A program made the translations under genes and the position numbers. Shown one piece after another: positions 1 to 64,000 of a stretch of DNA of 64,000 nucleotides (its first letter is position 1; each line of letters begins with the position of its first letter). The stretch comes from Anaeromyxobacter sp. (lineage in GTDB: Bacteria; Myxococcota; Myxococcia; Myxococcales; Anaeromyxobacteraceae), in NCBI GenBank assembly GCA_049840735.1, contig JASGJN010000020.1:860720-924719 (forward strand), written 5' to 3'. The notes below the pieces were generated by a model. The model saw only the letters and a program-made list of their open reading frames with translations, had not been told where the DNA came from and searched no databases.

Positions 1-26
1 ACGATGACGACCTCGCGTCCGGCCAT
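1..26 (-). CDS. 5' end of a gene running off the window; probably thiolase (acetyl-CoA acetyltransferase)
   Basis: ATG at 26 preceded by GGAGG; translates MAGREVVI(V), resembling thiolase N-termini; only 8 full codons visible. Confidence 0.35.
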
Positions 27-191
27 GACGTCCTCCGATGTGATCTCGCTGGGTGGGAAGCCGGCCCGGCTCTCCCGGGCGCGCCTGGAACATTAGGGAG
101 CAGCGCGCGCGGCCGTCAACCGGACGTGCAGGGCGCTGCCCGGCGATCCTTGCCCCCGGTCCGCCCGCCCGGCACGCCACCCATTCCAGGG

Positions 192-2676
192 TCAGGCGGC
201 CGCCACCTCGCGCACCAGCCGGCGAAGGTCGTCGGCGCCGAACGGCTTCTCCAGCCGGGCGTTCGGGACGCGCTCCAGGAACTCGCCCGCCCGGGCGGTG
301 AACGCGCCGCCGGTCAGGAACACCATGCGCCGCGCCACCTCCGGCGCCCGGACCTCCAGCAGGCCGTGCAGCTCCATGCCGGTCATCTCGGGCATCATCA
401 GGTCGCAGAGCACCACGTCGAACCGGGCCCCGGTTCCCAGCCGCTGCAGCGCCTCAGCCCCGCTGGACGCCAGCTCCACCTCGAAGGCCCCGGCCAGCAT
501 CCTTTGCATCGCCCGGGCCACCGCGCGATCGTCGTCCACCACCAGCACCCGGAGCTTCCCCTCGGCCGTGCCGGGGCCCGGTGTGGGCGGTTCCGCCTCT
601 GCCTGTGCCGGCGGCGGCGGCTCCGGCTGTACCGGCACAGCTGCCGGCGCCGGCGTGAACGCAGGCGCCACCACCGCCTCCGCCCCGGCGGCCGGCAGCG
701 CGACGCGGAAGGTGCTCCCCTTCCCCGGCGCGCTCTCCAGCTCGATGGAGCCGCCCAGGCCGGTCACGATGCCGAGGCAGATGGAGAGCCCCAGCCCGGT
801 GCCGGCGCCGACCGGCCTGGTGGTGAAGAACGGCTGGAAGGCGCGCGCCTGCACCTCGGCGGTCATGCCCTCGCCGGTGTCCACCACCTCCAGGACCACC
901 GACCGCCCGGCGCGGCGAGCCGAGACCCGCACCTCGTTGGCGTGGGCGTGGCCCTCCGGGATGGCCTGGGCAGCGTTGACGAGCAGGTTGACCAGCACCT
1001 GCACCAGCCGCCCCTCGCTCCCCAGCACCGGCGGCAGCCCGGGCTCGAGCTGCACCACCAGGCGCGCCCGCTGCCTGAGCTCCGACTCGGCCAGCGCCAC
1101 CGCCGAGCGGAGCACGCCGGCCAGGTCCACCGGCTCCGGCGGCGTGTTCTCCGGCTCGCGCGAGAACACCCGCAGCCCGCGCACCACCTCGCGCACCCGC
1201 GCCGCCCCCTCGCCCGCGTCGCGCAGCGCCGCGGTCACCTCGGCCGCCGCGGCCGGGTCGGCGCCCGCCAGCGCCTCGATCCGCTCCGTGGCCACCTGCA
1301 CGTTGGCGATGACGTAGGCCAGCGGGTTGTTGACCTCGTGGGCCACGCCCGCGGCCAGCGTGCCCACGCCGGCCAGGCGGTAGGCCTCCTCGGCCCGGCG
1401 GCGATCGGTCAGGTCGCGCACGGCGCAGATGGCCACCGCCCCCCCGGCGCGGTCCATGAGCGTGGCGGCCACCTCCACCGGGAGCGCGCCGCCCCCGGGG
1501 ACCTGCAGGTGCGTCTCGAAGACGGCGCTCCGCTCCCGCTGCAGCGCCTCCCAGCGCGCGCGCCACTCCGGCTCGCCGGCCCCCACCACGAACCGCCAGA
1601 TGGGCGGCGTGCCCGGCCCGCCCAGCTCCGGCCCGACCAGCCGCCGGGCGGCGGCGTTGGCGTAGACGATGCGCCCGGCGGCGTCGAGGATGCCCACCGG
1701 GTCGAAGCTGCGATTCGAGCGCCTCGGTGGTGAAGCGGAGCCGCTCGGCGGCGGCGGCCAGCGCCACCGCGGCCCGGCGCCGCTCGGCGACGGTGGCGGC
1801 CACCAGGTACTGCGTGGAGATGAGCATCCCCAGGAACAGCTGCAGCGCCGGGCCGACGTCGAAGCCGTCGCCGAGCGGCCCGCGGAAGAGCCGGGTGCCG
1901 GCGAAGGAGATGGCCGAGACGCCCAGCGCGGCCGCGGTGGTCCCGCGCGTGCCGAAGCGGAGCGCGCCCCAGAGCATGACCGGGATGACCAGGTACTCCT
2001 GCGCCAGCCAGTGGTCGCGCGGCGCGAAGAAGACCAGCGCCGCCGACCCGGTGGTGGCGGCGGTGGCCGCGACCGCCTCCAGCGCCCGCCCGGGCCGGCG
2101 GAGCAGCGGCGGGACGGGACGGCCCCACCAGGCCAGCACCGTCCCGGCCACCAGCAGCGTGCCCAGCGCCGAGCCGGCCGACCAGCGCGCCCAGTCGAGG
2201 CCGAACCCCTGGCTGGTCAGCAGCGCCACCGCGACGGCCCCGATCATCCCGGACAGCGTGGTGCAGGCGAAGGCGGCCACGACGATCAGCACCGCGACGT
2301 CGCGCAGCCGCGACATGGAGGGGCGCTCGCCGCCGGCAGCCCGCTGCAGGGCCCAGGCGCCCAGCAGCGACTCGGCGGAGTTGCCGGCGAAGAAGAGCAG
2401 CGAAGCCCAGACCGGCTGCCCGTGCAGCAGGTTGGAGGCGAGGTTGGCGGGCAGCGCGGCCGCCACCACCCAGGGCCAGGCGCGCCGCGGCCAGAGCAGC
2501 AGCGGCACCAGGTACACGCCGCTGGCCGGCCAGAAGGTGGAGTAGTAGGTGGTGCCGATGGTGAGCTGGCGCCCCAGCTCCGCCGAGAGCAGGTAGGCCA
2601 CCGAGAACAGCACCAGCGCCAGCGGCGAGGGGCGCCTGCCGGCGCTCGTCGCGGGCCGGGTCATGCCGGAGTCCAT
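192..2676 (-). CDS. Hybrid sensor histidine kinase (MASE1-PAS-HisKA-HATPase-REC), one apparent frameshift at ~1714
   Basis: MASE1-like TM region (FWPASG, WGALRFG) continues after a +1 base into PAS (GILDAAGRIVYAN), H-box AHEVNNPL, G-box GTGLGLS and C-terminal receiver (VLVVDDD...DLMMP). Confidence 0.85.
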
Positions 2677-2834
2677 GTGGCCCTCCCGGGCCACTATAGG
2701 CGCAGGAGGCCTCGCCCCCCGGCGATCCGGCGCGCCTGCGCCCCTCAAGGGCGCCGCCTGGTGCGCCCGCGACCCGCTGGCGTTTGCGCCGGGTCCGGGC
2801 AGCCGGGGAAGGCCGGAGCGGAGCCGCGCCGTGA

Positions 2835-3563
2835 CTATCGGTGCGTGATCTCGCCGCTCCCTGCAACGGAGGCGCTGCGCACCTGGCCGGGCCCGTCCCA
2901 CTGGACCTCGCCCGAGCCGGAGACCGCGGCGTCCAGCCAGCCGCCGCCCAGCCGGAGCTCGACGTCGCCCGAGCCGGCCACCGAGACCTTGGCGTCGTGG
3001 GCGGTGAGCTGGTCCGCGTCCACGCCACCGGAGCCGGAGATGGCGATCTGGAGCAGGTCGGCCGACCCGGAGAGCTCCACGTCGCCGGAGCCGTTCACGT
3101 CCACCCCCAGCGCGGCGGCCTGGCCCGACCAGCGCACGTCGCCCGAGCCGGAGATGGAGACGTTGAAGTCCCCGCCCTTCGTCCCCTCGAGCTGGGCGTC
3201 GCCGGAGCCGGAGAGGGCCACGCCGCGCAGCTCGGGCACGGTCACGCGGACCTTGCCCTCGCCCTGGTAGTTCATGTCGTGGAGGGTGGAGACGACCAGC
3301 GTGTCGCGCTCGACGCGGGTCTCGATCCCGGGCTGCAGGTTGCCGTCGATGACGACCGCCACCGACTGCGCCGGCCCCACCTTCACCTCGACGTCCAGCG
3401 AGCCCTCCATCCTGAGGGCGCGGAAGGGCGGCAGCTCGCGCTGCTGGGTGACCTTCTTCCCGTCGCCGGTGACGGCGCCGGGCGACCAGTGGAAGCCGCC
3501 GGCGTGGGCGGGCGTGGCGCAGGCGAAGCTGGCGAGGGCGAGCAGGACGGCGGCGTGGCGCAT
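2835..3563 (-). CDS. Secreted DUF2807/GIN-domain (adhesin head-like) protein
   Basis: Signal peptide plus repeated SGSGDV/GSGxV beta-helix motifs. Confidence 0.8.
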   Translation of the reverse strand: MRHAAVLLALASFACATPAHAGGFHWSPGAVTGDGKKVTQQRELPPFRALRMEGSLDVEVKVGPAQSVAVVIDGNLQPGIETRVERDTLVVSTLHDMNYQGEGKVRVTVPELRGVALSGSGDAQLEGTKGGDFNVSISGSGDVRWSGQAAALGVDVNGSGDVELSGSADLLQIAISGSGGVDADQLTAHDAKVSVAGSGDVELRLGGGWLDAAVSGSGEVQWDGPGQVRSASVAGSGEITHR

Positions 3564-3679
3564 GGTGGTCTCCCCGCCAGGGAGTCGGCGAGGGGGCGCG
3601 CACGGACCACCCGCACGCGCCCCCGGCCGGGTCCTCTCTCCCCAGAGCGGACGCTCCTCCCTACGCGGAGCGTCCGGCC

Positions 3680-4453
3680 CTATTTCGCGGCCGGCGGCAG
3701 GCTGGCCTGCGCCAGCTCGATGAACGGCTTCACCAGGTCGATGGGGAGCGGGAAGACGATGGTGGAGTTCTTCTCGGCCGAGATCTCCACCAGGGTCTGG
3801 AGGTAGCGCAGCTGCAGCGCACCCGGGGAGCGGGCGATCACGTCGGCGGCCTGCCCCAGCTTCTCGGCCGCCTGGAACTCGCCCTCGGCGGCGATCACCT
3901 TGGCCCGCCGCTCGCGCTCGGCCTCGGCCTGGCGCGCCATGGCCCGGCGCATCTCCTCCGGCAGGTCCACCTGCTTCACCTCCACCGCGGTCACCTTCAC
4001 GCCCCAGGGCTCGGTGTGCCGGTCGATGATCTCCTGCAGCTGCCGGTTGATCTTCTCGCGCTGCGAGAGGAGGTCGTCGAGCTCGCCCTGCCCCAGCACC
4101 GAGCGGAGCGTGGTCTGGGCGAACTGGTTGGTGGCGAAGAGGAAGTCGGTCACCTGCAGGAAGGCGCGGTCCGCCTGCATGACGCGGAAGTAGATCACCG
4201 CGTTGACCTTCACCGACACGTTGTCACGCGTGATCACGTCCTGCGGCGGCACCTGCTCCGCGGTCACGCGCATGTCGATGATGATCATCCGCTCGACGAA
4301 GGGGATGATCCAGCGGAGCCCGGCGGTGCGCAGCCCGGCGTAGCGGCCCAGCCGCAGCACCACGGCCTGCTCGTACTCGTTGACGATGCGCAGGCCGGAG
4401 ATGAACCACAGGATGATCAGCGCGACGGGGATGAAGAGGCCGATGGCGGGCAC
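3680..4453 (-). CDS. SPFH/band-7 (slipin/stomatin-like) membrane protein
   Basis: N-terminal [35 protein letters not shown] and LQLRYLQTL motifs; GTG start after GGAGG. Confidence 0.92.
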
Positions 4454-4522
4454 GTTCCCTCCGTGACGGCGGCGGCAGGGCCCGGCCACCGGGCTGGAGC
4501 GCCGCGCCGCCCCGGGCCCGTG

Positions 4523-5897
4523 TTATCCCACCGTGCGCTCGGCCTCAACCGTCACGACGAGGCCCTCCACCGCCACCACCCGCACCCGGGCGCCGCGCGG
4601 GATGGGCCCGAGGCTGCGCGCCTGCCAGTACTCGCCGTGCAGGAACACCTCGCCGCCCTCCGGCGAGAGGTCGGAGAGCGCCTCGGCGCCGGCCCCCACC
4701 AGCCCGGGCGCGCCCACCACCGGCCGCGCCCGGCGGGTGGCGGCCACCTTCCAGCCGGTGAAGAGCAGCAGCGCCGCCGTGGCCAGCGGCGTGGGCCAGA
4801 CCACCCAGGGCGAGAGCCGCAGGCCGGCCGGATCGAGCCACTGATCCGGGGCGGCGGTGTCCACGAAGAAGAGCAGCCCCAGCACCAGGCAGGCGGCGCC
4901 GCCCAGCCCGGCCAGGCCGTGGGTGGTGAGGAAGGCCTCCGCCACCAGCAGCCCCACCCCGACCAGCACCAGCAGCACCGCCCCCACGTTGACCGGGACC
5001 ACCCGGGTGCCCAGGAACGCCAGGAAGAGCAGCAGCGCGCCGGTGGCGCCCGGGAAGACGGCGCCCGGGTGGTAGAACTCGATGCCGATCCCCAGCGTGC
5101 CGAGGAGCATCAGCAGGGCCACCACGGTGGGGTCGGCCAGGAAGCCGAACAGCCGCTGCCGCAGCGTGGGGACCAGCGGCTCGACCACCGCGCCACGCAG
5201 CCGCAGCGTCCGCGCCTCGCCGCCGCCCGGGGTCACCTTCCGCCCATCCGCCGCCGCGAGCGCCGCCTGCACGTCACCGGCGGTGAAGTCCACCACCCGC
5301 TCCTTCACCGCCTCGGCGGCGGTGGCGGAGACGCTCTCGCGGACCGCCTTCTCGGCCCAGTCGGCGTTGCGCCCGCGGGCGGCCGCCACCGAGCGGGCGA
5401 AGGCGGCGGTGTCGTTCTCGACCTTGCGGGCCATGTCCTTGCCCGCCTCGGCCTCCACGTCGCCGCCCGAGCCGGTCACCGGGTGGGCCGCGCCGATGTT
5501 GGAGGTGGGGTGCATGGCCGCGACGTCGGCGGCCAGGGTGAGGAAGGTGCCGGCCGAGGCGGCCTGCGCGCCGGCCGGGCCGACCCAGACGATCACCGGC
5601 ACCGGGCTGGCCAGCAGGCCCCGCACGATGTCGCGGGTGGAGCGGGAGATCGCCGCCGGGCGTGTCGAGGCGGAGCAGCAGCGCCTCGTGGCCGCCCTCC
5701 CGCGCCCGCGCCAGCGCGGCCGCCACGTACTCGGCGGTGGCGCCGGTGATGACGCCCTCCACGTCCGCCTCCAGCACCCGCGGCGTGGCCCCGGGCTGCG
5801 CACCCGGCTCCCCCGGCCCCGCCAGCGCCAGCGTGGCCAGCGCCAGCGCCAGGAAGGCGGCGGCGCGGCGGAGGGGGCGGAGCGCGCGGCGGGACAT
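4523..5897 (-). CDS. nfeD: NfeD-family membrane-bound serine protease (ClpP-like), apparent frameshift at ~5646
   Basis: LDTPGG and AASAGTF motifs, TM region and C-terminal OB-fold (GEYWQA); upstream of the SPFH gene as is typical. Confidence 0.88.
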
Positions 5898-5899
5898 GG

Positions 5900-6754
5900 T
5901 CACCTCCCGGGGAGCGGCTTGCCCAGCTCCCGCATCACCAGCTGCAAATCCTCCCAGGCCTTCTTCTTCTCGTCCGGGCTGCGGAGCAGGTAGGCCGGGT
6001 GGAAGGTGGGCATCAGCTTCACGCCCTCGTAGCTGGCCCAGCGCCCGCGCAGGCGCGAGATGGGCGTGGGGTCGCGCAGGAGGGTCTGGGCGGCGAACTT
6101 GCCCAGCGCCACGATCACCTTGGGGCGGATGGCCGAGAGCTGCGCCCGCAGGAACGGCTCGCAGGCGGCGATCTCGTCCGGCTCGGGGTTGCGGTTCCCG
6201 GGCGGCCGGCACTTGACCACGTTCGCGATGTAGACGTCGGCGCGGCGGTAGCCCATGGCCTCGATCATCTTGGTGAGGAGCTGGCCGGCCCGCCCCACGA
6301 ACGGCTCGCCCTGCTGGTCCTCGTCCTCGCCCGGCCCCTCGCCCACGAAGACCAGCTCCGCCCGCGGATCCCCCACGCCGAAGACCAGGTGCTTGCGGCC
6401 GCCCGACAGCTTGCAGCGGGTGCAGTCGCCCAGCTCGCCCCGGATGGCCAGGAGGTGCTCGCTCCCGCAGCCCTTGTCGGCGGTGGTCCAGCGCGAGGCG
6501 GCCGCCGCCGGCGCGGCGGGGTGAGCCGCCGTGGCCGCCCCGGCGGGAGGCCCCTCTAGGACGGAAGACGGCGGGGCGACCGACGCCTCGCCTTCCCGGG
6601 AAGGCGCAGCCCCAACCGGCTGTTCGGTGAACGGAAGCGAGCCCGGAGGCGGCACCTCCTCGACGCCCGCGCTGGAGAGCCAGGCCAGGTGCCGGACCGC
6701 CTCGGCCGCGATGGCGGCCACGGCGGAGTTGCGCGTCTGTGCGTCGTCGCTCAC
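5900..6754 (-). CDS. Uracil-DNA glycosylase family 4 (Fe-S)
   Basis: [29 protein letters not shown] and TFHPAYLLR motifs. Confidence 0.93.
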
Positions 6755-6818
6755 ATCACCCTCTCATCCGTAGGTGCCGTTGCGACCGGCGCCCTGCGGA
6801 ACCTAGAATCCATACCCG

Positions 6819-7763
6819 ATGGATCTGAAGCGCCTGCTCGCCCTGCTGGGCCTCGGCACCCTGGCCGCCGCCATCCTGCTCTGGCCGTCCGACGCCCACG
6901 CCTGGGGGCCGCTCGCCCACCTCAGCTTCTCCGCCCAGGCGCTGGCCAACCTCGGCGTGGTGCAGCCCGCCTTCCGCGGCGTGCTCCAGGAGTTCGGCAA
7001 CGAGTTCCTGTACGGCTCGCTCGCCGCCGACATCGTGGTCGGCAAGAACATGGCCAAGTACCTGTACCACTGTCACAACTGGCGCGTGGGCTTCAACGTG
7101 TTCAAGCAGGCCAAGCCCGGCGCCGAGCAGGCCTTCGCGCTCGGCTTCATGGCCCACCTGGCGGCCGACACCGTCGCGCACAACTACTACGTGCCCTACA
7201 AGACGGTGCACTCGTTCCACAAGACCAGCACCCGCCACGCCTACTGGGAGCTGCGCTACGACCAGCGCATGGACCGCGACCTGTCCAGGCTGGCCAAGCA
7301 GGTCTCCACCCGCGCCATCCGCGGGCACGACGCGTTCCTGGCGCGCACGCTCGACAACGCCTCGGTGCTCCCCTTCGGCGTGTCCAAGCAGCTCTTCCGC
7401 TCGCTGCTGGCCAGCGCGCGCATGAGCCGCTTCCACCACGTCTCGCGCCTGGCCCTGGCCCGCGAGCGCAACCTGGTGCTGGAGCCGGACCTCGTCGTCG
7501 AGACCAACGGCCTCGCCCTGGAGGCCATCACCGGCCTCCTGGCCGAGGGCGAGCGCTGCGAGGCCGCGCGCGCCGACGCCACCGGCGCCCGCAACATCAA
7601 GCTCGCCTCCGACCTGCGCAAGCAGCTCAAGCTGCGCACCGCCAGCAAGCACATCCTCTTCCGCGACGCCGCCGACATCGCCGCCGAGACGCGCCAGAGC
7701 TTCCTCAAGGCCATCCACGGCAAGCTCGTCCTGCCGCCGTCGATCGGGAAGCTGGCGGCGTAG
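6819..7763 (+). CDS. Zinc-dependent phospholipase C family protein
   Basis: Signal peptide followed by AWGPLAH; GFMAHLAADTVAH and HAYWE zinc-ligand motifs. Confidence 0.75.
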   Translation: MDLKRLLALLGLGTLAAAILLWPSDAHAWGPLAHLSFSAQALANLGVVQPAFRGVLQEFGNEFLYGSLAADIVVGKNMAKYLYHCHNWRVGFNVFKQAKPGAEQAFALGFMAHLAADTVAHNYYVPYKTVHSFHKTSTRHAYWELRYDQRMDRDLSRLAKQVSTRAIRGHDAFLARTLDNASVLPFGVSKQLFRSLLASARMSRFHHVSRLALARERNLVLEPDLVVETNGLALEAITGLLAEGERCEAARADATGARNIKLASDLRKQLKLRTASKHILFRDAADIAAETRQSFLKAIHGKLVLPPSIGKLAA

Positions 7764-7774
7764 GGCGGGCCCTG

Positions 7775-7823
7775 CCCTTCGACTCCGCCGCGGCTTTGCC
7801 GCGGCTACGCTCTGGGCGGACGG
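7775..7823 (+). repeat. REP-like palindrome, family A (CCTTCGAC-hairpin-CTACGCTC...CGG)
   Basis: CCCTTCGACTCC-GCCGCGGC-TTT-GCCGCGGC-TACGCTCTGGGCGGACGG, between convergent genes. Confidence 0.75.
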
Positions 7824-7843
7824 GGACGGAGAGAGCTCGGCGT

Positions 7844-9061
7844 CTACCCTCGCGGCCGCCTCGCGTCCAGCACCGGCAGGATCCACTCGAGGATGGCCGC
7901 GGCCACCTCGTGCTTGCTGCCCTCGATCTCGGCCAGCTCCGCGGCCGAGACCAGCGCCACACGGTTCGTGTCCGCGCCGAAGCCGGCCCCGGGCGCGCCC
8001 ACCTTGTTGGCCACCACCAGGTCGCAGCGCTTGCGCTTGAGCTTCTCGCGGGCGTTGCCGATCACGTCCTCGGTCTCGGCCGCGAAGCCCACCAGCACCG
8101 GGCCGCCGGGCTTGCCGCCCAGCCGCTCCCCCAGCGCGCCCAGGATGTCCGGCGTGCGGGTCAGCACCAGCGCCTCGTCCGCCGCGCCCTTCTTGATCTT
8201 GTGGCCCGCGGCCTGCGCCGGGCGGTAGTCGGAGACGGCCGCGGCGCCGATGAAGAGATCCATGCCCGGGGCCGCCGCGCCCACCGCGGCCGCCATCTCC
8301 TCGGCGGTCGAGACCCGCACCACCTGCACGCCGTCGGGGTCGGCCAGCTGCGTGGGGCCGGAGACCAGCACCACCTCCGCCCCGCGCTGCGCCGCGGCCT
8401 GGGCCAGCGCGTAGCCCATCTTGCCGGTGGAGGGGTTGGAGATGAACCGGACCGGATCGATGGGCTCGCGGGTGGGGCCCGCGGTCACCACCACCTTGCG
8501 TCCGGCCAGGTCCTGCGCCCCCAGCAGCGCCGCCGCCGCCCGCCCGATCTCCAGCGGATCGGCCAGGCGCCCCTCGCCCACGTCGCCGTCGGCCAGCTCG
8601 CCGGCCCCGGGGCCGACCACGTGCATCCCGCGCCGGCGCAGCGCCTCGAGGTTCTCCTGCGTGACCGGGTTCTGCCACATGCGCGTGTTCATGGCCGGCG
8701 CCAGCAGCACCGGGCAGGTGGCGGCCAGCACGGTGGTGGTCACCGCGTCGTCGGCCATGCCGGCGCGGATGCGGGCCAGGAGGTCGGCGGTGGCGGGCGC
8801 CACGATGACCAGGTTGGCCATCCGCGCCATGGCCAGGTGGCCGTAGGTGGTCTCGGCGGCCGGGTCCAGCAGGTCGGTGAGGACCGGCGCGCCGGAGAGC
8901 GCCTGGAAGGTGAGCGGGCCCACGAACCGCGTCGCGGCCGGTGTCATGGCCACCCGGACGGTGCCCCTCCCCTTCACCACCAGGCGCGCGATCTCGCAGG
9001 CCTTGTAGGCCGCGATGCCGCCGCCGACGCAGAGCACCACCGTGCGGTTCTGGAAGCTCAT
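7844..9061 (-). CDS. coaBC: Phosphopantothenoylcysteine decarboxylase/ligase
   Basis: GGIAAYK, APAMNTRMW, TAGPTREPIDPVRFISNPSTGKMG and GFAAET motifs. Confidence 0.97.
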   Translation of the reverse strand: MSFQNRTVVLCVGGGIAAYKACEIARLVVKGRGTVRVAMTPAATRFVGPLTFQALSGAPVLTDLLDPAAETTYGHLAMARMANLVIVAPATADLLARIRAGMADDAVTTTVLAATCPVLLAPAMNTRMWQNPVTQENLEALRRRGMHVVGPGAGELADGDVGEGRLADPLEIGRAAAALLGAQDLAGRKVVVTAGPTREPIDPVRFISNPSTGKMGYALAQAAAQRGAEVVLVSGPTQLADPDGVQVVRVSTAEEMAAAVGAAAPGMDLFIGAAAVSDYRPAQAAGHKIKKGAADEALVLTRTPDILGALGERLGGKPGGPVLVGFAAETEDVIGNAREKLKRKRCDLVVANKVGAPGAGFGADTNRVALVSAAELAEIEGSKHEVAAAILEWILPVLDARRPRG

Positions 9062-9087
9062 GGGCGCGCATCTTAGCCGCTCCCGTT

Positions 9088-10098
9088 ATGATGCGGCGCT
9101 TGAATCCCACCCTGCCCCCCGCGCCGCCCCCCGAGCCGGGCGATCCTGCCGCACCCGCCCCCACTCCGGTGGCCGACCCGGGCCCGCCCCTCTTCCGCAA
9201 GAGCGGGCTGCTCTTCTTCGGCGCGCTGGCCCTGCTCTTCCTGCCGGGCCAGGTGGCGCAGGGGCTGAGCCTTGCGGTGGGGCTGCCCTGGACGGAGCTG
9301 TTCGGGTTGCTGCTGCCGGTCTACGTGGCCACCGCCGGGTCCAACCTGCGCGTGCGGCGCTACCTGGGGCTGCGCTGGCCCGGGCTGGCGCCGGCGCTGC
9401 TGGCCCTCCCGCTGGGCCTGGCCGGCTACGCGGCCGCGCAGGGGGTGGCCCTGGTCTGGCTGCGCGTCTTCCCGCCCGAGGTGCTCGACCGCTTCAACGC
9501 CGCGCGCCTCTTCCACGCCGGTCCGGTCGAGCAGGTGGTGGTGACGGCCAGCGCGGTGCTGCTGGCGCCGCTCTGCGAGGAGCTGGCCTTCCGCGGCTAC
9601 CTGCAGCGGACCTTCACGCTCCGGCGAGGCCCGGCGCTGGCGGTGGCCGCCTCGGCGGTGCTCTTCGCGCTGCTCCACCTCAACCCGGTGCTCTTCCCGT
9701 CGCTGGTGGTGCTTGGGCTGGTCTGGGGCTGGGTGAACTGGCGCACCGGCTCGGTCTGGCCGTCCATCATCGCCCACGCGGTCAACAACGGGCTGGTCTC
9801 CGGGCTGGCGCTGGCGCTGCCGGAGCAGGTGGGCGCCCCGGCCGCCGAGCCGCCACCGCTCGCCGCCGCGCTGGTCTGGGTGGTCGCCGGCACCACGCTG
9901 CTCCTGGCCTTCGCGGCGCTGCTCGACCGCTGCGCGCGCCGGCCGCCGCCGGCCGAGGACGCGCTGGAGCTGCGCGACCCGTCCGACCCGGACCTCGCGT
10001 TCCGCAGCCGCCGCGTGCCGCCGCTGGGCATGCTGGGCATCTCGGTGGCGCTGGCGATCCTCTCCGGCCTGTTCTGGTGGGCCGCGCGCCGCGGCTGA
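9088..10098 (+). CDS. CPBP (CAAX/Abi) intramembrane metalloprotease
   Basis: Multiple TM segments; EELAFRG, FALLH and HAVNN motifs. Confidence 0.88.
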   Translation: MMRRLNPTLPPAPPPEPGDPAAPAPTPVADPGPPLFRKSGLLFFGALALLFLPGQVAQGLSLAVGLPWTELFGLLLPVYVATAGSNLRVRRYLGLRWPGLAPALLALPLGLAGYAAAQGVALVWLRVFPPEVLDRFNAARLFHAGPVEQVVVTASAVLLAPLCEELAFRGYLQRTFTLRRGPALAVAASAVLFALLHLNPVLFPSLVVLGLVWGWVNWRTGSVWPSIIAHAVNNGLVSGLALALPEQVGAPAAEPPPLAAALVWVVAGTTLLLAFAALLDRCARRPPPAEDALELRDPSDPDLAFRSRRVPPLGMLGISVALAILSGLFWWAARRG

Positions 10099-10112
10099 CG
10101 GCGCCGGCGGCC

Positions 10113-10712
10113 TCAGCGTCGCGAGGCCAGGAACGCCACCGCCTTGCGGCCCGCCGCGGGCAGGCCGGCCAGCAAGGCGGGGTCGGCCCCCTCGATCAGC
10201 TCCACCCGCCCGCGCGCCCCCAGCGCCGCCGCCACCGCGTCCGCCGGCGGCCCGCCGCGCTCGGGCAGGAGCGCCAGCGCCGTCGCCGGCGCCTGGTCCG
10301 GAATGACGTCCGGCGCGAGGAGCACCACCCGGTCGATCTCCGGGTGCGCGCGCGAGAGCGCGAAGGCCAGCCGCCACCCGCCGCCCACCGCCGCCAGCGC
10401 GATCCGCCCGCCGGCGGTCTGCGCCAGGTGCTCGTGCGCGGCCTCGGCGTCCTCCAGCGCCCGCTCCGGCGCGGGGGAGCCGGTGGAGGCCCCCACCCCC
10501 CGGAGCTGGAACCGGAGCGACGGGTGGCCGGCGCGGGCGGCGGCCCAGGCCAGCTCGGCCACCGCCGCCTCGTCCATGCCCCCGCCCGGGCCAGGCGGAG
10601 GGATGACCAGCAGCGCGGGGAGCTGTGCCCCGCGGTGGTAGAGCCCCTCCAGCGTGGCATCGCCGGCGGGGATGAGCGCCGGTCGCTCGAGATACTGGCC
10701 AGCCAGGACCAT
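10113..10712 (-). CDS. Alpha/beta hydrolase-fold protein
   Basis: GGGMD and LRFQLRGVGASTG motifs; nucleophile elbow looks degenerate. Confidence 0.65.
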   Translation of the reverse strand: MVLAGQYLERPALIPAGDATLEGLYHRGAQLPALLVIPPPGPGGGMDEAAVAELAWAAARAGHPSLRFQLRGVGASTGSPAPERALEDAEAAHEHLAQTAGGRIALAAVGGGWRLAFALSRAHPEIDRVVLLAPDVIPDQAPATALALLPERGGPPADAVAAALGARGRVELIEGADPALLAGLPAAGRKAVAFLASRR

Positions 10713-10789
10713 CCCGGCGATGTTAGCCGGACCGCCTGGGGTACCGCACGGGCCCGTGGCCGGTTAATGGGTACTGCCAGGAGATCGAC

Positions 10790-11335
10790 TTGAACCGCAC
10801 CCGCCCCGCCCTCGCCTTCGCCCTGCTGGCCGCCCTGGCCGTCGCCCCTGGCCCCGCCGCGGCGCGCGGCCCGTCCACGCCGCAGGAGCGCCAGCGCGCC
10901 CTCAAGCTCACCCGGCAGCTGGAGCGCCAGCCGCTCTCCGACGACGCGAACAGGGACCGGCGCTGGCTGGTGCAGTGGATCGCGGAGATCCCGGACATCA
11001 ACGTGCGCAGCTGCTCCGGCCCGCTGGACGGCCTGCTGGCGGACGACGGGAGCAAGCACGGGAAGGCGCTCTACGCGCAGTCGATCTTCGGCATGGCCGC
11101 GTTCCTGATCGAGCACCCGCGCGACAAGGACGACTGGCTCTCGGTGCAGACCGCCGGCGTGGAGAGCACGCTCAAGGCCTACAAGGCGATGGTGGACGCC
11201 GACCCGTCCACGCGCTGGGAGGAGCTGGACCAGCTGCTCGAGCTGCGCGCCCGCGGCCGGCTCAAGGACGTGCTGGAGCTGGCCATGCGCGATTGCGGCG
11301 ACGCGACGGCGCCGGGGCCGGGGGACGCCATCTGA
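10790..11335 (+). CDS. Secreted hypothetical protein
   Basis: Signal peptide and coding-like sequence; no recognised motif. Confidence 0.75.
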   Translation: MNRTRPALAFALLAALAVAPGPAAARGPSTPQERQRALKLTRQLERQPLSDDANRDRRWLVQWIAEIPDINVRSCSGPLDGLLADDGSKHGKALYAQSIFGMAAFLIEHPRDKDDWLSVQTAGVESTLKAYKAMVDADPSTRWEELDQLLELRARGRLKDVLELAMRDCGDATAPGPGDAI

Positions 11336-11347
11336 GCGGGACCCTGG

Positions 11348-11475
11348 CCTTCGACTTCGGGCCGCTTCGCGGCCCTACGCTCAGGCCGAACGGTTGAAGC
11401 CCGGAGCGCGGGGTCCTGATCCTCGCGGCCGTTCGTCCTGAGCGTAGCGGCGGGTAGCGCCGCGGCGTCGAAGGG
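11348..11475. repeat. Inverted pair of family A REP-like palindromes (BIME-like)
   Basis: CCTTCGAC...CTACGCTCAGGCCGAACGG (11348-11393) faces CCGTTCGTCCTGAGCGTAG...GTCGAAGGG (11429-11475). Confidence 0.85.
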
Positions 11476-11480
11476 CGCCC

Positions 11481-12710
11481 CTACCCTCTCCGCAGCACCA
11501 GCGTCTTGAGGTACCGCCCCTCGGGGAACTGCAGCGACACCGGGTGGTCGGGCGGCTGGCGGGTCTCGCGCACCAGCGCGAGGTCCACCCGCGCCTTGAA
11601 GGCCGCCTCCTTCACCGCGTCGGAGAAGGCCTCGGCCGAGACGCGGGCCGAGCAGCTGCAGGTGACCAGCAGGCCGCCCGGGGCCAGCACCGCCAGCGCG
11701 GCGCGGTTGAGCGAGGCGTAGCCGGCCAGCGCGCCCTCCACCGCCTTCTGCGACTTGGCGAAGGCGGGCGGGTCGCAGACCACCAGGTCGAAGCGGCGCC
11801 CCTCCTTCTTGTAGCGGGCCAGGAGGTCGAAGCAGTCCTCGGTGGCGAAGGCGTGGTCGGCCGCGTCCAGGCCGTTGGCGCGGAAGTTCTCGCGCGCCAG
11901 CGCGATGGCGTCGCGGTCCACGTCCACCGAGACCACGTGCTTCGCGCCGCCCAGCGCGGCCGCCACCGAGAAGCCGCCGGTGAAGGAGAAGAGGTTGAGC
12001 GCCTCGGGGCGCCCCGCCGCCAGCTGGCGCACCAGGGCGCGGTTCTCGCGCTGATCGAGGAAGTGGCCGGTCTTCTGCCCCCGGCGCACGTCCACCAGCA
12101 CCACCATCCCGCCCTCGTCGATGGCGATCCGCTCCGGCGGCTCGGCGCCCCACAGCACCCGGCCGGCCGGCGCGCCGCCCTCCTCCTCGTCGTCGTCGCG
12201 GGGGATCTCGTCGCGGCCGAAGACGCCGGCCAGCCCCTCCACCTCGGCCCGCAGCGCCTCCACGATGGCGGCGCGGTGCGGGGTGAGCCCCGCCGAGTAG
12301 AGCTTCAGCACCGCGAACCGGTCGTAGCGGTCCACGATCACGCCCGGCAGCCCGTCGGCCTCGCCGTGCACCAGCCGGTAGCCGGTGGTGCCCTGCACCA
12401 GCTCGCGCCGCAGCTGGACGGCGCGCGCCACCCGGCGCCGCCAGAAGGCCGCGTCGATCACCTCGGCCGGCTCGCGGGTGAGGATGCGGACCGAGATGGC
12501 CGAGTGCGGGTCGAAGTAGCCGCGGGCCACGAAGCGCCCGTCGTCCGTCACGTCCACGATGGCGCCGGCCGGCAGCCGCCCCGGCGCGCGATCCACCGCC
12601 CGCCGGAAGACCCAGGGGTGGCCGGCCTTCAGGTGCCGGGCCAGGTCCTTGCGGAGCGGGAGGGCCGCCTCCACCCCCGCCGCCACCGGGTTCCGCCGCA
12701 CGTCGCTCAT
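11481..12710 (-). CDS. rlmI: RlmI-like class I SAM-dependent rRNA methyltransferase
   Basis: GHPWVF, GEADGLPG, GQKTGHFLDQRENR, LNLFSFTGGFS and DPPAFAKS motifs. Confidence 0.85.
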   Translation of the reverse strand: MSDVRRNPVAAGVEAALPLRKDLARHLKAGHPWVFRRAVDRAPGRLPAGAIVDVTDDGRFVARGYFDPHSAISVRILTREPAEVIDAAFWRRRVARAVQLRRELVQGTTGYRLVHGEADGLPGVIVDRYDRFAVLKLYSAGLTPHRAAIVEALRAEVEGLAGVFGRDEIPRDDDEEEGGAPAGRVLWGAEPPERIAIDEGGMVVLVDVRRGQKTGHFLDQRENRALVRQLAAGRPEALNLFSFTGGFSVAAALGGAKHVVSVDVDRDAIALARENFRANGLDAADHAFATEDCFDLLARYKKEGRRFDLVVCDPPAFAKSQKAVEGALAGYASLNRAALAVLAPGGLLVTCSCSARVSAEAFSDAVKEAAFKARVDLALVRETRQPPDHPVSLQFPEGRYLKTLVLRRG

Positions 12711-14032
12711 CGCCGCTCCTGCCTGCGCCCCGGGGCGGCCGGGCTGCGCCGCTCGGTCCGGGATCTCGAGAAGTTGCCCACCACCAGCCCGGGCCGCGCC
12801 GCGCGCAGCGCCCGCACCAGCGCCGGGATGCCCAGCGCCGGGCCCGCGCCGCCCTTGCCGCGCGCCAGGGCCAGGTACACGTCGGGGTCGATGGCCAGCG
12901 GGCGGGTCTGCACCTGGTCCACCTGCGCGCCCGCCACCAGCGCGCAGAGCCGGCGCACCTCGCCTTCACGGTCGGTCACGCCGGGGAAGGTGAGCAGGTT
13001 GAGCGCCACGTAGGCGCCCCTGCGCCGGGCCAGCTTGGCGGAGCGGATCACGTCCGGCAGCGCGTAGCCGGTGGGCCGGTAGTAGGCCGCGTAGAGGTCG
13101 GGCGAGGCGCTGTTGAGGGAGATGCGGACCGAGTCCAGGCCAGCGTCGAGCAGCTCGCCCAGCGCCTCGGTGAGCGAGCCGTTGGTGTTGGCGTGGATGG
13201 AGCCGCGGCGGGTCCGGGCGCGGACGAGCCGGATGGCCTTCACGATCTCCTTCCAGCGCGTCAGCGGCTCGCCCTCGCACCCCTGGCCGAAGCTGACCAT
13301 CACGCGGCCGGTGGCCGTCTCGAGGTGGCGGACGGCCAGGTCGGCCATCTCCTCGGCGGTGGGCGGGCGGGTGATGCGCTCGTGGGAGGAGGGGGGCATG
13401 CCCTCCTCCGACTCGGACAGGCAGCCGACGCAGGCGGCGTTGCAGGAGGCGGAGGACGGGATGGCCCCCTCGTCGCGGCCGTAGAAGGTGTTCTGGGCGG
13501 TGAAGCAGCGCCACTCCAGCGCGCAGCGCGAGAGCTGGCGGTAGATGGGGTTGCCGGTGGACACCAGCGCCGCCACCCGGCCCGGCAGGTCGGGGGTGTT
13601 GTGGCAGGAGGGGTCCCAGTGGCCGCGCCGGTCGGTGCGCAGCGCCCAGACCACCGGGCCCTGCTCGCCCCAGCCGGCCGCCGTGTAGGCCCACTGCGGC
13701 AGGACCGGCGTCTCGGCCACCGCGGCGAGCGGCGGGCGGGCGGCCGCCGGCAGGAGCGTCCGCGTGAAGCCCGGCGGGAGGGTCGCGCCCACGGCGTGCG
13801 GCACCACGCGCCTGCGCCCGAGCTTCACCTCCCGCAGCACCACCTGCTCCCCGGTGGCCGGGTCCACGCCCACCGGCCGCCGCCCCGGCAGGAGGCACAG
13901 GGTGGCGCCCTCCGGGAGCGGCAGCGGGCGGCCGCGCGCCAGCGAGATCTCGTCGCCGCTGCGGGCGGCGGCGAGGAGCTCGGGGTGGTCGTACACCGTC
14001 CCGCGATCGTCGGCGAAGAGGAGCCTGGGCAT
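12707..14032 (-). CDS. Radical SAM protein of unknown function
   Basis: CNAACVGC (CxxxCxxC), SFGQGCEGEP and NTNGS motifs; 4-bp overlap with the rlmI-like gene. Confidence 0.88.
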   Translation of the reverse strand: MPRLLFADDRGTVYDHPELLAAARSGDEISLARGRPLPLPEGATLCLLPGRRPVGVDPATGEQVVLREVKLGRRRVVPHAVGATLPPGFTRTLLPAAARPPLAAVAETPVLPQWAYTAAGWGEQGPVVWALRTDRRGHWDPSCHNTPDLPGRVAALVSTGNPIYRQLSRCALEWRCFTAQNTFYGRDEGAIPSSASCNAACVGCLSESEEGMPPSSHERITRPPTAEEMADLAVRHLETATGRVMVSFGQGCEGEPLTRWKEIVKAIRLVRARTRRGSIHANTNGSLTEALGELLDAGLDSVRISLNSASPDLYAAYYRPTGYALPDVIRSAKLARRRGAYVALNLLTFPGVTDREGEVRRLCALVAGAQVDQVQTRPLAIDPDVYLALARGKGGAGPALGIPALVRALRAARPGLVVGNFSRSRTERRSPAAPGRRQERR

Positions 14033-14338
14033 GGTGGCCCGCCCGGGCGCCGGAGCGCAGCCCAGGGGGACCGGGTTCTTACCACGCCCGCGCCTGCCCG
14101 CCACCCGGGCTTCGCGCCCCAAGCTCCGCCCCGTAGGCGGGTGCAGCCCCGCGCGGCGATCTGCTAGAATCCCGTGTAGTTACCGTACGCTTGGTGGCAG
14201 CCACTCCGGGGGGGCCGGGGGGCGCCCGCCCGGCGGGAATCGGACCGGGCCCGAGACCGTTCTACCCTCAGCCGGGGAGCACGGCGCGGAGGCCTGCGGT
14301 AGAAGTAGCTTGAGCAGGAAGGAAGCCAGACGTCCCTC

Positions 14339-14977
14339 ATGTTCGACCTCCGCCACAACGACCTGACCCGCGACGAGTTCCAGGAGCTCGCGCTCAAGCA
14401 CATCGACCCGCTCTACTCGGCGGCCCTGCGGCTCACCAAGAACGACCGCGACGCCGAGGACCTGGTCCAGGACACGTTCCTGCGGGCCTACCGCTTCTTC
14501 GACAAGTTCGAGCGCGGCACCAACATCAAGGCCTGGCTGTTCAAGATTCTCACCAACACGTTCATCAACCGGTACCGCCGCTCGGTGAAGGAGCGGAACA
14601 TCGTCGAGGGCACCGAGCGCGACGCCGTGCACGAGCGGTTCGTCTCCCGCGACGCCGCCGAGTACGCCGCCAACCCGGAGCAGTACTTCTTCGACCGGCT
14701 CCTCTCCGACGACGTCCTCAAGGCGGTGGACTCCCTCCCAGTGGACTTCCGGATGGTGGTGATCCTGGCCGACCTGCAGGAGTTCTCGTACAAGGAGATC
14801 GCCGAGATCCTGGACGTGCCGGTCGGCACGGTGATGAGCAGGCTCTACCGTGGCCGCCGGCTGCTGCAGAAGGCGCTGGCCAGCTACGCCGTGGTGGCGG
14901 GCGTCCTGCAGGACCCAGGTGACGGCGAGAGCATCGACCTGGAGGCCTACCGCCGCCGCCGCGGCAAGTCGGCCTGA
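14339..14977 (+). CDS. ECF sigma-70 factor
   Basis: [17 protein letters not shown] and [24 protein letters not shown] motifs. Confidence 0.95.
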
Positions 14978-15002
14978 GCCGTCCCGTCCCCGGAACCCCG
15001 CG

Positions 15003-15794
15003 ATGCCGATCGACACGCTCACCGCCGCCATGGACTGCAGCGAGCTCGAGCGATCGATCGACGCCTACCTCGACGGCGAGTTCGACGCGCGCGAGCGCGC
15101 CGAGGCCGACGCCCACCTGACCGGCTGCGCGCGCTGCCGGGGGACGGTCGAGGCCCAGGGCCAGGTCCGGACCGCGCTCCGCGCGCGGCTGCGCGAGGCC
15201 ACCTCCACCCCCGCCCCCGCCGCCCTGAAGGAGCGGCTGGGCCGGTCGCTGGCGCGCGAGCGCCGCCCGCTCTGGCGCCGCGCGCTGGGGCCGCTGCCGC
15301 TGGCCACCGTGGCCGCCTGCGCCGCAGGTGCGCTGGTGGTGCTGGCCACCCACACCGGCGACGACGCCCTCCTGGAGGACGCCATCCGCTACCACCACCG
15401 GGCCCTGCCGCTCGAGGTGGACGCGGCCGCCATGCCCGGCTGGTTCGCCGGCAAGCTCGACTTCCGCCCCGCCCCGCCGCACTTCACCATGGCCAACGTC
15501 CAGGTGGAGGGCGCGCGCCTGTCCAACCTGCGCGAGTGGCCGGCTGCCTACATCCGCTACCGCCTGCCCCGCGGCCAGGCCGGCCTCTTCATCATCGACG
15601 ACCCGGGCCGGCGCTTCGACGCGCCGGGGCGCGAGGTGAAGGTGGGACAGGACGTGGTCCGGGTGGCCAGCTCGCGCGGCTACAACGTGGCCGTGTGGCG
15701 GCACGACGAGATCGTCTACTCCCTCGTCTCCGACCTGGACGAGAACGCGCTCTTCCAGCTGGTCCAGACCGCCCAGGTCGACAGCGGACGATAG
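15003..15794 (+). CDS. Zinc-binding (ZAS/zf-HC2) transmembrane anti-sigma factor
   Basis: AYLDGE...AHLTGCARC (HxxxCxxC) and one TM segment; directly after the ECF sigma; start could be 15030. Confidence 0.88.
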   Translation: MPIDTLTAAMDCSELERSIDAYLDGEFDARERAEADAHLTGCARCRGTVEAQGQVRTALRARLREATSTPAPAALKERLGRSLARERRPLWRRALGPLPLATVAACAAGALVVLATHTGDDALLEDAIRYHHRALPLEVDAAAMPGWFAGKLDFRPAPPHFTMANVQVEGARLSNLREWPAAYIRYRLPRGQAGLFIIDDPGRRFDAPGREVKVGQDVVRVASSRGYNVAVWRHDEIVYSLVSDLDENALFQLVQTAQVDSGR

Positions 15795-15923
15795 CGCGTC
15801 CCCGCGCCGCGGCACCTTCGCGCTTTTGACACCCCGGCCGGCCCGCGGGTAACATTTTGCCCTGCTATTTCCGGGTCGTGCGCCGCCTGCGCTGCGCCGC
15901 CCGCGCTCCACCCCAGGCCTCCG

Positions 15924-17810
15924 ATGCCCAAGAAGATCCTGCTCATCGAGAACGACTCCGCCTTCGCCGCCCAGATCTCGGAGTCGCTCGAGTCGAGCGG
16001 CTTCGACGTGCGCGTGGCGCCGGAGGGCAAGGGCGGCCTGGATCTCGCGCGCGAGTGGGGCCCGGACGCGGTGGTGCTCTGCGTCGAGCTCCCGGGGATG
16101 AGCGGATACCTGGTCTGCCAGAAGCTGCGCAAGGAGGAGGCGACGCGCGCGCTCCCGCTCATCCTCACCAGCGCCGAGGCCACGCCGGACACCTTCGAGA
16201 AGCACCGGGCCCTCAAGGTCCGCGCCGACGAGTACCTCTTCAAGCCCTACGTCCCCGGCGACCTGCTGGCGAAGCTGGCCGCCATCGGCCTGCCGGCCGA
16301 GGCGCCCGCGGAGGCGCTCGAGGAGGAGCCGGCCGGCGACGCCGAGGAGCTGGTGAGCCTCGAGGAGGAGATGGGGCTGGAGGCGCTGGCGCAGGAGCCG
16401 GAGGGCGAGCTGCCCCCGTTCGACCTGCAGTCGCTCCCCGACGAGCCCGGCCCCGCCGCCTCGGCCTCGCCCGGGCTGGACGACCTCTCGCTCCTGGACG
16501 AGGCCTTCGACGGGCTCGCCCCGTCCCGCCCCGCCGATCCGGGCGAGGCCCTCGAGCTGGAGCTGGGCGGCGGCCCCGCCGGCGACGAGGCCCCGGCCGC
16601 CGGCGGCGACGAGCCCTTCTCGTTGGGTGAAGACGGCCCGCTCGGCGACGAGAACCCGCTGGGCGACCTGACCACCGACGCCGACGCGGCGCTCGGCGCG
16701 CTGGGCATGGACTCCGGCGCCGACGAGGGCCCTGGCCTCGAGCTGGACCCCGAGCCGGAGCAGCCGATCCGCGGCGCCAGCGCCGGCGCGCTCCGCGCCG
16801 CCGGCATCCACCTGCTGGACGATCCCGCCCCTGCGCCGGCGCCCATCCGCGCCGCCCCGACGCCGCCTCCGCCCGCGCCGGAGTCCACCGAGCGAATCAC
16901 CATCCCCGGCCTGCGCCGGCCGGTGCTCGACCTGCCCACCCCCGCCGCGCGCGCCGAGCGCGCCGAGGCGCCCGAGCCGCGCGCCTCCGCCGCCTCCTCC
17001 GCCGCCGTCGAGCGGCTGGAGCGCGAGCTGGCCGACGCCCGCCACGCCGCGGAGGACGCCCGCGCGGCGGCCGCCGCCCGCGACACCGAGCTGCGCCAGC
17101 TGCGCCAGCGCGCCGACGACTCCGCCCGCCGCGCCGACGAGGCCGAGGCGGCGCTCTCGGAGCGCGACGCCGACCTGGCCTCGCTGCGCGCCAAGCTGGA
17201 GACCATCACCGGCCAGGCCCGCAAGGCCGAGACCGAGCTCAAGACCGTCCGCGAGGAGGCCCGCCGCTCCGCCGACGAGGCCTACCAGGCCCGCGGCCGG
17301 GTGGAGGAGATCGAGCGCCGCGCGGCCCAGGCCGATCAGCGCGTCCAGGCCGCCGAGCGGCGCGCCGAGGCGGCCGAGCGGCGCGCGGACGAGGCGCAGC
17401 ACCAGGCGGCCGAGTCCACCGAGCGGATCGAGGCGGCCGAGGCCGAGGTGGTCCGCCGCCAGCAGGAGGTGGACGGCGTGCTGCAGCGGCTGGAGGCCAC
17501 CGAGCGGGAGCTGGACGGCCTCCGCACCGACCTGGTGGTCGCGCGCGGCGAGGTGGAGGGGGCGCGGAGCGAGGTGGAGAAGCGGACCGCCGAGCTGCGC
17601 AAGCGGATCTCCGAGCTGGAGGCCGCCGGCGCCAAGAACGAGGAGCGCGTCCTCAAGGCGTACCAGAAGATCAAGGGCGACGAGAAGGTGAAGGACAAGG
17701 TCCGCAAGGCCATCGCCATCGCGGCGCAGCTGCTCGAGGAGGGCCTGCCGCCCGAGGCGCCCGCCGAGAAGCCGCGGTCCGGCGCGGCCGTGCTGCTGGA
17801 GCGCGAGTAG
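15924..17810 (+). CDS. frzS: FrzS-like protein: pseudo-receiver, acidic/Pro linker and coiled coil
   Basis: N-terminal REC lacking the phospho-Asp (VVLCVEL; GYLVCQKL; HRALKVRADEY) resembles my recollection of Myxococcus FrzS; long coiled coil. Confidence 0.6.
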   Translation: MPKKILLIENDSAFAAQISESLESSGFDVRVAPEGKGGLDLAREWGPDAVVLCVELPGMSGYLVCQKLRKEEATRALPLILTSAEATPDTFEKHRALKVRADEYLFKPYVPGDLLAKLAAIGLPAEAPAEALEEEPAGDAEELVSLEEEMGLEALAQEPEGELPPFDLQSLPDEPGPAASASPGLDDLSLLDEAFDGLAPSRPADPGEALELELGGGPAGDEAPAAGGDEPFSLGEDGPLGDENPLGDLTTDADAALGALGMDSGADEGPGLELDPEPEQPIRGASAGALRAAGIHLLDDPAPAPAPIRAAPTPPPPAPESTERITIPGLRRPVLDLPTPAARAERAEAPEPRASAASSAAVERLERELADARHAAEDARAAAAARDTELRQLRQRADDSARRADEAEAALSERDADLASLRAKLETITGQARKAETELKTVREEARRSADEAYQARGRVEEIERRAAQADQRVQAAERRAEAAERRADEAQHQAAESTERIEAAEAEVVRRQQEVDGVLQRLEATERELDGLRTDLVVARGEVEGARSEVEKRTAELRKRISELEAAGAKNEERVLKAYQKIKGDEKVKDKVRKAIAIAAQLLEEGLPPEAPAEKPRSGAAVLLERE

Positions 17811-17841
17811 CGCGGCGCTCACTCCGAGGCCAATCACCCCA

Positions 17842-17868
17842 CGGGCCAGCCCACGCAGGGCTGGCCCG
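17842..17868. terminator. GC-rich hairpin, probable terminator between convergent genes
   Basis: CGGGCCAGCCC-ACGCA-GGGCTGGCCCG, a perfect 11-bp stem. Confidence 0.55.
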
Positions 17869-17966
17869 CTGCATTTCCTGGCCCCGCCTCGCCGCCCATT
17901 GAAATCGGGCCGCGCCCGGAGGGGTCGGCGGCCCGTTTCACCAGCCAGGATCGGAGGACGGCGACC

Positions 17967-18266
17967 TTACCCCGCAGCCTCGCCGTGGTACTCGGCCGAG
18001 GTGTCGAGGCCGAGGTAGCGGAACAGCCGCTCCTGGTGGCGCCCCAGCCCGACCAGCTGGATGGCGCGCCTGGCGACCAGCCGCGGCGCGACGACCGCGA
18101 CCCCCACGTCGAGCAGCTGGCGGACCCGGGTGAAGTCGATCACCAGCGGCGTCGCCTCCGGAAGCTCGCCGAGCCAGGCGGAGAGTCGCGCCGCCGCAGG
18201 GGCATCGAACGTTCCGTCGATGCGCACCACCGTCTCGCCCCGGGCACCGCGCGTCACATCCATCAT
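17967..18266 (-). CDS. STAS-domain (anti-anti-sigma-like) protein
   Basis: VVRIDGTFD, LVIDFTRV and LFRYLGLD pattern; GGAGG RBS. Confidence 0.7.
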   Translation of the reverse strand: MMDVTRGARGETVVRIDGTFDAPAAARLSAWLGELPEATPLVIDFTRVRQLLDVGVAVVAPRLVARRAIQLVGLGRHQERLFRYLGLDTSAEYHGEAAG

Positions 18267-18460
18267 GATTTTTCACCTCCGCGCGAGAAGTCCATGGTGC
18301 CTTCGCTCGGAGTCGCAGTCAACCTGCTTCCCCCACTGGGAGCGAAAAACACTCGCAGTACGGCTGTGCGCGCTCACAGCGGCGAGAGCCCTGAGCCGCA
18401 GCGAAAGCGCCACGCGGTTGCCCCAGGGCCGTCACCCACCACCACGGAGGTATGGGGTCC

Positions 18461-18823
18461 TCAGTGCGTCTCGGGGACCGGCGCCGACTCGTCGCGGTCG
18501 CCCTCCGCGCGCGCTCCGGCGGCGCGGAGCGCGCCGACGGCGGCCCCGATGGCCAGCAGATTGGCGGGAGAGAGCGCCGTCCGGGCCGCAGCCTTCACGA
18601 ACGGCCTGAGCACCGGCCAGAGCCCTCCGCCCAGGACGAACCCGGCGGCCGCGGCCACGCCGAGCACCACCATGGGCGTCTCTTGCATCCGGCGCTCCAG
18701 CTCCAGCCGCTCGGCCAGCCGCTCGACGCCCTCCCTGGCCTCGCCCGCCAGCTCGCGGAGCGCCTGGCTCAGGTCGCCGAAGTCCGCCTCTTCCACGGCT
18801 CCTCCCCCCACCCTGTCGTTCAT
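18461..18823 (-). CDS. Small membrane-anchored hypothetical protein (ElaB/YqjD-like)
   Basis: Helical N-terminus then PMVVLGVAAAAGFVLGG; GGGAGG RBS. Confidence 0.6.
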   Translation of the reverse strand: MNDRVGGGAVEEADFGDLSQALRELAGEAREGVERLAERLELERRMQETPMVVLGVAAAAGFVLGGGLWPVLRPFVKAAARTALSPANLLAIGAAVGALRAAGARAEGDRDESAPVPETH

Positions 18824-18837
18824 GGCAAGCGCCTCCC

Positions 18838-19059
18838 TCACGCCCTGGAGAGCAGCCGGCCGAGCACGAAGCCCAGCCCCACGGCCATCCCCACGGCAGC
18901 CAGCGGCCGCTCCCGGGCGAAGCTGCGGACGAATTCCCCGGCGTCCTCCGCGTAGCCTCGCATCCCCTCCAGCCGCTGCTGGGCGTCGGACGCCAGCTCC
19001 TCTGCCTTGCGCCGCACCCCTTGCGCCGCCTCCTCCACGCTCCTGCCGCCGTCTTCCAT
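18838..19059 (-). CDS. DUF883/ElaB/YqjD family tail-anchored protein
   Basis: C-terminal RERPLAAVGMAVGLGFVLGRLL signature. Confidence 0.75.
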   Translation of the reverse strand: MEDGGRSVEEAAQGVRRKAEELASDAQQRLEGMRGYAEDAGEFVRSFARERPLAAVGMAVGLGFVLGRLLSRA

Positions 19060-19346
19060 GGTCTCTCCGCCGGCGGGCGCCGCGCCCACCTCTCGCGGCA
19101 AGGTAGGCTGCGCGCCACGGTGTGGCCAAAGCCCCGGGCAGGCGCGGCCCCGCACGCCCGCTCTGGTGACTGTGCGAGGAGGCTCGCTGGGCGGGGTGGG
19201 TCACCCGCGAGTCCGCTCGGACTCACGGTCCCATCCGGCTCGACCCACGGGTCGATCCCGAGAAATCCCCGACAAATCAACGTTGATTGCGGGACGCGGG
19301 ACGACCGGGCGGCTTGGCACGCAGGGTGGATATGGCCCTGGCGCGG

Positions 19347-21110
19347 ATGACTACGCCTTCGGACCTCCCGGCAGCACTCGACGCGTCGCGTGAGCGGCTC
19401 GGCCTGGCTGCGCGAGCGCTGGAGGCCTTCCTGACCGGCTCCGAGGACGTCTTCCTCGACGTGGGGCGGCGGCTGGGCGGGCTGGGCGACAGCGCCCGCC
19501 AGCTGGTGTCTGCGTCCACCGCCGACGGCGAGGCCGCACCCGATGGCGGGGAGAGCCCGGTCGATCAGCTCCAGCGGGCCTTCGACCGCCTGGAGCTCCA
19601 CGTCGGCGCCACCCGCGACGCGGCGGCGGCCGGCCTGGAGGGGCTGGTGAAGCTGCTGGCACGCGCCGAGGAGATCACCAGCGCCCGCGACGAGCTCGAG
19701 AACGTGCCGCGGACCCTGCGGGTGCTGGGGATGAACCTCCGCATCGAGACGGCCCGGGTGCTGAACGGCAGCGCCGGGCTCGACTCGGTCGCGTCCGAGG
19801 TTCGCCGACTGGCCGACCTGGTCGAGCCGAAGTTCAGGGCGGTCGTCGAGCAGGCGGGAACGCTCCACGCCACCGCGGCCTCGGCCCGGGAGGCCTCGCA
19901 GGCCATCCTGGCCAGGCAGTCGGGCTGGTCGCGGGACCTGCTCCAGGACACCCGGGCCGCGCTGGGCTCGCTGCGGGAGCACGCCCTGGCCCAGGGCGCG
20001 CTGACCGCCCAGGCTGGGAACGCCGCGATCCAGATCAAGCGCGACGTGGACCAGGTGCTGGTCTCCCTGCTGGCCCACGACGCGACGCGCCAGGTGATCG
20101 AGCACGTCATCGAGGAGCTGGCCGCCTTCGAGGCCGACGTCGAGGCCGCGTCGCCCGGGCTGGACGCAGAGGCGTGGCTGGGCGAGGCCGGCGCGCTGGC
20201 CCGGCTGCTGGCGGCGCAGCTGACCGGCGGGCGGGAGCGGCTGGTGGCCGCGTTCCGGGGCATCGACGCCCACCTCGGCGCCCTGGCGCGCCGGGTGGAC
20301 GAGCTGGGCGGCGAGGCGGGGCGGCTGGCCGGGCTGGGCGGCGACGGCTCCAGCCTGGAGCGGGTGCACGCCGCGGTCGGGCAGGCCTCCGCGGCGCTGC
20401 GCCAGCACGCGGCCCACGGCGCCGAGATGGCGGCGGCGCAGCAGCGGGTGACCGCGACGGTCCGCGCCACGGTGGCCCACGTCCGCGACCTGGAGCAGAT
20501 CGCCGGCGCCATCAAGATCATCGCCCTCAACGCGCTGGTGGAGACCGAGCGCTCCGGCGACAGCGGGCGGGTGCTGGCCGTGCTGGCCCGCAGCATCGGC
20601 GGCCTGGCCACCGACGTGGTTCGGCGCACCGGCGAGGTGTCCCGCACGCTGCAGGCCATCGGGCAGCTCGCGGAGGGGCTGGGGGCCGGCGGCGCCGCCG
20701 AGGGCGAGGCGGCCACGCTCACCGGCGCGCTGGAGTCGCTCGCGGCCCGCCTGGGCGACGGGCAGGCGGCGCTGCGCGCCGGCGCCGAGGCGGTGCACCG
20801 CGGCAGCGCGGTCCTGCAGCGGGAGGTGGCCGCGATCGCGGACCGGCTCCGCGAGCAGGCCGAGGCCGCCCAGCGGCTGACGCGGCTGGAGCAGGGCCTG
20901 ACCCGCCTGGCCGAGGCGGCCGAGCGGCTCGCCTCGCCCGAGGCCGCGACGCGCCTGGAGGGGCGCCGCGCGGCCGCCCTCGGGCGCTACACGATGAACG
21001 CCGAGCGCGACATCCATCACCGCCTCTCCGGCCGGTCGCCGCTGCCGGCCGCCGCGGCCTCCGCCTCCGGCGGCGGCAGCGGCCTGGGCGACAACGTGGA
21101 GCTCTTCTGA
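19347..21110 (+). CDS. Soluble divergent MCP-like chemotaxis protein
   Basis: No TM; two degenerate MCP hairpin-tip motifs (LGMNLRIETAR...VASEVRRLA and IIALNALVE); ends GDNVELF; start could be 19332. Confidence 0.7.
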   Translation: MTTPSDLPAALDASRERLGLAARALEAFLTGSEDVFLDVGRRLGGLGDSARQLVSASTADGEAAPDGGESPVDQLQRAFDRLELHVGATRDAAAAGLEGLVKLLARAEEITSARDELENVPRTLRVLGMNLRIETARVLNGSAGLDSVASEVRRLADLVEPKFRAVVEQAGTLHATAASAREASQAILARQSGWSRDLLQDTRAALGSLREHALAQGALTAQAGNAAIQIKRDVDQVLVSLLAHDATRQVIEHVIEELAAFEADVEAASPGLDAEAWLGEAGALARLLAAQLTGGRERLVAAFRGIDAHLGALARRVDELGGEAGRLAGLGGDGSSLERVHAAVGQASAALRQHAAHGAEMAAAQQRVTATVRATVAHVRDLEQIAGAIKIIALNALVETERSGDSGRVLAVLARSIGGLATDVVRRTGEVSRTLQAIGQLAEGLGAGGAAEGEAATLTGALESLAARLGDGQAALRAGAEAVHRGSAVLQREVAAIADRLREQAEAAQRLTRLEQGLTRLAEAAERLASPEAATRLEGRRAAALGRYTMNAERDIHHRLSGRSPLPAAAASASGGGSGLGDNVELF

Positions 21111-21118
21111 GGCCCCCC

Positions 21119-21409
21119 ATGCCCATCGTCCTGCCCACCGCGCTGACCGTGCTCACCGCCGCCGACGTGAAGGCGCTGCTGCTCCCGGCCCTGGCGGCCG
21201 GCGGCCCGCTGGAGCTGGACGGGCGCGCCGTGGCGGAGGTGGACGCGGCGGGGCTGCAGCTGCTGGTGGCCGCGGGGCGGAGCGCGCGGGCAGGCGGCGG
21301 CGCGGCCCGGTTCGTGCCCGGCGGCCACAGCCACGCGCTGCGCGAGGCGCTGGCGGCGGGTGGGCTGGGCGCCGGCGAGGACGGCTGGCTGGTCGAGGAG
21401 GACGGGTGA
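21119..21409 (+). CDS. STAS-domain protein of the chemosensory operon
   Basis: LELDGRAVAEVDAAGLQLL motif. Confidence 0.8.
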   Translation: MPIVLPTALTVLTAADVKALLLPALAAGGPLELDGRAVAEVDAAGLQLLVAAGRSARAGGGAARFVPGGHSHALREALAAGGLGAGEDGWLVEEDG

Positions 21410-21777
21410 TGGCGAAGCGCGTGCTGGTGGTGGACGACTCGGCGAGCGTGCGCCAGGTCTCGGCGATGGTCCTGGCCGGCGCCGGCTACGAGGTGCTGGA
21501 GGCGTCGGACGGGAATGACGCGCTGCGCGCGCTGACCGCCGGCCGCGTGAACCTGATCCTCACCGACCTCAACATGCCCCACCTGGACGGCATCGGCCTG
21601 ATCCGCGCCGTGCGGGCCGACGCCACCCACCGCCTCACGCCGATGGTGATGGTCACCACCGAGTCCCAGGCCGAGCGCAAGGCCGAGGGGAAGGCCGCGG
21701 GCGCCACCGGGTGGGTGGTGAAGCCGTTCACGCCGGACCAGCTGCTGGCGGTGGTCCGGAAGGTGCTGGGGGCCTGA
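21406..21777 (+). CDS. cheY: CheY response regulator
   Basis: Single REC domain (VDDS, TDLNMP, VTTES, GWVVKPF). Confidence 0.93.
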   Translation: MMAKRVLVVDDSASVRQVSAMVLAGAGYEVLEASDGNDALRALTAGRVNLILTDLNMPHLDGIGLIRAVRADATHRLTPMVMVTTESQAERKAEGKAAGATGWVVKPFTPDQLLAVVRKVLGA

Positions 21778-21784
21778 GGCAGCC

Positions 21785-23815
21785 ATGAAGACCTTCGACC
21801 AGCTGGCGGCGGCATACCGGGAAGAGGCGGCGGAGCGGATCGCCGAGCTGGAGGCGGCGCTGCTGCAGCTCGAGGAGCGCCCGGCCGATGACGCCCTGGT
21901 GGACCAGGCCTTCCGGGCCATGCACACCATCAAGGGCTCCGGGGCGATGTTCGGCTTCGACGACGTCGCCGCCTTCACGCACGAGGTGGAGACCATCTTC
22001 GAGCTGGTGCGGTCCGGGCAGGTGCCGGTCTCGCGCGAGCTGATCCGCCTGACGCTCCACGCCAAGGACCTGATCCGCGATCTGCTCGAGGGCGCGGGCG
22101 CCGCGTCCGCCCCGGCCCGCGCCCACGTGGTGGCGGCGCTCCGCGCGCTCCGCCCCGGCGCCGTCCCCGAGGCCGCGCCGGGCACGGCCGGGCCGCCGTC
22201 GGTCGCGGCGCCCCCCACGCCGGTCTCCGGCCACCGGGTCCGCTTCCAGCCCGGACCGGAGCTCTTCCTCGACGGCACCAACCCCCTCGGCCTGCTGGGC
22301 GAGCTGCGCAGCATGGGCCCGTGCCAGGTGGTGGCCGACACCTCCGCCGTCCCGCCGCTGGAGACGCTCGACCCGGAGCGCTGCCACCTGGCCTGGGAGG
22401 TCTCGCTGACCACGCAGCGGGGCGCCGACGCCATCCGCGACGTCTTCATCTTCGTCGAGGACCACTGCCAGCTGCGGATCGAGCCGATCGAGGTGGCGCC
22501 GTCCGCGCTCCCTCTGGCTCCAGCCCCGGCGGCCGCCGCCGCGGCGACCGCCCCGCCCAACCTCCCGCCCCCGCCGACCGCCGAGCCGGCACCGGCGCCC
22601 GCGCCGGCCGCTGGGCCCGCGCCGGCGACGTCGGCCGCCGCGTCCCCTCCGGCGGCGAGCATCCGCGTGGCGGCCACCAAGCTCGACCGGCTGGTGGACC
22701 TGGTGGGCGAGCTGGTCATCGCCCAGGCGCGCCTGAGCCGCCTGGCCTCGCTGCGCGAGGACGCCGAGCTCCTGGCCATCTCCGAGGACGTGGAGCGGCT
22801 CTCGGCCGAGCTGCGGGACGGCACGCTGGACGTCCGCATGCTCCCCATCGGCACCACCTTCGGTCGCTTCCAGCGGGTGGTCCACGACCTCGCCGCCGAG
22901 CTGGGCAAGGAGGTCGTGCTCGAGACGGAGGGCGCGGACACGGAGCTGGACAAGACCGTCATCGAGCGGCTGGTGGACCCGCTGGTCCACCTGATCCGGA
23001 ACGCCTGCGATCACGGCCTGGAGCAGCCCGCGGCCCGCGTGGCGGCCGGCAAGCCGGCCCGCGGCACGGTGCGCCTCTCCGCCAGCCACTCCGGCGGCAG
23101 CGTCCTCATCGACATCCAGGACGACGGCCGGGGGCTGGACCCGGAGCGGATCCGCGCCAAGGCCGTCGAGAACGGCGAGATCGCGCCCGACGCGCAGCTG
23201 TCCGAGGCGGAGATCTTCGAGCTGATCTTCCGCCCTGGCCTCTCCACCGCCCGCAGCCTCTCCAGCGTGTCCGGGCGGGGCGTGGGGATGGACGTGGTGA
23301 AGTCCTCGGTGGAGGCGCTGCGCGGCACGGTCCGGGTGGAGAGCGTGCACGGCCGCGGCACCTCCGTGCACATCACCCTCCCCCTCACCCTGGCCATCAT
23401 CGACGGCCTGCTGGTCACCGTCGGCGAGGGCACCTACGTGCTGCCGCTGTCGAGCGTCGAGGAGTGCGTCGAGCTCACCGCCGCCGAGGTGGAGCGCGGG
23501 CACGGCTCGCGCCTGGCCGCCGTCCGGGGCGAGCTCATCCCCTACCTCCGGCTCCGCGAGGTCTTCGACGTGCCCGGCGAGCGGCCGGCCATCGAGGAGC
23601 TCGCCATCGTCCGCGTGGACGGCGTCCGCTACGGGCTGACCGTGGACGACGTGGTCGGGCAGCACCAGACCGTCATCAAGTCCCTGGGCCGCATGTACCG
23701 CGGCCTCCGGGGCCTCTCAGGCGCCACCATCCTCGGCGACGGCGCAGTGGCGCTGATCGTCGACGTGGCGGCCCTCATCTCCAGCATCGAGCGCAGGAAG
23801 GAGCGCGTGGCATGA
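21785..23815 (+). CDS. cheA: Chemotaxis histidine kinase CheA
   Basis: Hpt [30 protein letters not shown] and a C-terminal CheW-like domain. Confidence 0.97.
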
Positions 23816-25872
23816 AGAAGTTCAACGACCTCGGCCTCTCCACCAAGCTCATCGCGAGCTTCATCCTGGTCGCCTGCGGCGCAGCCGCCGTGGGCGCCCT
23901 GGGCTATTTCAGCATCGTCCGCATGGAGCGCGCGGACACCTTCCTCTACGAGCGGGTCACCCAGCCGCTCAAGCACCTGGGCGCCGCGTACGGCGAGTTC
24001 CGCTCGCAGCGGTCGGACCTGTACGACGGGCTGACGGCCAGGACCCCGGCCGAGCGCGACGGGGCCTTCAAGTCGGCCGCGGAGTGCGACGGCGACATGC
24101 GCGCCGCGCTGGCGCTCTACGAGGAGACCCTGGCCGCCGGCGACGCGCGCGCCACCGAGCTGGCCGAGCTGCGGCGGCTCTACGACGCCTACGCCGCGGT
24201 GCGCGGCCAGGGCATGGACCTGATCCGGGCCGGCAACGCGGGCAAGTCGGCCGCCTTCCTCCAGGGCGAGCTGCAGAAGGCGCGCGGCCCGGTGTCGAAG
24301 CAGTTCAAGAAGATGATGGACGGCGAGACCGCCCTGGCGGAGAGCACCTCCGCCCAGAACACCGAGCTGGCCCACGCCGCCGGCAACCAGATGGTGGCCG
24401 TGGCCGGCGCGGCGCTGGCCCTGGCGCTCCTGCTGGGCATCTTCATCGCCCGCTCGCTGGCCGGGCCGGTCAAGGCGCTGGTGGCCGCGGCCAACAAGAT
24501 CGCGGCCGGCGACCTGGAGGTCGAGCTCGAGACCGGGCGGCGGGACGAGATGGGCGAGCTGGCCGGCGCCTTCACCCGCATGGTCGAGGCCATCCAGGCC
24601 CTCTCCACCGACGCCCACCAGCTGGTGGAGGCGGCCGGGAACGGCCGGCTGGCGGTGCGGGCCGACGAGACCCGCCACCAGGGCGACTTCCGCAAGATCG
24701 TGGGCGGCGTCAACGCCACGCTGGACGCGGTCATCGGGCCGCTCAACGTGGCCGCGGCCTGCATCGACCGGATCTCCAAGGGCGACGTCCCGCCGCGCAT
24801 CACCGAGACCTACCGCGGCGACTTCGACGGGCTGAAGCAGAACCTCAACCTGCTCATCGAGGCCATGGAGCGCGTCACCCGCGTGGCCCAGGAGATCGCC
24901 TCGGGCAACCTGCAGCTGGAGGTGCGCGAGCGCTCCTCGCAGGACGAGCTGATGCGGGCGCTGGCGGCCATGGTCCGCAAGCTCACCATGGTCGTGCAGG
25001 GCGTGCAGGGCGCCTCGGACAACGTGGCCTCCGGCTCGCGCCAGCTGAGCTCCTCCTCCGAGCAGCTCTCGCAGGGCGCCACCGAGCAGGCCTCCTCCAT
25101 CGAGGAGATCTCCTCCTCCATGGAGCAGATGGGCGCCAACATCCGGCAGAACGCCGACAACGCCTCCCAGACCGAGCGCATCGCGCTCAAGGCCGCCGCC
25201 GACGCCCGCGAGGGCGGCGACGCGGTTCCCCGCACCGTGGAGGCCATGAAGCAGATCGCCGCCAAGATCTCCATCATCGAGGAGATCTCCCGGCAGACCA
25301 ACCTGCTGGCCCTCAACGCCGCCATCGAGGCCGCCCGCGCCGGCGAGCACGGCAAGGGGTTCGCGGTGGTGGCCTCCGAGGTGCGGAAGCTGGCGGAGCG
25401 GAGCCAGAAGGCCGCCGCCGAGATCACCGGCCTGTCCGGCACCAGCGTGGCGGTGGCCGAGAAGGCGGGCGGGCTGCTCTCGCGCATCCTGCCCGACGTG
25501 CAGCGCACCGCCGAGCTGGTCCAGGAGATCACGGCGGCCAGCCGCGAGCAGGACAACGGCGCCGCCCAGATCACCAAGGCCATCCAGCAGCTGGACCAGG
25601 TGATCCAGCAGAACGCCTCCAGCGCCGAGGAGACCAGCGCCACCGCCGAGGAGCTGACGGCCCAGGCGAGCCACCTGCAGGCCACCATCGCCTTCTTCAA
25701 GGTGGAGGCGCTGGGGCGGGCCGAGCCGCCGCCGCCGCGCCCGGCCCGGGCCTCCGCGCCCGCGCCGCGCCCGCAGCGCGTGCTCCCCGCGCCGGCCCCG
25801 GCCGTCGCGGCGGAGGGCGTCAACCTCGACCTGGGGCCAGAGGAGCCGGAGCCCGGCTTCCGGGCCTACTAG
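23812..25872 (+). CDS. Methyl-accepting chemotaxis protein (four-helix sensor, HAMPs)
   Basis: Two TMs; [37 protein letters not shown]; ends GFRAY. Confidence 0.96.
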
Positions 25873-25885
25873 CGGGAGCCCCGCC

Positions 25886-26386
25886 ATGCCTGCCGACATC
25901 GCGCCCTCCCAGTACCTCACCTTCACCCTCGACCAGGAGCGCTACGCGGTCGAGATCGCCCGGGTGCGGGAGGTGCTGGAGTTCACCACCGTCAACAAGG
26001 TCCCGCGCACGCCCGACTTCATGCGCGGCATGATCAACCTGCGCGGCAACGTGGTCCCGGTCATCGACCTGCGGCTCAAGTTCGGCCTGGGCCCCACCCA
26101 GCGCACCGTCGACACCTGCGTCATCATCAGCGAGGTGATGGTGGACGGCGAGGCGCTGGTGCTGGGGGCGCTGGCCGACTCGGTCCAGGAGGTGATCGAG
26201 CTCGACGCCGCCAGCATCGCGCCCCCGCCGCGCATGGGCACCCGCGTGGCCATGGAGTTCATCCGCGGCGTGGGGAAGCGGGACGACCAGTTCCTGATCC
26301 TCCTCGACCTGGACCGCGTCCTGGCCGAGGACGAGCTGCAGGCCGTGGCCGCCGTCCCCGCCACGGCCCCCGCCCCCAGCGCCTGA
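25886..26386 (+). CDS. cheW: CheW
   Basis: QYLTFTL and GMINLRGNVVPVIDL motifs. Confidence 0.95.
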   Translation: MPADIAPSQYLTFTLDQERYAVEIARVREVLEFTTVNKVPRTPDFMRGMINLRGNVVPVIDLRLKFGLGPTQRTVDTCVIISEVMVDGEALVLGALADSVQEVIELDAASIAPPPRMGTRVAMEFIRGVGKRDDQFLILLDLDRVLAEDELQAVAAVPATAPAPSA

Positions 26387-26393
26387 GCGCCCC

Positions 26394-27319
26394 GTGCCGG
26401 ATCGCCTGCCCCCCTCCCCGCCTCCGCCCCGGCCCCCGGGCCCCGTCGGCGAGGCGGGGGAGGCGGGCGAGGACCGCCTGGGCGCGGGCAGCCGCCCCCT
26501 GCTCTCGGCCGCCGACTTCGCGCGGCTGGGCGCCTTCATCCAGGACCGGTTCGGCATCCGCATGCCGCCCGCCAAGCGGACGCTGCTGGAGGCGCGGCTG
26601 GCGAAGCGCGTCCGGGCGCTGGGGCTGTCCGGGTTCACCGCCTACTGCGACCTGGTCCTGGGCGGCGGTCGCACCGACGAGCTGGTCGAGCTGGTGGACC
26701 GCGTCACCACCCACAAGACCGACTTCTTCCGCGAGCCGCAGCACTTCGAGATCCTGGTGCAGACCGTGCTGCCCGAGCTCGCGGCCCGGCGCGCCGCCGG
26801 GCGCGACCGCGAGCTGCGGGTCTGGAGCGCCGCCTGCTCCACCGGCGAGGAGCCCTACACGCTCGCCATGGTGCTTGCCGAGCAGCCGGGGCTGCGCTTC
26901 AGGATCCTGGCCACCGACCTCTCCGAGGGCGTGCTCAGGCAGGCCGCCGAGGCCACCTACCCCGAGCCGCTGATCGCCCCCATCCCGCTGCCGCTGCGGC
27001 GCAAGTACCTGATGCGCAGCGTCGCCGACCCGGAGGTGGTCAAGGTGCGGCGGAGCCTGCGCGCCACCGTGGGCTTCCAGCAGCTGAACCTGCTCGCCCC
27101 GTCCTACGCGGTGGGGGGGAGGCTCGACGTGATCTTCTGCCGGAACGTGTTCATCTACTTCGACCGGCCCACGCAGGGGGAGATCCTGCGCCGCTTCGAG
27201 GCCGCGCTGGGGCCGGGGGGGTACCTGTTCATGGGCCACTCGGAGTCGATCAACGGCCAGGCGGGCGCGTTCCAGGCGGTGGCGCCCACCGTCTACCGGG
27301 TCCGCCAGGAGGGCGGCCC

Positions 27320-27323
<4 letters not shown>
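26394..27323 (+). CDS. cheR: CheR methyltransferase
   Basis: [32 protein letters not shown] and GHSES motifs. Confidence 0.95.
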
Positions 27324-30030
<2,707 letters not shown>

Positions 30031-30032
30031 GA

Positions 30033-31172
30033 TCAGTGCTTCCCGCCCTCGGGCCCCTTGGCCGCCTGCTCCTTCTTCATCACCCAGGCCTTGGCCTGCG
30101 CCTGGATGGTCTGCGGCACGTTCCGGTCGCGGGCCAGCTCCTTGATGTCCTTCTCCTGCAGCGTGAGCAGGAACTTGAGCGCCGTGGGGAGCGGGACCTT
30201 GGGGTTCTTCACCAGCGAGATCTTGATGGCGTAGGTCCGGAGGAACTCGCGGTTGGAGTAGATGTAGCGGAGCACGTCGGCGTTGACGGTGCGCGAGTTG
30301 GCCAGCGAGATCACCTCGCCGTCGGTGATGCGCGGGCTGGTGGCGGCCGCCATGCAGACCAGCTTGTTGGCGTCGCGCAGCAGGATGGTGCGCGCCTCCT
30401 TGTTGCCCAGCGTGGCCAGCTTGATCTTCTCCGAGACGCTCATGCGCATGATGCGCTGGGTGATGTTGAGCTTTTTCTGGGCGCTCTCGTCGGTCTCCGC
30501 CACCGGCGCGCCGTCCGCGCCCTCCACGGCCAGCTCGGAGGAGTACTCGGCCATCAGCCCGGCGGCGGTGTCGGCGGGGTCCACGGGCTTGTGGCTGGGA
30601 TCCACGCCGTGGATGCGCTTGTGCGCCTCGACCAGCTGCGGGACGTCGAGCAGCGTGAGGCCGTTGCGGACGCAGAAGTCGCAGGCGCCGTCGATGGTGG
30701 AGGCCAGCGCGCTGGGGTTCTGGCACAGCCCCCGGATGATCCCCTCGTGGCGCAGGATGCGGAGCTCGTTCTGGCGGACCACCTCGGAGAGCTTCTGCGA
30801 GACGGCGGGCGCCAGGCGGGCGAAGGTGTCGTCGGGCGTGGTGGGGTTGAGGAGGATCAGCTCCAGCGCGGCGTCCTTGGTGGCGAGCCGGTCGGCCAGC
30901 CAGTCCAGCACGGCGCCGGCCACGCCCTCGGAGCGGAGGGCCACGCCCCAGATCTTGTCGGGCAGCCCCTCGGCGGTCTTCACCGCGGTCTCGCGCACGG
31001 TGGCGTCGCCGTCGAACGAGAGCATGAAGAGCAGCGTGGAGAGGTCCACCGGGGCCACGGCGGGGACGAGCCCCTTCGCCCCCATCGTCCGGAGCGGCGC
31101 CGGCGCGCCGGGATCGGCGTGCTTCTGCAGCGGCTTGGGCAGCGCGTCGAGCGGCAGCGGACAGTCGGCCAT
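30033..31172 (-). CDS. Alpha-helical hypothetical protein
   Basis: Coding-like ORF in the coaX operon with KIKLATLGNKEAR...LVKNPKVP C-terminus. Confidence 0.8.
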   Translation of the reverse strand: MADCPLPLDALPKPLQKHADPGAPAPLRTMGAKGLVPAVAPVDLSTLLFMLSFDGDATVRETAVKTAEGLPDKIWGVALRSEGVAGAVLDWLADRLATKDAALELILLNPTTPDDTFARLAPAVSQKLSEVVRQNELRILRHEGIIRGLCQNPSALASTIDGACDFCVRNGLTLLDVPQLVEAHKRIHGVDPSHKPVDPADTAAGLMAEYSSELAVEGADGAPVAETDESAQKKLNITQRIMRMSVSEKIKLATLGNKEARTILLRDANKLVCMAAATSPRITDGEVISLANSRTVNADVLRYIYSNREFLRTYAIKISLVKNPKVPLPTALKFLLTLQEKDIKELARDRNVPQTIQAQAKAWVMKKEQAAKGPEGGKH

Positions 31173-31174
31173 GG

Positions 31175-31753
31175 TCAGCGGTCCTCGGGTGCGGCGGGCG
31201 GCGGCGCGGCGGGGCCGGCGGCCTCGGGCGCGGCGGGCTGGTCGATCATGCCCAGCGCCACGGGGGAGAGCTCGTAGGCGGGCGCGTGGCGGTGGCGCCA
31301 GCGGTGGCGCCACCGGCCGAGCGCGCGGTTGAGGGGGTTGCCCCGCGCCAGGAAGGGCAGCACCGGCTCGCTGCGCGTGCCCAGGGCGGCCAGCGCGGCC
31401 TGCAGCCGCGGCTCGTCCGGCCACAGGTCCAGCCCGCGGGAGACGGCCTTGACCGCCCGGTCGCGCTGGTTGAGCGCCAGGTGGACGCGGGCCAGGTTGA
31501 GGAGCAGGTCGGGCTGCACGCCGCCCAGCCGCAGGGCCTGGTCGCACAGCTGCACGCCCAGGTTGGAGTTCTTCTCCACCAGCACCAGCGTGACGCCGTA
31601 CCACGACATCATCCGCACGTCGCGGGTGTCGCGGCGGTGGGCGCGCGCGAAGGCGGCGTGCGCGGCGTCGAGGTCGCGCGCCTGGAAGGCGGCGAGCCCC
31701 TCGTCGAGGGCGGCCTGGGCGGAGGGGTCGGCGGACGGCGGGGCGGGGCTCAT
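31175..31753 (-). CDS. TPR-like protein
   Basis: Helical repeats (LLLNLARVHLALNQRDRAV). Confidence 0.7.
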   Translation of the reverse strand: MSPAPPSADPSAQAALDEGLAAFQARDLDAAHAAFARAHRRDTRDVRMMSWYGVTLVLVEKNSNLGVQLCDQALRLGGVQPDLLLNLARVHLALNQRDRAVKAVSRGLDLWPDEPRLQAALAALGTRSEPVLPFLARGNPLNRALGRWRHRWRHRHAPAYELSPVALGMIDQPAAPEAAGPAAPPPAAPEDR

Positions 31754-31757
31754 GGGC

Positions 31758-32540
<783 letters not shown>

Positions 32541-32627
32541 GGCCGGAGCCTAGCGTCGGGCACCCGGGCGGTCAATCGTGCCGTCGCCTCAGGGGAATTC
32601 GGGCTTCAGCGACGGGACCGCCAGGGC

Positions 32628-33635
32628 TTACCGCTTCCCGTCCTTCCCCCGCAGCAGCAGCACGTCGCCGGCGAGGATCCGCTCCAGGCGGCCTCCGCAG
32701 CGGACCAGCAGGGCGCCGGACTCGTCCACGTCCTCGGCCACGCCGGTCAGCTCCCGCCCCTCGGCCTTGACGACCACCTCCTGGCCCAGGGTCACGCTGC
32801 GCGCCTTCCAGGCCTCGCGGACCGCCGCGAAGCCGTCCTCGGCGTGCCGGTCCAGCCACTCCTCGAGCGAGCCGAGACAGGCCGCCAGGAACAGCGCGCG
32901 CGGCGCGGGCTCTCCGCGCTCCACGCGGACGCTGGTGGCCTCGTCGCGGAGCTCCGGCGGGAAGTCCTCGGTGCGGGCGTTCACGTTCACGCCCACCCCA
33001 AGCACCACCCACTGGACGCGGTCGGGCTCGGCCGCCAGCTCGGTCAGGATGCCGGCGATCTTGCGGCCGCCCACCAGCAGGTCGTTGGGCCACTTGATGC
33101 CGGCGCCGGGGACGCCGGCGTGGCGGAGGGCGTCGCAGATGGCGACCGAGGCCACCAGCGTCAGCTCCGGGGCGCGCGCGGGGGGCAGCTCCGGGCGCAG
33201 CACCACCGAGAAGGAGACGTTCATGCCCGGCGGCGAGACCCAGCTGCGCCCACGCCGGCCGCGGCCGGCGGTCTGGCGCTCCGCCACCACCACCTCGCCG
33301 TGGGCCGCCCCGTCCTCGGCCAGCGCCTTGGCGTGGTCGCTGGTGGAGCCCAGCTCTTCGAAGGCGTGGAGCGTCTGGCCCAGGTCGTGGGTGCCGAGCA
33401 GCGGCCGCAGCTCCAGGCCGGTCAGGCGGTCGGGGATGGCGACCAGCCGGTAGCCGCGGGCCGGGACGGCGTCGACCCGGTAGCCCTTGGTGCGCAGCGC
33501 GTTGACGTGCTTCCAGACCGCGGCGCGCGAGAGCCCGAGCTTGTCCGAGATGGCCTCGCCGGAGACGAACTCGTCCCCCGCCTCGGCGAGGAACGAGAGG
33601 ACGAGCTCCTCGGAGTCGGGCGGGTCGGGGGGCAC
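32628..33635 (-). CDS. birA: Bifunctional biotin ligase/repressor
   Basis: N-terminal HTH (SGEAISDKLGLSRAAVWKH), QTAGRGRRGRSW, KWPND and KIAGIL; GTG start inferred. Confidence 0.93.
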   Translation of the reverse strand: MPPDPPDSEELVLSFLAEAGDEFVSGEAISDKLGLSRAAVWKHVNALRTKGYRVDAVPARGYRLVAIPDRLTGLELRPLLGTHDLGQTLHAFEELGSTSDHAKALAEDGAAHGEVVVAERQTAGRGRRGRSWVSPPGMNVSFSVVLRPELPPARAPELTLVASVAICDALRHAGVPGAGIKWPNDLLVGGRKIAGILTELAAEPDRVQWVVLGVGVNVNARTEDFPPELRDEATSVRVERGEPAPRALFLAACLGSLEEWLDRHAEDGFAAVREAWKARSVTLGQEVVVKAEGRELTGVAEDVDESGALLVRCGGRLERILAGDVLLLRGKDGKR

Positions 33636-33700
33636 CGGTGCGAGATCCTCGGGGGGCGGGACCGAGGTGTCAATGGGTACCGTGATGCTGGGCGGTGAAA

Positions 33701-33756
33701 GGAGGGGGCCTGGGCGGCCCCCTCCCCCCAGCAAAGCTGGGGCCCCCCACCCCCGC
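33701..33756 (+). repeat. REP-like palindrome, family B
   Basis: GAGGGGGCC...GGCCCCCTC-CCCCAGC-AAA-GCTGGGG-CCCCCCACCCCCGC; reverse complement matches 39223-39269. Confidence 0.65.
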
Positions 33757-33759
33757 CAG

Positions 33760-34596
33760 TCAGGCCAGCTCGAACGAGATGTCCACGGCCTTGGCGCTGT
33801 GGGTGACGGCGCCCATCGAGACGAAGTCCACGCCGGTGGCGGCCACGCGCGGCAGCCGCTCCAGGGTCATGTTCCCGCTGGCCTCGAGCAGCACCCGGCC
33901 GTTCGTCCGCTTCACGGCCTGGGCGATCATGTCGTCGCTCATGTTGTCGAGCAGGACGATGTCGGCCCCGCCGGCGATGGCGGTCTCCAGGCCCAGCAGG
34001 TCGGTGACCTCCACCTCGATCCGGAACATCGCGCCCGCCCGGGCGCGCGCCCGGCGGACCGCCTCCGCCACGCCACCGCAGGCGGCGACGTGGTTGTCCT
34101 TGATGAGCACGCCGTCGCCCAGGCTGAACCGGTGGTTCTTGCCGCCACCCGCGCGGACCGCCGCCTTCTCCAGCATGCGCCAGCCGGGCGTGGTCTTGCG
34201 GGTGTCGAGCAGCCGGGTGCGGGCCCCGCCGGCCTCCAGCGCGTCCACGCAGCGGCGCGTGGTGGTGGCCACGCCCGAGAGGCGCTGGAGGAAGTTGAGG
34301 GCGGTGCGCTCGGCGGAGAGCAGCGCGCGCACCGGCCCGCGGGCGACCCCGATCACCTCGCCGCGGGCGACGCGCGCGCCGTCTTCGCGCACGAACCGGC
34401 AGGACGCGCCGAGCCGCTCGAACACGCGGGCCGCGACGGCGCTGCCGGCGAGGACGAGGTCCTCCTTCACCAGGAAGGACCCCTCGCCCTCGGAGGACGG
34501 ATCGATGGTGGCCTCGCTGGTCGCGTCGCCGAGGAGGAGGTCCTCCTCCAGCGCGAGATCCAGGAGCCGTTCTGCGTGAGCCTGGAGCTGGGGCAT
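33760..34596 (-). CDS. nadC: Quinolinate phosphoribosyltransferase
   Basis: ERTALN, DTRKTTPG, LIKDNH, LLDNM and EASG motifs. Confidence 0.96.
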   Translation of the reverse strand: MPQLQAHAERLLDLALEEDLLLGDATSEATIDPSSEGEGSFLVKEDLVLAGSAVAARVFERLGASCRFVREDGARVARGEVIGVARGPVRALLSAERTALNFLQRLSGVATTTRRCVDALEAGGARTRLLDTRKTTPGWRMLEKAAVRAGGGKNHRFSLGDGVLIKDNHVAACGGVAEAVRRARARAGAMFRIEVEVTDLLGLETAIAGGADIVLLDNMSDDMIAQAVKRTNGRVLLEASGNMTLERLPRVAATGVDFVSMGAVTHSAKAVDISFELA

Positions 34597-34605
34597 CTCG
34601 AGCTG

Positions 34606-37600
34606 CTAGCGCCCCTTCTTCCTGGCCGGCTTCTTCGCCGGCTTCTTCACGGCCTTCTTGGCCGCCACCTTCTTGGCCGGCTTCTTCGCGACCTTCTTGG
34701 CCGCCTTCTTGGCCGGGGCCTTCTTGGCCGCCTTCTTCACCGGCTTCTTCGCGGCCTTCTTGGCGGCGGGCTTCTTCGCCGTCGCCCGCTTGAGGGCCTT
34801 CCTCGCCTTGGGGCCTGCCGCCTTCACCTTCTCGACCACCGCCTCGACGGCGCTGGCGACCGCGGCCATGACCGGCTTCGCAGCCTCGGTCACCTTCTCG
34901 GTGACCTCGGCGGCCACGGACTGCATGGTGGGGGCGGCGGGAGCCGCCTCCGGGGCCTTCTGCTCGTTGTTCTCCATGGTGTCCCTCCTGTCGGAAGTGG
35001 GCTCCGCACCGGAAAGCATCGCACGATGCGCTTCGAGCTTGCTTCTTTTTTCACGCAGCTCGTCCGCCCGCGCACGGTCCTTCTCGACCACCTCGGGCGG
35101 CGCCTTCTGCACGAAGGACGGATTCTGGAGCTTCTTCTCGATTCCGGCGAGGTCCTGTTCGAGCTTCGCGAGCTCCTTCTCGACCCGGGCCGCCTCGGCG
35201 GCCAGGTCCAGGACGCCGGCCAGGTGCACCCGGAGCTCGAAGCCCGGGCCCACCGCGACGGCGGTCTGGGGCGCGGCCGGGGCGGTGTTTCCCCCCAGGA
35301 CCTCGACCGCCGCCCGGGCCAGGCGGGCCACCCGGGCCGACTCCCCGCGGACCGTCTCCAGCGCCTCGGCGTCGGCCACGGCGATGACCACCCGCGGCTC
35401 GGCCTTGGGCGGCACGTTCATCTCACCGCGCACGTTCCGGATGGCGTCCACGATGCCGATGACCGGACCGAAGCGGCGCTCGGCCGCCTCGTCCACGGGA
35501 CCCGTGCGGGGATAGTCGGCGGCAAAGACCGAGTCGGCCCAGGCACTTGCGTTCACGTGGGAGCGCAGGACGTGCCACAGCTCCTCGGTGATGAAGGGCA
35601 TGAACGGGTGGAGCAGCCGGTAGCTGGTCTGGAGGCAGTGTACCAGGACGGACTGGGCGCCTCGGCGCCGCTCAGCGTCCTCGCCGTTGAGCGCCTCCTT
35701 GGCCAGCTCGATGTACCAGTCGCAGAGCTCGCCCCAGACGAACTGGTAGACGGTCGTGGCCGCCTCGTTGAACCGGAACCCCTCCAGCGCCGCCACCGTC
35801 TCGTTCACCGCCCGCTGCAGCCGGGCCAGGATCCAGTGATCGGCGGGGGACCGGGCCATGGAGGCCAGGTCCTCGTCGCCCGCCTCGAACCCTTCCAGGT
35901 TCATCAGGGCGAAGCGGCTGGCGTTCCAGAGCTTGTTCGCGAAGGCGCGGTACCCGTCGATCCGCTCCTTGGCCAGCTTGATGTCGCGCCCCTGGGCGGT
36001 CAGGGCGGCCAGGGTGAAGCGCAGGGCGTCGGCGCCGTGCGAGTCGGTGATGACGAGGGGGTCGATGACGTTCCCCTTCGTCTTGGACATCTTCTGGCCC
36101 TTCTCGTCCCGGACCATGGGGTGCAGGTAGACGGTCCGGAACGGCACCTCGCCCATGAAGTGCAGGCCCATCATCATCATCCGGGCGACCCAGAAGAAGA
36201 TGATGTCGTGGCCCGTCTCCATGACGGAGGTCGGGTAGAAGGTCCGGAGCGTGTCGGTCTGCTCCGGCCAGCCCATGGTCGAGAACGGCCACAGGCCGGA
36301 CGAGAACCAGGTGTCGAGCACGTCCGCGTCCTGCTCGAGCGAGGTGCTGCCGCAGGTGGTGCAGGCGGACGGCGCCTGGCGGGCCACGTTCACGTGGCCG
36401 TCCGGGCAGTACCAGGCCGGGATCTGGTGCCCCCACCAGAGCTGGCGGCTGATGCACCAGTCGTGGATGTCCCGCATCCACGCCATGTAGGTGTTGGTCC
36501 ACTGCTCGGGGATGAACTTCGTCTTGCCCTGCTCCACCGCCTCGATGGCCGGGCGGGCCAGCGGCTCGATCCTGACCCACCACTGGTTGGAGAGCAGCGG
36601 CTCGAGCACCGTCTCGCAGCGCTGGCAGCGGCCGAGCGGGAGGAGGTGCGGCTTGGTCCCGCGGTCGAGCCCGCGCTCGGCCAGGAGGCGCTTCACCTCC
36701 TTGCGCGCCTCGAAGCGGTCCAGCCCGGCCACCGGGCCGGCGTTGCGGGCCATCTTGCCGTCGTTGTCGATGACGGTGATTTGCTCCAGCCCGTGCCGCT
36801 TGCCGACCTCGAAGTCGTTGAAGTCGTGGGCCGGCGTGACCTTGACCGCGCCGGTGCCGAAGGCCGGATCGACCAGGATGGCGTCGCCGATGATGGGGAT
36901 CTCGCGATCGACCAGCGGGTGGCGGACCTTCTTGCCCAGCACGGCCCGGTACCGCTCGTCCTCCGGGTGGACCGCGATGGCGGTGTCGCCCAGCATGGTC
37001 TCGGGGCGGGTGGTGGCCACCACGATCTCGCCGGAGCCGTCGGCCAGCGGGTAGGCGAAGCTCCACAGCTCGCCGGGGTGCGCCTCCTCGTGGACCACCT
37101 CGAGGTCGGACAGCGCGGTGTGGCAGCGCGGGCACCAGTTGATGAGCTTCTTCTCGCGGTAGATGAGCCCCTCCTCGTGGAGGCGCACGAAGACCTCGCG
37201 CACCGCCCGGGAGAGCCCCTCGTCCATGGTGAACCGCTCGCGCTGCCAGTCGAGCGAGGCGCCGAGCGCCTTGTGCTGCTCGCCGATGCGGGAGCCGAAC
37301 TTCTCCTTCCAGGTCCAGACCCGGCGCAGGAACTCCTCGCGCCCCAGGTCGTGGCGGCTCTTGCCCTCGGTCTTGACGAGGTCCTTCTCGACGATCATCT
37401 GCGTGGCGATGCCCGCGTGATCGGTGCCGGGGAGCCAGAGCGTGTTGAACCCGCTCATGCGCTTCCAGCGGATGAGCACGTCCTGCAGCGTGGCGGTGAG
37501 CGCGTGGCCGAGGTGCAGCGAGCCGGTCACGTTGGGCGGCGGCAGCACGATGGAGAAGGGCGGCCGGGTCCGGTCGTGCTCGTCGCCGTGGAAGTAGCCG

Positions 37601-37686
37601 CGGTCCTGCCAGAAGGCGTACCAGCGGGCCTCGACCTCGCGGTGCTCGTAGCCCTTCGCGAGCGCGGTGCGGTTCTCGTCGTTCAT
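34606..37686 (-). CDS. valS: Valine--tRNA ligase with Lys/Ala-rich C-terminal extension
   Basis: PPPNVTGSLHLGH, DHAGIATQ, KMSKT and C-terminal coiled coil, followed in frame by an AKKP-rich tail. Confidence 0.97.
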   Translation of the reverse strand: MNDENRTALAKGYEHREVEARWYAFWQDRGYFHGDEHDRTRPPFSIVLPPPNVTGSLHLGHALTATLQDVLIRWKRMSGFNTLWLPGTDHAGIATQMIVEKDLVKTEGKSRHDLGREEFLRRVWTWKEKFGSRIGEQHKALGASLDWQRERFTMDEGLSRAVREVFVRLHEEGLIYREKKLINWCPRCHTALSDLEVVHEEAHPGELWSFAYPLADGSGEIVVATTRPETMLGDTAIAVHPEDERYRAVLGKKVRHPLVDREIPIIGDAILVDPAFGTGAVKVTPAHDFNDFEVGKRHGLEQITVIDNDGKMARNAGPVAGLDRFEARKEVKRLLAERGLDRGTKPHLLPLGRCQRCETVLEPLLSNQWWVRIEPLARPAIEAVEQGKTKFIPEQWTNTYMAWMRDIHDWCISRQLWWGHQIPAWYCPDGHVNVARQAPSACTTCGSTSLEQDADVLDTWFSSGLWPFSTMGWPEQTDTLRTFYPTSVMETGHDIIFFWVARMMMMGLHFMGEVPFRTVYLHPMVRDEKGQKMSKTKGNVIDPLVITDSHGADALRFTLAALTAQGRDIKLAKERIDGYRAFANKLWNASRFALMNLEGFEAGDEDLASMARSPADHWILARLQRAVNETVAALEGFRFNEAATTVYQFVWGELCDWYIELAKEALNGEDAERRRGAQSVLVHCLQTSYRLLHPFMPFITEELWHVLRSHVNASAWADSVFAADYPRTGPVDEAAERRFGPVIGIVDAIRNVRGEMNVPPKAEPRVVIAVADAEALETVRGESARVARLARAAVEVLGGNTAPAAPQTAVAVGPGFELRVHLAGVLDLAAEAARVEKELAKLEQDLAGIEKKLQNPSFVQKAPPEVVEKDRARADELREKRSKLEAHRAMLSGAEPTSDRRDTMENNEQKAPEAAPAAPTMQSVAAEVTEKVTEAAKPVMAAVASAVEAVVEKVKAAGPKARKALKRATAKKPAAKKAAKKPVKKAAKKAPAKKAAKKVAKKPAKKVAAKKAVKKPAKKPARKKGR

Positions 37687-37753
37687 GTGCACGTCCTCCG
37701 GTCCGGCGCGCCGGACCGGGAGCAAGGGGTGGCGGGCGGTGCGCGGTGCGCGC

Positions 37754-39085
37754 CTAGCCCTGGCGCTGCTTCACGAGGCGGTCCAGGTTCTCGCGGATGA
37801 TCGTCTCCGCGAGCTGGGGTACCACCTCCCAGACCACGCGCTCGATCACCTCGCGGGAGGCGCTGGACAGCGCCTCGCGCAGCGCGGCCTCGCCGCCGTC
37901 GGCGCGGGCCGCGCCGGCTACTGGCGCGGGTACGGGGGCCGGCTCGGGCTGATGCCCGGTCGTCTCGGGCGGCGGCACGAACTCGTGCATCGGCGCGAGC
38001 TCGGGCGCGGCGCCCAGGTCGGTGTCCACCTCGGAGGAGGCCTCGTCGAGCGAGACGTCCAGCGCGGCGGCGTCACCCGCCTCCTCGGCCCAGCTGTCCA
38101 CGGGGGACGGCGGGGGCGGGGCGGCGAAGGGCGCGGCGGCCGGCGGCGGGGTGGCCGCCTGGCCGAGATCGAAGAACGCGTCGCGCGACGGGTGCGCCGC
38201 GGCGGGGACGGCGGCGGGGGCCGGAGCGGGCCGGGCCGGAGGCGGCGCGGCGGGCGGCGGCGCAGCCGGGCGCGGAGGCTGGGCCGGGGCGGCCGGGCGG
38301 GCCGCGGCGGGCGGGGCGCCCGGGGGCGGGCGCGCGCCGGGCGGCGGCGCGGCCGGACGCGGCGGAGCGCCGGCGGGCGGACGGGCGCCGGGGGGCGGCG
38401 CAGCCGGGCGCGGGGCGGCGCCCGGGGGCATGGCGGCGGCGGGCGGCCGGGCGCCAGGCGGCGGCGCGGCCGGGCGGGGCGCGGCGGCGGGAGCGCCAGG
38501 CGGGCGGGCGCCGGGCGGCGGCGCGGCCGGGCGCGGCGCGCCGGGCGGCGGGCCACCGGGACGGGCCGCGGCGGGAGGAGGAGCGCCGGCGGGCGGGCGC
38601 GCGCCGGGGGGCGGCGCGGCGGGACGGGGCGCAGCGGCGGCCGGGGCCACCGGGCGGGCCGCAGGGGCCGGCGCAGCGGCGGCCGGCGCGGGCGCCGGGA
38701 CGGCGACGCGGGCGCCGCGGTTCTCGACCAGCTCCTTCACCTTGTTGATGAGGGCCGCGCTCTCGAAGGGCTTGGCGATGTGGCCGTCGGCGCGGGCGGC
38801 GCGGGCGCGGGCCTCGTCGAAGGCCTCGAACGTGCCGGCCAGCAGCAGCACCGGGATGTTGGCCAGCGCCGCGTCGGACTTGATGGCCTCGCAGACCTCG
38901 TAGCCGTTCTTCCGAGGCATCACCACGTCGGCCAGGATGACGTCCGGCCGGAGCTCGCGGGCGCGGGCGATGGCGTCCTCGCCGTTGTCCACCGCGGTGA
39001 CCTTGAAGTCCTCGTTCGCGAACGTGATGCCGACGACCTTCTGGATCGTGATGGAGTCGTCCGCGAGGAGCAGGTTCTTGGGCAT
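37754..39085 (-). CDS. romR: Polarity response regulator RomR
   Basis: REC (MPKNLLLADDSITI...GTFEAFDE), Pro-rich linker and C-terminal REVIERVVWEVVPQLAETIIRE; adjacent to valS as in Myxococcus. Confidence 0.88.
   Translation of the reverse strand: MPKNLLLADDSITIQKVVGITFANEDFKVTAVDNGEDAIARARELRPDVILADVVMPRKNGYEVCEAIKSDAALANIPVLLLAGTFEAFDEARARAARADGHIAKPFESAALINKVKELVENRGARVAVPAPAPAAAAPAPAARPVAPAAAAPRPAAPPPGARPPAGAPPPAAARPGGPPPGAPRPAAPPPGARPPGAPAAAPRPAAPPPGARPPAAAMPPGAAPRPAAPPPGARPPAGAPPRPAAPPPGARPPPGAPPAAARPAAPAQPPRPAAPPPAAPPPARPAPAPAAVPAAAHPSRDAFFDLGQAATPPPAAAPFAAPPPPSPVDSWAEEAGDAAALDVSLDEASSEVDTDLGAAPELAPMHEFVPPPETTGHQPEPAPVPAPVAGAARADGGEAALREALSSASREVIERVVWEVVPQLAETIIRENLDRLVKQRQG
38250..38650 (-). 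repeat. Coding imperfect tandem repeat (PRPAAPPPGARPP-like, ~5-6 copies) in the RomR linker
   Basis: Repeated peptide visible in the translation. Confidence 0.75.
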
Positions 39086-39222
39086 GGATGGTCCGGGCCG
39101 TCGGGGGTCTGGAGGACGTCTTCCAGTAACGCCGCGGTTCCCCGAATGTCAAGTTTTGCCAGGCTTTTGCGCCGGTTCACCGCTACGCCGGGCCGGGTCC
39201 GGAACACGGCGCTCGCGAGCCC

Positions 39223-39390
39223 GCGGGGTGGGGGCCCCCAGCGCAGCTGGGGGAGGGGCGCAGCCCCTCATCGGCGGATAGCGCGCAAGGCCGTCAGGCC
39301 GCAGCGCGCTCGGCTCCGCCGCAGCAGGGGGTGGGGCCCCGACGTCCTTCGACAGGCTCAGGACGGCGGGGCGGGGGCCGCAGGCCCCCG
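39223..39390. repeat. Two family B REP-like elements; the second carries a short family A unit in its loop
   Basis: 39223-39269 GGGGTGGGGGCCCCCAGC-GCA-GCTGGGGGAGGGGCGCAGCCCCTC; 39327-39390 GGGGGTGGGGCCCCG[ACGTCCTTCGACAGGCTCAGGACGG]CGGGGCGGGGGCCGCAGGCCCCCG. Confidence 0.65.
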
Positions 39391-39424
39391 TGTGATCCTT
39401 CGCTGTTCGGCGCGTGAACGCAGT

Positions 39425-40196
39425 TCACGCGCCGAACAGCGTATCCCAGGGCGGCCGGACCACGTCGCTCCCGCCCTCCCCCACCCCCAGCACGCGATCG
39501 GCGACCACGCCCACCCCGGTGCCGCCCGCGTCCACCAGCAGGACGGTCCGGGGCGGCTGGGCCGGCGGGGCGCCGTACAGGACGCCCAGGTCGATCACCG
39601 GGTGGAGGGCGCGCCCGTGGTAGAGCAGGCCGCGGTGCGAGGCCGGCGTGAGCGGCACCGGCGCCAGGCGCGGCGACTCCAGCACCTGGACCAGCAGGGA
39701 GAGCGGGACGGCGAAGAGCCTCCCGCCGCGGGCGAAGCGGAGCTCCCGCTCGGCGAAGGGGCCCAGATCCGGCGGCTCGCCTGACAGGTCCACGGCCGGC
39801 TCCAGCGGCGCGAACCCCAGGGACCCCACCGCCAGCTCCAGCGCCACCTCCCCGCGCGCCACCACCGCCCCGCTGAACGGGGTGGGTTGCGGTAGGGGGG
39901 TCGGCACGGGCAGCTGGAAGAACTCGGCGTCGGAGAGGTCCACGATGCCGTGGAGGGCCTCGACGCGGAGCGCCACCCGGGGCGTGCCTTCGGTGAGGAG
40001 CGCGAAGGGGGTCCGTCCGCCCGGCAGCCCCAGCACCGTGGAGACGAACGCCACCGGATAGCGCTCGCCGCGCGCGTCGATCTCGCCCCCGTCGGTGGGA
40101 GCGGTCACGATTCTCGCGGAGGTGGGACACGCGGAGGGCGAGTCGCACGCCGCCGGCAGAGAAGAGCAGCGCCTTGCGGTCGACGGGCTGGGCCAC
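39425..40196 (-). CDS. Tandem CheW-like domain protein, apparent frameshift at ~40110
   Basis: LFSAGGVRLAL, GLLYHGRALHPVIDL and GVVADRVLG motifs; upstream of romR. Confidence 0.75.
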
Positions 40197-40219
40197 GCCG
40201 CCATGATATACAGGTTGTG

Positions 40220-41575
40220 ATGACGCCCGCGGTCCTCCTCGTCGATGACGAGCGCTTCGCGCGGACGGTCTATTCGGATTACCTCCGGGCGGCCGGGTGC
40301 GAGGTCGAGGTGGCCCAGGACGCCGAGGCGGCCCTGGGCCTGCTGGAGCACCGGCGCTTCGACGTGCTCCTGACCGACGTGATCCTCCCCGGCTCCTCCG
40401 GGCTGGACCTGCTCACCGTGGCCAAGGGGCTCGACCCCAACCTCGAGGTGGTGGTCATCACCGCCCTCGACAAGGTGGACCCGGCGGTGCGGGCCATGAA
40501 GGCCGGCGCCAGCGACTACCTGGTGAAGCCGGTCACGCCGGAGGGGCTGCAGCTGGCCGTGCAGCGGTGCCTCTCCACCCGGGAGCTGCTGGCGGAGAAC
40601 AAGTCGCTGCGGGCCCACCTCAAGCTCTACGAGGCCGGCCAGCGCATCGCCGCCACGCTCGACCGGGACAAGCTGGTCCCGGCGGCCCTCTCGGCGGTGT
40701 GCAGCGCCTGCGGCTCGATCGCCGCGGCGCTGCTGGAGCGGACGGGCCGCGGCGAGTGGGTGCTCTCCGGGGCCCACGGCCTGGACTACGGCCCGGCGGC
40801 CGAGCTGCTGGAGCGCTGTCGCGCCTCGCTGGCCGAGCTGAAGCCGGAGGTGCCGGGCACGGTGGCGCTGCCGGGTGACGCCGGAGGCAAGGCGCTGCTC
40901 CTGCCGGTGGCCGACGAGGGGACGCTGGCGGGCGCCGTGGCGGTGCTGGTGCAGGGCGAGCTGGACGCGACGGCCCGGGAGGCGGTCGCCTTCCTGTCGC
41001 GCCACCTGGCCCTGGCGCTGCGGAACCTGGGGCGGCTGCAGCAGGTGGAGCACCTCGCCTACCTCGACGACCTCACGCACCTCTACAACACCCGCTACCT
41101 GGACCTGGCGCTGGACCGCGAGCTGGGCGGCGGCCGGCCGTTCACGGTGCTGTTCATGGACCTGGACCGCTTCAAGGCGGTCAACGACGAGCACGGCCAC
41201 CTGTCCGGCTCACGCCTGCTGGTGGAGGTGGCGCGGGTGCTGCGGGCCTGCGTCCGCGACGACGACGTGCTGGTCCGGTACGGCGGGGACGAGTACCTGG
41301 TGCTGCTGGTAGGGATCGACTCCGGCGGCGGCCTCAAGGTGGCCGAGCGGATCCGCCGGGCCATCGAGGACCACCGCTTCCTGTCCCGGGAGGGGCAGCG
41401 GGTGCGGGTCACGGCCTCCATCGGCCTGGCCAGCTTCCCCGAGCACGCCCAGGCCAAGGCCGAGATCCTCGACCTGGCCGACCGCGCCATGTACCGGGGC
41501 AAGCGGTCGAGCCGGAACGTGGTCTACATGGCCTCGCGCGACCTGCCGCCGGTGCCGGCGGGCGAGCGACCGTAG
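40220..41575 (+). CDS. Response regulator diguanylate cyclase (REC-GAF-like-GGDEF)
   Basis: REC domain; DDLTHLYN, DLDRFKAVND and RYGGDEY motifs. Confidence 0.93.
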   Translation: MTPAVLLVDDERFARTVYSDYLRAAGCEVEVAQDAEAALGLLEHRRFDVLLTDVILPGSSGLDLLTVAKGLDPNLEVVVITALDKVDPAVRAMKAGASDYLVKPVTPEGLQLAVQRCLSTRELLAENKSLRAHLKLYEAGQRIAATLDRDKLVPAALSAVCSACGSIAAALLERTGRGEWVLSGAHGLDYGPAAELLERCRASLAELKPEVPGTVALPGDAGGKALLLPVADEGTLAGAVAVLVQGELDATAREAVAFLSRHLALALRNLGRLQQVEHLAYLDDLTHLYNTRYLDLALDRELGGGRPFTVLFMDLDRFKAVNDEHGHLSGSRLLVEVARVLRACVRDDDVLVRYGGDEYLVLLVGIDSGGGLKVAERIRRAIEDHRFLSREGQRVRVTASIGLASFPEHAQAKAEILDLADRAMYRGKRSSRNVVYMASRDLPPVPAGERP

Positions 41576-41635
41576 GCGATATCGGGTCGGGTGGTGTGAC
41601 TGCCCCGGCGCGCGGCGCCGAGCGTGAGAAAGCCC

Positions 41636-41676
41636 AAAAAAACTGCGGGGCCAGGGGCTTTCGCCCTTGGCCCCGC
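41636..41676 (-). terminator. Rho-independent terminator
   Basis: GCGGGGCCAAGGGC-GAAA-GCCCCTGGCCCCGC followed by AGTTTTTTT on the minus strand. Confidence 0.85.
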
Positions 41677-41771
41677 TGACGACGACTGCCGGGTTCCGCC
41701 CTTCCAAGCACGTAGTAGCGGCTGCCCTCGTCATCGACCCACCGGCTCGCGGCGCTCACCGGTTGTCGTAT
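41636..41771 (-). ncRNA. Candidate ~135-nt small RNA
   Basis: Sigma70-like TTGACG-N18-TAGGTT (41807-41778), two predicted stem-loops, then an intrinsic terminator with a U7 tail; no credible ORF. Confidence 0.45.
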
Positions 41772-41880
41772 GTCAATAACCTACCCTGCCCGACGGGCTT
41801 CCGTCAAGCCCAAGAGCGGATCAGGGCCTGATTCCGGGCACTTGGGTTGGGAGAGGCGACCCGCCCCCCACCCGCGGGCG

Positions 41881-42964
41881 CTACTTCTTCTGGCGGTACT
41901 TGCGGATGTCGAAGGCGACGGCGGAGACGATGATGGTCCCCTTCACGATCTGCTGCCAGTAGGGGCTCAGGCCGACGAAGGTCAGGCCGTAGTTGATGAC
42001 GGTGAAGATGACCACGCCCAGCAGGATGCCGGGGATGGTCCCGATACCGCCGGTGACCGACACCCCACCCACCACGCAGGCCGCGATCGCGTCCAGCTCG
42101 TACCCCGTGCCGTAGTTGTTGGTGGCGCCGCCGGTCCGGGCCGCCTCGAGCGTGCCGGCCAGGCCATACAGGCCGCCGGCGATGGCGTACATGATCATCG
42201 TCGTCTTGGCGACGTTGATGCCCGACACGCGGGCGGCCTGCTCGTTGCCGCCCATCGCGTAGACGTTCTTGCCGAACGCCGTCTTGTTCATCAGCACCCA
42301 CATCCCCACCGCCACCACCAGGGCGATGATCACCAGGTAAGGGATGGAGTACGGCCCGGTGCCGATGGCGCCGGTGCCCAGGCTGGTGAAGTCGGACCTG
42401 AGCCCGCCGATGGGCTGCGAGTTGTTGGGCGGGGTGTCGAAGTAGATTCGAGTTCACCCCGTGCACCACCAGCATCATGCCCAGGGTGGCGATGAACGGG
42501 GCCACGCCCAGCTTGGCCACGACGAAGCCGTTGATGAAGCCGGCGATGACGCAGGCCAGCACCGCCAGGACGATGGGGACGACGAGCAGCTGCTGCGGCA
42601 TGTCCGGGTAGAAGAGCCGCAGGTAGTCCGGCGCCTGGAGCATGGACGCCGAGATCACCGCAGCGAACCCGACCATGCGCCCGGCGGACAGGTCCGCGCC
42701 GGCGGTCACGATCGCGAAGAAGGCCCCCAGCGCCACGATGGAGCGGGTGGACGACTGCATCAGCACGTCGCGCAGGGTGCCGATCGACAGGAACTCCGGC
42801 TCGAGCTTGGCGATCACGATCACCAGCAGGACCAGGGCCGTGAAGATGGCGTTGTCGGTGATGAAGCGGAGCGCGCGCCGGAGCAGGTCGTCGACCCTGG
42901 GCGCAGCAGACGGCGGCGGCGGCCCGGGCGGGGTCGAGGAGGAGTCGAGCGGGTTGATGGCCAT
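41881..42964 (-). CDS. mglC: Galactose/methyl-galactoside ABC permease, apparent frameshift at ~42450
   Basis: [30 protein letters not shown] and [13 protein letters not shown] motifs. Confidence 0.9.
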
Positions 42965-42983
42965 GGTGGAGTTCTCTCCTCGG

Positions 42984-44491
42984 CTACATGAACTGTGCGG
43001 CGAGGCGCATGATATCTCTTCCTGGCTGGCGCGCTCACCCTGGACGACGCCGGTCACCCGCCCCTCGCACATCACCATGATCCGGTCGGACATGCCGAGC
43101 AGCTCCGGCATCTCGGAGGAGATCATGATGATGCTCTTCCCCTGGCGGGCCAGCTCCGCGATGATCGTGTAGATTTCGAACTTCGGCGCCCACGTCGATG
43201 CCGCGGGTGGGCTCGTCGAGAAGGAGGATGTCCGGCTCGGTCAGCAGCCACCGCCCGAGCAGCACCTTCTGCTGGTTGCCGCCGGACAGGTCCCGGATGT
43301 GCGTCTTCACCGTGGGCGTCTTCACCCGCAGCCGCTCGACGGTGCGCAGCGCGTCCGCGCGCCGCTTCCGGTCGTTCAGCAGGCCGAAGCGGAGGTAACG
43401 GCGCTGGTTCGCGATGAGCGCGTTCTCCAGGACCGAGAGCGCCGGGAAGATGCCCGAGCCGCGGCGGTCCTCGGTGAGGAGCGCCATCCCGTGCTTCTTG
43501 GCCTGCTCCGGCGACCGGATGACGAACCGGCGCCCCTTGATTCCGATCTCGCCCCGCTGGATGGAGCGGAGGCCGAAGAGCGCCTCCACCAGCTCGGTCC
43601 GCTGCGCGCCCACCAGGCCGCCGATGCCCAGCATCTCGCCCTCGCGCAGCTCGAAGGAGACGTCCTTGAACGAGCGCGGCAGCGGGGAGGTGAGGCCGGC
43701 GACGCGCATCCGGACCGCGCCGGGGACGTTGTGGCGCTCCGGGAAGCGGTGGGTGAGGTCGCGCCCCACCATGCGGTTGATGATGGTGGCCTCGGTCAGC
43801 TCGGCGGCCGGCCAGGTGCCGACGCGCCGGCCGTCGCGCATGATGGTGACCTCGTCGGAGATGCCGGAGGATCTCCTCCATCTTGTGCGAGATGTAGATG
43901 ATGGCGCAGCCGCGCGAGCGCAGGTCGTTGATGATCCGGAACAGGTGCTCCACCTCCACCTCGGTGAGCGAGGAGGTGGGCTCGTCCATGATGATGACCT
44001 TGGACTTGAACGAGACCGCCTTGGCGATCTCCACCAGACTGGATCTTGGACAGCGAGAGGCTCCCCAGGCGCGCGGCGGGGTCGATCGTGATCCCCAGCC
44101 CCTTGAACAGGGCCGCGGTGTCCCGGTACATCGCCCGGTGATCGACGAAGGGGATGGGGCCGAGCTTCCGCTGCGGGAAGCGGCCCAGCCAGATGTTCTC
44201 CATCACGCTGCGGTGCGGGATGGGGTGCAGCTCCTGGTGGATCATCGAGATGCCGTTGTCGAGGGCCTCCTTCGGCCGGCCGATGACCAGCGGCCTGCCC
44301 TCGAGACGGATCTCGCCCCGGTCCGGGTGATAGAGCCCGAACAGGATCTTCATCAGCGTGGACTTGCCGGCGCCGTTCTCGCCCATCAAGGCGTGCACCG
44401 TCCCGGCGCGCACCGTGAGCGAGACGTCATCCAGCGCGCGGACGCCGGGGAACTCCTTCGAGATGCCGACCATCTCCAGCAGGACGCCCAA
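42984..44491 (-). CDS. mglA: Galactose ABC transporter ATPase (two NBDs), four apparent frameshifts
   Basis: [27 protein letters not shown] and [10 protein letters not shown]; frame breaks at ~44035, ~43865, ~43185 and ~43015. Confidence 0.88.
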
Positions 44492-44518
44492 GCCTAGCCT
44501 CCCTTGCTTCCCTGCGGA

Positions 44519-44546
44519 GGGCGGGGGAGCCGGAGCTCCCCCGCCC
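44519..44546. other. Intergenic hairpin between mglB and mglA (mRNA-stabilising or attenuating)
   Basis: GGGCGGGGGAGC-CGGA-GCTCCCCCGCCC, a perfect 12-bp stem. Confidence 0.6.
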
Positions 44547-44567
44547 CTGCAACACCTACGCTACGTT

Positions 44568-45551
44568 CTACATCGCGTCCTTGATGTTGTCCTTGGTGAT
44601 CGGCTTGTACGGCACCCAGACGTACTTGCCGTCGGTGATGTCGTAGCCGACGTTCTCCTTGGTCGGCTTCTGGCCCTGCGCCAGGACGTACGACAGGCTG
44701 AACGTGGCCTTGCCCTGGTTCTTGGCGTCGTTCAGCACGGTGCCGAGCATCGTGCCGTCCTTGAGGGCCTGGATGGCCGGGGCGGTGGCGTCCACGCCGA
44801 CCACCGGCATGAACTTGCCGCCCTTGAAGTAGCCGGCGGCCTTGAGGGCCTCGATGGCGCCGAGGGCCATGTCGTCGTTGTTGGCGAACACGACCTCGAT
44901 GTTCTTGTGGGCGCCGAGGAAGGCGGACATCTTCTCCTGGCCCTTCACGCGATCCCACATGCCGGTGTCCTCGGCCAGCTTCTCGACCTTGAGGCCGGCG
45001 TCGGTGAGCGCCTTGATGGAGAACTTGGTGCGGAGCTCGGCGTCCTGGTGGCCCGGCTCACCCTTGAGCATGACGTACTGGATGACGCCGTCCTTGTTCA
45101 GGTCGGCCTCGGGGTGCTTCTTCCAGTAGTCCACCACCAGCTGGCCGGCCATGGTGCCGGACTGCTCGGCGACGGCGCCGACGTAGTAGGCCTTGTCGTA
45201 CTTGGCCATGTCGTCCTTGAACGGCTCGCGGTTGAAGAACACCACCGGGATGCCGGCCGCCTGGGCCTTCTGGACGATCACGCCCGCCGCCGCCCGGTCG
45301 ACCGGGTTGATGGCGATGGCGTTCATCTTCTTGTTGAGGAACAGGTCGATCTTCTCGTTCTGGGTGGCCTGCTGGTTCTGCGAGTCGACCATGTCGACCT
45401 TGGCCTTGCCCTTGGCCGCGTCGGTGATGGCGTTGCGGACGCCGGTCATGAACGTGTCGTCGTACTTGTAGATGGCGACGCCGATCTTCGGCTCAGCGGC
45501 CTGCGCCACGCCGGCGATCAGAAGCCCGAACAGCGCGATGCTCTTCTTCAT
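44568..45551 (-). CDS. mglB: D-galactose/glucose-binding periplasmic protein
   Basis: IYKYDDTFM, DLNKDGVIQYV, LKGEPGHQDA and ANNDDMALGA motifs. Confidence 0.94.
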   Translation of the reverse strand: MKKSIALFGLLIAGVAQAAEPKIGVAIYKYDDTFMTGVRNAITDAAKGKAKVDMVDSQNQQATQNEKIDLFLNKKMNAIAINPVDRAAAGVIVQKAQAAGIPVVFFNREPFKDDMAKYDKAYYVGAVAEQSGTMAGQLVVDYWKKHPEADLNKDGVIQYVMLKGEPGHQDAELRTKFSIKALTDAGLKVEKLAEDTGMWDRVKGQEKMSAFLGAHKNIEVVFANNDDMALGAIEALKAAGYFKGGKFMPVVGVDATAPAIQALKDGTMLGTVLNDAKNQGKATFSLSYVLAQGQKPTKENVGYDITDGKYVWVPYKPITKDNIKDAM

Positions 45552-45645
45552 CTGACTTCCTCCTGGTGACGACTGCGGTTCGAAGGCACTTCCCTGTACG
45601 ACGGTCCTCCGGCGCCCGATGGTCCGCGCCGGCCCCTGCTACGAC

Positions 45646-46833
<1,188 letters not shown>

Positions 46834-46877
46834 GGCGTCCTCCCGTCGTGCACGCGCGCCCTCCCGCCCGTGATCAG

Positions 46878-47642
46878 CTAGACCAGCCTGATCTCGAGCC
46901 CCTTCTCGCGCAACGCGCGCACGACCTCGGGATTGGCCCCCCGGTCGGTGATGAGCAGGTCGACCTCGTGCAGCTCCGCGTACTTCGCCAGCGCCACCTT
47001 GCCGACCTTGGTCGAGTCGGCCAGCACCACCCGCCGCCGCGCCGCCCTCACGAACAGCGCCTTGATCTCGGCCTCGGCCACGTTGACGTTGGAGACGCCG
47101 TGCTCGGCGTCGATCCCGTTGGCGCCCAGGAAGGCGATGTCCGCCCGCAGCCGGGAGAGGATCAGCTCGCCGAAGGGGTTCACCAGCGAGTGCTGCTTGG
47201 CGCGCAGCGTGCCGCCGGTCACCACCGTGGTGGCCTCCGGATCGCCCTCGAGGATCGCGGCGATGTTGAGCCCGTTGGTGAAGACGGTGGGGCGCTTGCG
47301 CGCGGCCACCAGCTTGCGGGCGGCCTCGGTGACCGTGGTGCCCACGTCGAGGATGACCGTGTCGCCGGGGGAGAGCAGCTCCACCGCGGCCTCGCCGATG
47401 CGCTCCTTCTCCGGGTGGTGGGCCGTCTCTTCGACCTGGAACGGCCGCTCCAGCCCCATCTTCCGGACCAGGATGGCGCCGCCGTGCGTTCGCCGGAGCA
47501 GGCCGTCGCCCTCGAGCACGTCGAGGTCCTGGCGGATCGTGACCTCCGAGACCTCCAGCTGCTTCGCGAGATCAGCCACCAGGCAGCGCCCGTGGCGCTC
47601 CAGGGTCACCAATATCTCGCGGCGCCGCTCCTCGGGAAACAC
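46878..47642 (-). CDS. DeoR/AgaR-family transcriptional repressor
   Basis: VSEVTIRQDL HTH, RTHGGA, LDVGTT and LADSTK motifs. Confidence 0.93.
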   Translation of the reverse strand: MFPEERRREILVTLERHGRCLVADLAKQLEVSEVTIRQDLDVLEGDGLLRRTHGGAILVRKMGLERPFQVEETAHHPEKERIGEAAVELLSPGDTVILDVGTTVTEAARKLVAARKRPTVFTNGLNIAAILEGDPEATTVVTGGTLRAKQHSLVNPFGELILSRLRADIAFLGANGIDAEHGVSNVNVAEAEIKALFVRAARRRVVLADSTKVGKVALAKYAELHEVDLLITDRGANPEVVRALREKGLEIRLV

Positions 47643-47674
47643 CGGCCGCTCCTTTCCCTTCGACGATGAGCGGC

Positions 47675-47830
47675 CTTCTACGTCTGCTTTCGTTTAGCGT
47701 CAATCATTAACGATCGAAGCCCCTTTTCGTTACGTTATGGTCCAGTCAGTACGCCATTGGGGTTACATCAGCGTCTACCTGGCGTCGAAAATGAAAGCAG
47801 CGACAACCCCGGGAGCCGTAGATCTTTCGA
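47675..47830 (-). promoter_or_regulatory. Sigma70-like promoter of the gal operon with candidate DeoR/AgaR operator repeats
   Basis: TTGACG-N17-TAGAAG (47703-47675); several TTTCR motifs, including CTTTCATTTTCG (47797-47786); AT-enriched region. Confidence 0.5.
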
Positions 47831-47899
47831 CATCGAGAACGAATCGCGAAACCGGAGCGGTCCCGAGGACTTGGGACAGAGGCCGGAGGCGGGGCTCCG

Positions 47900-49129
47900 T
47901 CACCGGTCACACCCCAAGGGCGCACGCGCTGGAGCAAGTGAAGGCGAGAGGGAGGGGGAGAGGGAGGGCACGAAGGCCGCCATCTTCTCGCGCCCGTAGG
48001 TCTGCACCGCCGCCCAGAGGTTATGTCCCCGGCAACGGAGCCGAAGGTTGGCGGCGGTGGGCAGCCCGCCCATCGCCTCCGGGTCGATGTGGTCCAGCTC
48101 CAGCTGCCAGCGGCTGCAGCAGCGGCGGCCGTCCGGGGAGACGTAGGTGCAGCAGCCGCCATCGCGCGCCCAGACTTCGCGGCGAACGACGGCCGTGACG
48201 GTGCGAGGGTCGAAGCGGTACGCGGTGGCGAAGAGCGGGAGCGGGTCAGTGGAGGGAACCGTGACCGGAACCGGCGCGGAGAGCGTCGCCGGCTTCGAGT
48301 CCTCGGGCGCAGCAGCAGCGGGAGCCTCCGCCTTGTTCAGCTCCACCGCCCCCTTTCGCTTGGCGTGCTTCTCCACGGCGCACCGGAGCGCCTCCTTGAG
48401 CACGTCGGCCAGGTTGCCGTCGGGCACCTTGTGGGAGAGGAGTTCACGGAGCGTCTCGAGGTCAGCGTGCGCCGCCTCGTCGAGCGTGACGCGCATCGAC
48501 CACTGCTCCGCGTTCACCGGGTGAAGCTCGGGGCGGCTGGGGACAGGGGTGGGCGCCGAGAGCGCGAAGGCGGGCTCCGAGGAAACGGCCGGCTCCTGAG
48601 GCTGGGACGGAGCCGCCTCGACCGGCGCGGTCACCAGTGCAGTCGCACCCGTTGGATCCACCGGACGAGGCTGGGAGGCGGCAGGGGGCGTAGAAGGGAG
48701 CCGACGCACCCCGTTCTTCGGCGCCTCGCGGGGCTTGAGGGTCACCACCAGCCGCTCCACCTCGGCCTTGGACTTGAAGGCGGCGCCTCCGACCAGCTCC
48801 TCCAGGTTCTCCTCGGTCAGCACATCGCGCAGCATCCCCAGCGTGGAGAGCGAGAGCCTACCCTCGCGCAGCGGCGCCTCGAGGGAGGGGAACCGGGACA
48901 GCAGCCGCATGGCCGTGATGCGGCGGTAGGCGCCGTCCTCGGAGAGGTGGAGCACCTCCCGGCAGTAGGCCCAGAGCGACGGGTAGCCCTGCTCCAGGTA
49001 GAGCTTCCGCCGCTCCACCTCCGCCAGCACCAGCAGGAGCCCGACCTTGATGCCGCGCTCGTCCGAGGCGAGAGCGTGCAGCCGGGCGATGAGGGAGCTG
49101 TTGTCGAGCACATCGAGTCGGGCGTTCAT
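47900..49129 (-). CDS. HNH endonuclease-domain protein, 409 aa
   Basis: ATG after GGAGGT; C-terminal VRREVWARDGGCC...C...LELDHIDP..MGG...ANLRLRCRGHN; ~130-aa helical N-terminal domain and a Pro/Ala linker. Confidence 0.9.
   Translation of the reverse strand: MNARLDVLDNSSLIARLHALASDERGIKVGLLLVLAEVERRKLYLEQGYPSLWAYCREVLHLSEDGAYRRITAMRLLSRFPSLEAPLREGRLSLSTLGMLRDVLTEENLEELVGGAAFKSKAEVERLVVTLKPREAPKNGVRRLPSTPPAASQPRPVDPTGATALVTAPVEAAPSQPQEPAVSSEPAFALSAPTPVPSRPELHPVNAEQWSMRVTLDEAAHADLETLRELLSHKVPDGNLADVLKEALRCAVEKHAKRKGAVELNKAEAPAAAAPEDSKPATLSAPVPVTVPSTDPLPLFATAYRFDPRTVTAVVRREVWARDGGCCTYVSPDGRRCCSRWQLELDHIDPEAMGGLPTAANLRLRCRGHNLWAAVQTYGREKMAAFVPSLSPSLSPSLAPARAPLGCDR
47911..47941 (+). repeat. Isolated 31-bp copy of the 41-bp array unit inside the HNH gene 3' end
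   Basis: ACCCCAAGGGCGCACGCGCTGGAGCAAGTGA is identical to array positions 49586-49616. Confidence 0.92.
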
Positions 49130-49412
49130 TGGCGTGCACCTCCAGCAGAGGACGCCATCGTAAGCCTGGTTTTCGAGGTGCTCGCCGAGGCCCCTGGCGC
49201 CGCCCAGGAGGCGAGATTCTCGCGAGCCCATCTCCGCTCCCCCACGCGCCTCCCCGCGCGCCCAGGAGATCACGCAGAGCGTTGCAGGAGAGGCGTTTCC
49301 GGCGGAGCCGCGCCGCGGAAGCCGCGCCGCGCCAAATTCACGTCAAGCAAAATCCGGCGAAGGCCGCGAGACGCCCCACTTGCTCCAGCGGCGGCGTTTC
49401 ACGGCGCCTGGG

Positions 49413-49459
49413 CTTCGACTCCGCGAGCCCTGCGGGCTCGCTACGCTCAGCCCGAACGG
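49413..49459 (+). repeat. Family A REP-like palindrome
   Basis: CTTCGACTCC-GCGAGCCC-TGC-GGGCTCGC-TACGCTCAGCCCGAACGG. Confidence 0.8.
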
Positions 49460-49506
49460 ATCCTCAACGTCATCAGCAATGACTTGACCCCATCCCGGCT
49501 CTTCCT

Positions 49507-49982
49507 CCAAGGGCGCACGCGCTGGAGTAAGTGACTCCCAGCTGGCCCTAAGGGCGCACGCGCTGGAGCAAGTGACTCCCAGTTGACCCCAAGGGCGCAC
49601 GCGCTGGAGCAAGTGACTCCCAGTTGACCCCAAGGGCGCACGCGCCGGAGCAAGTAACTCCCAGTTGGCCCCAAGGGCGCACGCGCTGGAGTAAGTGACT
49701 CCCCGTTAACCCCAAGGGCGCACGCGCTGGAGCAAGCAACTCTCAGTCGACCCCAAGGGCGCACGCGCTGGAGCAAGTAGCTCTCAGTCGACCCCAGGGG
49801 CGCACGCACTGGAGCAAGTAACTCTCAGTTGACCCCAAGGGCGCACGCGCTGGAGTAAGTGACTCTCAGTTGACTCCAAGGGCGCACGCGCTGGAGTAAG
49901 TAACTCTCAGTTGACCCCAAGGGCGCACGCGCTGGAGCAAGTGACTCCCAGTTGACTCCAAGGGCGCACGCGCTGGAGTAAG
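49507..49982. repeat. Tandem array of 41-bp units: 11 full units plus a terminal 25-bp core
   Basis: Unit starts at 49507, 49548, 49589, 49630, 49671, 49712, 49753, 49794, 49835, 49876, 49917 and 49958; consensus CCAAGGGCGCACGCGCTGGAGYAAG-TRACTCYCAGTTGACC. Confidence 0.95.
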
Positions 49983-50001
49983 CGCAAACAAGAATGACCT
50001 G

Positions 50002-50472
50002 CCCCCTCCCCGTCCCCTCTCCCCCTCCCCGTCCCCCTCCCCGTCCCCTCTCCCCGTCCCCTCTCCCCGTCCCCTCTCCCCGTCCCCTCTCCCCGTCCCC
50101 TCTCCCCGTCCCCTCTCCCCGTCCCCTCTCCCCGTCCCCTCTCCCCGTCCCCTCTCCCCGTCCCCTCTCCCCGTCCCCTCTCCCCGTCCCCCCTCCCCGT
50201 CCCCCCTCCCCGTCCCCCCTCCCCGTCCCCCCTCCCCGTCCCCCCTCCCCGTCCCCCCTCCCCGTCCCCCCTCCCCGTCCCCCCTTCCCCGTCCCCCCTC
50301 CCCGTCCCCCCTCCCCGTCCCCCCTCCCCGTCCCCCCTCCCCGTCCCCCCTCCCCGTCCCCCCTCCCCGTCCTCCTCCCCGTCCTCCTCCCCGTCCTCCT
50401 CCCCGTCCCTCTCCCCGTCCCTCTCCCCGTCCCTCTCCCCGTCCCCGTCCCCAGCCCCCTCTCCCCGTCCCT
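50002..50472. repeat. 12-13-bp C-rich/G-rich minisatellite (CCCCGTCCCCTCT and variants)
   Basis: About 35 units; the plus strand has no A for ~450 bp. Confidence 0.92.
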
Positions 50473-50628
50473 CAGCACGGCCCCGGCCACAGGCGCGGGG
50501 CGCAGGGGGCCCCCCGCGCCCTGTACCGACGGCAGCGCCAAGCACGGCAGCGCCAACCACGCCACCGCCAACCGCCCCACCCCACACGCAAGAAGGGCCG
50601 AAGCCGCCACCGGCCCCGGCCCCCTTCA

Positions 50629-52362
<1,734 letters not shown>

Positions 52363-52493
52363 CTAACCGCCGCCCGGTGCCGGTCAAGCGACCGCCGGAG
52401 GGCGCTCCGGACACGCTCCGTCAGTGAACTCCGTCGCGTCCCTCCGCCCCCCGCCGGGGTGGGGCTGCGCGTTGACAACCCGGGGCGAACGCG

Positions 52494-53585
52494 GTGACCT
52501 CGCCGCCCATGCGAGGGCGGGACGTGCGCGGCAGGGGAGCGGAGCTCGAGCGGTTGCTGGAGGTCGCCGCCGAGGCCTACGAGGCAGGCCGGCTGGAGGA
52601 GGCGCTGGCGCGGGCCGAGGAGGCGCTCCGAGCCGAGCCGCGGGCGGTCGCAGCCCTGCACTACCGGGCGGCCTCGCTGGCCGGACTGGGGCACCAGGAG
52701 GAAGCGCGCCAGGCCTACGCCACGGCCCTGCGCCAGGACCGGGACGACCTCGACCTGCTGGCGGGCGCGGCCGACTTCCTGCTCAACGGCCTCGGCGATG
52801 ACGAGGCGGAGCGGGTCGATCTGGAGGAGGCGCTGGCGCTGGCCGAGCGCGGGAGCAAGCTTTCGCGCAAGGCCCGCGCGCCCGACCGCCAGGCCGAGTT
52901 CGCCTGGCTGGAGGGGGTGGCGCTCAACCAGCTGGGCCAGCCGGAGGAGGCGCTGGCGCGGCTGGCGGTGGCGGAGCGCGAGGGGCCGCAGGTGGACGTG
53001 CTGCTGGAGAAGGGCTTCGCGCTCCACGAGCTGTCCCGGTTCGACGAGGCGCACGCGGCGCTGGCGGCGGCCGAGGCGCTGGACCCCGAGGACGCGTGGA
53101 TCCAGCACACGCTGGGGCTGGTGGCCGAGCGGCGCGGCGCGGCCGAGGAGGCCCGGCAGCGGTTCGCGCGCGCCCGCCGGCTCTCGCCGGACGAGTTCCC
53201 GAAGCCGGTGGCGCTCTCCCAGGCCGCCTTCGACGCCGCCGTGGAGGACGCGCTGACGGACCTCCCCGAGCCGGTGCGCCGTTACCTGGCCAACGTGGCC
53301 ATCACGGTGGAGGACCTGCCCAGCGACGACGACCTGCGGGGCTCCGACCCGCCGCTCTCGCCCGCCATCCTGGGGCTGTTCCGCGGCGCGCCTTACGGCC
53401 AGAAGGCCTCCATGGACCCCTGGAGCCACTTCCCGTCGTCGATCGTGCTCTACCAGAAGAACCTGGAGCGGTTCGCCCGCAGCCGCACCGAGCTGATCGA
53501 GCAGATCGGCGTGACCCTCATCCACGAGGTGGGCCACTTCCTCGGGCTGGACGAGGACGAGCTGTACGAGCGGGGGCTGGAGTGA
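52494..53585 (+). CDS. TPR plus zincin-like metallopeptidase (DUF1025-like)
   Basis: TPR helices; ILGLFRG, IVLYQKNL and HEVGHFLG motifs. Confidence 0.85.
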   Translation: MTSPPMRGRDVRGRGAELERLLEVAAEAYEAGRLEEALARAEEALRAEPRAVAALHYRAASLAGLGHQEEARQAYATALRQDRDDLDLLAGAADFLLNGLGDDEAERVDLEEALALAERGSKLSRKARAPDRQAEFAWLEGVALNQLGQPEEALARLAVAEREGPQVDVLLEKGFALHELSRFDEAHAALAAAEALDPEDAWIQHTLGLVAERRGAAEEARQRFARARRLSPDEFPKPVALSQAAFDAAVEDALTDLPEPVRRYLANVAITVEDLPSDDDLRGSDPPLSPAILGLFRGAPYGQKASMDPWSHFPSSIVLYQKNLERFARSRTELIEQIGVTLIHEVGHFLGLDEDELYERGLE

Positions 53586-53597
53586 GCGGGCCCCTGG

Positions 53598-53705
53598 CCT
53601 TCGACTCCGGGCCCGCCTTCGGCGTGCCCTACGCTCAGGCCGAACGGCGTGGTCTTCCGTTCACCCTGAGCGTAGCCGCGGCGCCGCCGCGGCGGAGTCA
53701 AAGGG
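53598..53705. repeat. Inverted pair of family A REP-like palindromes
   Basis: CCTTCGACTCC...CTACGCTCAGGCCGAACGG (53598-53647) faces CCGTTCACCCTGAGCGTAG...GAGTCAAAGGG (53657-53705). Confidence 0.85.
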
Positions 53706-53729
53706 CGCCGGCGCGCCGCCGCGCGCGGC

Positions 53730-54182
53730 CTACGCCACCAGCTTCTCGAACACCTCGCGCACGTAGTCGAGCGGGCCGGGGGCGGCGGCCGGCGCCTGCT
53801 GGGCGCGGAGCCGCGCGATCCAGGCGGCGCAGGCCGCGCACTCGCGCGCCTCGTGGACGACCGGCGGCGTCCGCACCGCGCCGGTGCGGGCGATGGCCCG
53901 GAGCCGGAGCAGCTGGTCGGGCTCGTCGAGCAGGCAGCGGGCGGGCGCGCCGGTCGCGGTCAGGCCGTGGCGGAGCGGGAGGACCGCGGAGCGGCGCGCG
54001 GGGATCGACCCGTCCTCGGCCAGGTCCTCGCGCGGCGGGGCGCTGAGGATGGCGCGCAGCCACCACGGGCCGTCGGGCGGCCGCGGACCGGCGTCCAGCT
54101 CCTCCCCCAGGAACTCGGAGTGCGGGCGGGGTTCGACGGTGGCGATGGTGGGGATGAGCGAACCGGCGTCGTGGGGGAACAT
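53730..54182 (-). CDS. Hypothetical protein with Cys/His cluster
   Basis: GGAGG before MFPHDAG; C...HEARECAAC motif. Confidence 0.55.
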   Translation of the reverse strand: MFPHDAGSLIPTIATVEPRPHSEFLGEELDAGPRPPDGPWWLRAILSAPPREDLAEDGSIPARRSAVLPLRHGLTATGAPARCLLDEPDQLLRLRAIARTGAVRTPPVVHEARECAACAAWIARLRAQQAPAAAPGPLDYVREVFEKLVA

Positions 54183-54526
54183 GTGCGGACCCCTCCAGGT
54201 CCTGGGGGCCGCGAGGTGCGCGGCCGCCCACCCGTAGAGCATCGCGCGTGCCACCGAGGGCCGCTGCGACCGTTTGGTGCCCGAGCGCTCGCGTGGCGGG
54301 CGGTTGTGCCCCTCGGGCGCCTGGTCGCCTCTCCGGCGGGGTGCATCGGCCCATTCGCACTGTCACCGTCGCGAGACAGGTGCCGCCCGACGCATCCCTC
54401 GCCCCGAGGACACCGCCGCGCCACACCCTGTGGATTTCTTCAGCTGGGCCTGCCCGCGAGCCGCGCTGGGAGCGGAAACCGGCCGAGAAATTGACCTGTT
54501 GGGACCGATATCGGATGGTCGCCGGA

Positions 54527-56956
<2,430 letters not shown>

Positions 56957-56967
56957 GCGAGGCGCCC

Positions 56968-57813
56968 ATGGGCCGCTCGGCGATGGTGATCGGCGCAGGC
57001 CGCCTCGCCTCGGCGCTCGTGCCGGGCCTCCGCGCGGCGGGCCTGGAGGTGGCCGGCGTGGCGCGATCCAAGGCGGGCCGGGCCCGGCTGCGCAGGCTGG
57101 GCGCCCGCCCGGCCGCGCTGGCCGAGGCCTCCGCCCACGCCCTGGTGCTGCTGGCGGTCCCGGACGGCGCGGTGGCCGAGGCGGCGGCGGCGCTGGCCCC
57201 GCACCTGCGCCGCGGGCAGGTGGTGGCGCACGGGGCCGGGGCGCTGGGGCTCGAGCCGCTGGCGCCGGTGCGGGCGCGCGGGGCGCACCCGGGCTCGCTC
57301 CACCCGGTGCAGGCGCTGGCCGGTGGCCCCTTCGCGCCCGGGACCGTGGCCGCGGTGGACGGCGATCCGGCCGCGCGCCGGAGGCTGCGCGCGCTGGCCC
57401 GCGCGCTCGGGCTGCGCCCCATCGCCGTGCCGGCGGCGGGCCGCGTCGGGTACCACGCCGCGGCGGTGATCGCCTCCAACCTGACGCTGGCCCTGTTCGA
57501 CCTGGCCTGCCAGGCCTGGGCCGAGGCCGGCGCGCCGCCCGCCGAGGCGGCCCGGGCGCTCTTGCCGCTGCTGCGCGGCACGGTGGAGAACCTGGCCGCG
57601 CGCGGGCTCCCCGGCGCGCTGACCGGCCCGGCCTCGCGCGGCGACGCGGCGGTGGTGGCGCGGCAGGCGGCGGCGCTGCAGGGGGAGCCGGGAGCGGCGT
57701 ACCGGCTGCTCACCCGCCGGCTGGTGGCGCTGGCGCGGCGGGGCGGGCTGCCCGAGGCGCGCGCGGCGGCGGTGCTGCGGGCGCTGGCCCCGCCGCGGCG
57801 GGGGCGGCGGTGA
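56968..57813 (+). CDS. Rossmann-like/DUF2520 oxidoreductase (PanG-like)
   Basis: IGAGRL, LAVPDG, HPVQ, YHAAAVIASN and LTGPASRGD motifs. Confidence 0.85.
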   Translation: MGRSAMVIGAGRLASALVPGLRAAGLEVAGVARSKAGRARLRRLGARPAALAEASAHALVLLAVPDGAVAEAAAALAPHLRRGQVVAHGAGALGLEPLAPVRARGAHPGSLHPVQALAGGPFAPGTVAAVDGDPAARRRLRALARALGLRPIAVPAAGRVGYHAAAVIASNLTLALFDLACQAWAEAGAPPAEAARALLPLLRGTVENLAARGLPGALTGPASRGDAAVVARQAAALQGEPGAAYRLLTRRLVALARRGGLPEARAAAVLRALAPPRRGRR

Positions 57814-58950
57814 GCGAGCAGGGCCGCCGCCTCCGCGAGCTGGCCGGGCTCTTCCTGCGGCTGGGCGCCACCGCCTTCGGAGGTCCCGCCGCCCACATCG
57901 CGCTCATGGAGGACGAGGTGGTGCGCCGGCGCGGGTGGCTCACCCGCGAGGAGCTGCTGGACCTGCTGGGCGCCTGCAACCTCATCCCCGGCCCCAACTC
58001 AACCGAGCTGGCCATCCACATCGGCCACCGGCGCGCCGGCTTCCCGGGCCTGCTGGTGGCTGGGGCCTGCTTCATCCTCCCGGCGGCGCTGATCGTCACC
58101 GGCCTGGGTTGGCTGTATGTCGCCGCCGGAGGGTTGCCTGCGCTGGGCGGCGTGCTGCGCGGGGTGAAGCCGGTGGTGCTGGCGGTGGTGCTGCAGGCGC
58201 TGCTCGGCTTCGCGCGCACCGCGCTGCGCGGGCCGGCCGCCTGGGCGCTGGCGCTGGCCGCCGCTGCGGCCGCGGCCGTGGGGGTGGACGAGCTCCTGGT
58301 GCTGGGGGCCAGCGGCGCCCTGGCCCTGGCGCTCTCCCGCCGCCGCGGTGGCCGCGCCGGCGCCGCCGCGCTCCCGCTGGCCACCGCCCTCGCCCCCGCG
58401 GCCGGCGCGCTGCCGGTCCCCTTCGGCCTCTCCACGCTGTTCCTCACCTTCCTCAAGATCGGCTCGGTCCTGTTCGGCAGCGGGTACGTGCTGCTGGCCT
58501 TCCTCCGCGCCGATCTCGGTGGAGCGGCTGGGCTGGCTCACCGAGGCCCAGCTGCTCGACGCGGTGGCCGTGGGCCAGGTGACCCCGGGGCCGGTCTTCA
58601 CCACCGCCACGTTCGTGGGCTACCTGCTGGGCGGCGGCGTGGGCGCGGCGGTGGCCACCGCCGGCATCTTCCTGCCCGCCTTCGTCTTCGTGGCGCTGTC
58701 CGGGCCGCTGGTCCCGCGCCTGCGCCGCTCGCCGGCGGCGGGCGCGGTGCTGGACGGCGTCAACCTGGCCTCGCTGGCCCTCATGGCGGTGGTGACGGCG
58801 CGGCTGGCGGCCCCGGTGCTGGTCGACCCTCTGGGCCTGGGGCTCTTCGCGGTCTCGGTCCTGCTGCTGCTGCGGCTGCGCTGGAGCTCGAGCTGGCTGG
58901 TGCTGGGCGGAGCCGTCCTGGGGGCGCTGCTGGCCATGCTGGGCGCGTGA
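57810..58950 (+). CDS. chrA: Chromate ion transporter (CHR family), apparent frameshift at ~58517
   Basis: GATAFGGP, PGPNSTE, FGSGY and GQVTPGP motifs. Confidence 0.9.
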
Positions 58951-58961
58951 GCGCCCCGGGG

Positions 58962-59519
58962 CTAGCGGTACAGCCCGCGCTCCGCGACGTAGGCCAGCAC
59001 CTTGCGCGGCACCAGGCCGGAGACGTCCTCGCCGCGCGCCAGCCGCTCGCGCACCTCGGTGGAGGAGATGGCCGGCAGCGCCGGCGCGCCCGGCACCGGC
59101 GGGAACCCCTCGCGCCCGATCACGATCAGCGTGGCCAGCGCCTGCACGCGATCCCAGCGGTACCACTTGTCGGTGTCGGGCAGGATGTCGGCCCCGATCA
59201 CCAGCGAGAAGCGGTGGTCGGGGTGCTTCTGGACCAGGTGCTCCAGCACGCGGGCCGTCTTCCCGGCCAGCGGGTCGCCGGCCAGCTCGCGCTCGGCCGG
59301 GCAGACGTGCACGCCGCGCAGCGCCGCGGCCGCCAGCTCGCACATCCGCACCCGGTCCTCGAACGGCGCCAGCGCCTTGCCGAACGGATGCGACCAGGTG
59401 GGCATGAGCCAGACCTCGCCCACGTCCTGCGTGGCCAGGGTCCAGTAGGCCGCCATCAGGTGGGCGGCGTGGGGCGGGTTGAAGGAGCCGCCCAGCAGCG
59501 CGACGCGGCGCGGGCTCAT
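58962..59519 (-). CDS. nadD: Nicotinate-nucleotide adenylyltransferase
   Basis: GGSFNPPHAAH, IGAD and ISSTEVR motifs. Confidence 0.9.
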   Translation of the reverse strand: MSPRRVALLGGSFNPPHAAHLMAAYWTLATQDVGEVWLMPTWSHPFGKALAPFEDRVRMCELAAAALRGVHVCPAERELAGDPLAGKTARVLEHLVQKHPDHRFSLVIGADILPDTDKWYRWDRVQALATLIVIGREGFPPVPGAPALPAISSTEVRERLARGEDVSGLVPRKVLAYVAERGLYR

Positions 59520-60157
59520 CGGACCGAGACCTTACCACCGCCGGCCAGCGGCGCCCGGACCGTGCGCAGCAGCGCGCCGTCCAGCCCGTGGACGGCCAGC
59601 GCGACCTCGGCCGCGTCCAGCTCCACCAGCCCCCAGCTGGCCACCCCGCCGGGTGGCGGGCCCAGCGGCCCGGGGGTGACGAAGACGCGCGGGCCGATGC
59701 GCACCAGCGCCGCCGCGTCGGCCTTGCCGTGGAAGAGGAGCGAGGCGTTCTCGATGTCGTCCCGGCTCAGGTCGGCCTTGTCGTGGACCAGCGCGCAGAT
59801 GCGCCCGTCCAGCAGGTCCACCACCTTGCGCGGCGCCACCGAGGCTTCCTCGGGGCAGTCGCGGCTGGCCACCCGGACCAGCCGCGACGCGAGCGGGTCC
59901 GGCGGCGGGACCTGCCGCGCCAGGGCCCCCTGCACCGCGGCCAGGAACTCCAGGTCGGTGCGCGGGACCGGCGCCGCCGTCGCCGGCGCGGACGGCGCCT
60001 GCAGCCGGGCCTGGCGCCGCTCCAGCGCGGCCTCGAGGTCGGCCCAGCGCCCGCCCAGGAAGAAGACCCGGTCCACGCGCGCCGCCTCGAACGCGTCGAG
60101 CGCGCGCACCAGCGCGTCCACCTCCCCCTGCGAGTCGCTGACCAGCCCCAGGCGCAT
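59516..60157 (-). CDS. Degenerate metallophosphoesterase-like protein
   Basis: MRLGLVSDSQG N-terminus and TPG motif; metal ligands partly lost. Confidence 0.55.
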   Translation of the reverse strand: MRLGLVSDSQGEVDALVRALDAFEAARVDRVFFLGGRWADLEAALERRQARLQAPSAPATAAPVPRTDLEFLAAVQGALARQVPPPDPLASRLVRVASRDCPEEASVAPRKVVDLLDGRICALVHDKADLSRDDIENASLLFHGKADAAALVRIGPRVFVTPGPLGPPPGGVASWGLVELDAAEVALAVHGLDGALLRTVRAPLAGGGKVSVR

Positions 60158-60166
60158 GGTGGCGGT

Positions 60167-61435
60167 CTAGTCCGGGTAGGCGAGGTACGCCGCACGACGG
60201 CGGGCGAAGGCCCGCTCCTCCGGCGCGAAGGCGCGGGCCAGCTCGCCCAGCGTGGCCCCGGCCTCCAGCCCCTCGCGCTCCCGCGCCGAGCCGCAGAGCA
60301 GGTCGAAGGCCAGGACGTCGGTCACGAACTCGTAGGGCTCGGTCCGCCACGCGAAGCGGACCGGGTCCTGCCTGCGCGCGTGCAGCACCACCGCCAGCCC
60401 GGCGCGGAAGGGCTGGAAGCGGGCCGGATCGGTGACGAAGAGCTCCACGCCGTGGCAGCGGACCCCGGCGTGCTTGTCCCAGGTCGGCACGAAGCTGGCG
60501 GGCCGGAAGGCGACGCCGCGCAGCCGCTCGCGGGCCAGGTCCTCCGCCAGCCGCTGGCCGTCCAGCCAGGGCGCGCCCATCAGCTCGAAGGGCCGGGTGG
60601 TGCCGCGCGCCTCGGAGAGGTTGGTCCCCTCCAGCAGGCACATGCCCGGGTAGACCAGGGCGGCCTCCACGGTGGGCATGTTGGGCGACGGGAAGACCCA
60701 GGGCAGCCCGGTCTCGCGGAAGGCCATCCCGCGCCGCCACCCCTCGCACCCGATCACCTCCAGCTCGACGTCGAGCCGCCGCTCGACGCGGAACAGCGCC
60801 GCCAGCTCGCCCACCGTCAGCCCGTGGCGGACCGCCAGGTCGTGCAGCCCGCAGAAGCTCTCGAAGCCAGGGGTCAGCGCCGGCCCCTCCACCGCCACGC
60901 CGCCGATGGGGTTGGGCCGGTCCAGCACCACGAAGCGGATGCCCGCCTCGGCGGCCGCCTCCAGGCACAGCATCATGGTGGCCTGGTAGGTGTAGTAGCG
61001 CGTGCCGACGTCCTGGATGTCGAACACCAGCGCGTCGAGCCCGGCCAGCGCGGCCTTGGAGGGGCGCAGGGAGGCGGCGGTCTCGCCGTAGAGCGAGTGG
61101 ACCGGCACGCCGGTGCGCGGGTCGGACTCGCCGGCCACCGCCGCCATGTACTGCGCGTCGCCCCGGACGCCGTGCTCGGGGCCGAACAGGGCCGCCAGGG
61201 TCACCCCCGGCGCGGCGTGCAGGAGGTCGGCGGCGTGCACCAGCCCCCGCGTCACCGCGGTGGGGTTGCAGACCAGCCCCACGCGCCGGCCGCGCAGCGG
61301 CGCGAAGCGGCGCGCGGCCAGCACGTCCAGCCCGGCGCGGACCGGCCCCGCCGCGCGGCGGGGCGGGCGCCGGCTAGCGGCGGAGCTGGAACGTGAACGT
61401 GTAGCGGCCCGGCTGGTCCGGCGGGTAGGCGGCAT
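60167..61435 (-). CDS. namZ: Exo-beta-N-acetylmuramidase NamZ (DUF1343)
   Basis: LFGPEHG, FDIQDVGTRYYTY, LDRPNP, PSPNMP and GTTRPFE motifs; start uncertain. Confidence 0.88.
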   Translation of the reverse strand: MPPTRRTSRAATRSRSSSAASRRPPRRAAGPVRAGLDVLAARRFAPLRGRRVGLVCNPTAVTRGLVHAADLLHAAPGVTLAALFGPEHGVRGDAQYMAAVAGESDPRTGVPVHSLYGETAASLRPSKAALAGLDALVFDIQDVGTRYYTYQATMMLCLEAAAEAGIRFVVLDRPNPIGGVAVEGPALTPGFESFCGLHDLAVRHGLTVGELAALFRVERRLDVELEVIGCEGWRRGMAFRETGLPWVFPSPNMPTVEAALVYPGMCLLEGTNLSEARGTTRPFELMGAPWLDGQRLAEDLARERLRGVAFRPASFVPTWDKHAGVRCHGVELFVTDPARFQPFRAGLAVVLHARRQDPVRFAWRTEPYEFVTDVLAFDLLCGSAREREGLEAGATLGELARAFAPEERAFARRRAAYLAYPD

Positions 61436-62817
61436 CGCGGAGGTTCCAGGAGGCGCAGGCCAGGACGTCGGCGTCGTGCACCGAGTCCTCCAGCACCTCG
61501 ACGTTGTTGGCCTCGCCCGCCGCGTCGATTGAGACGCGCAGGCGGAGGGTGCCGCGCAGCGACGGGACCTGGGCCACGCGCGCCTTGTAGGTGCGCTGGA
61601 CCAGCTGCTGCACGGCCAGCTGCACGGCGCCGTGGTCGTTCTTCTGGACCTTGCCCAGGTTGAGGCGGGCCGAGAGGACCGCCAGGTCGGCCTGCCCCGC
61701 GGCGCCTGCCGCGCGCAGCGCCCGGACCGCAGGATCCGGCTGCCCGCGCGCCACCCAGACGCGCCCCAGCCCCAGCTGCGCCTGGACGTCCCGGGGGTCA
61801 CCCTCCACGGCCCGCACGAAGGCGCGCTCGGCGCCGGCCAGGTCGCCGGTCTGCAGCCGCAGCTCGCCGATGCGGCGCCACTGGCCGGGCGAGGGCTGCA
61901 GCTGCGCCAGCCGCTCCAGCGCCGCGGCCTCGCCGGCCACGTCGCCCGCCGCGTGGGCCGCCTCGGCCTGCGCGGCCCGCACCTCGGCGTCCTCCTTCAC
62001 GCCGCCGCGGCGGCATACTCGCCGGCGGCGCCCGAGGCATCGCCGTTCTGCCGCAGCAGCCGGGCCAGGGCCAGGCGGGCGTCGCGGTCGTTCGGCGCGG
62101 CCGCCACCGCCCCCTTCCAGAAGTCGATGGCCATGGCCGGCTCGCCCACCTGCAGCGAGAGGTCGGCCAGCAGGGCCCAGGCCCCGGGGAGCTCGCGGGC
62201 CGCGTCCAGCGCCGCCGCGGCCTCGGTGTGGGCGGCGTCGAGGTCGCCGCGGGCCCGGGCGATGCGGGCCAGCCCCAGGTGCGCCTCGGGGTTCGGCGGG
62301 TCGCGCGCGAGCACGGTGCGGTAGTCGGTGGTGGCCGGGTCGAGCTGGCCGCGCGCCTCGGCCAGCTGCGCCCGCAGGCGGAGGGCCAGCCAGTTGTCCG
62401 GCTCGCGCGCCAGGGCCGCCGCCACCGCCTTCTCGGCCTGGTCCCAGGTCTTCCAGGCCACGTAGGAGCGCCCCATGCCAATCCAGGGCAGGGCCGAGCG
62501 CGGGAAGCGGTCGGACAATCCCGGAAGCCGTTCCAGCGCCGCTCGCCCGGCGGCTCGGCCGAGACGGCCAGGAACCGCGCCGCCGCGTTGTCCGGGTTGA
62601 GCGCGGCCGCCTCGGCCATCTTCACCGCCACCTCGGCGTCGCCGCGCCGCTCGGCGGCGTCGATGGAGGTGAGGGCCCGGCTGATGGCCACCAGGTCAGG
62701 GCGGTCGCCGCCCGGGGCGGACGGGCCGGAGGCCGGGGCGGTGGCGCAGCCGGCCAGGATGGCGGCGAGCAGGGCGGCGTGGGCCGCCGGGCGCTGGGTG
62801 GGCCTGGGTTCGGACAT
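61374..62817 (-). CDS. TPR lipoprotein with C-terminal AgmX/PglI (TonB-C-like) domain, apparent frameshifts at ~62520 and ~62000
   Basis: Lipobox LAGC, TPR repeats and C-terminal LRGTLRLRVSIDAAG...C...FTFQL. Confidence 0.65.
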
Positions 62818-62891
62818 CCGTGACCTCCCGGGCGTGCGGGCTCCCTCCTTCTACCGCGGTTCAGCCCCGTTTCCGATTCACGATCTTCCAA

Positions 62892-63959
62892 TCACGGCCT
62901 GGTGGCGCGCCCCGCCCCCGGCTCCGCCTCGGCGGCCGGGCTGGGGCGCGCCGCCTCGCGCAGCAGGACCCACCCGCCCAGGAGCCCCACCGGCACCAGG
63001 TGGACCAGGTGGTAGATGAGCGCGTAGGCCAGCGCGGGCTCCGGGGCAATCCCCCAGCCCGCCCAGCGCCGCCACCACCGCCAGCTCGAACGGCCCGGTG
63101 TTGCCGGGCGAGACGGCCACGATGTTCACCGCGGTGGTGGCGATGACCGCCAGGCCCGAGGCCGCCAGCGTGGCCGGCAGGCCGACCGCCGGCAGCGCGA
63201 AGAGGGCGATGAGGATCTCGGCCACCCAGCCCACCAGCCCCCAGGCGGTGGCCGCCACCACCGCCCACGAGATCGTGGACGGCGGCCAGCCCGCCGCGCA
63301 GCCTCGCCAGGAGGCCGTTCCCGCCCCGGCCGCGCCGAGGCCGCAGCACCAGCACCACCACCCCGCCGGCCACCGCGATGCCGGTGAAGAGCAGCATCGC
63401 CTGCCGCGCCCAGGGCGGCAGCGGGGTCACCACCGCCACCAGCGCCAGCACCGGCACCAGCGTGGCGGCGCCGACCAGGTAGTCGAGCCCGGCCGAGGCC
63501 AGGGTGTTGGCGGTGTGCAGCCCGGTGCGCCGGGCCACGAGGTGGGCCCGCACCAGGTCGCCGGCCCGCGCCGGGAAGACCACCCCGACCGCGAACCCGA
63601 CGCAGACCGCCTCGAACGCGTCGCGGAACCCCACCGCCGGGCCCCGCTCCGCGCGCCCCGCCGGCCGGCGCCTCATACCCAATCCGCACGCGCCAGCGGT
63701 TGGCGTGGGCGGCCAGGGAGCCGACGTTGGCGAGCATGGCCGCGAGCATCCAGCCCGGGTGCGCGTGCAGCAGCGCGCGGCCGACCTCCGGGAAGTCCAC
63801 CTCGCGCGCGGCGACCAGCGCGAAGACCACCACCACCGCCAGCCCGGCCAGCCGCACCACGCGGCGGCGCAGCGGGCTCACGTCGGAGGGGAGGACCAGG
63901 GCGCGCAGCCGATCGAGCGCGCCGGGGGTGGCGTCGGAGGGGTGGGTCACCGGCGGCAT
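62892..63959 (-). CDS. Lysylphosphatidylglycerol synthase TM/flippase-like (UPF0104) protein, several apparent frameshifts
   Basis: FPARAGDLVR, SPGNTGPFE and AYALIYH motifs; frame breaks at ~63680, ~63270 and ~63050. Confidence 0.8.
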
Positions 63960-64000
63960 GCTACCCCGGAGCCGGTGATGACCCGGCAGGTCGTGATGCG

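Follow-up and report, generated by a model that had tools for sequence, protein, structure and literature searches.

Among described systems with an HNH nuclease, I-HmuI is a free-standing HNH homing endonuclease, IscB combines a RuvC with an HNH domain, and the REP13E12 elements were reportedly described by Gordon et al. in 1999. In the portions of the more recent literature drawn on here, REP13E12-type HNH repeats are presented as being without defined function, and REP13E12 loci as gene-conversion hot spots that rank, with 87 events, among the strongest in Mycobacterium tuberculosis (PMC13061034).

The window—the whole 64,000-nucleotide stretch of Anaeromyxobacter sp. DNA analysed here—contains an HNH gene beside a tandem repeat array. 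A sequence-only reading had presented the pair as a stand-alone nuclease coupled to a repeat-spacer-repeat array, with the array acting as (a) a source of guide RNAs, (b) a set of binding or cleavage sites that titrate the nuclease, or (c) a selfish element's amplified footprint. The features of the locus are listed below in window coordinates.

47900–49129, minus strand: multi-copy element gene, 409 aa, with HTH, ribbon-helix-helix (RHH) and HNH domains
47911–47941, unstranded: right-end core copy, within the poorly conserved C-terminal tail of the ORF; found in 13/13 copies
49137–49145, minus strand: Shine-Dalgarno-like GGAGG site, called from sequence and conserved in paralogues
49341–49350, minus strand: TTGAC site conserved in the family, ~215 nt upstream of the ORF
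49377–49390, unstranded: 14 bp inverted match to the repeat unit
49410–49459, unstranded: REP-like palindrome, a genome-wide family independent of the gene
49507–49982, unstranded: 41-bp array of 12 cores and 11 near-identical 16-bp segments; very probably an amplified end motif
49994–50005, minus strand: GGTCAT-containing motif, with a second occurrence across the array at 49479–49491
50020–50471, unstranded: 13-bp VNTR, 35 copies, G-rich on the sense strand of the gene
50492–50520, unstranded: left-end hairpin, present in 13/13 copies, with compensatory stem changes (z -3.97)
50646–50828, minus strand: 3' end of host groEL (Cpn60 match), with G-shifted synonymous sites; outside the element, its putative footprint

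The REP-like palindrome, the 13-bp VNTR and the hairpin (50492–50520) lie in the same element, and had not figured in the sequence-only reading. Neighbouring genes encode DeoR, galactokinase, a sugar-binding protein and GroEL (six window proteins scanned; ORFs listed over 40000–58000).

Much of the original description of the locus was reproduced: the 409-aa minus-strand ORF carries an HNH motif and an HNH fold, the array lies 377 bp from the gene and has a period of exactly 41 bp (11.6 copies, 0% indels), a 31 bp copy of the unit sits in the last codons of the ORF (the longest exact match between gene end and array), and a 14 bp inverted copy lies upstream of the gene. The array does contain 12 cores and does start and finish on a core; the claim of twelve identical 25-mers falls short, with an exact match in 9/12 cores. 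The 21-nt core has 13 matches in the window, against 0.01 expected. What does not hold is the repeat-spacer-repeat layout. The supposed spacers have a mean pairwise identity of 81% (range 62–100%), transitions make up 28 of the 29 departures from consensus across the 11 full units, and a genome-wide pool of 35 units reduces to 21 distinct 16-mers, four of them found in identical form at more than one locus. Very probably, the array arose by local amplification of the end sequence of a selfish nuclease gene present in many copies, and is not a CRISPR-like guide array.

Nor does the gene stand alone: the genome holds 12 full-length copies (74–100% identical), a thirteenth with an internal deletion, and two distant relatives. 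A single core lies at the end of all 13 close copies; 12/13 carry 1–12 further cores upstream (12, 10, 4, 3, 2, 2, 1, 1, 1, 4, 0, 5 and 2 per copy), with 41-bp arrays in 8/13. The proposed sequence link between repeat and gene turned out to be genome-wide: of 64 core matches in total, 58 fall at the 13 gene copies and six at four left modules that lack the ORF. Option (c) is supported. There are 11 ORF-less left modules ("solos") in the genome, and a genome-wide core scan found no lone right ends. Core-to-core recombination as the origin of solo modules was excluded for C11 and C13, both of which retain the left-side continuation and the REP.

The element measures ~2–2.7 kb and lies directly behind host-gene stop codons, mostly downstream of a co-oriented gene and with a convergent gene on its other side. 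Read in the gene direction, the order is host stop codon, hairpin, G-rich tract, core(s), a REP-like palindrome (most copies have it), the TTGAC site, leader, ORF and a closing core. The REP-like palindrome has hundreds of matches in the genome, 335 of which, lying away from elements, served as controls. Exact matches to the 12-mer of the GGTCAT motif fall at element or solo sites in 13/15 cases. A sizeable VNTR occurs in the left part of 9/13 copies, each with its own unit (periods 5–31). No -10 box was found to match the TTGAC at 49341–49350, and zero sigma-70 promoters or intrinsic terminators were called over 47600–50700. The closest relative of a given copy switches along the cassette, and the middle of the gene is mosaic. 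The multi-copy state, the shared ends and the mosaic copies are direct observations, as are the following domain folds.

48737–49102, minus strand: N-terminal helical domain, residues 10–131, ParB/KorB/Spo0J-like HTH fold, with a weak DUF222 match
48332–48547, minus strand: ribbon-helix-helix-like domain, residues 195–266 (separate model, pLDDT 84.8)
47978–48214, minus strand: zinc-binding HNH domain, residues 306–384, catalytic residues kept (Z 7.4)

The AlphaFold model of the protein (pLDDT 80.6) shows three domains. ParB and KorB DNA-binding domains align with residues 23–133 at Z 6.9 (ParB 6s6h: rmsd 2.9, 96 aligned), residues 299–384 align with HNH nucleases at Z 7.4, and the middle domain, folded alone, reaches a best Z of 5.2 to NikR, where Z-scores of 5–7 are within the range that the tool calls common. 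The RHH assignment is made because RHH proteins account for most of the 50 fold rows listed; the Z-scores themselves are modest. Foldseek returned no match at E≤0.001 for either model, and the ESM Atlas nothing but hypothetical HNH clusters. Family models lie below their cut-offs for the window protein, both for DUF222 (16.1 bits vs 24.4) and for Pfam HNH (E=0.086); among 92 homologues, 48 match PF01844 and six match DUF222 at E≤0.001. HNH and zinc residues are retained in 74–92 of the 92 homologues (H347 in 91, N361 in 74, H369 in 91, N370 in 91), and the core-bearing C-terminal tail aligns poorly. By a simple count among the paralogues, pN/pS is 0.19–0.36 in the three domains and 0.82 in the linker; the domains are under purifying selection. 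Pfam and NCBIfam scans of the protein found no DDE, HUH, serine or tyrosine transposase domain, and PADLOC anti-phage models gave 0 families at E≤0.01.

The sequences of protein and core vary together. The right-end core exists in two variants (five vs seven copies among 12 paralogues), and the sites that track this split lie in one short part of the gene.

48936–49029, minus strand: stretch with all six core-variant-tracking sites, ORF nt 100–193

No other informative site outside the core tracks the variants, and a single one of the 792 possible groups of five copies reaches six tracking sites. The groups differ at residues 34, 43, 47, 55, 63 and 65, of which 63 and 65 open the second helix of the HTH, and they dissolve in the mosaic middle of the gene. 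Left and right core variants agree in 10/12 copies, with one mixed and one discordant. As a pattern in aligned sequences, this suggests a protein-DNA recognition kept through recombination, with the core as candidate recognition site, and we consider it rather likely that the HTH reads the core. Since the link is a single split among related copies, it could alternatively reflect one historical haplotype. Option (b) thereby gains indirect support in its first part, the array as a set of binding sites; its titration part persists as an improbable rival, weighed below.

The gene is widespread, and the array is not. The family comprises 17,178 clusters at 50% identity and is present in 81/91 genomes of the same taxonomic family, with up to 26 matches; a named homologue is from Anaeromyxobacter. 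The 21-nt core, by contrast, has 58 matches in this genome vs 0–1 in each of the 91 relatives, where the four single matches equal the level of a reversed control. Metagenomes yielded 81 single matches, and the family gene was at 0/85 loci (including the four family-genome singletons). No relative was found on viral contigs with a paralogue query. The search of sequencing runs gave one DNA run (share 0.06) with short unrelated pieces only, and no RNA run was listed. In a 24-genome comparison, which used one locus per genome after 12/36 loci were dropped for a missing N-terminus or short flank, the long left/right direct repeat occurs in one genome: this one. The expectation that each homologue would lie beside an array matching its own gene is therefore contradicted, and the array does not belong obligatorily to any conserved nuclease-repeat system.

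Other parts of the element are shared more broadly. TTGAC lies at about -175 to -226 in 18/24 genomes, and the 175–215 nt leader is conserved in length; no covariation was found in 12 leaders (term +0.97). The heart of the 16-bp segment occurs ≤70 bp upstream of TTGAC at 12/27 family loci vs 3/202 control windows, a partly post hoc comparison, and alignments of the whole unit to relatives gave no gain over the reversed unit (best 38 vs 36). We infer that the unit derives from a left-end site of the family, was copied to both ends and was amplified in this lineage. Two distant loci (L022, L026) have shorter palindromic repeats at both ends. An 11-nt piece of the core at +153 in 4/4 copies of genome G012 was rejected as a further trace, being at chance level for one paralogous family by a rough estimate.

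At fixed genomic sites, cassettes have diverged far more than their surroundings. At two sites orthologous between genomes G006 and G002, cassette divergence is 9–36% per 150-bp bin, and that of distant flanks mostly 1–6%. Other relatives have no element at these sites; G008 provides an empty site for the G006 copy L134, with the flanking genes abutting.

The host genes to the left of the element show a one-sided loss of C on its sense strand. GC skew in the 150 bp left of the hairpin is +0.38 for 11 full copies, +0.25 for 11 solos and +0.02 for the 335 REP controls; E03 and E07 are outside the left-skew set because the hairpin profile found 11/13 full copies. The left-flank skew fades by 300–450 bp, and the right flank has none. 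At the 4-fold sites of 14 co-oriented neighbouring genes, the share of G falls from 0.79 through 0.65 to 0.57 over successive 90-bp bins from the stop codon (background 0.50, 0.47 and 0.47), and 14/68 arginine codons are AGR (p 7e-5). Element sites account for 17/43 of the most skewed 300-bp clusters in the genome. Among called neighbours, non-outliers number 2/9 for full copies and 3/5 for solos. At the 3' end of the window groEL, 32/37 4-fold sites are G (99.8th percentile), and the last 300 scored columns show 15 C>G and 6 G>C changes relative to orthologues.

Among relatives, the footprint is found at 5/5 copies in G006, where two genes show 16 and 13 C>G changes on the G006 branch against two and two G>C; a third locus, L073, lacked the outgroups needed for polarisation. 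On the G002 branch, which has elements at the same sites, C>G changes (6) do not outnumber G>C changes (8), and no footprint is seen at the G007, G011 and G012 copies (4-fold G 0.32–0.55; nine genes found for 15 loci). In a fixed interval, skew reaches ≥0.2 in 4/24 genomes. In the parts of two Caulobacter studies consulted, G:C to C:G changes after UV treatment depend on imuB/imuC (PMC3901139), and the second study gives no support for a role of ImuC in spontaneous C>G mutation (PMC7198004). The present genome has dnaE2; a link to DnaE2 is a suggestion only, because the footprint-free G007 and G012 also have it.

On balance, we lean towards a REP13E12-like selfish HNH cassette whose spread and exchange run by cut-and-repair and whose array is an amplified putative binding or end site. 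The parts of this reading differ in strength: a selfish element with an array acting at the DNA level is highly probable, and cut-and-repair as the cause of array and footprint is advanced tentatively, with doubt slightly outweighing confidence. Under this reading, the element would encode a single protein-guided nuclease (ParB-like HTH, ribbon-helix-helix and HNH); the HTH would bind the core and the HNH would nick or cut at or beside left-end sites. Another element copy would serve as repair template, so that cassettes are filled or swapped in a homing-like gene conversion; a left-end cut repaired in this way would account for mosaic and swapped cassettes, and for tandem gains confined to the left part. 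Repeated repair of the left break may misalign, giving the 41-bp array here and a different VNTR at most copies, and error-prone synthesis at the break may produce C>G and C>A substitutions whose frequency tails off some 300 bp inside the host gene. Host damage would be confined to one side because the DNA right of the break is cassette and is overwritten. The array would then be the amplified binding or end site of this lineage rather than a guide source, and probably also damps the element's own activity.

The inverted-repeat ends of the G007 and G012 copies point to a transposase rather than homing, and keep alive an unlikely alternative: an IS-like element that is non-autonomous and depends for its movement on a separate transposase, acting in trans through hairpin or inverted-repeat ends, with the HNH protein a passenger or maintenance nuclease and the array and VNTRs neutral slippage of G-rich DNA. 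The gene is in the locus at 20/26 matches to the 12-nt motif of those ends (5/6 of the others are limited by contig ends), whereas the present element has a 14-bp internal match only. Further in favour of a transposase are the compensatory changes in the left hairpin (stem pair variants T-A, A-T and C-G), six Y1-transposase matches in the genome and the 11 solo modules. However, core and hairpin sites coincide with none of the six Y1 loci, whose flanks differ; there is no clear target duplication (own 6.9 vs cross 6.2 nt, with one copy unscored and the left end ill defined); and the HTH/core co-variation and the fixed-site cassette divergence are left unexplained. More doubtful still is that selection maintains the array for an iteron-like role, either titrating the nuclease as a sink or, as an operator, repressing the HNH gene. 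A 41 bp period corresponds to about four helical turns of DNA, and such a role would suit its exactness without indels, the two DNA-binding folds, the family-conserved motif within the unit, and the retention of 12, 10 and 4 cores by the three most alike cassettes. Yet core number ranges from 0 to 12 among intact genes, arrays of cassettes 5–6% diverged show no in-register match, relatives manage without arrays, and unrelated VNTRs expand in the same region.

The G shift might instead reflect selection on RNA or a choice of insertion sites by G-rich gene ends, the element being an ordinary repeated gene without active cutting. Consistent with this, C>T shows no clear rise (12/144 vs about 6%, p 0.2), which would be unusual for damage to single-stranded DNA; a slight shift also occurs in genes that precede control REPs (median 0.54), and the empty G008 site is itself fairly G-rich (22/32). 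We nevertheless hold it to be very unlikely: over the last 50 codons, orthologues without the element have 39–58% G vs 84–89% in G006, the changes map to the element-bearing lineage, and the skew keeps to the strand of the element even when the neighbouring gene points away (E07 and solos). A transcribed array whose ~41-nt RNAs load the HNH protein, in CRISPR-, TIGR- or OMEGA-like fashion—option (a) above—would fit the cores at both array ends, the conserved leader length and an HNH resembling that of IscB/Cas9. It is highly unlikely on several counts. The segments are not unique spacers, and two that were tested have no match outside arrays; Nop, RuvC and other RNA-binding folds are absent among the fold matches listed, and Pfam Nop matches neither the window protein nor its homologues; two array units fold much like shuffles (z -0.5 and -0.9), no Rfam match was obtained at E≤1 over 41000–52500, the leader lacks covariation, and relatives lack the array. 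Finally, frameshifts in the window groEL and sugar transporter genes raise the question of whether array length is an assembly artefact; with units that differ by substitutions without indels, and arrays of other unit variants on other contigs, this is scarcely credible.

The value of the locus lies in the lead to a recognition site and in the footprint, and not in the array as a guide source. It supplies (i) a candidate recognition site whose two forms are matched by two natural variants of the protein (residues 34–65), and (ii) a mutational footprint that can be measured by comparing host genes that have the element beside them with those that do not. If the nuclease causes the footprint, a selfish element steers the local codon usage and the protein ends of core genes such as groEL. 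With the array a lineage-specific by-product, there is low hope for a new RNA-guided system here. A broader generalization, which we regard as rather doubtful, is that of a very large, transposase-free class of self-spreading bacterial elements. Each would be driven by one ParB-HTH/RHH/HNH protein that recognises the motif at the element's ends and achieves both spread and exchange of copies by cut-and-repair; in certain lineages, the element would in addition be a fixed, strand-specific mutator of the 3' ends of adjacent host genes and would breed tandem arrays of its own site.

Literature searches, covering mainly the main texts of openly available papers, turned up no account of the family, the array or the footprint; the comparisons that follow use parts of the articles cited. 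The array differs from CRISPR in that its segments, 81% identical on average and repeated across loci, are not unique acquired spacers. TIGR-TasH likewise places an HNH protein beside an array of 5–15 short units, but with alternating edge and loop repeats and two variable 8–12 nt spacers (PMC12045711); the present array has one unit type, and no Nop domain was found among Pfam and listed fold matches, the modelled domains having other assignments. IscB/OMEGA systems in IS200/IS605 share with our element an HNH in a multi-copy element, a long non-coding leader and a nuclease that may maintain the element by recombination (PMC10690162); here, the IscB model matches the HNH only (residues 315–370; 14.5 bits vs a cut-off of 175), with no RuvC seen and no structured RNA signal. 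REP/REPIN/BIME sequences with their RAYT resemble it in being extragenic, with palindromes, tandem arrays and mosaic clusters beside a nuclease gene (PMC3116915); unlike them, the element has no HUH/Y1 domain, its gene is itself multi-copy, and its core is not scattered, all 64 matches being at element or left-module sites.

Two systems come closer. REP13E12/DUF222-HNH of M. tuberculosis is a dispersed, multi-copy gene whose product has a DUF222-like N-terminus and a C-terminal HNH and lacks a transposase domain; its copies undergo strong gene conversion, and its function is undefined (PMC10589994, PMC13061034). The present protein differs in its sub-threshold DUF222 match and its RHH domain, and the portions of those two accounts consulted make no mention of end-motif arrays, HTH/motif co-variation or one-sided C loss. 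Free-standing HNH homing endonucleases such as T4 MobE (PMC2790892) similarly fuse a DNA-binding domain to an HNH, and spread by break or nick and gene conversion, as the present element may; they differ in having one allele where here there are many dispersed chromosomal copies with the motif at both element ends. The element may operate in the manner of a repeated HNH gene of the REP13E12 type or of a homing endonuclease of the free-standing kind.

A conserved non-coding stretch of ~110 nt lies directly 3' of groEL in four related genomes (G002, G006, G009 and G012; loci L083-L086). The same stretch is present in the window, where it is separated from groEL by ~9 kb, and this gap is occupied by the HNH element together with a galactose-type cluster that starts immediately beyond the element's right end:

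~41640-41760 (-): the ~110-nt conserved non-coding stretch
41800-47700: the galactose-type cluster, with genes for a DeoR regulator, a galactokinase, a sugar-binding protein and ABC parts

Possibly, the cluster is an island with the HNH element as its border. An Rfam search of window positions 41000-52500 (E<=1) returned no match for the conserved stretch. Apparent frameshifts in groEL (~51120) and in the sugar ABC genes (42300-44500) are probably assembly indels.

Two palindromes recur in G000, the genome carrying the window (sites as contig:coordinate): a REP-like family with several hundred copies, and a 16-bp palindrome at seven sites.

7774, 11348, 11429, 49410, 53657: REP-like family members in the window
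G000:C13:763971, C17:152779, C20:224265, C21:353088, C26:552593, C26:12775, C26:476049: 16-bp palindrome

One 16-bp site lies upstream of a distant HNH-family gene, one is near dnaE2, and two of the seven fall inside solo modules (left modules without the ORF). The low-complexity, coding-type repeats at 34618-34781 and 38210-38690 (12-bp and G/C-rich) bear no relation to the HNH element and its array.

The sense strand is the regionally G-rich strand in 11 of the 13 G000 copies of the HNH element (rough 120-kb skew). Many strongly G-skewed windows, with a sequence style unlike the rest, occur at G000:C25:131000-154000, which is perhaps foreign or contaminant DNA.

A second repeated non-coding element (~330 bp) is found at G000:C20:593074-593583 and in ~14 further places, stands in tandem at G000:C26:40848-42066, and adjoins two solo left modules of the HNH element. 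Three near-identical Y1-like genes (G000:C7:245373, C12:95822 and C2:170779) share common flanks and constitute another multi-copy element of this genome.
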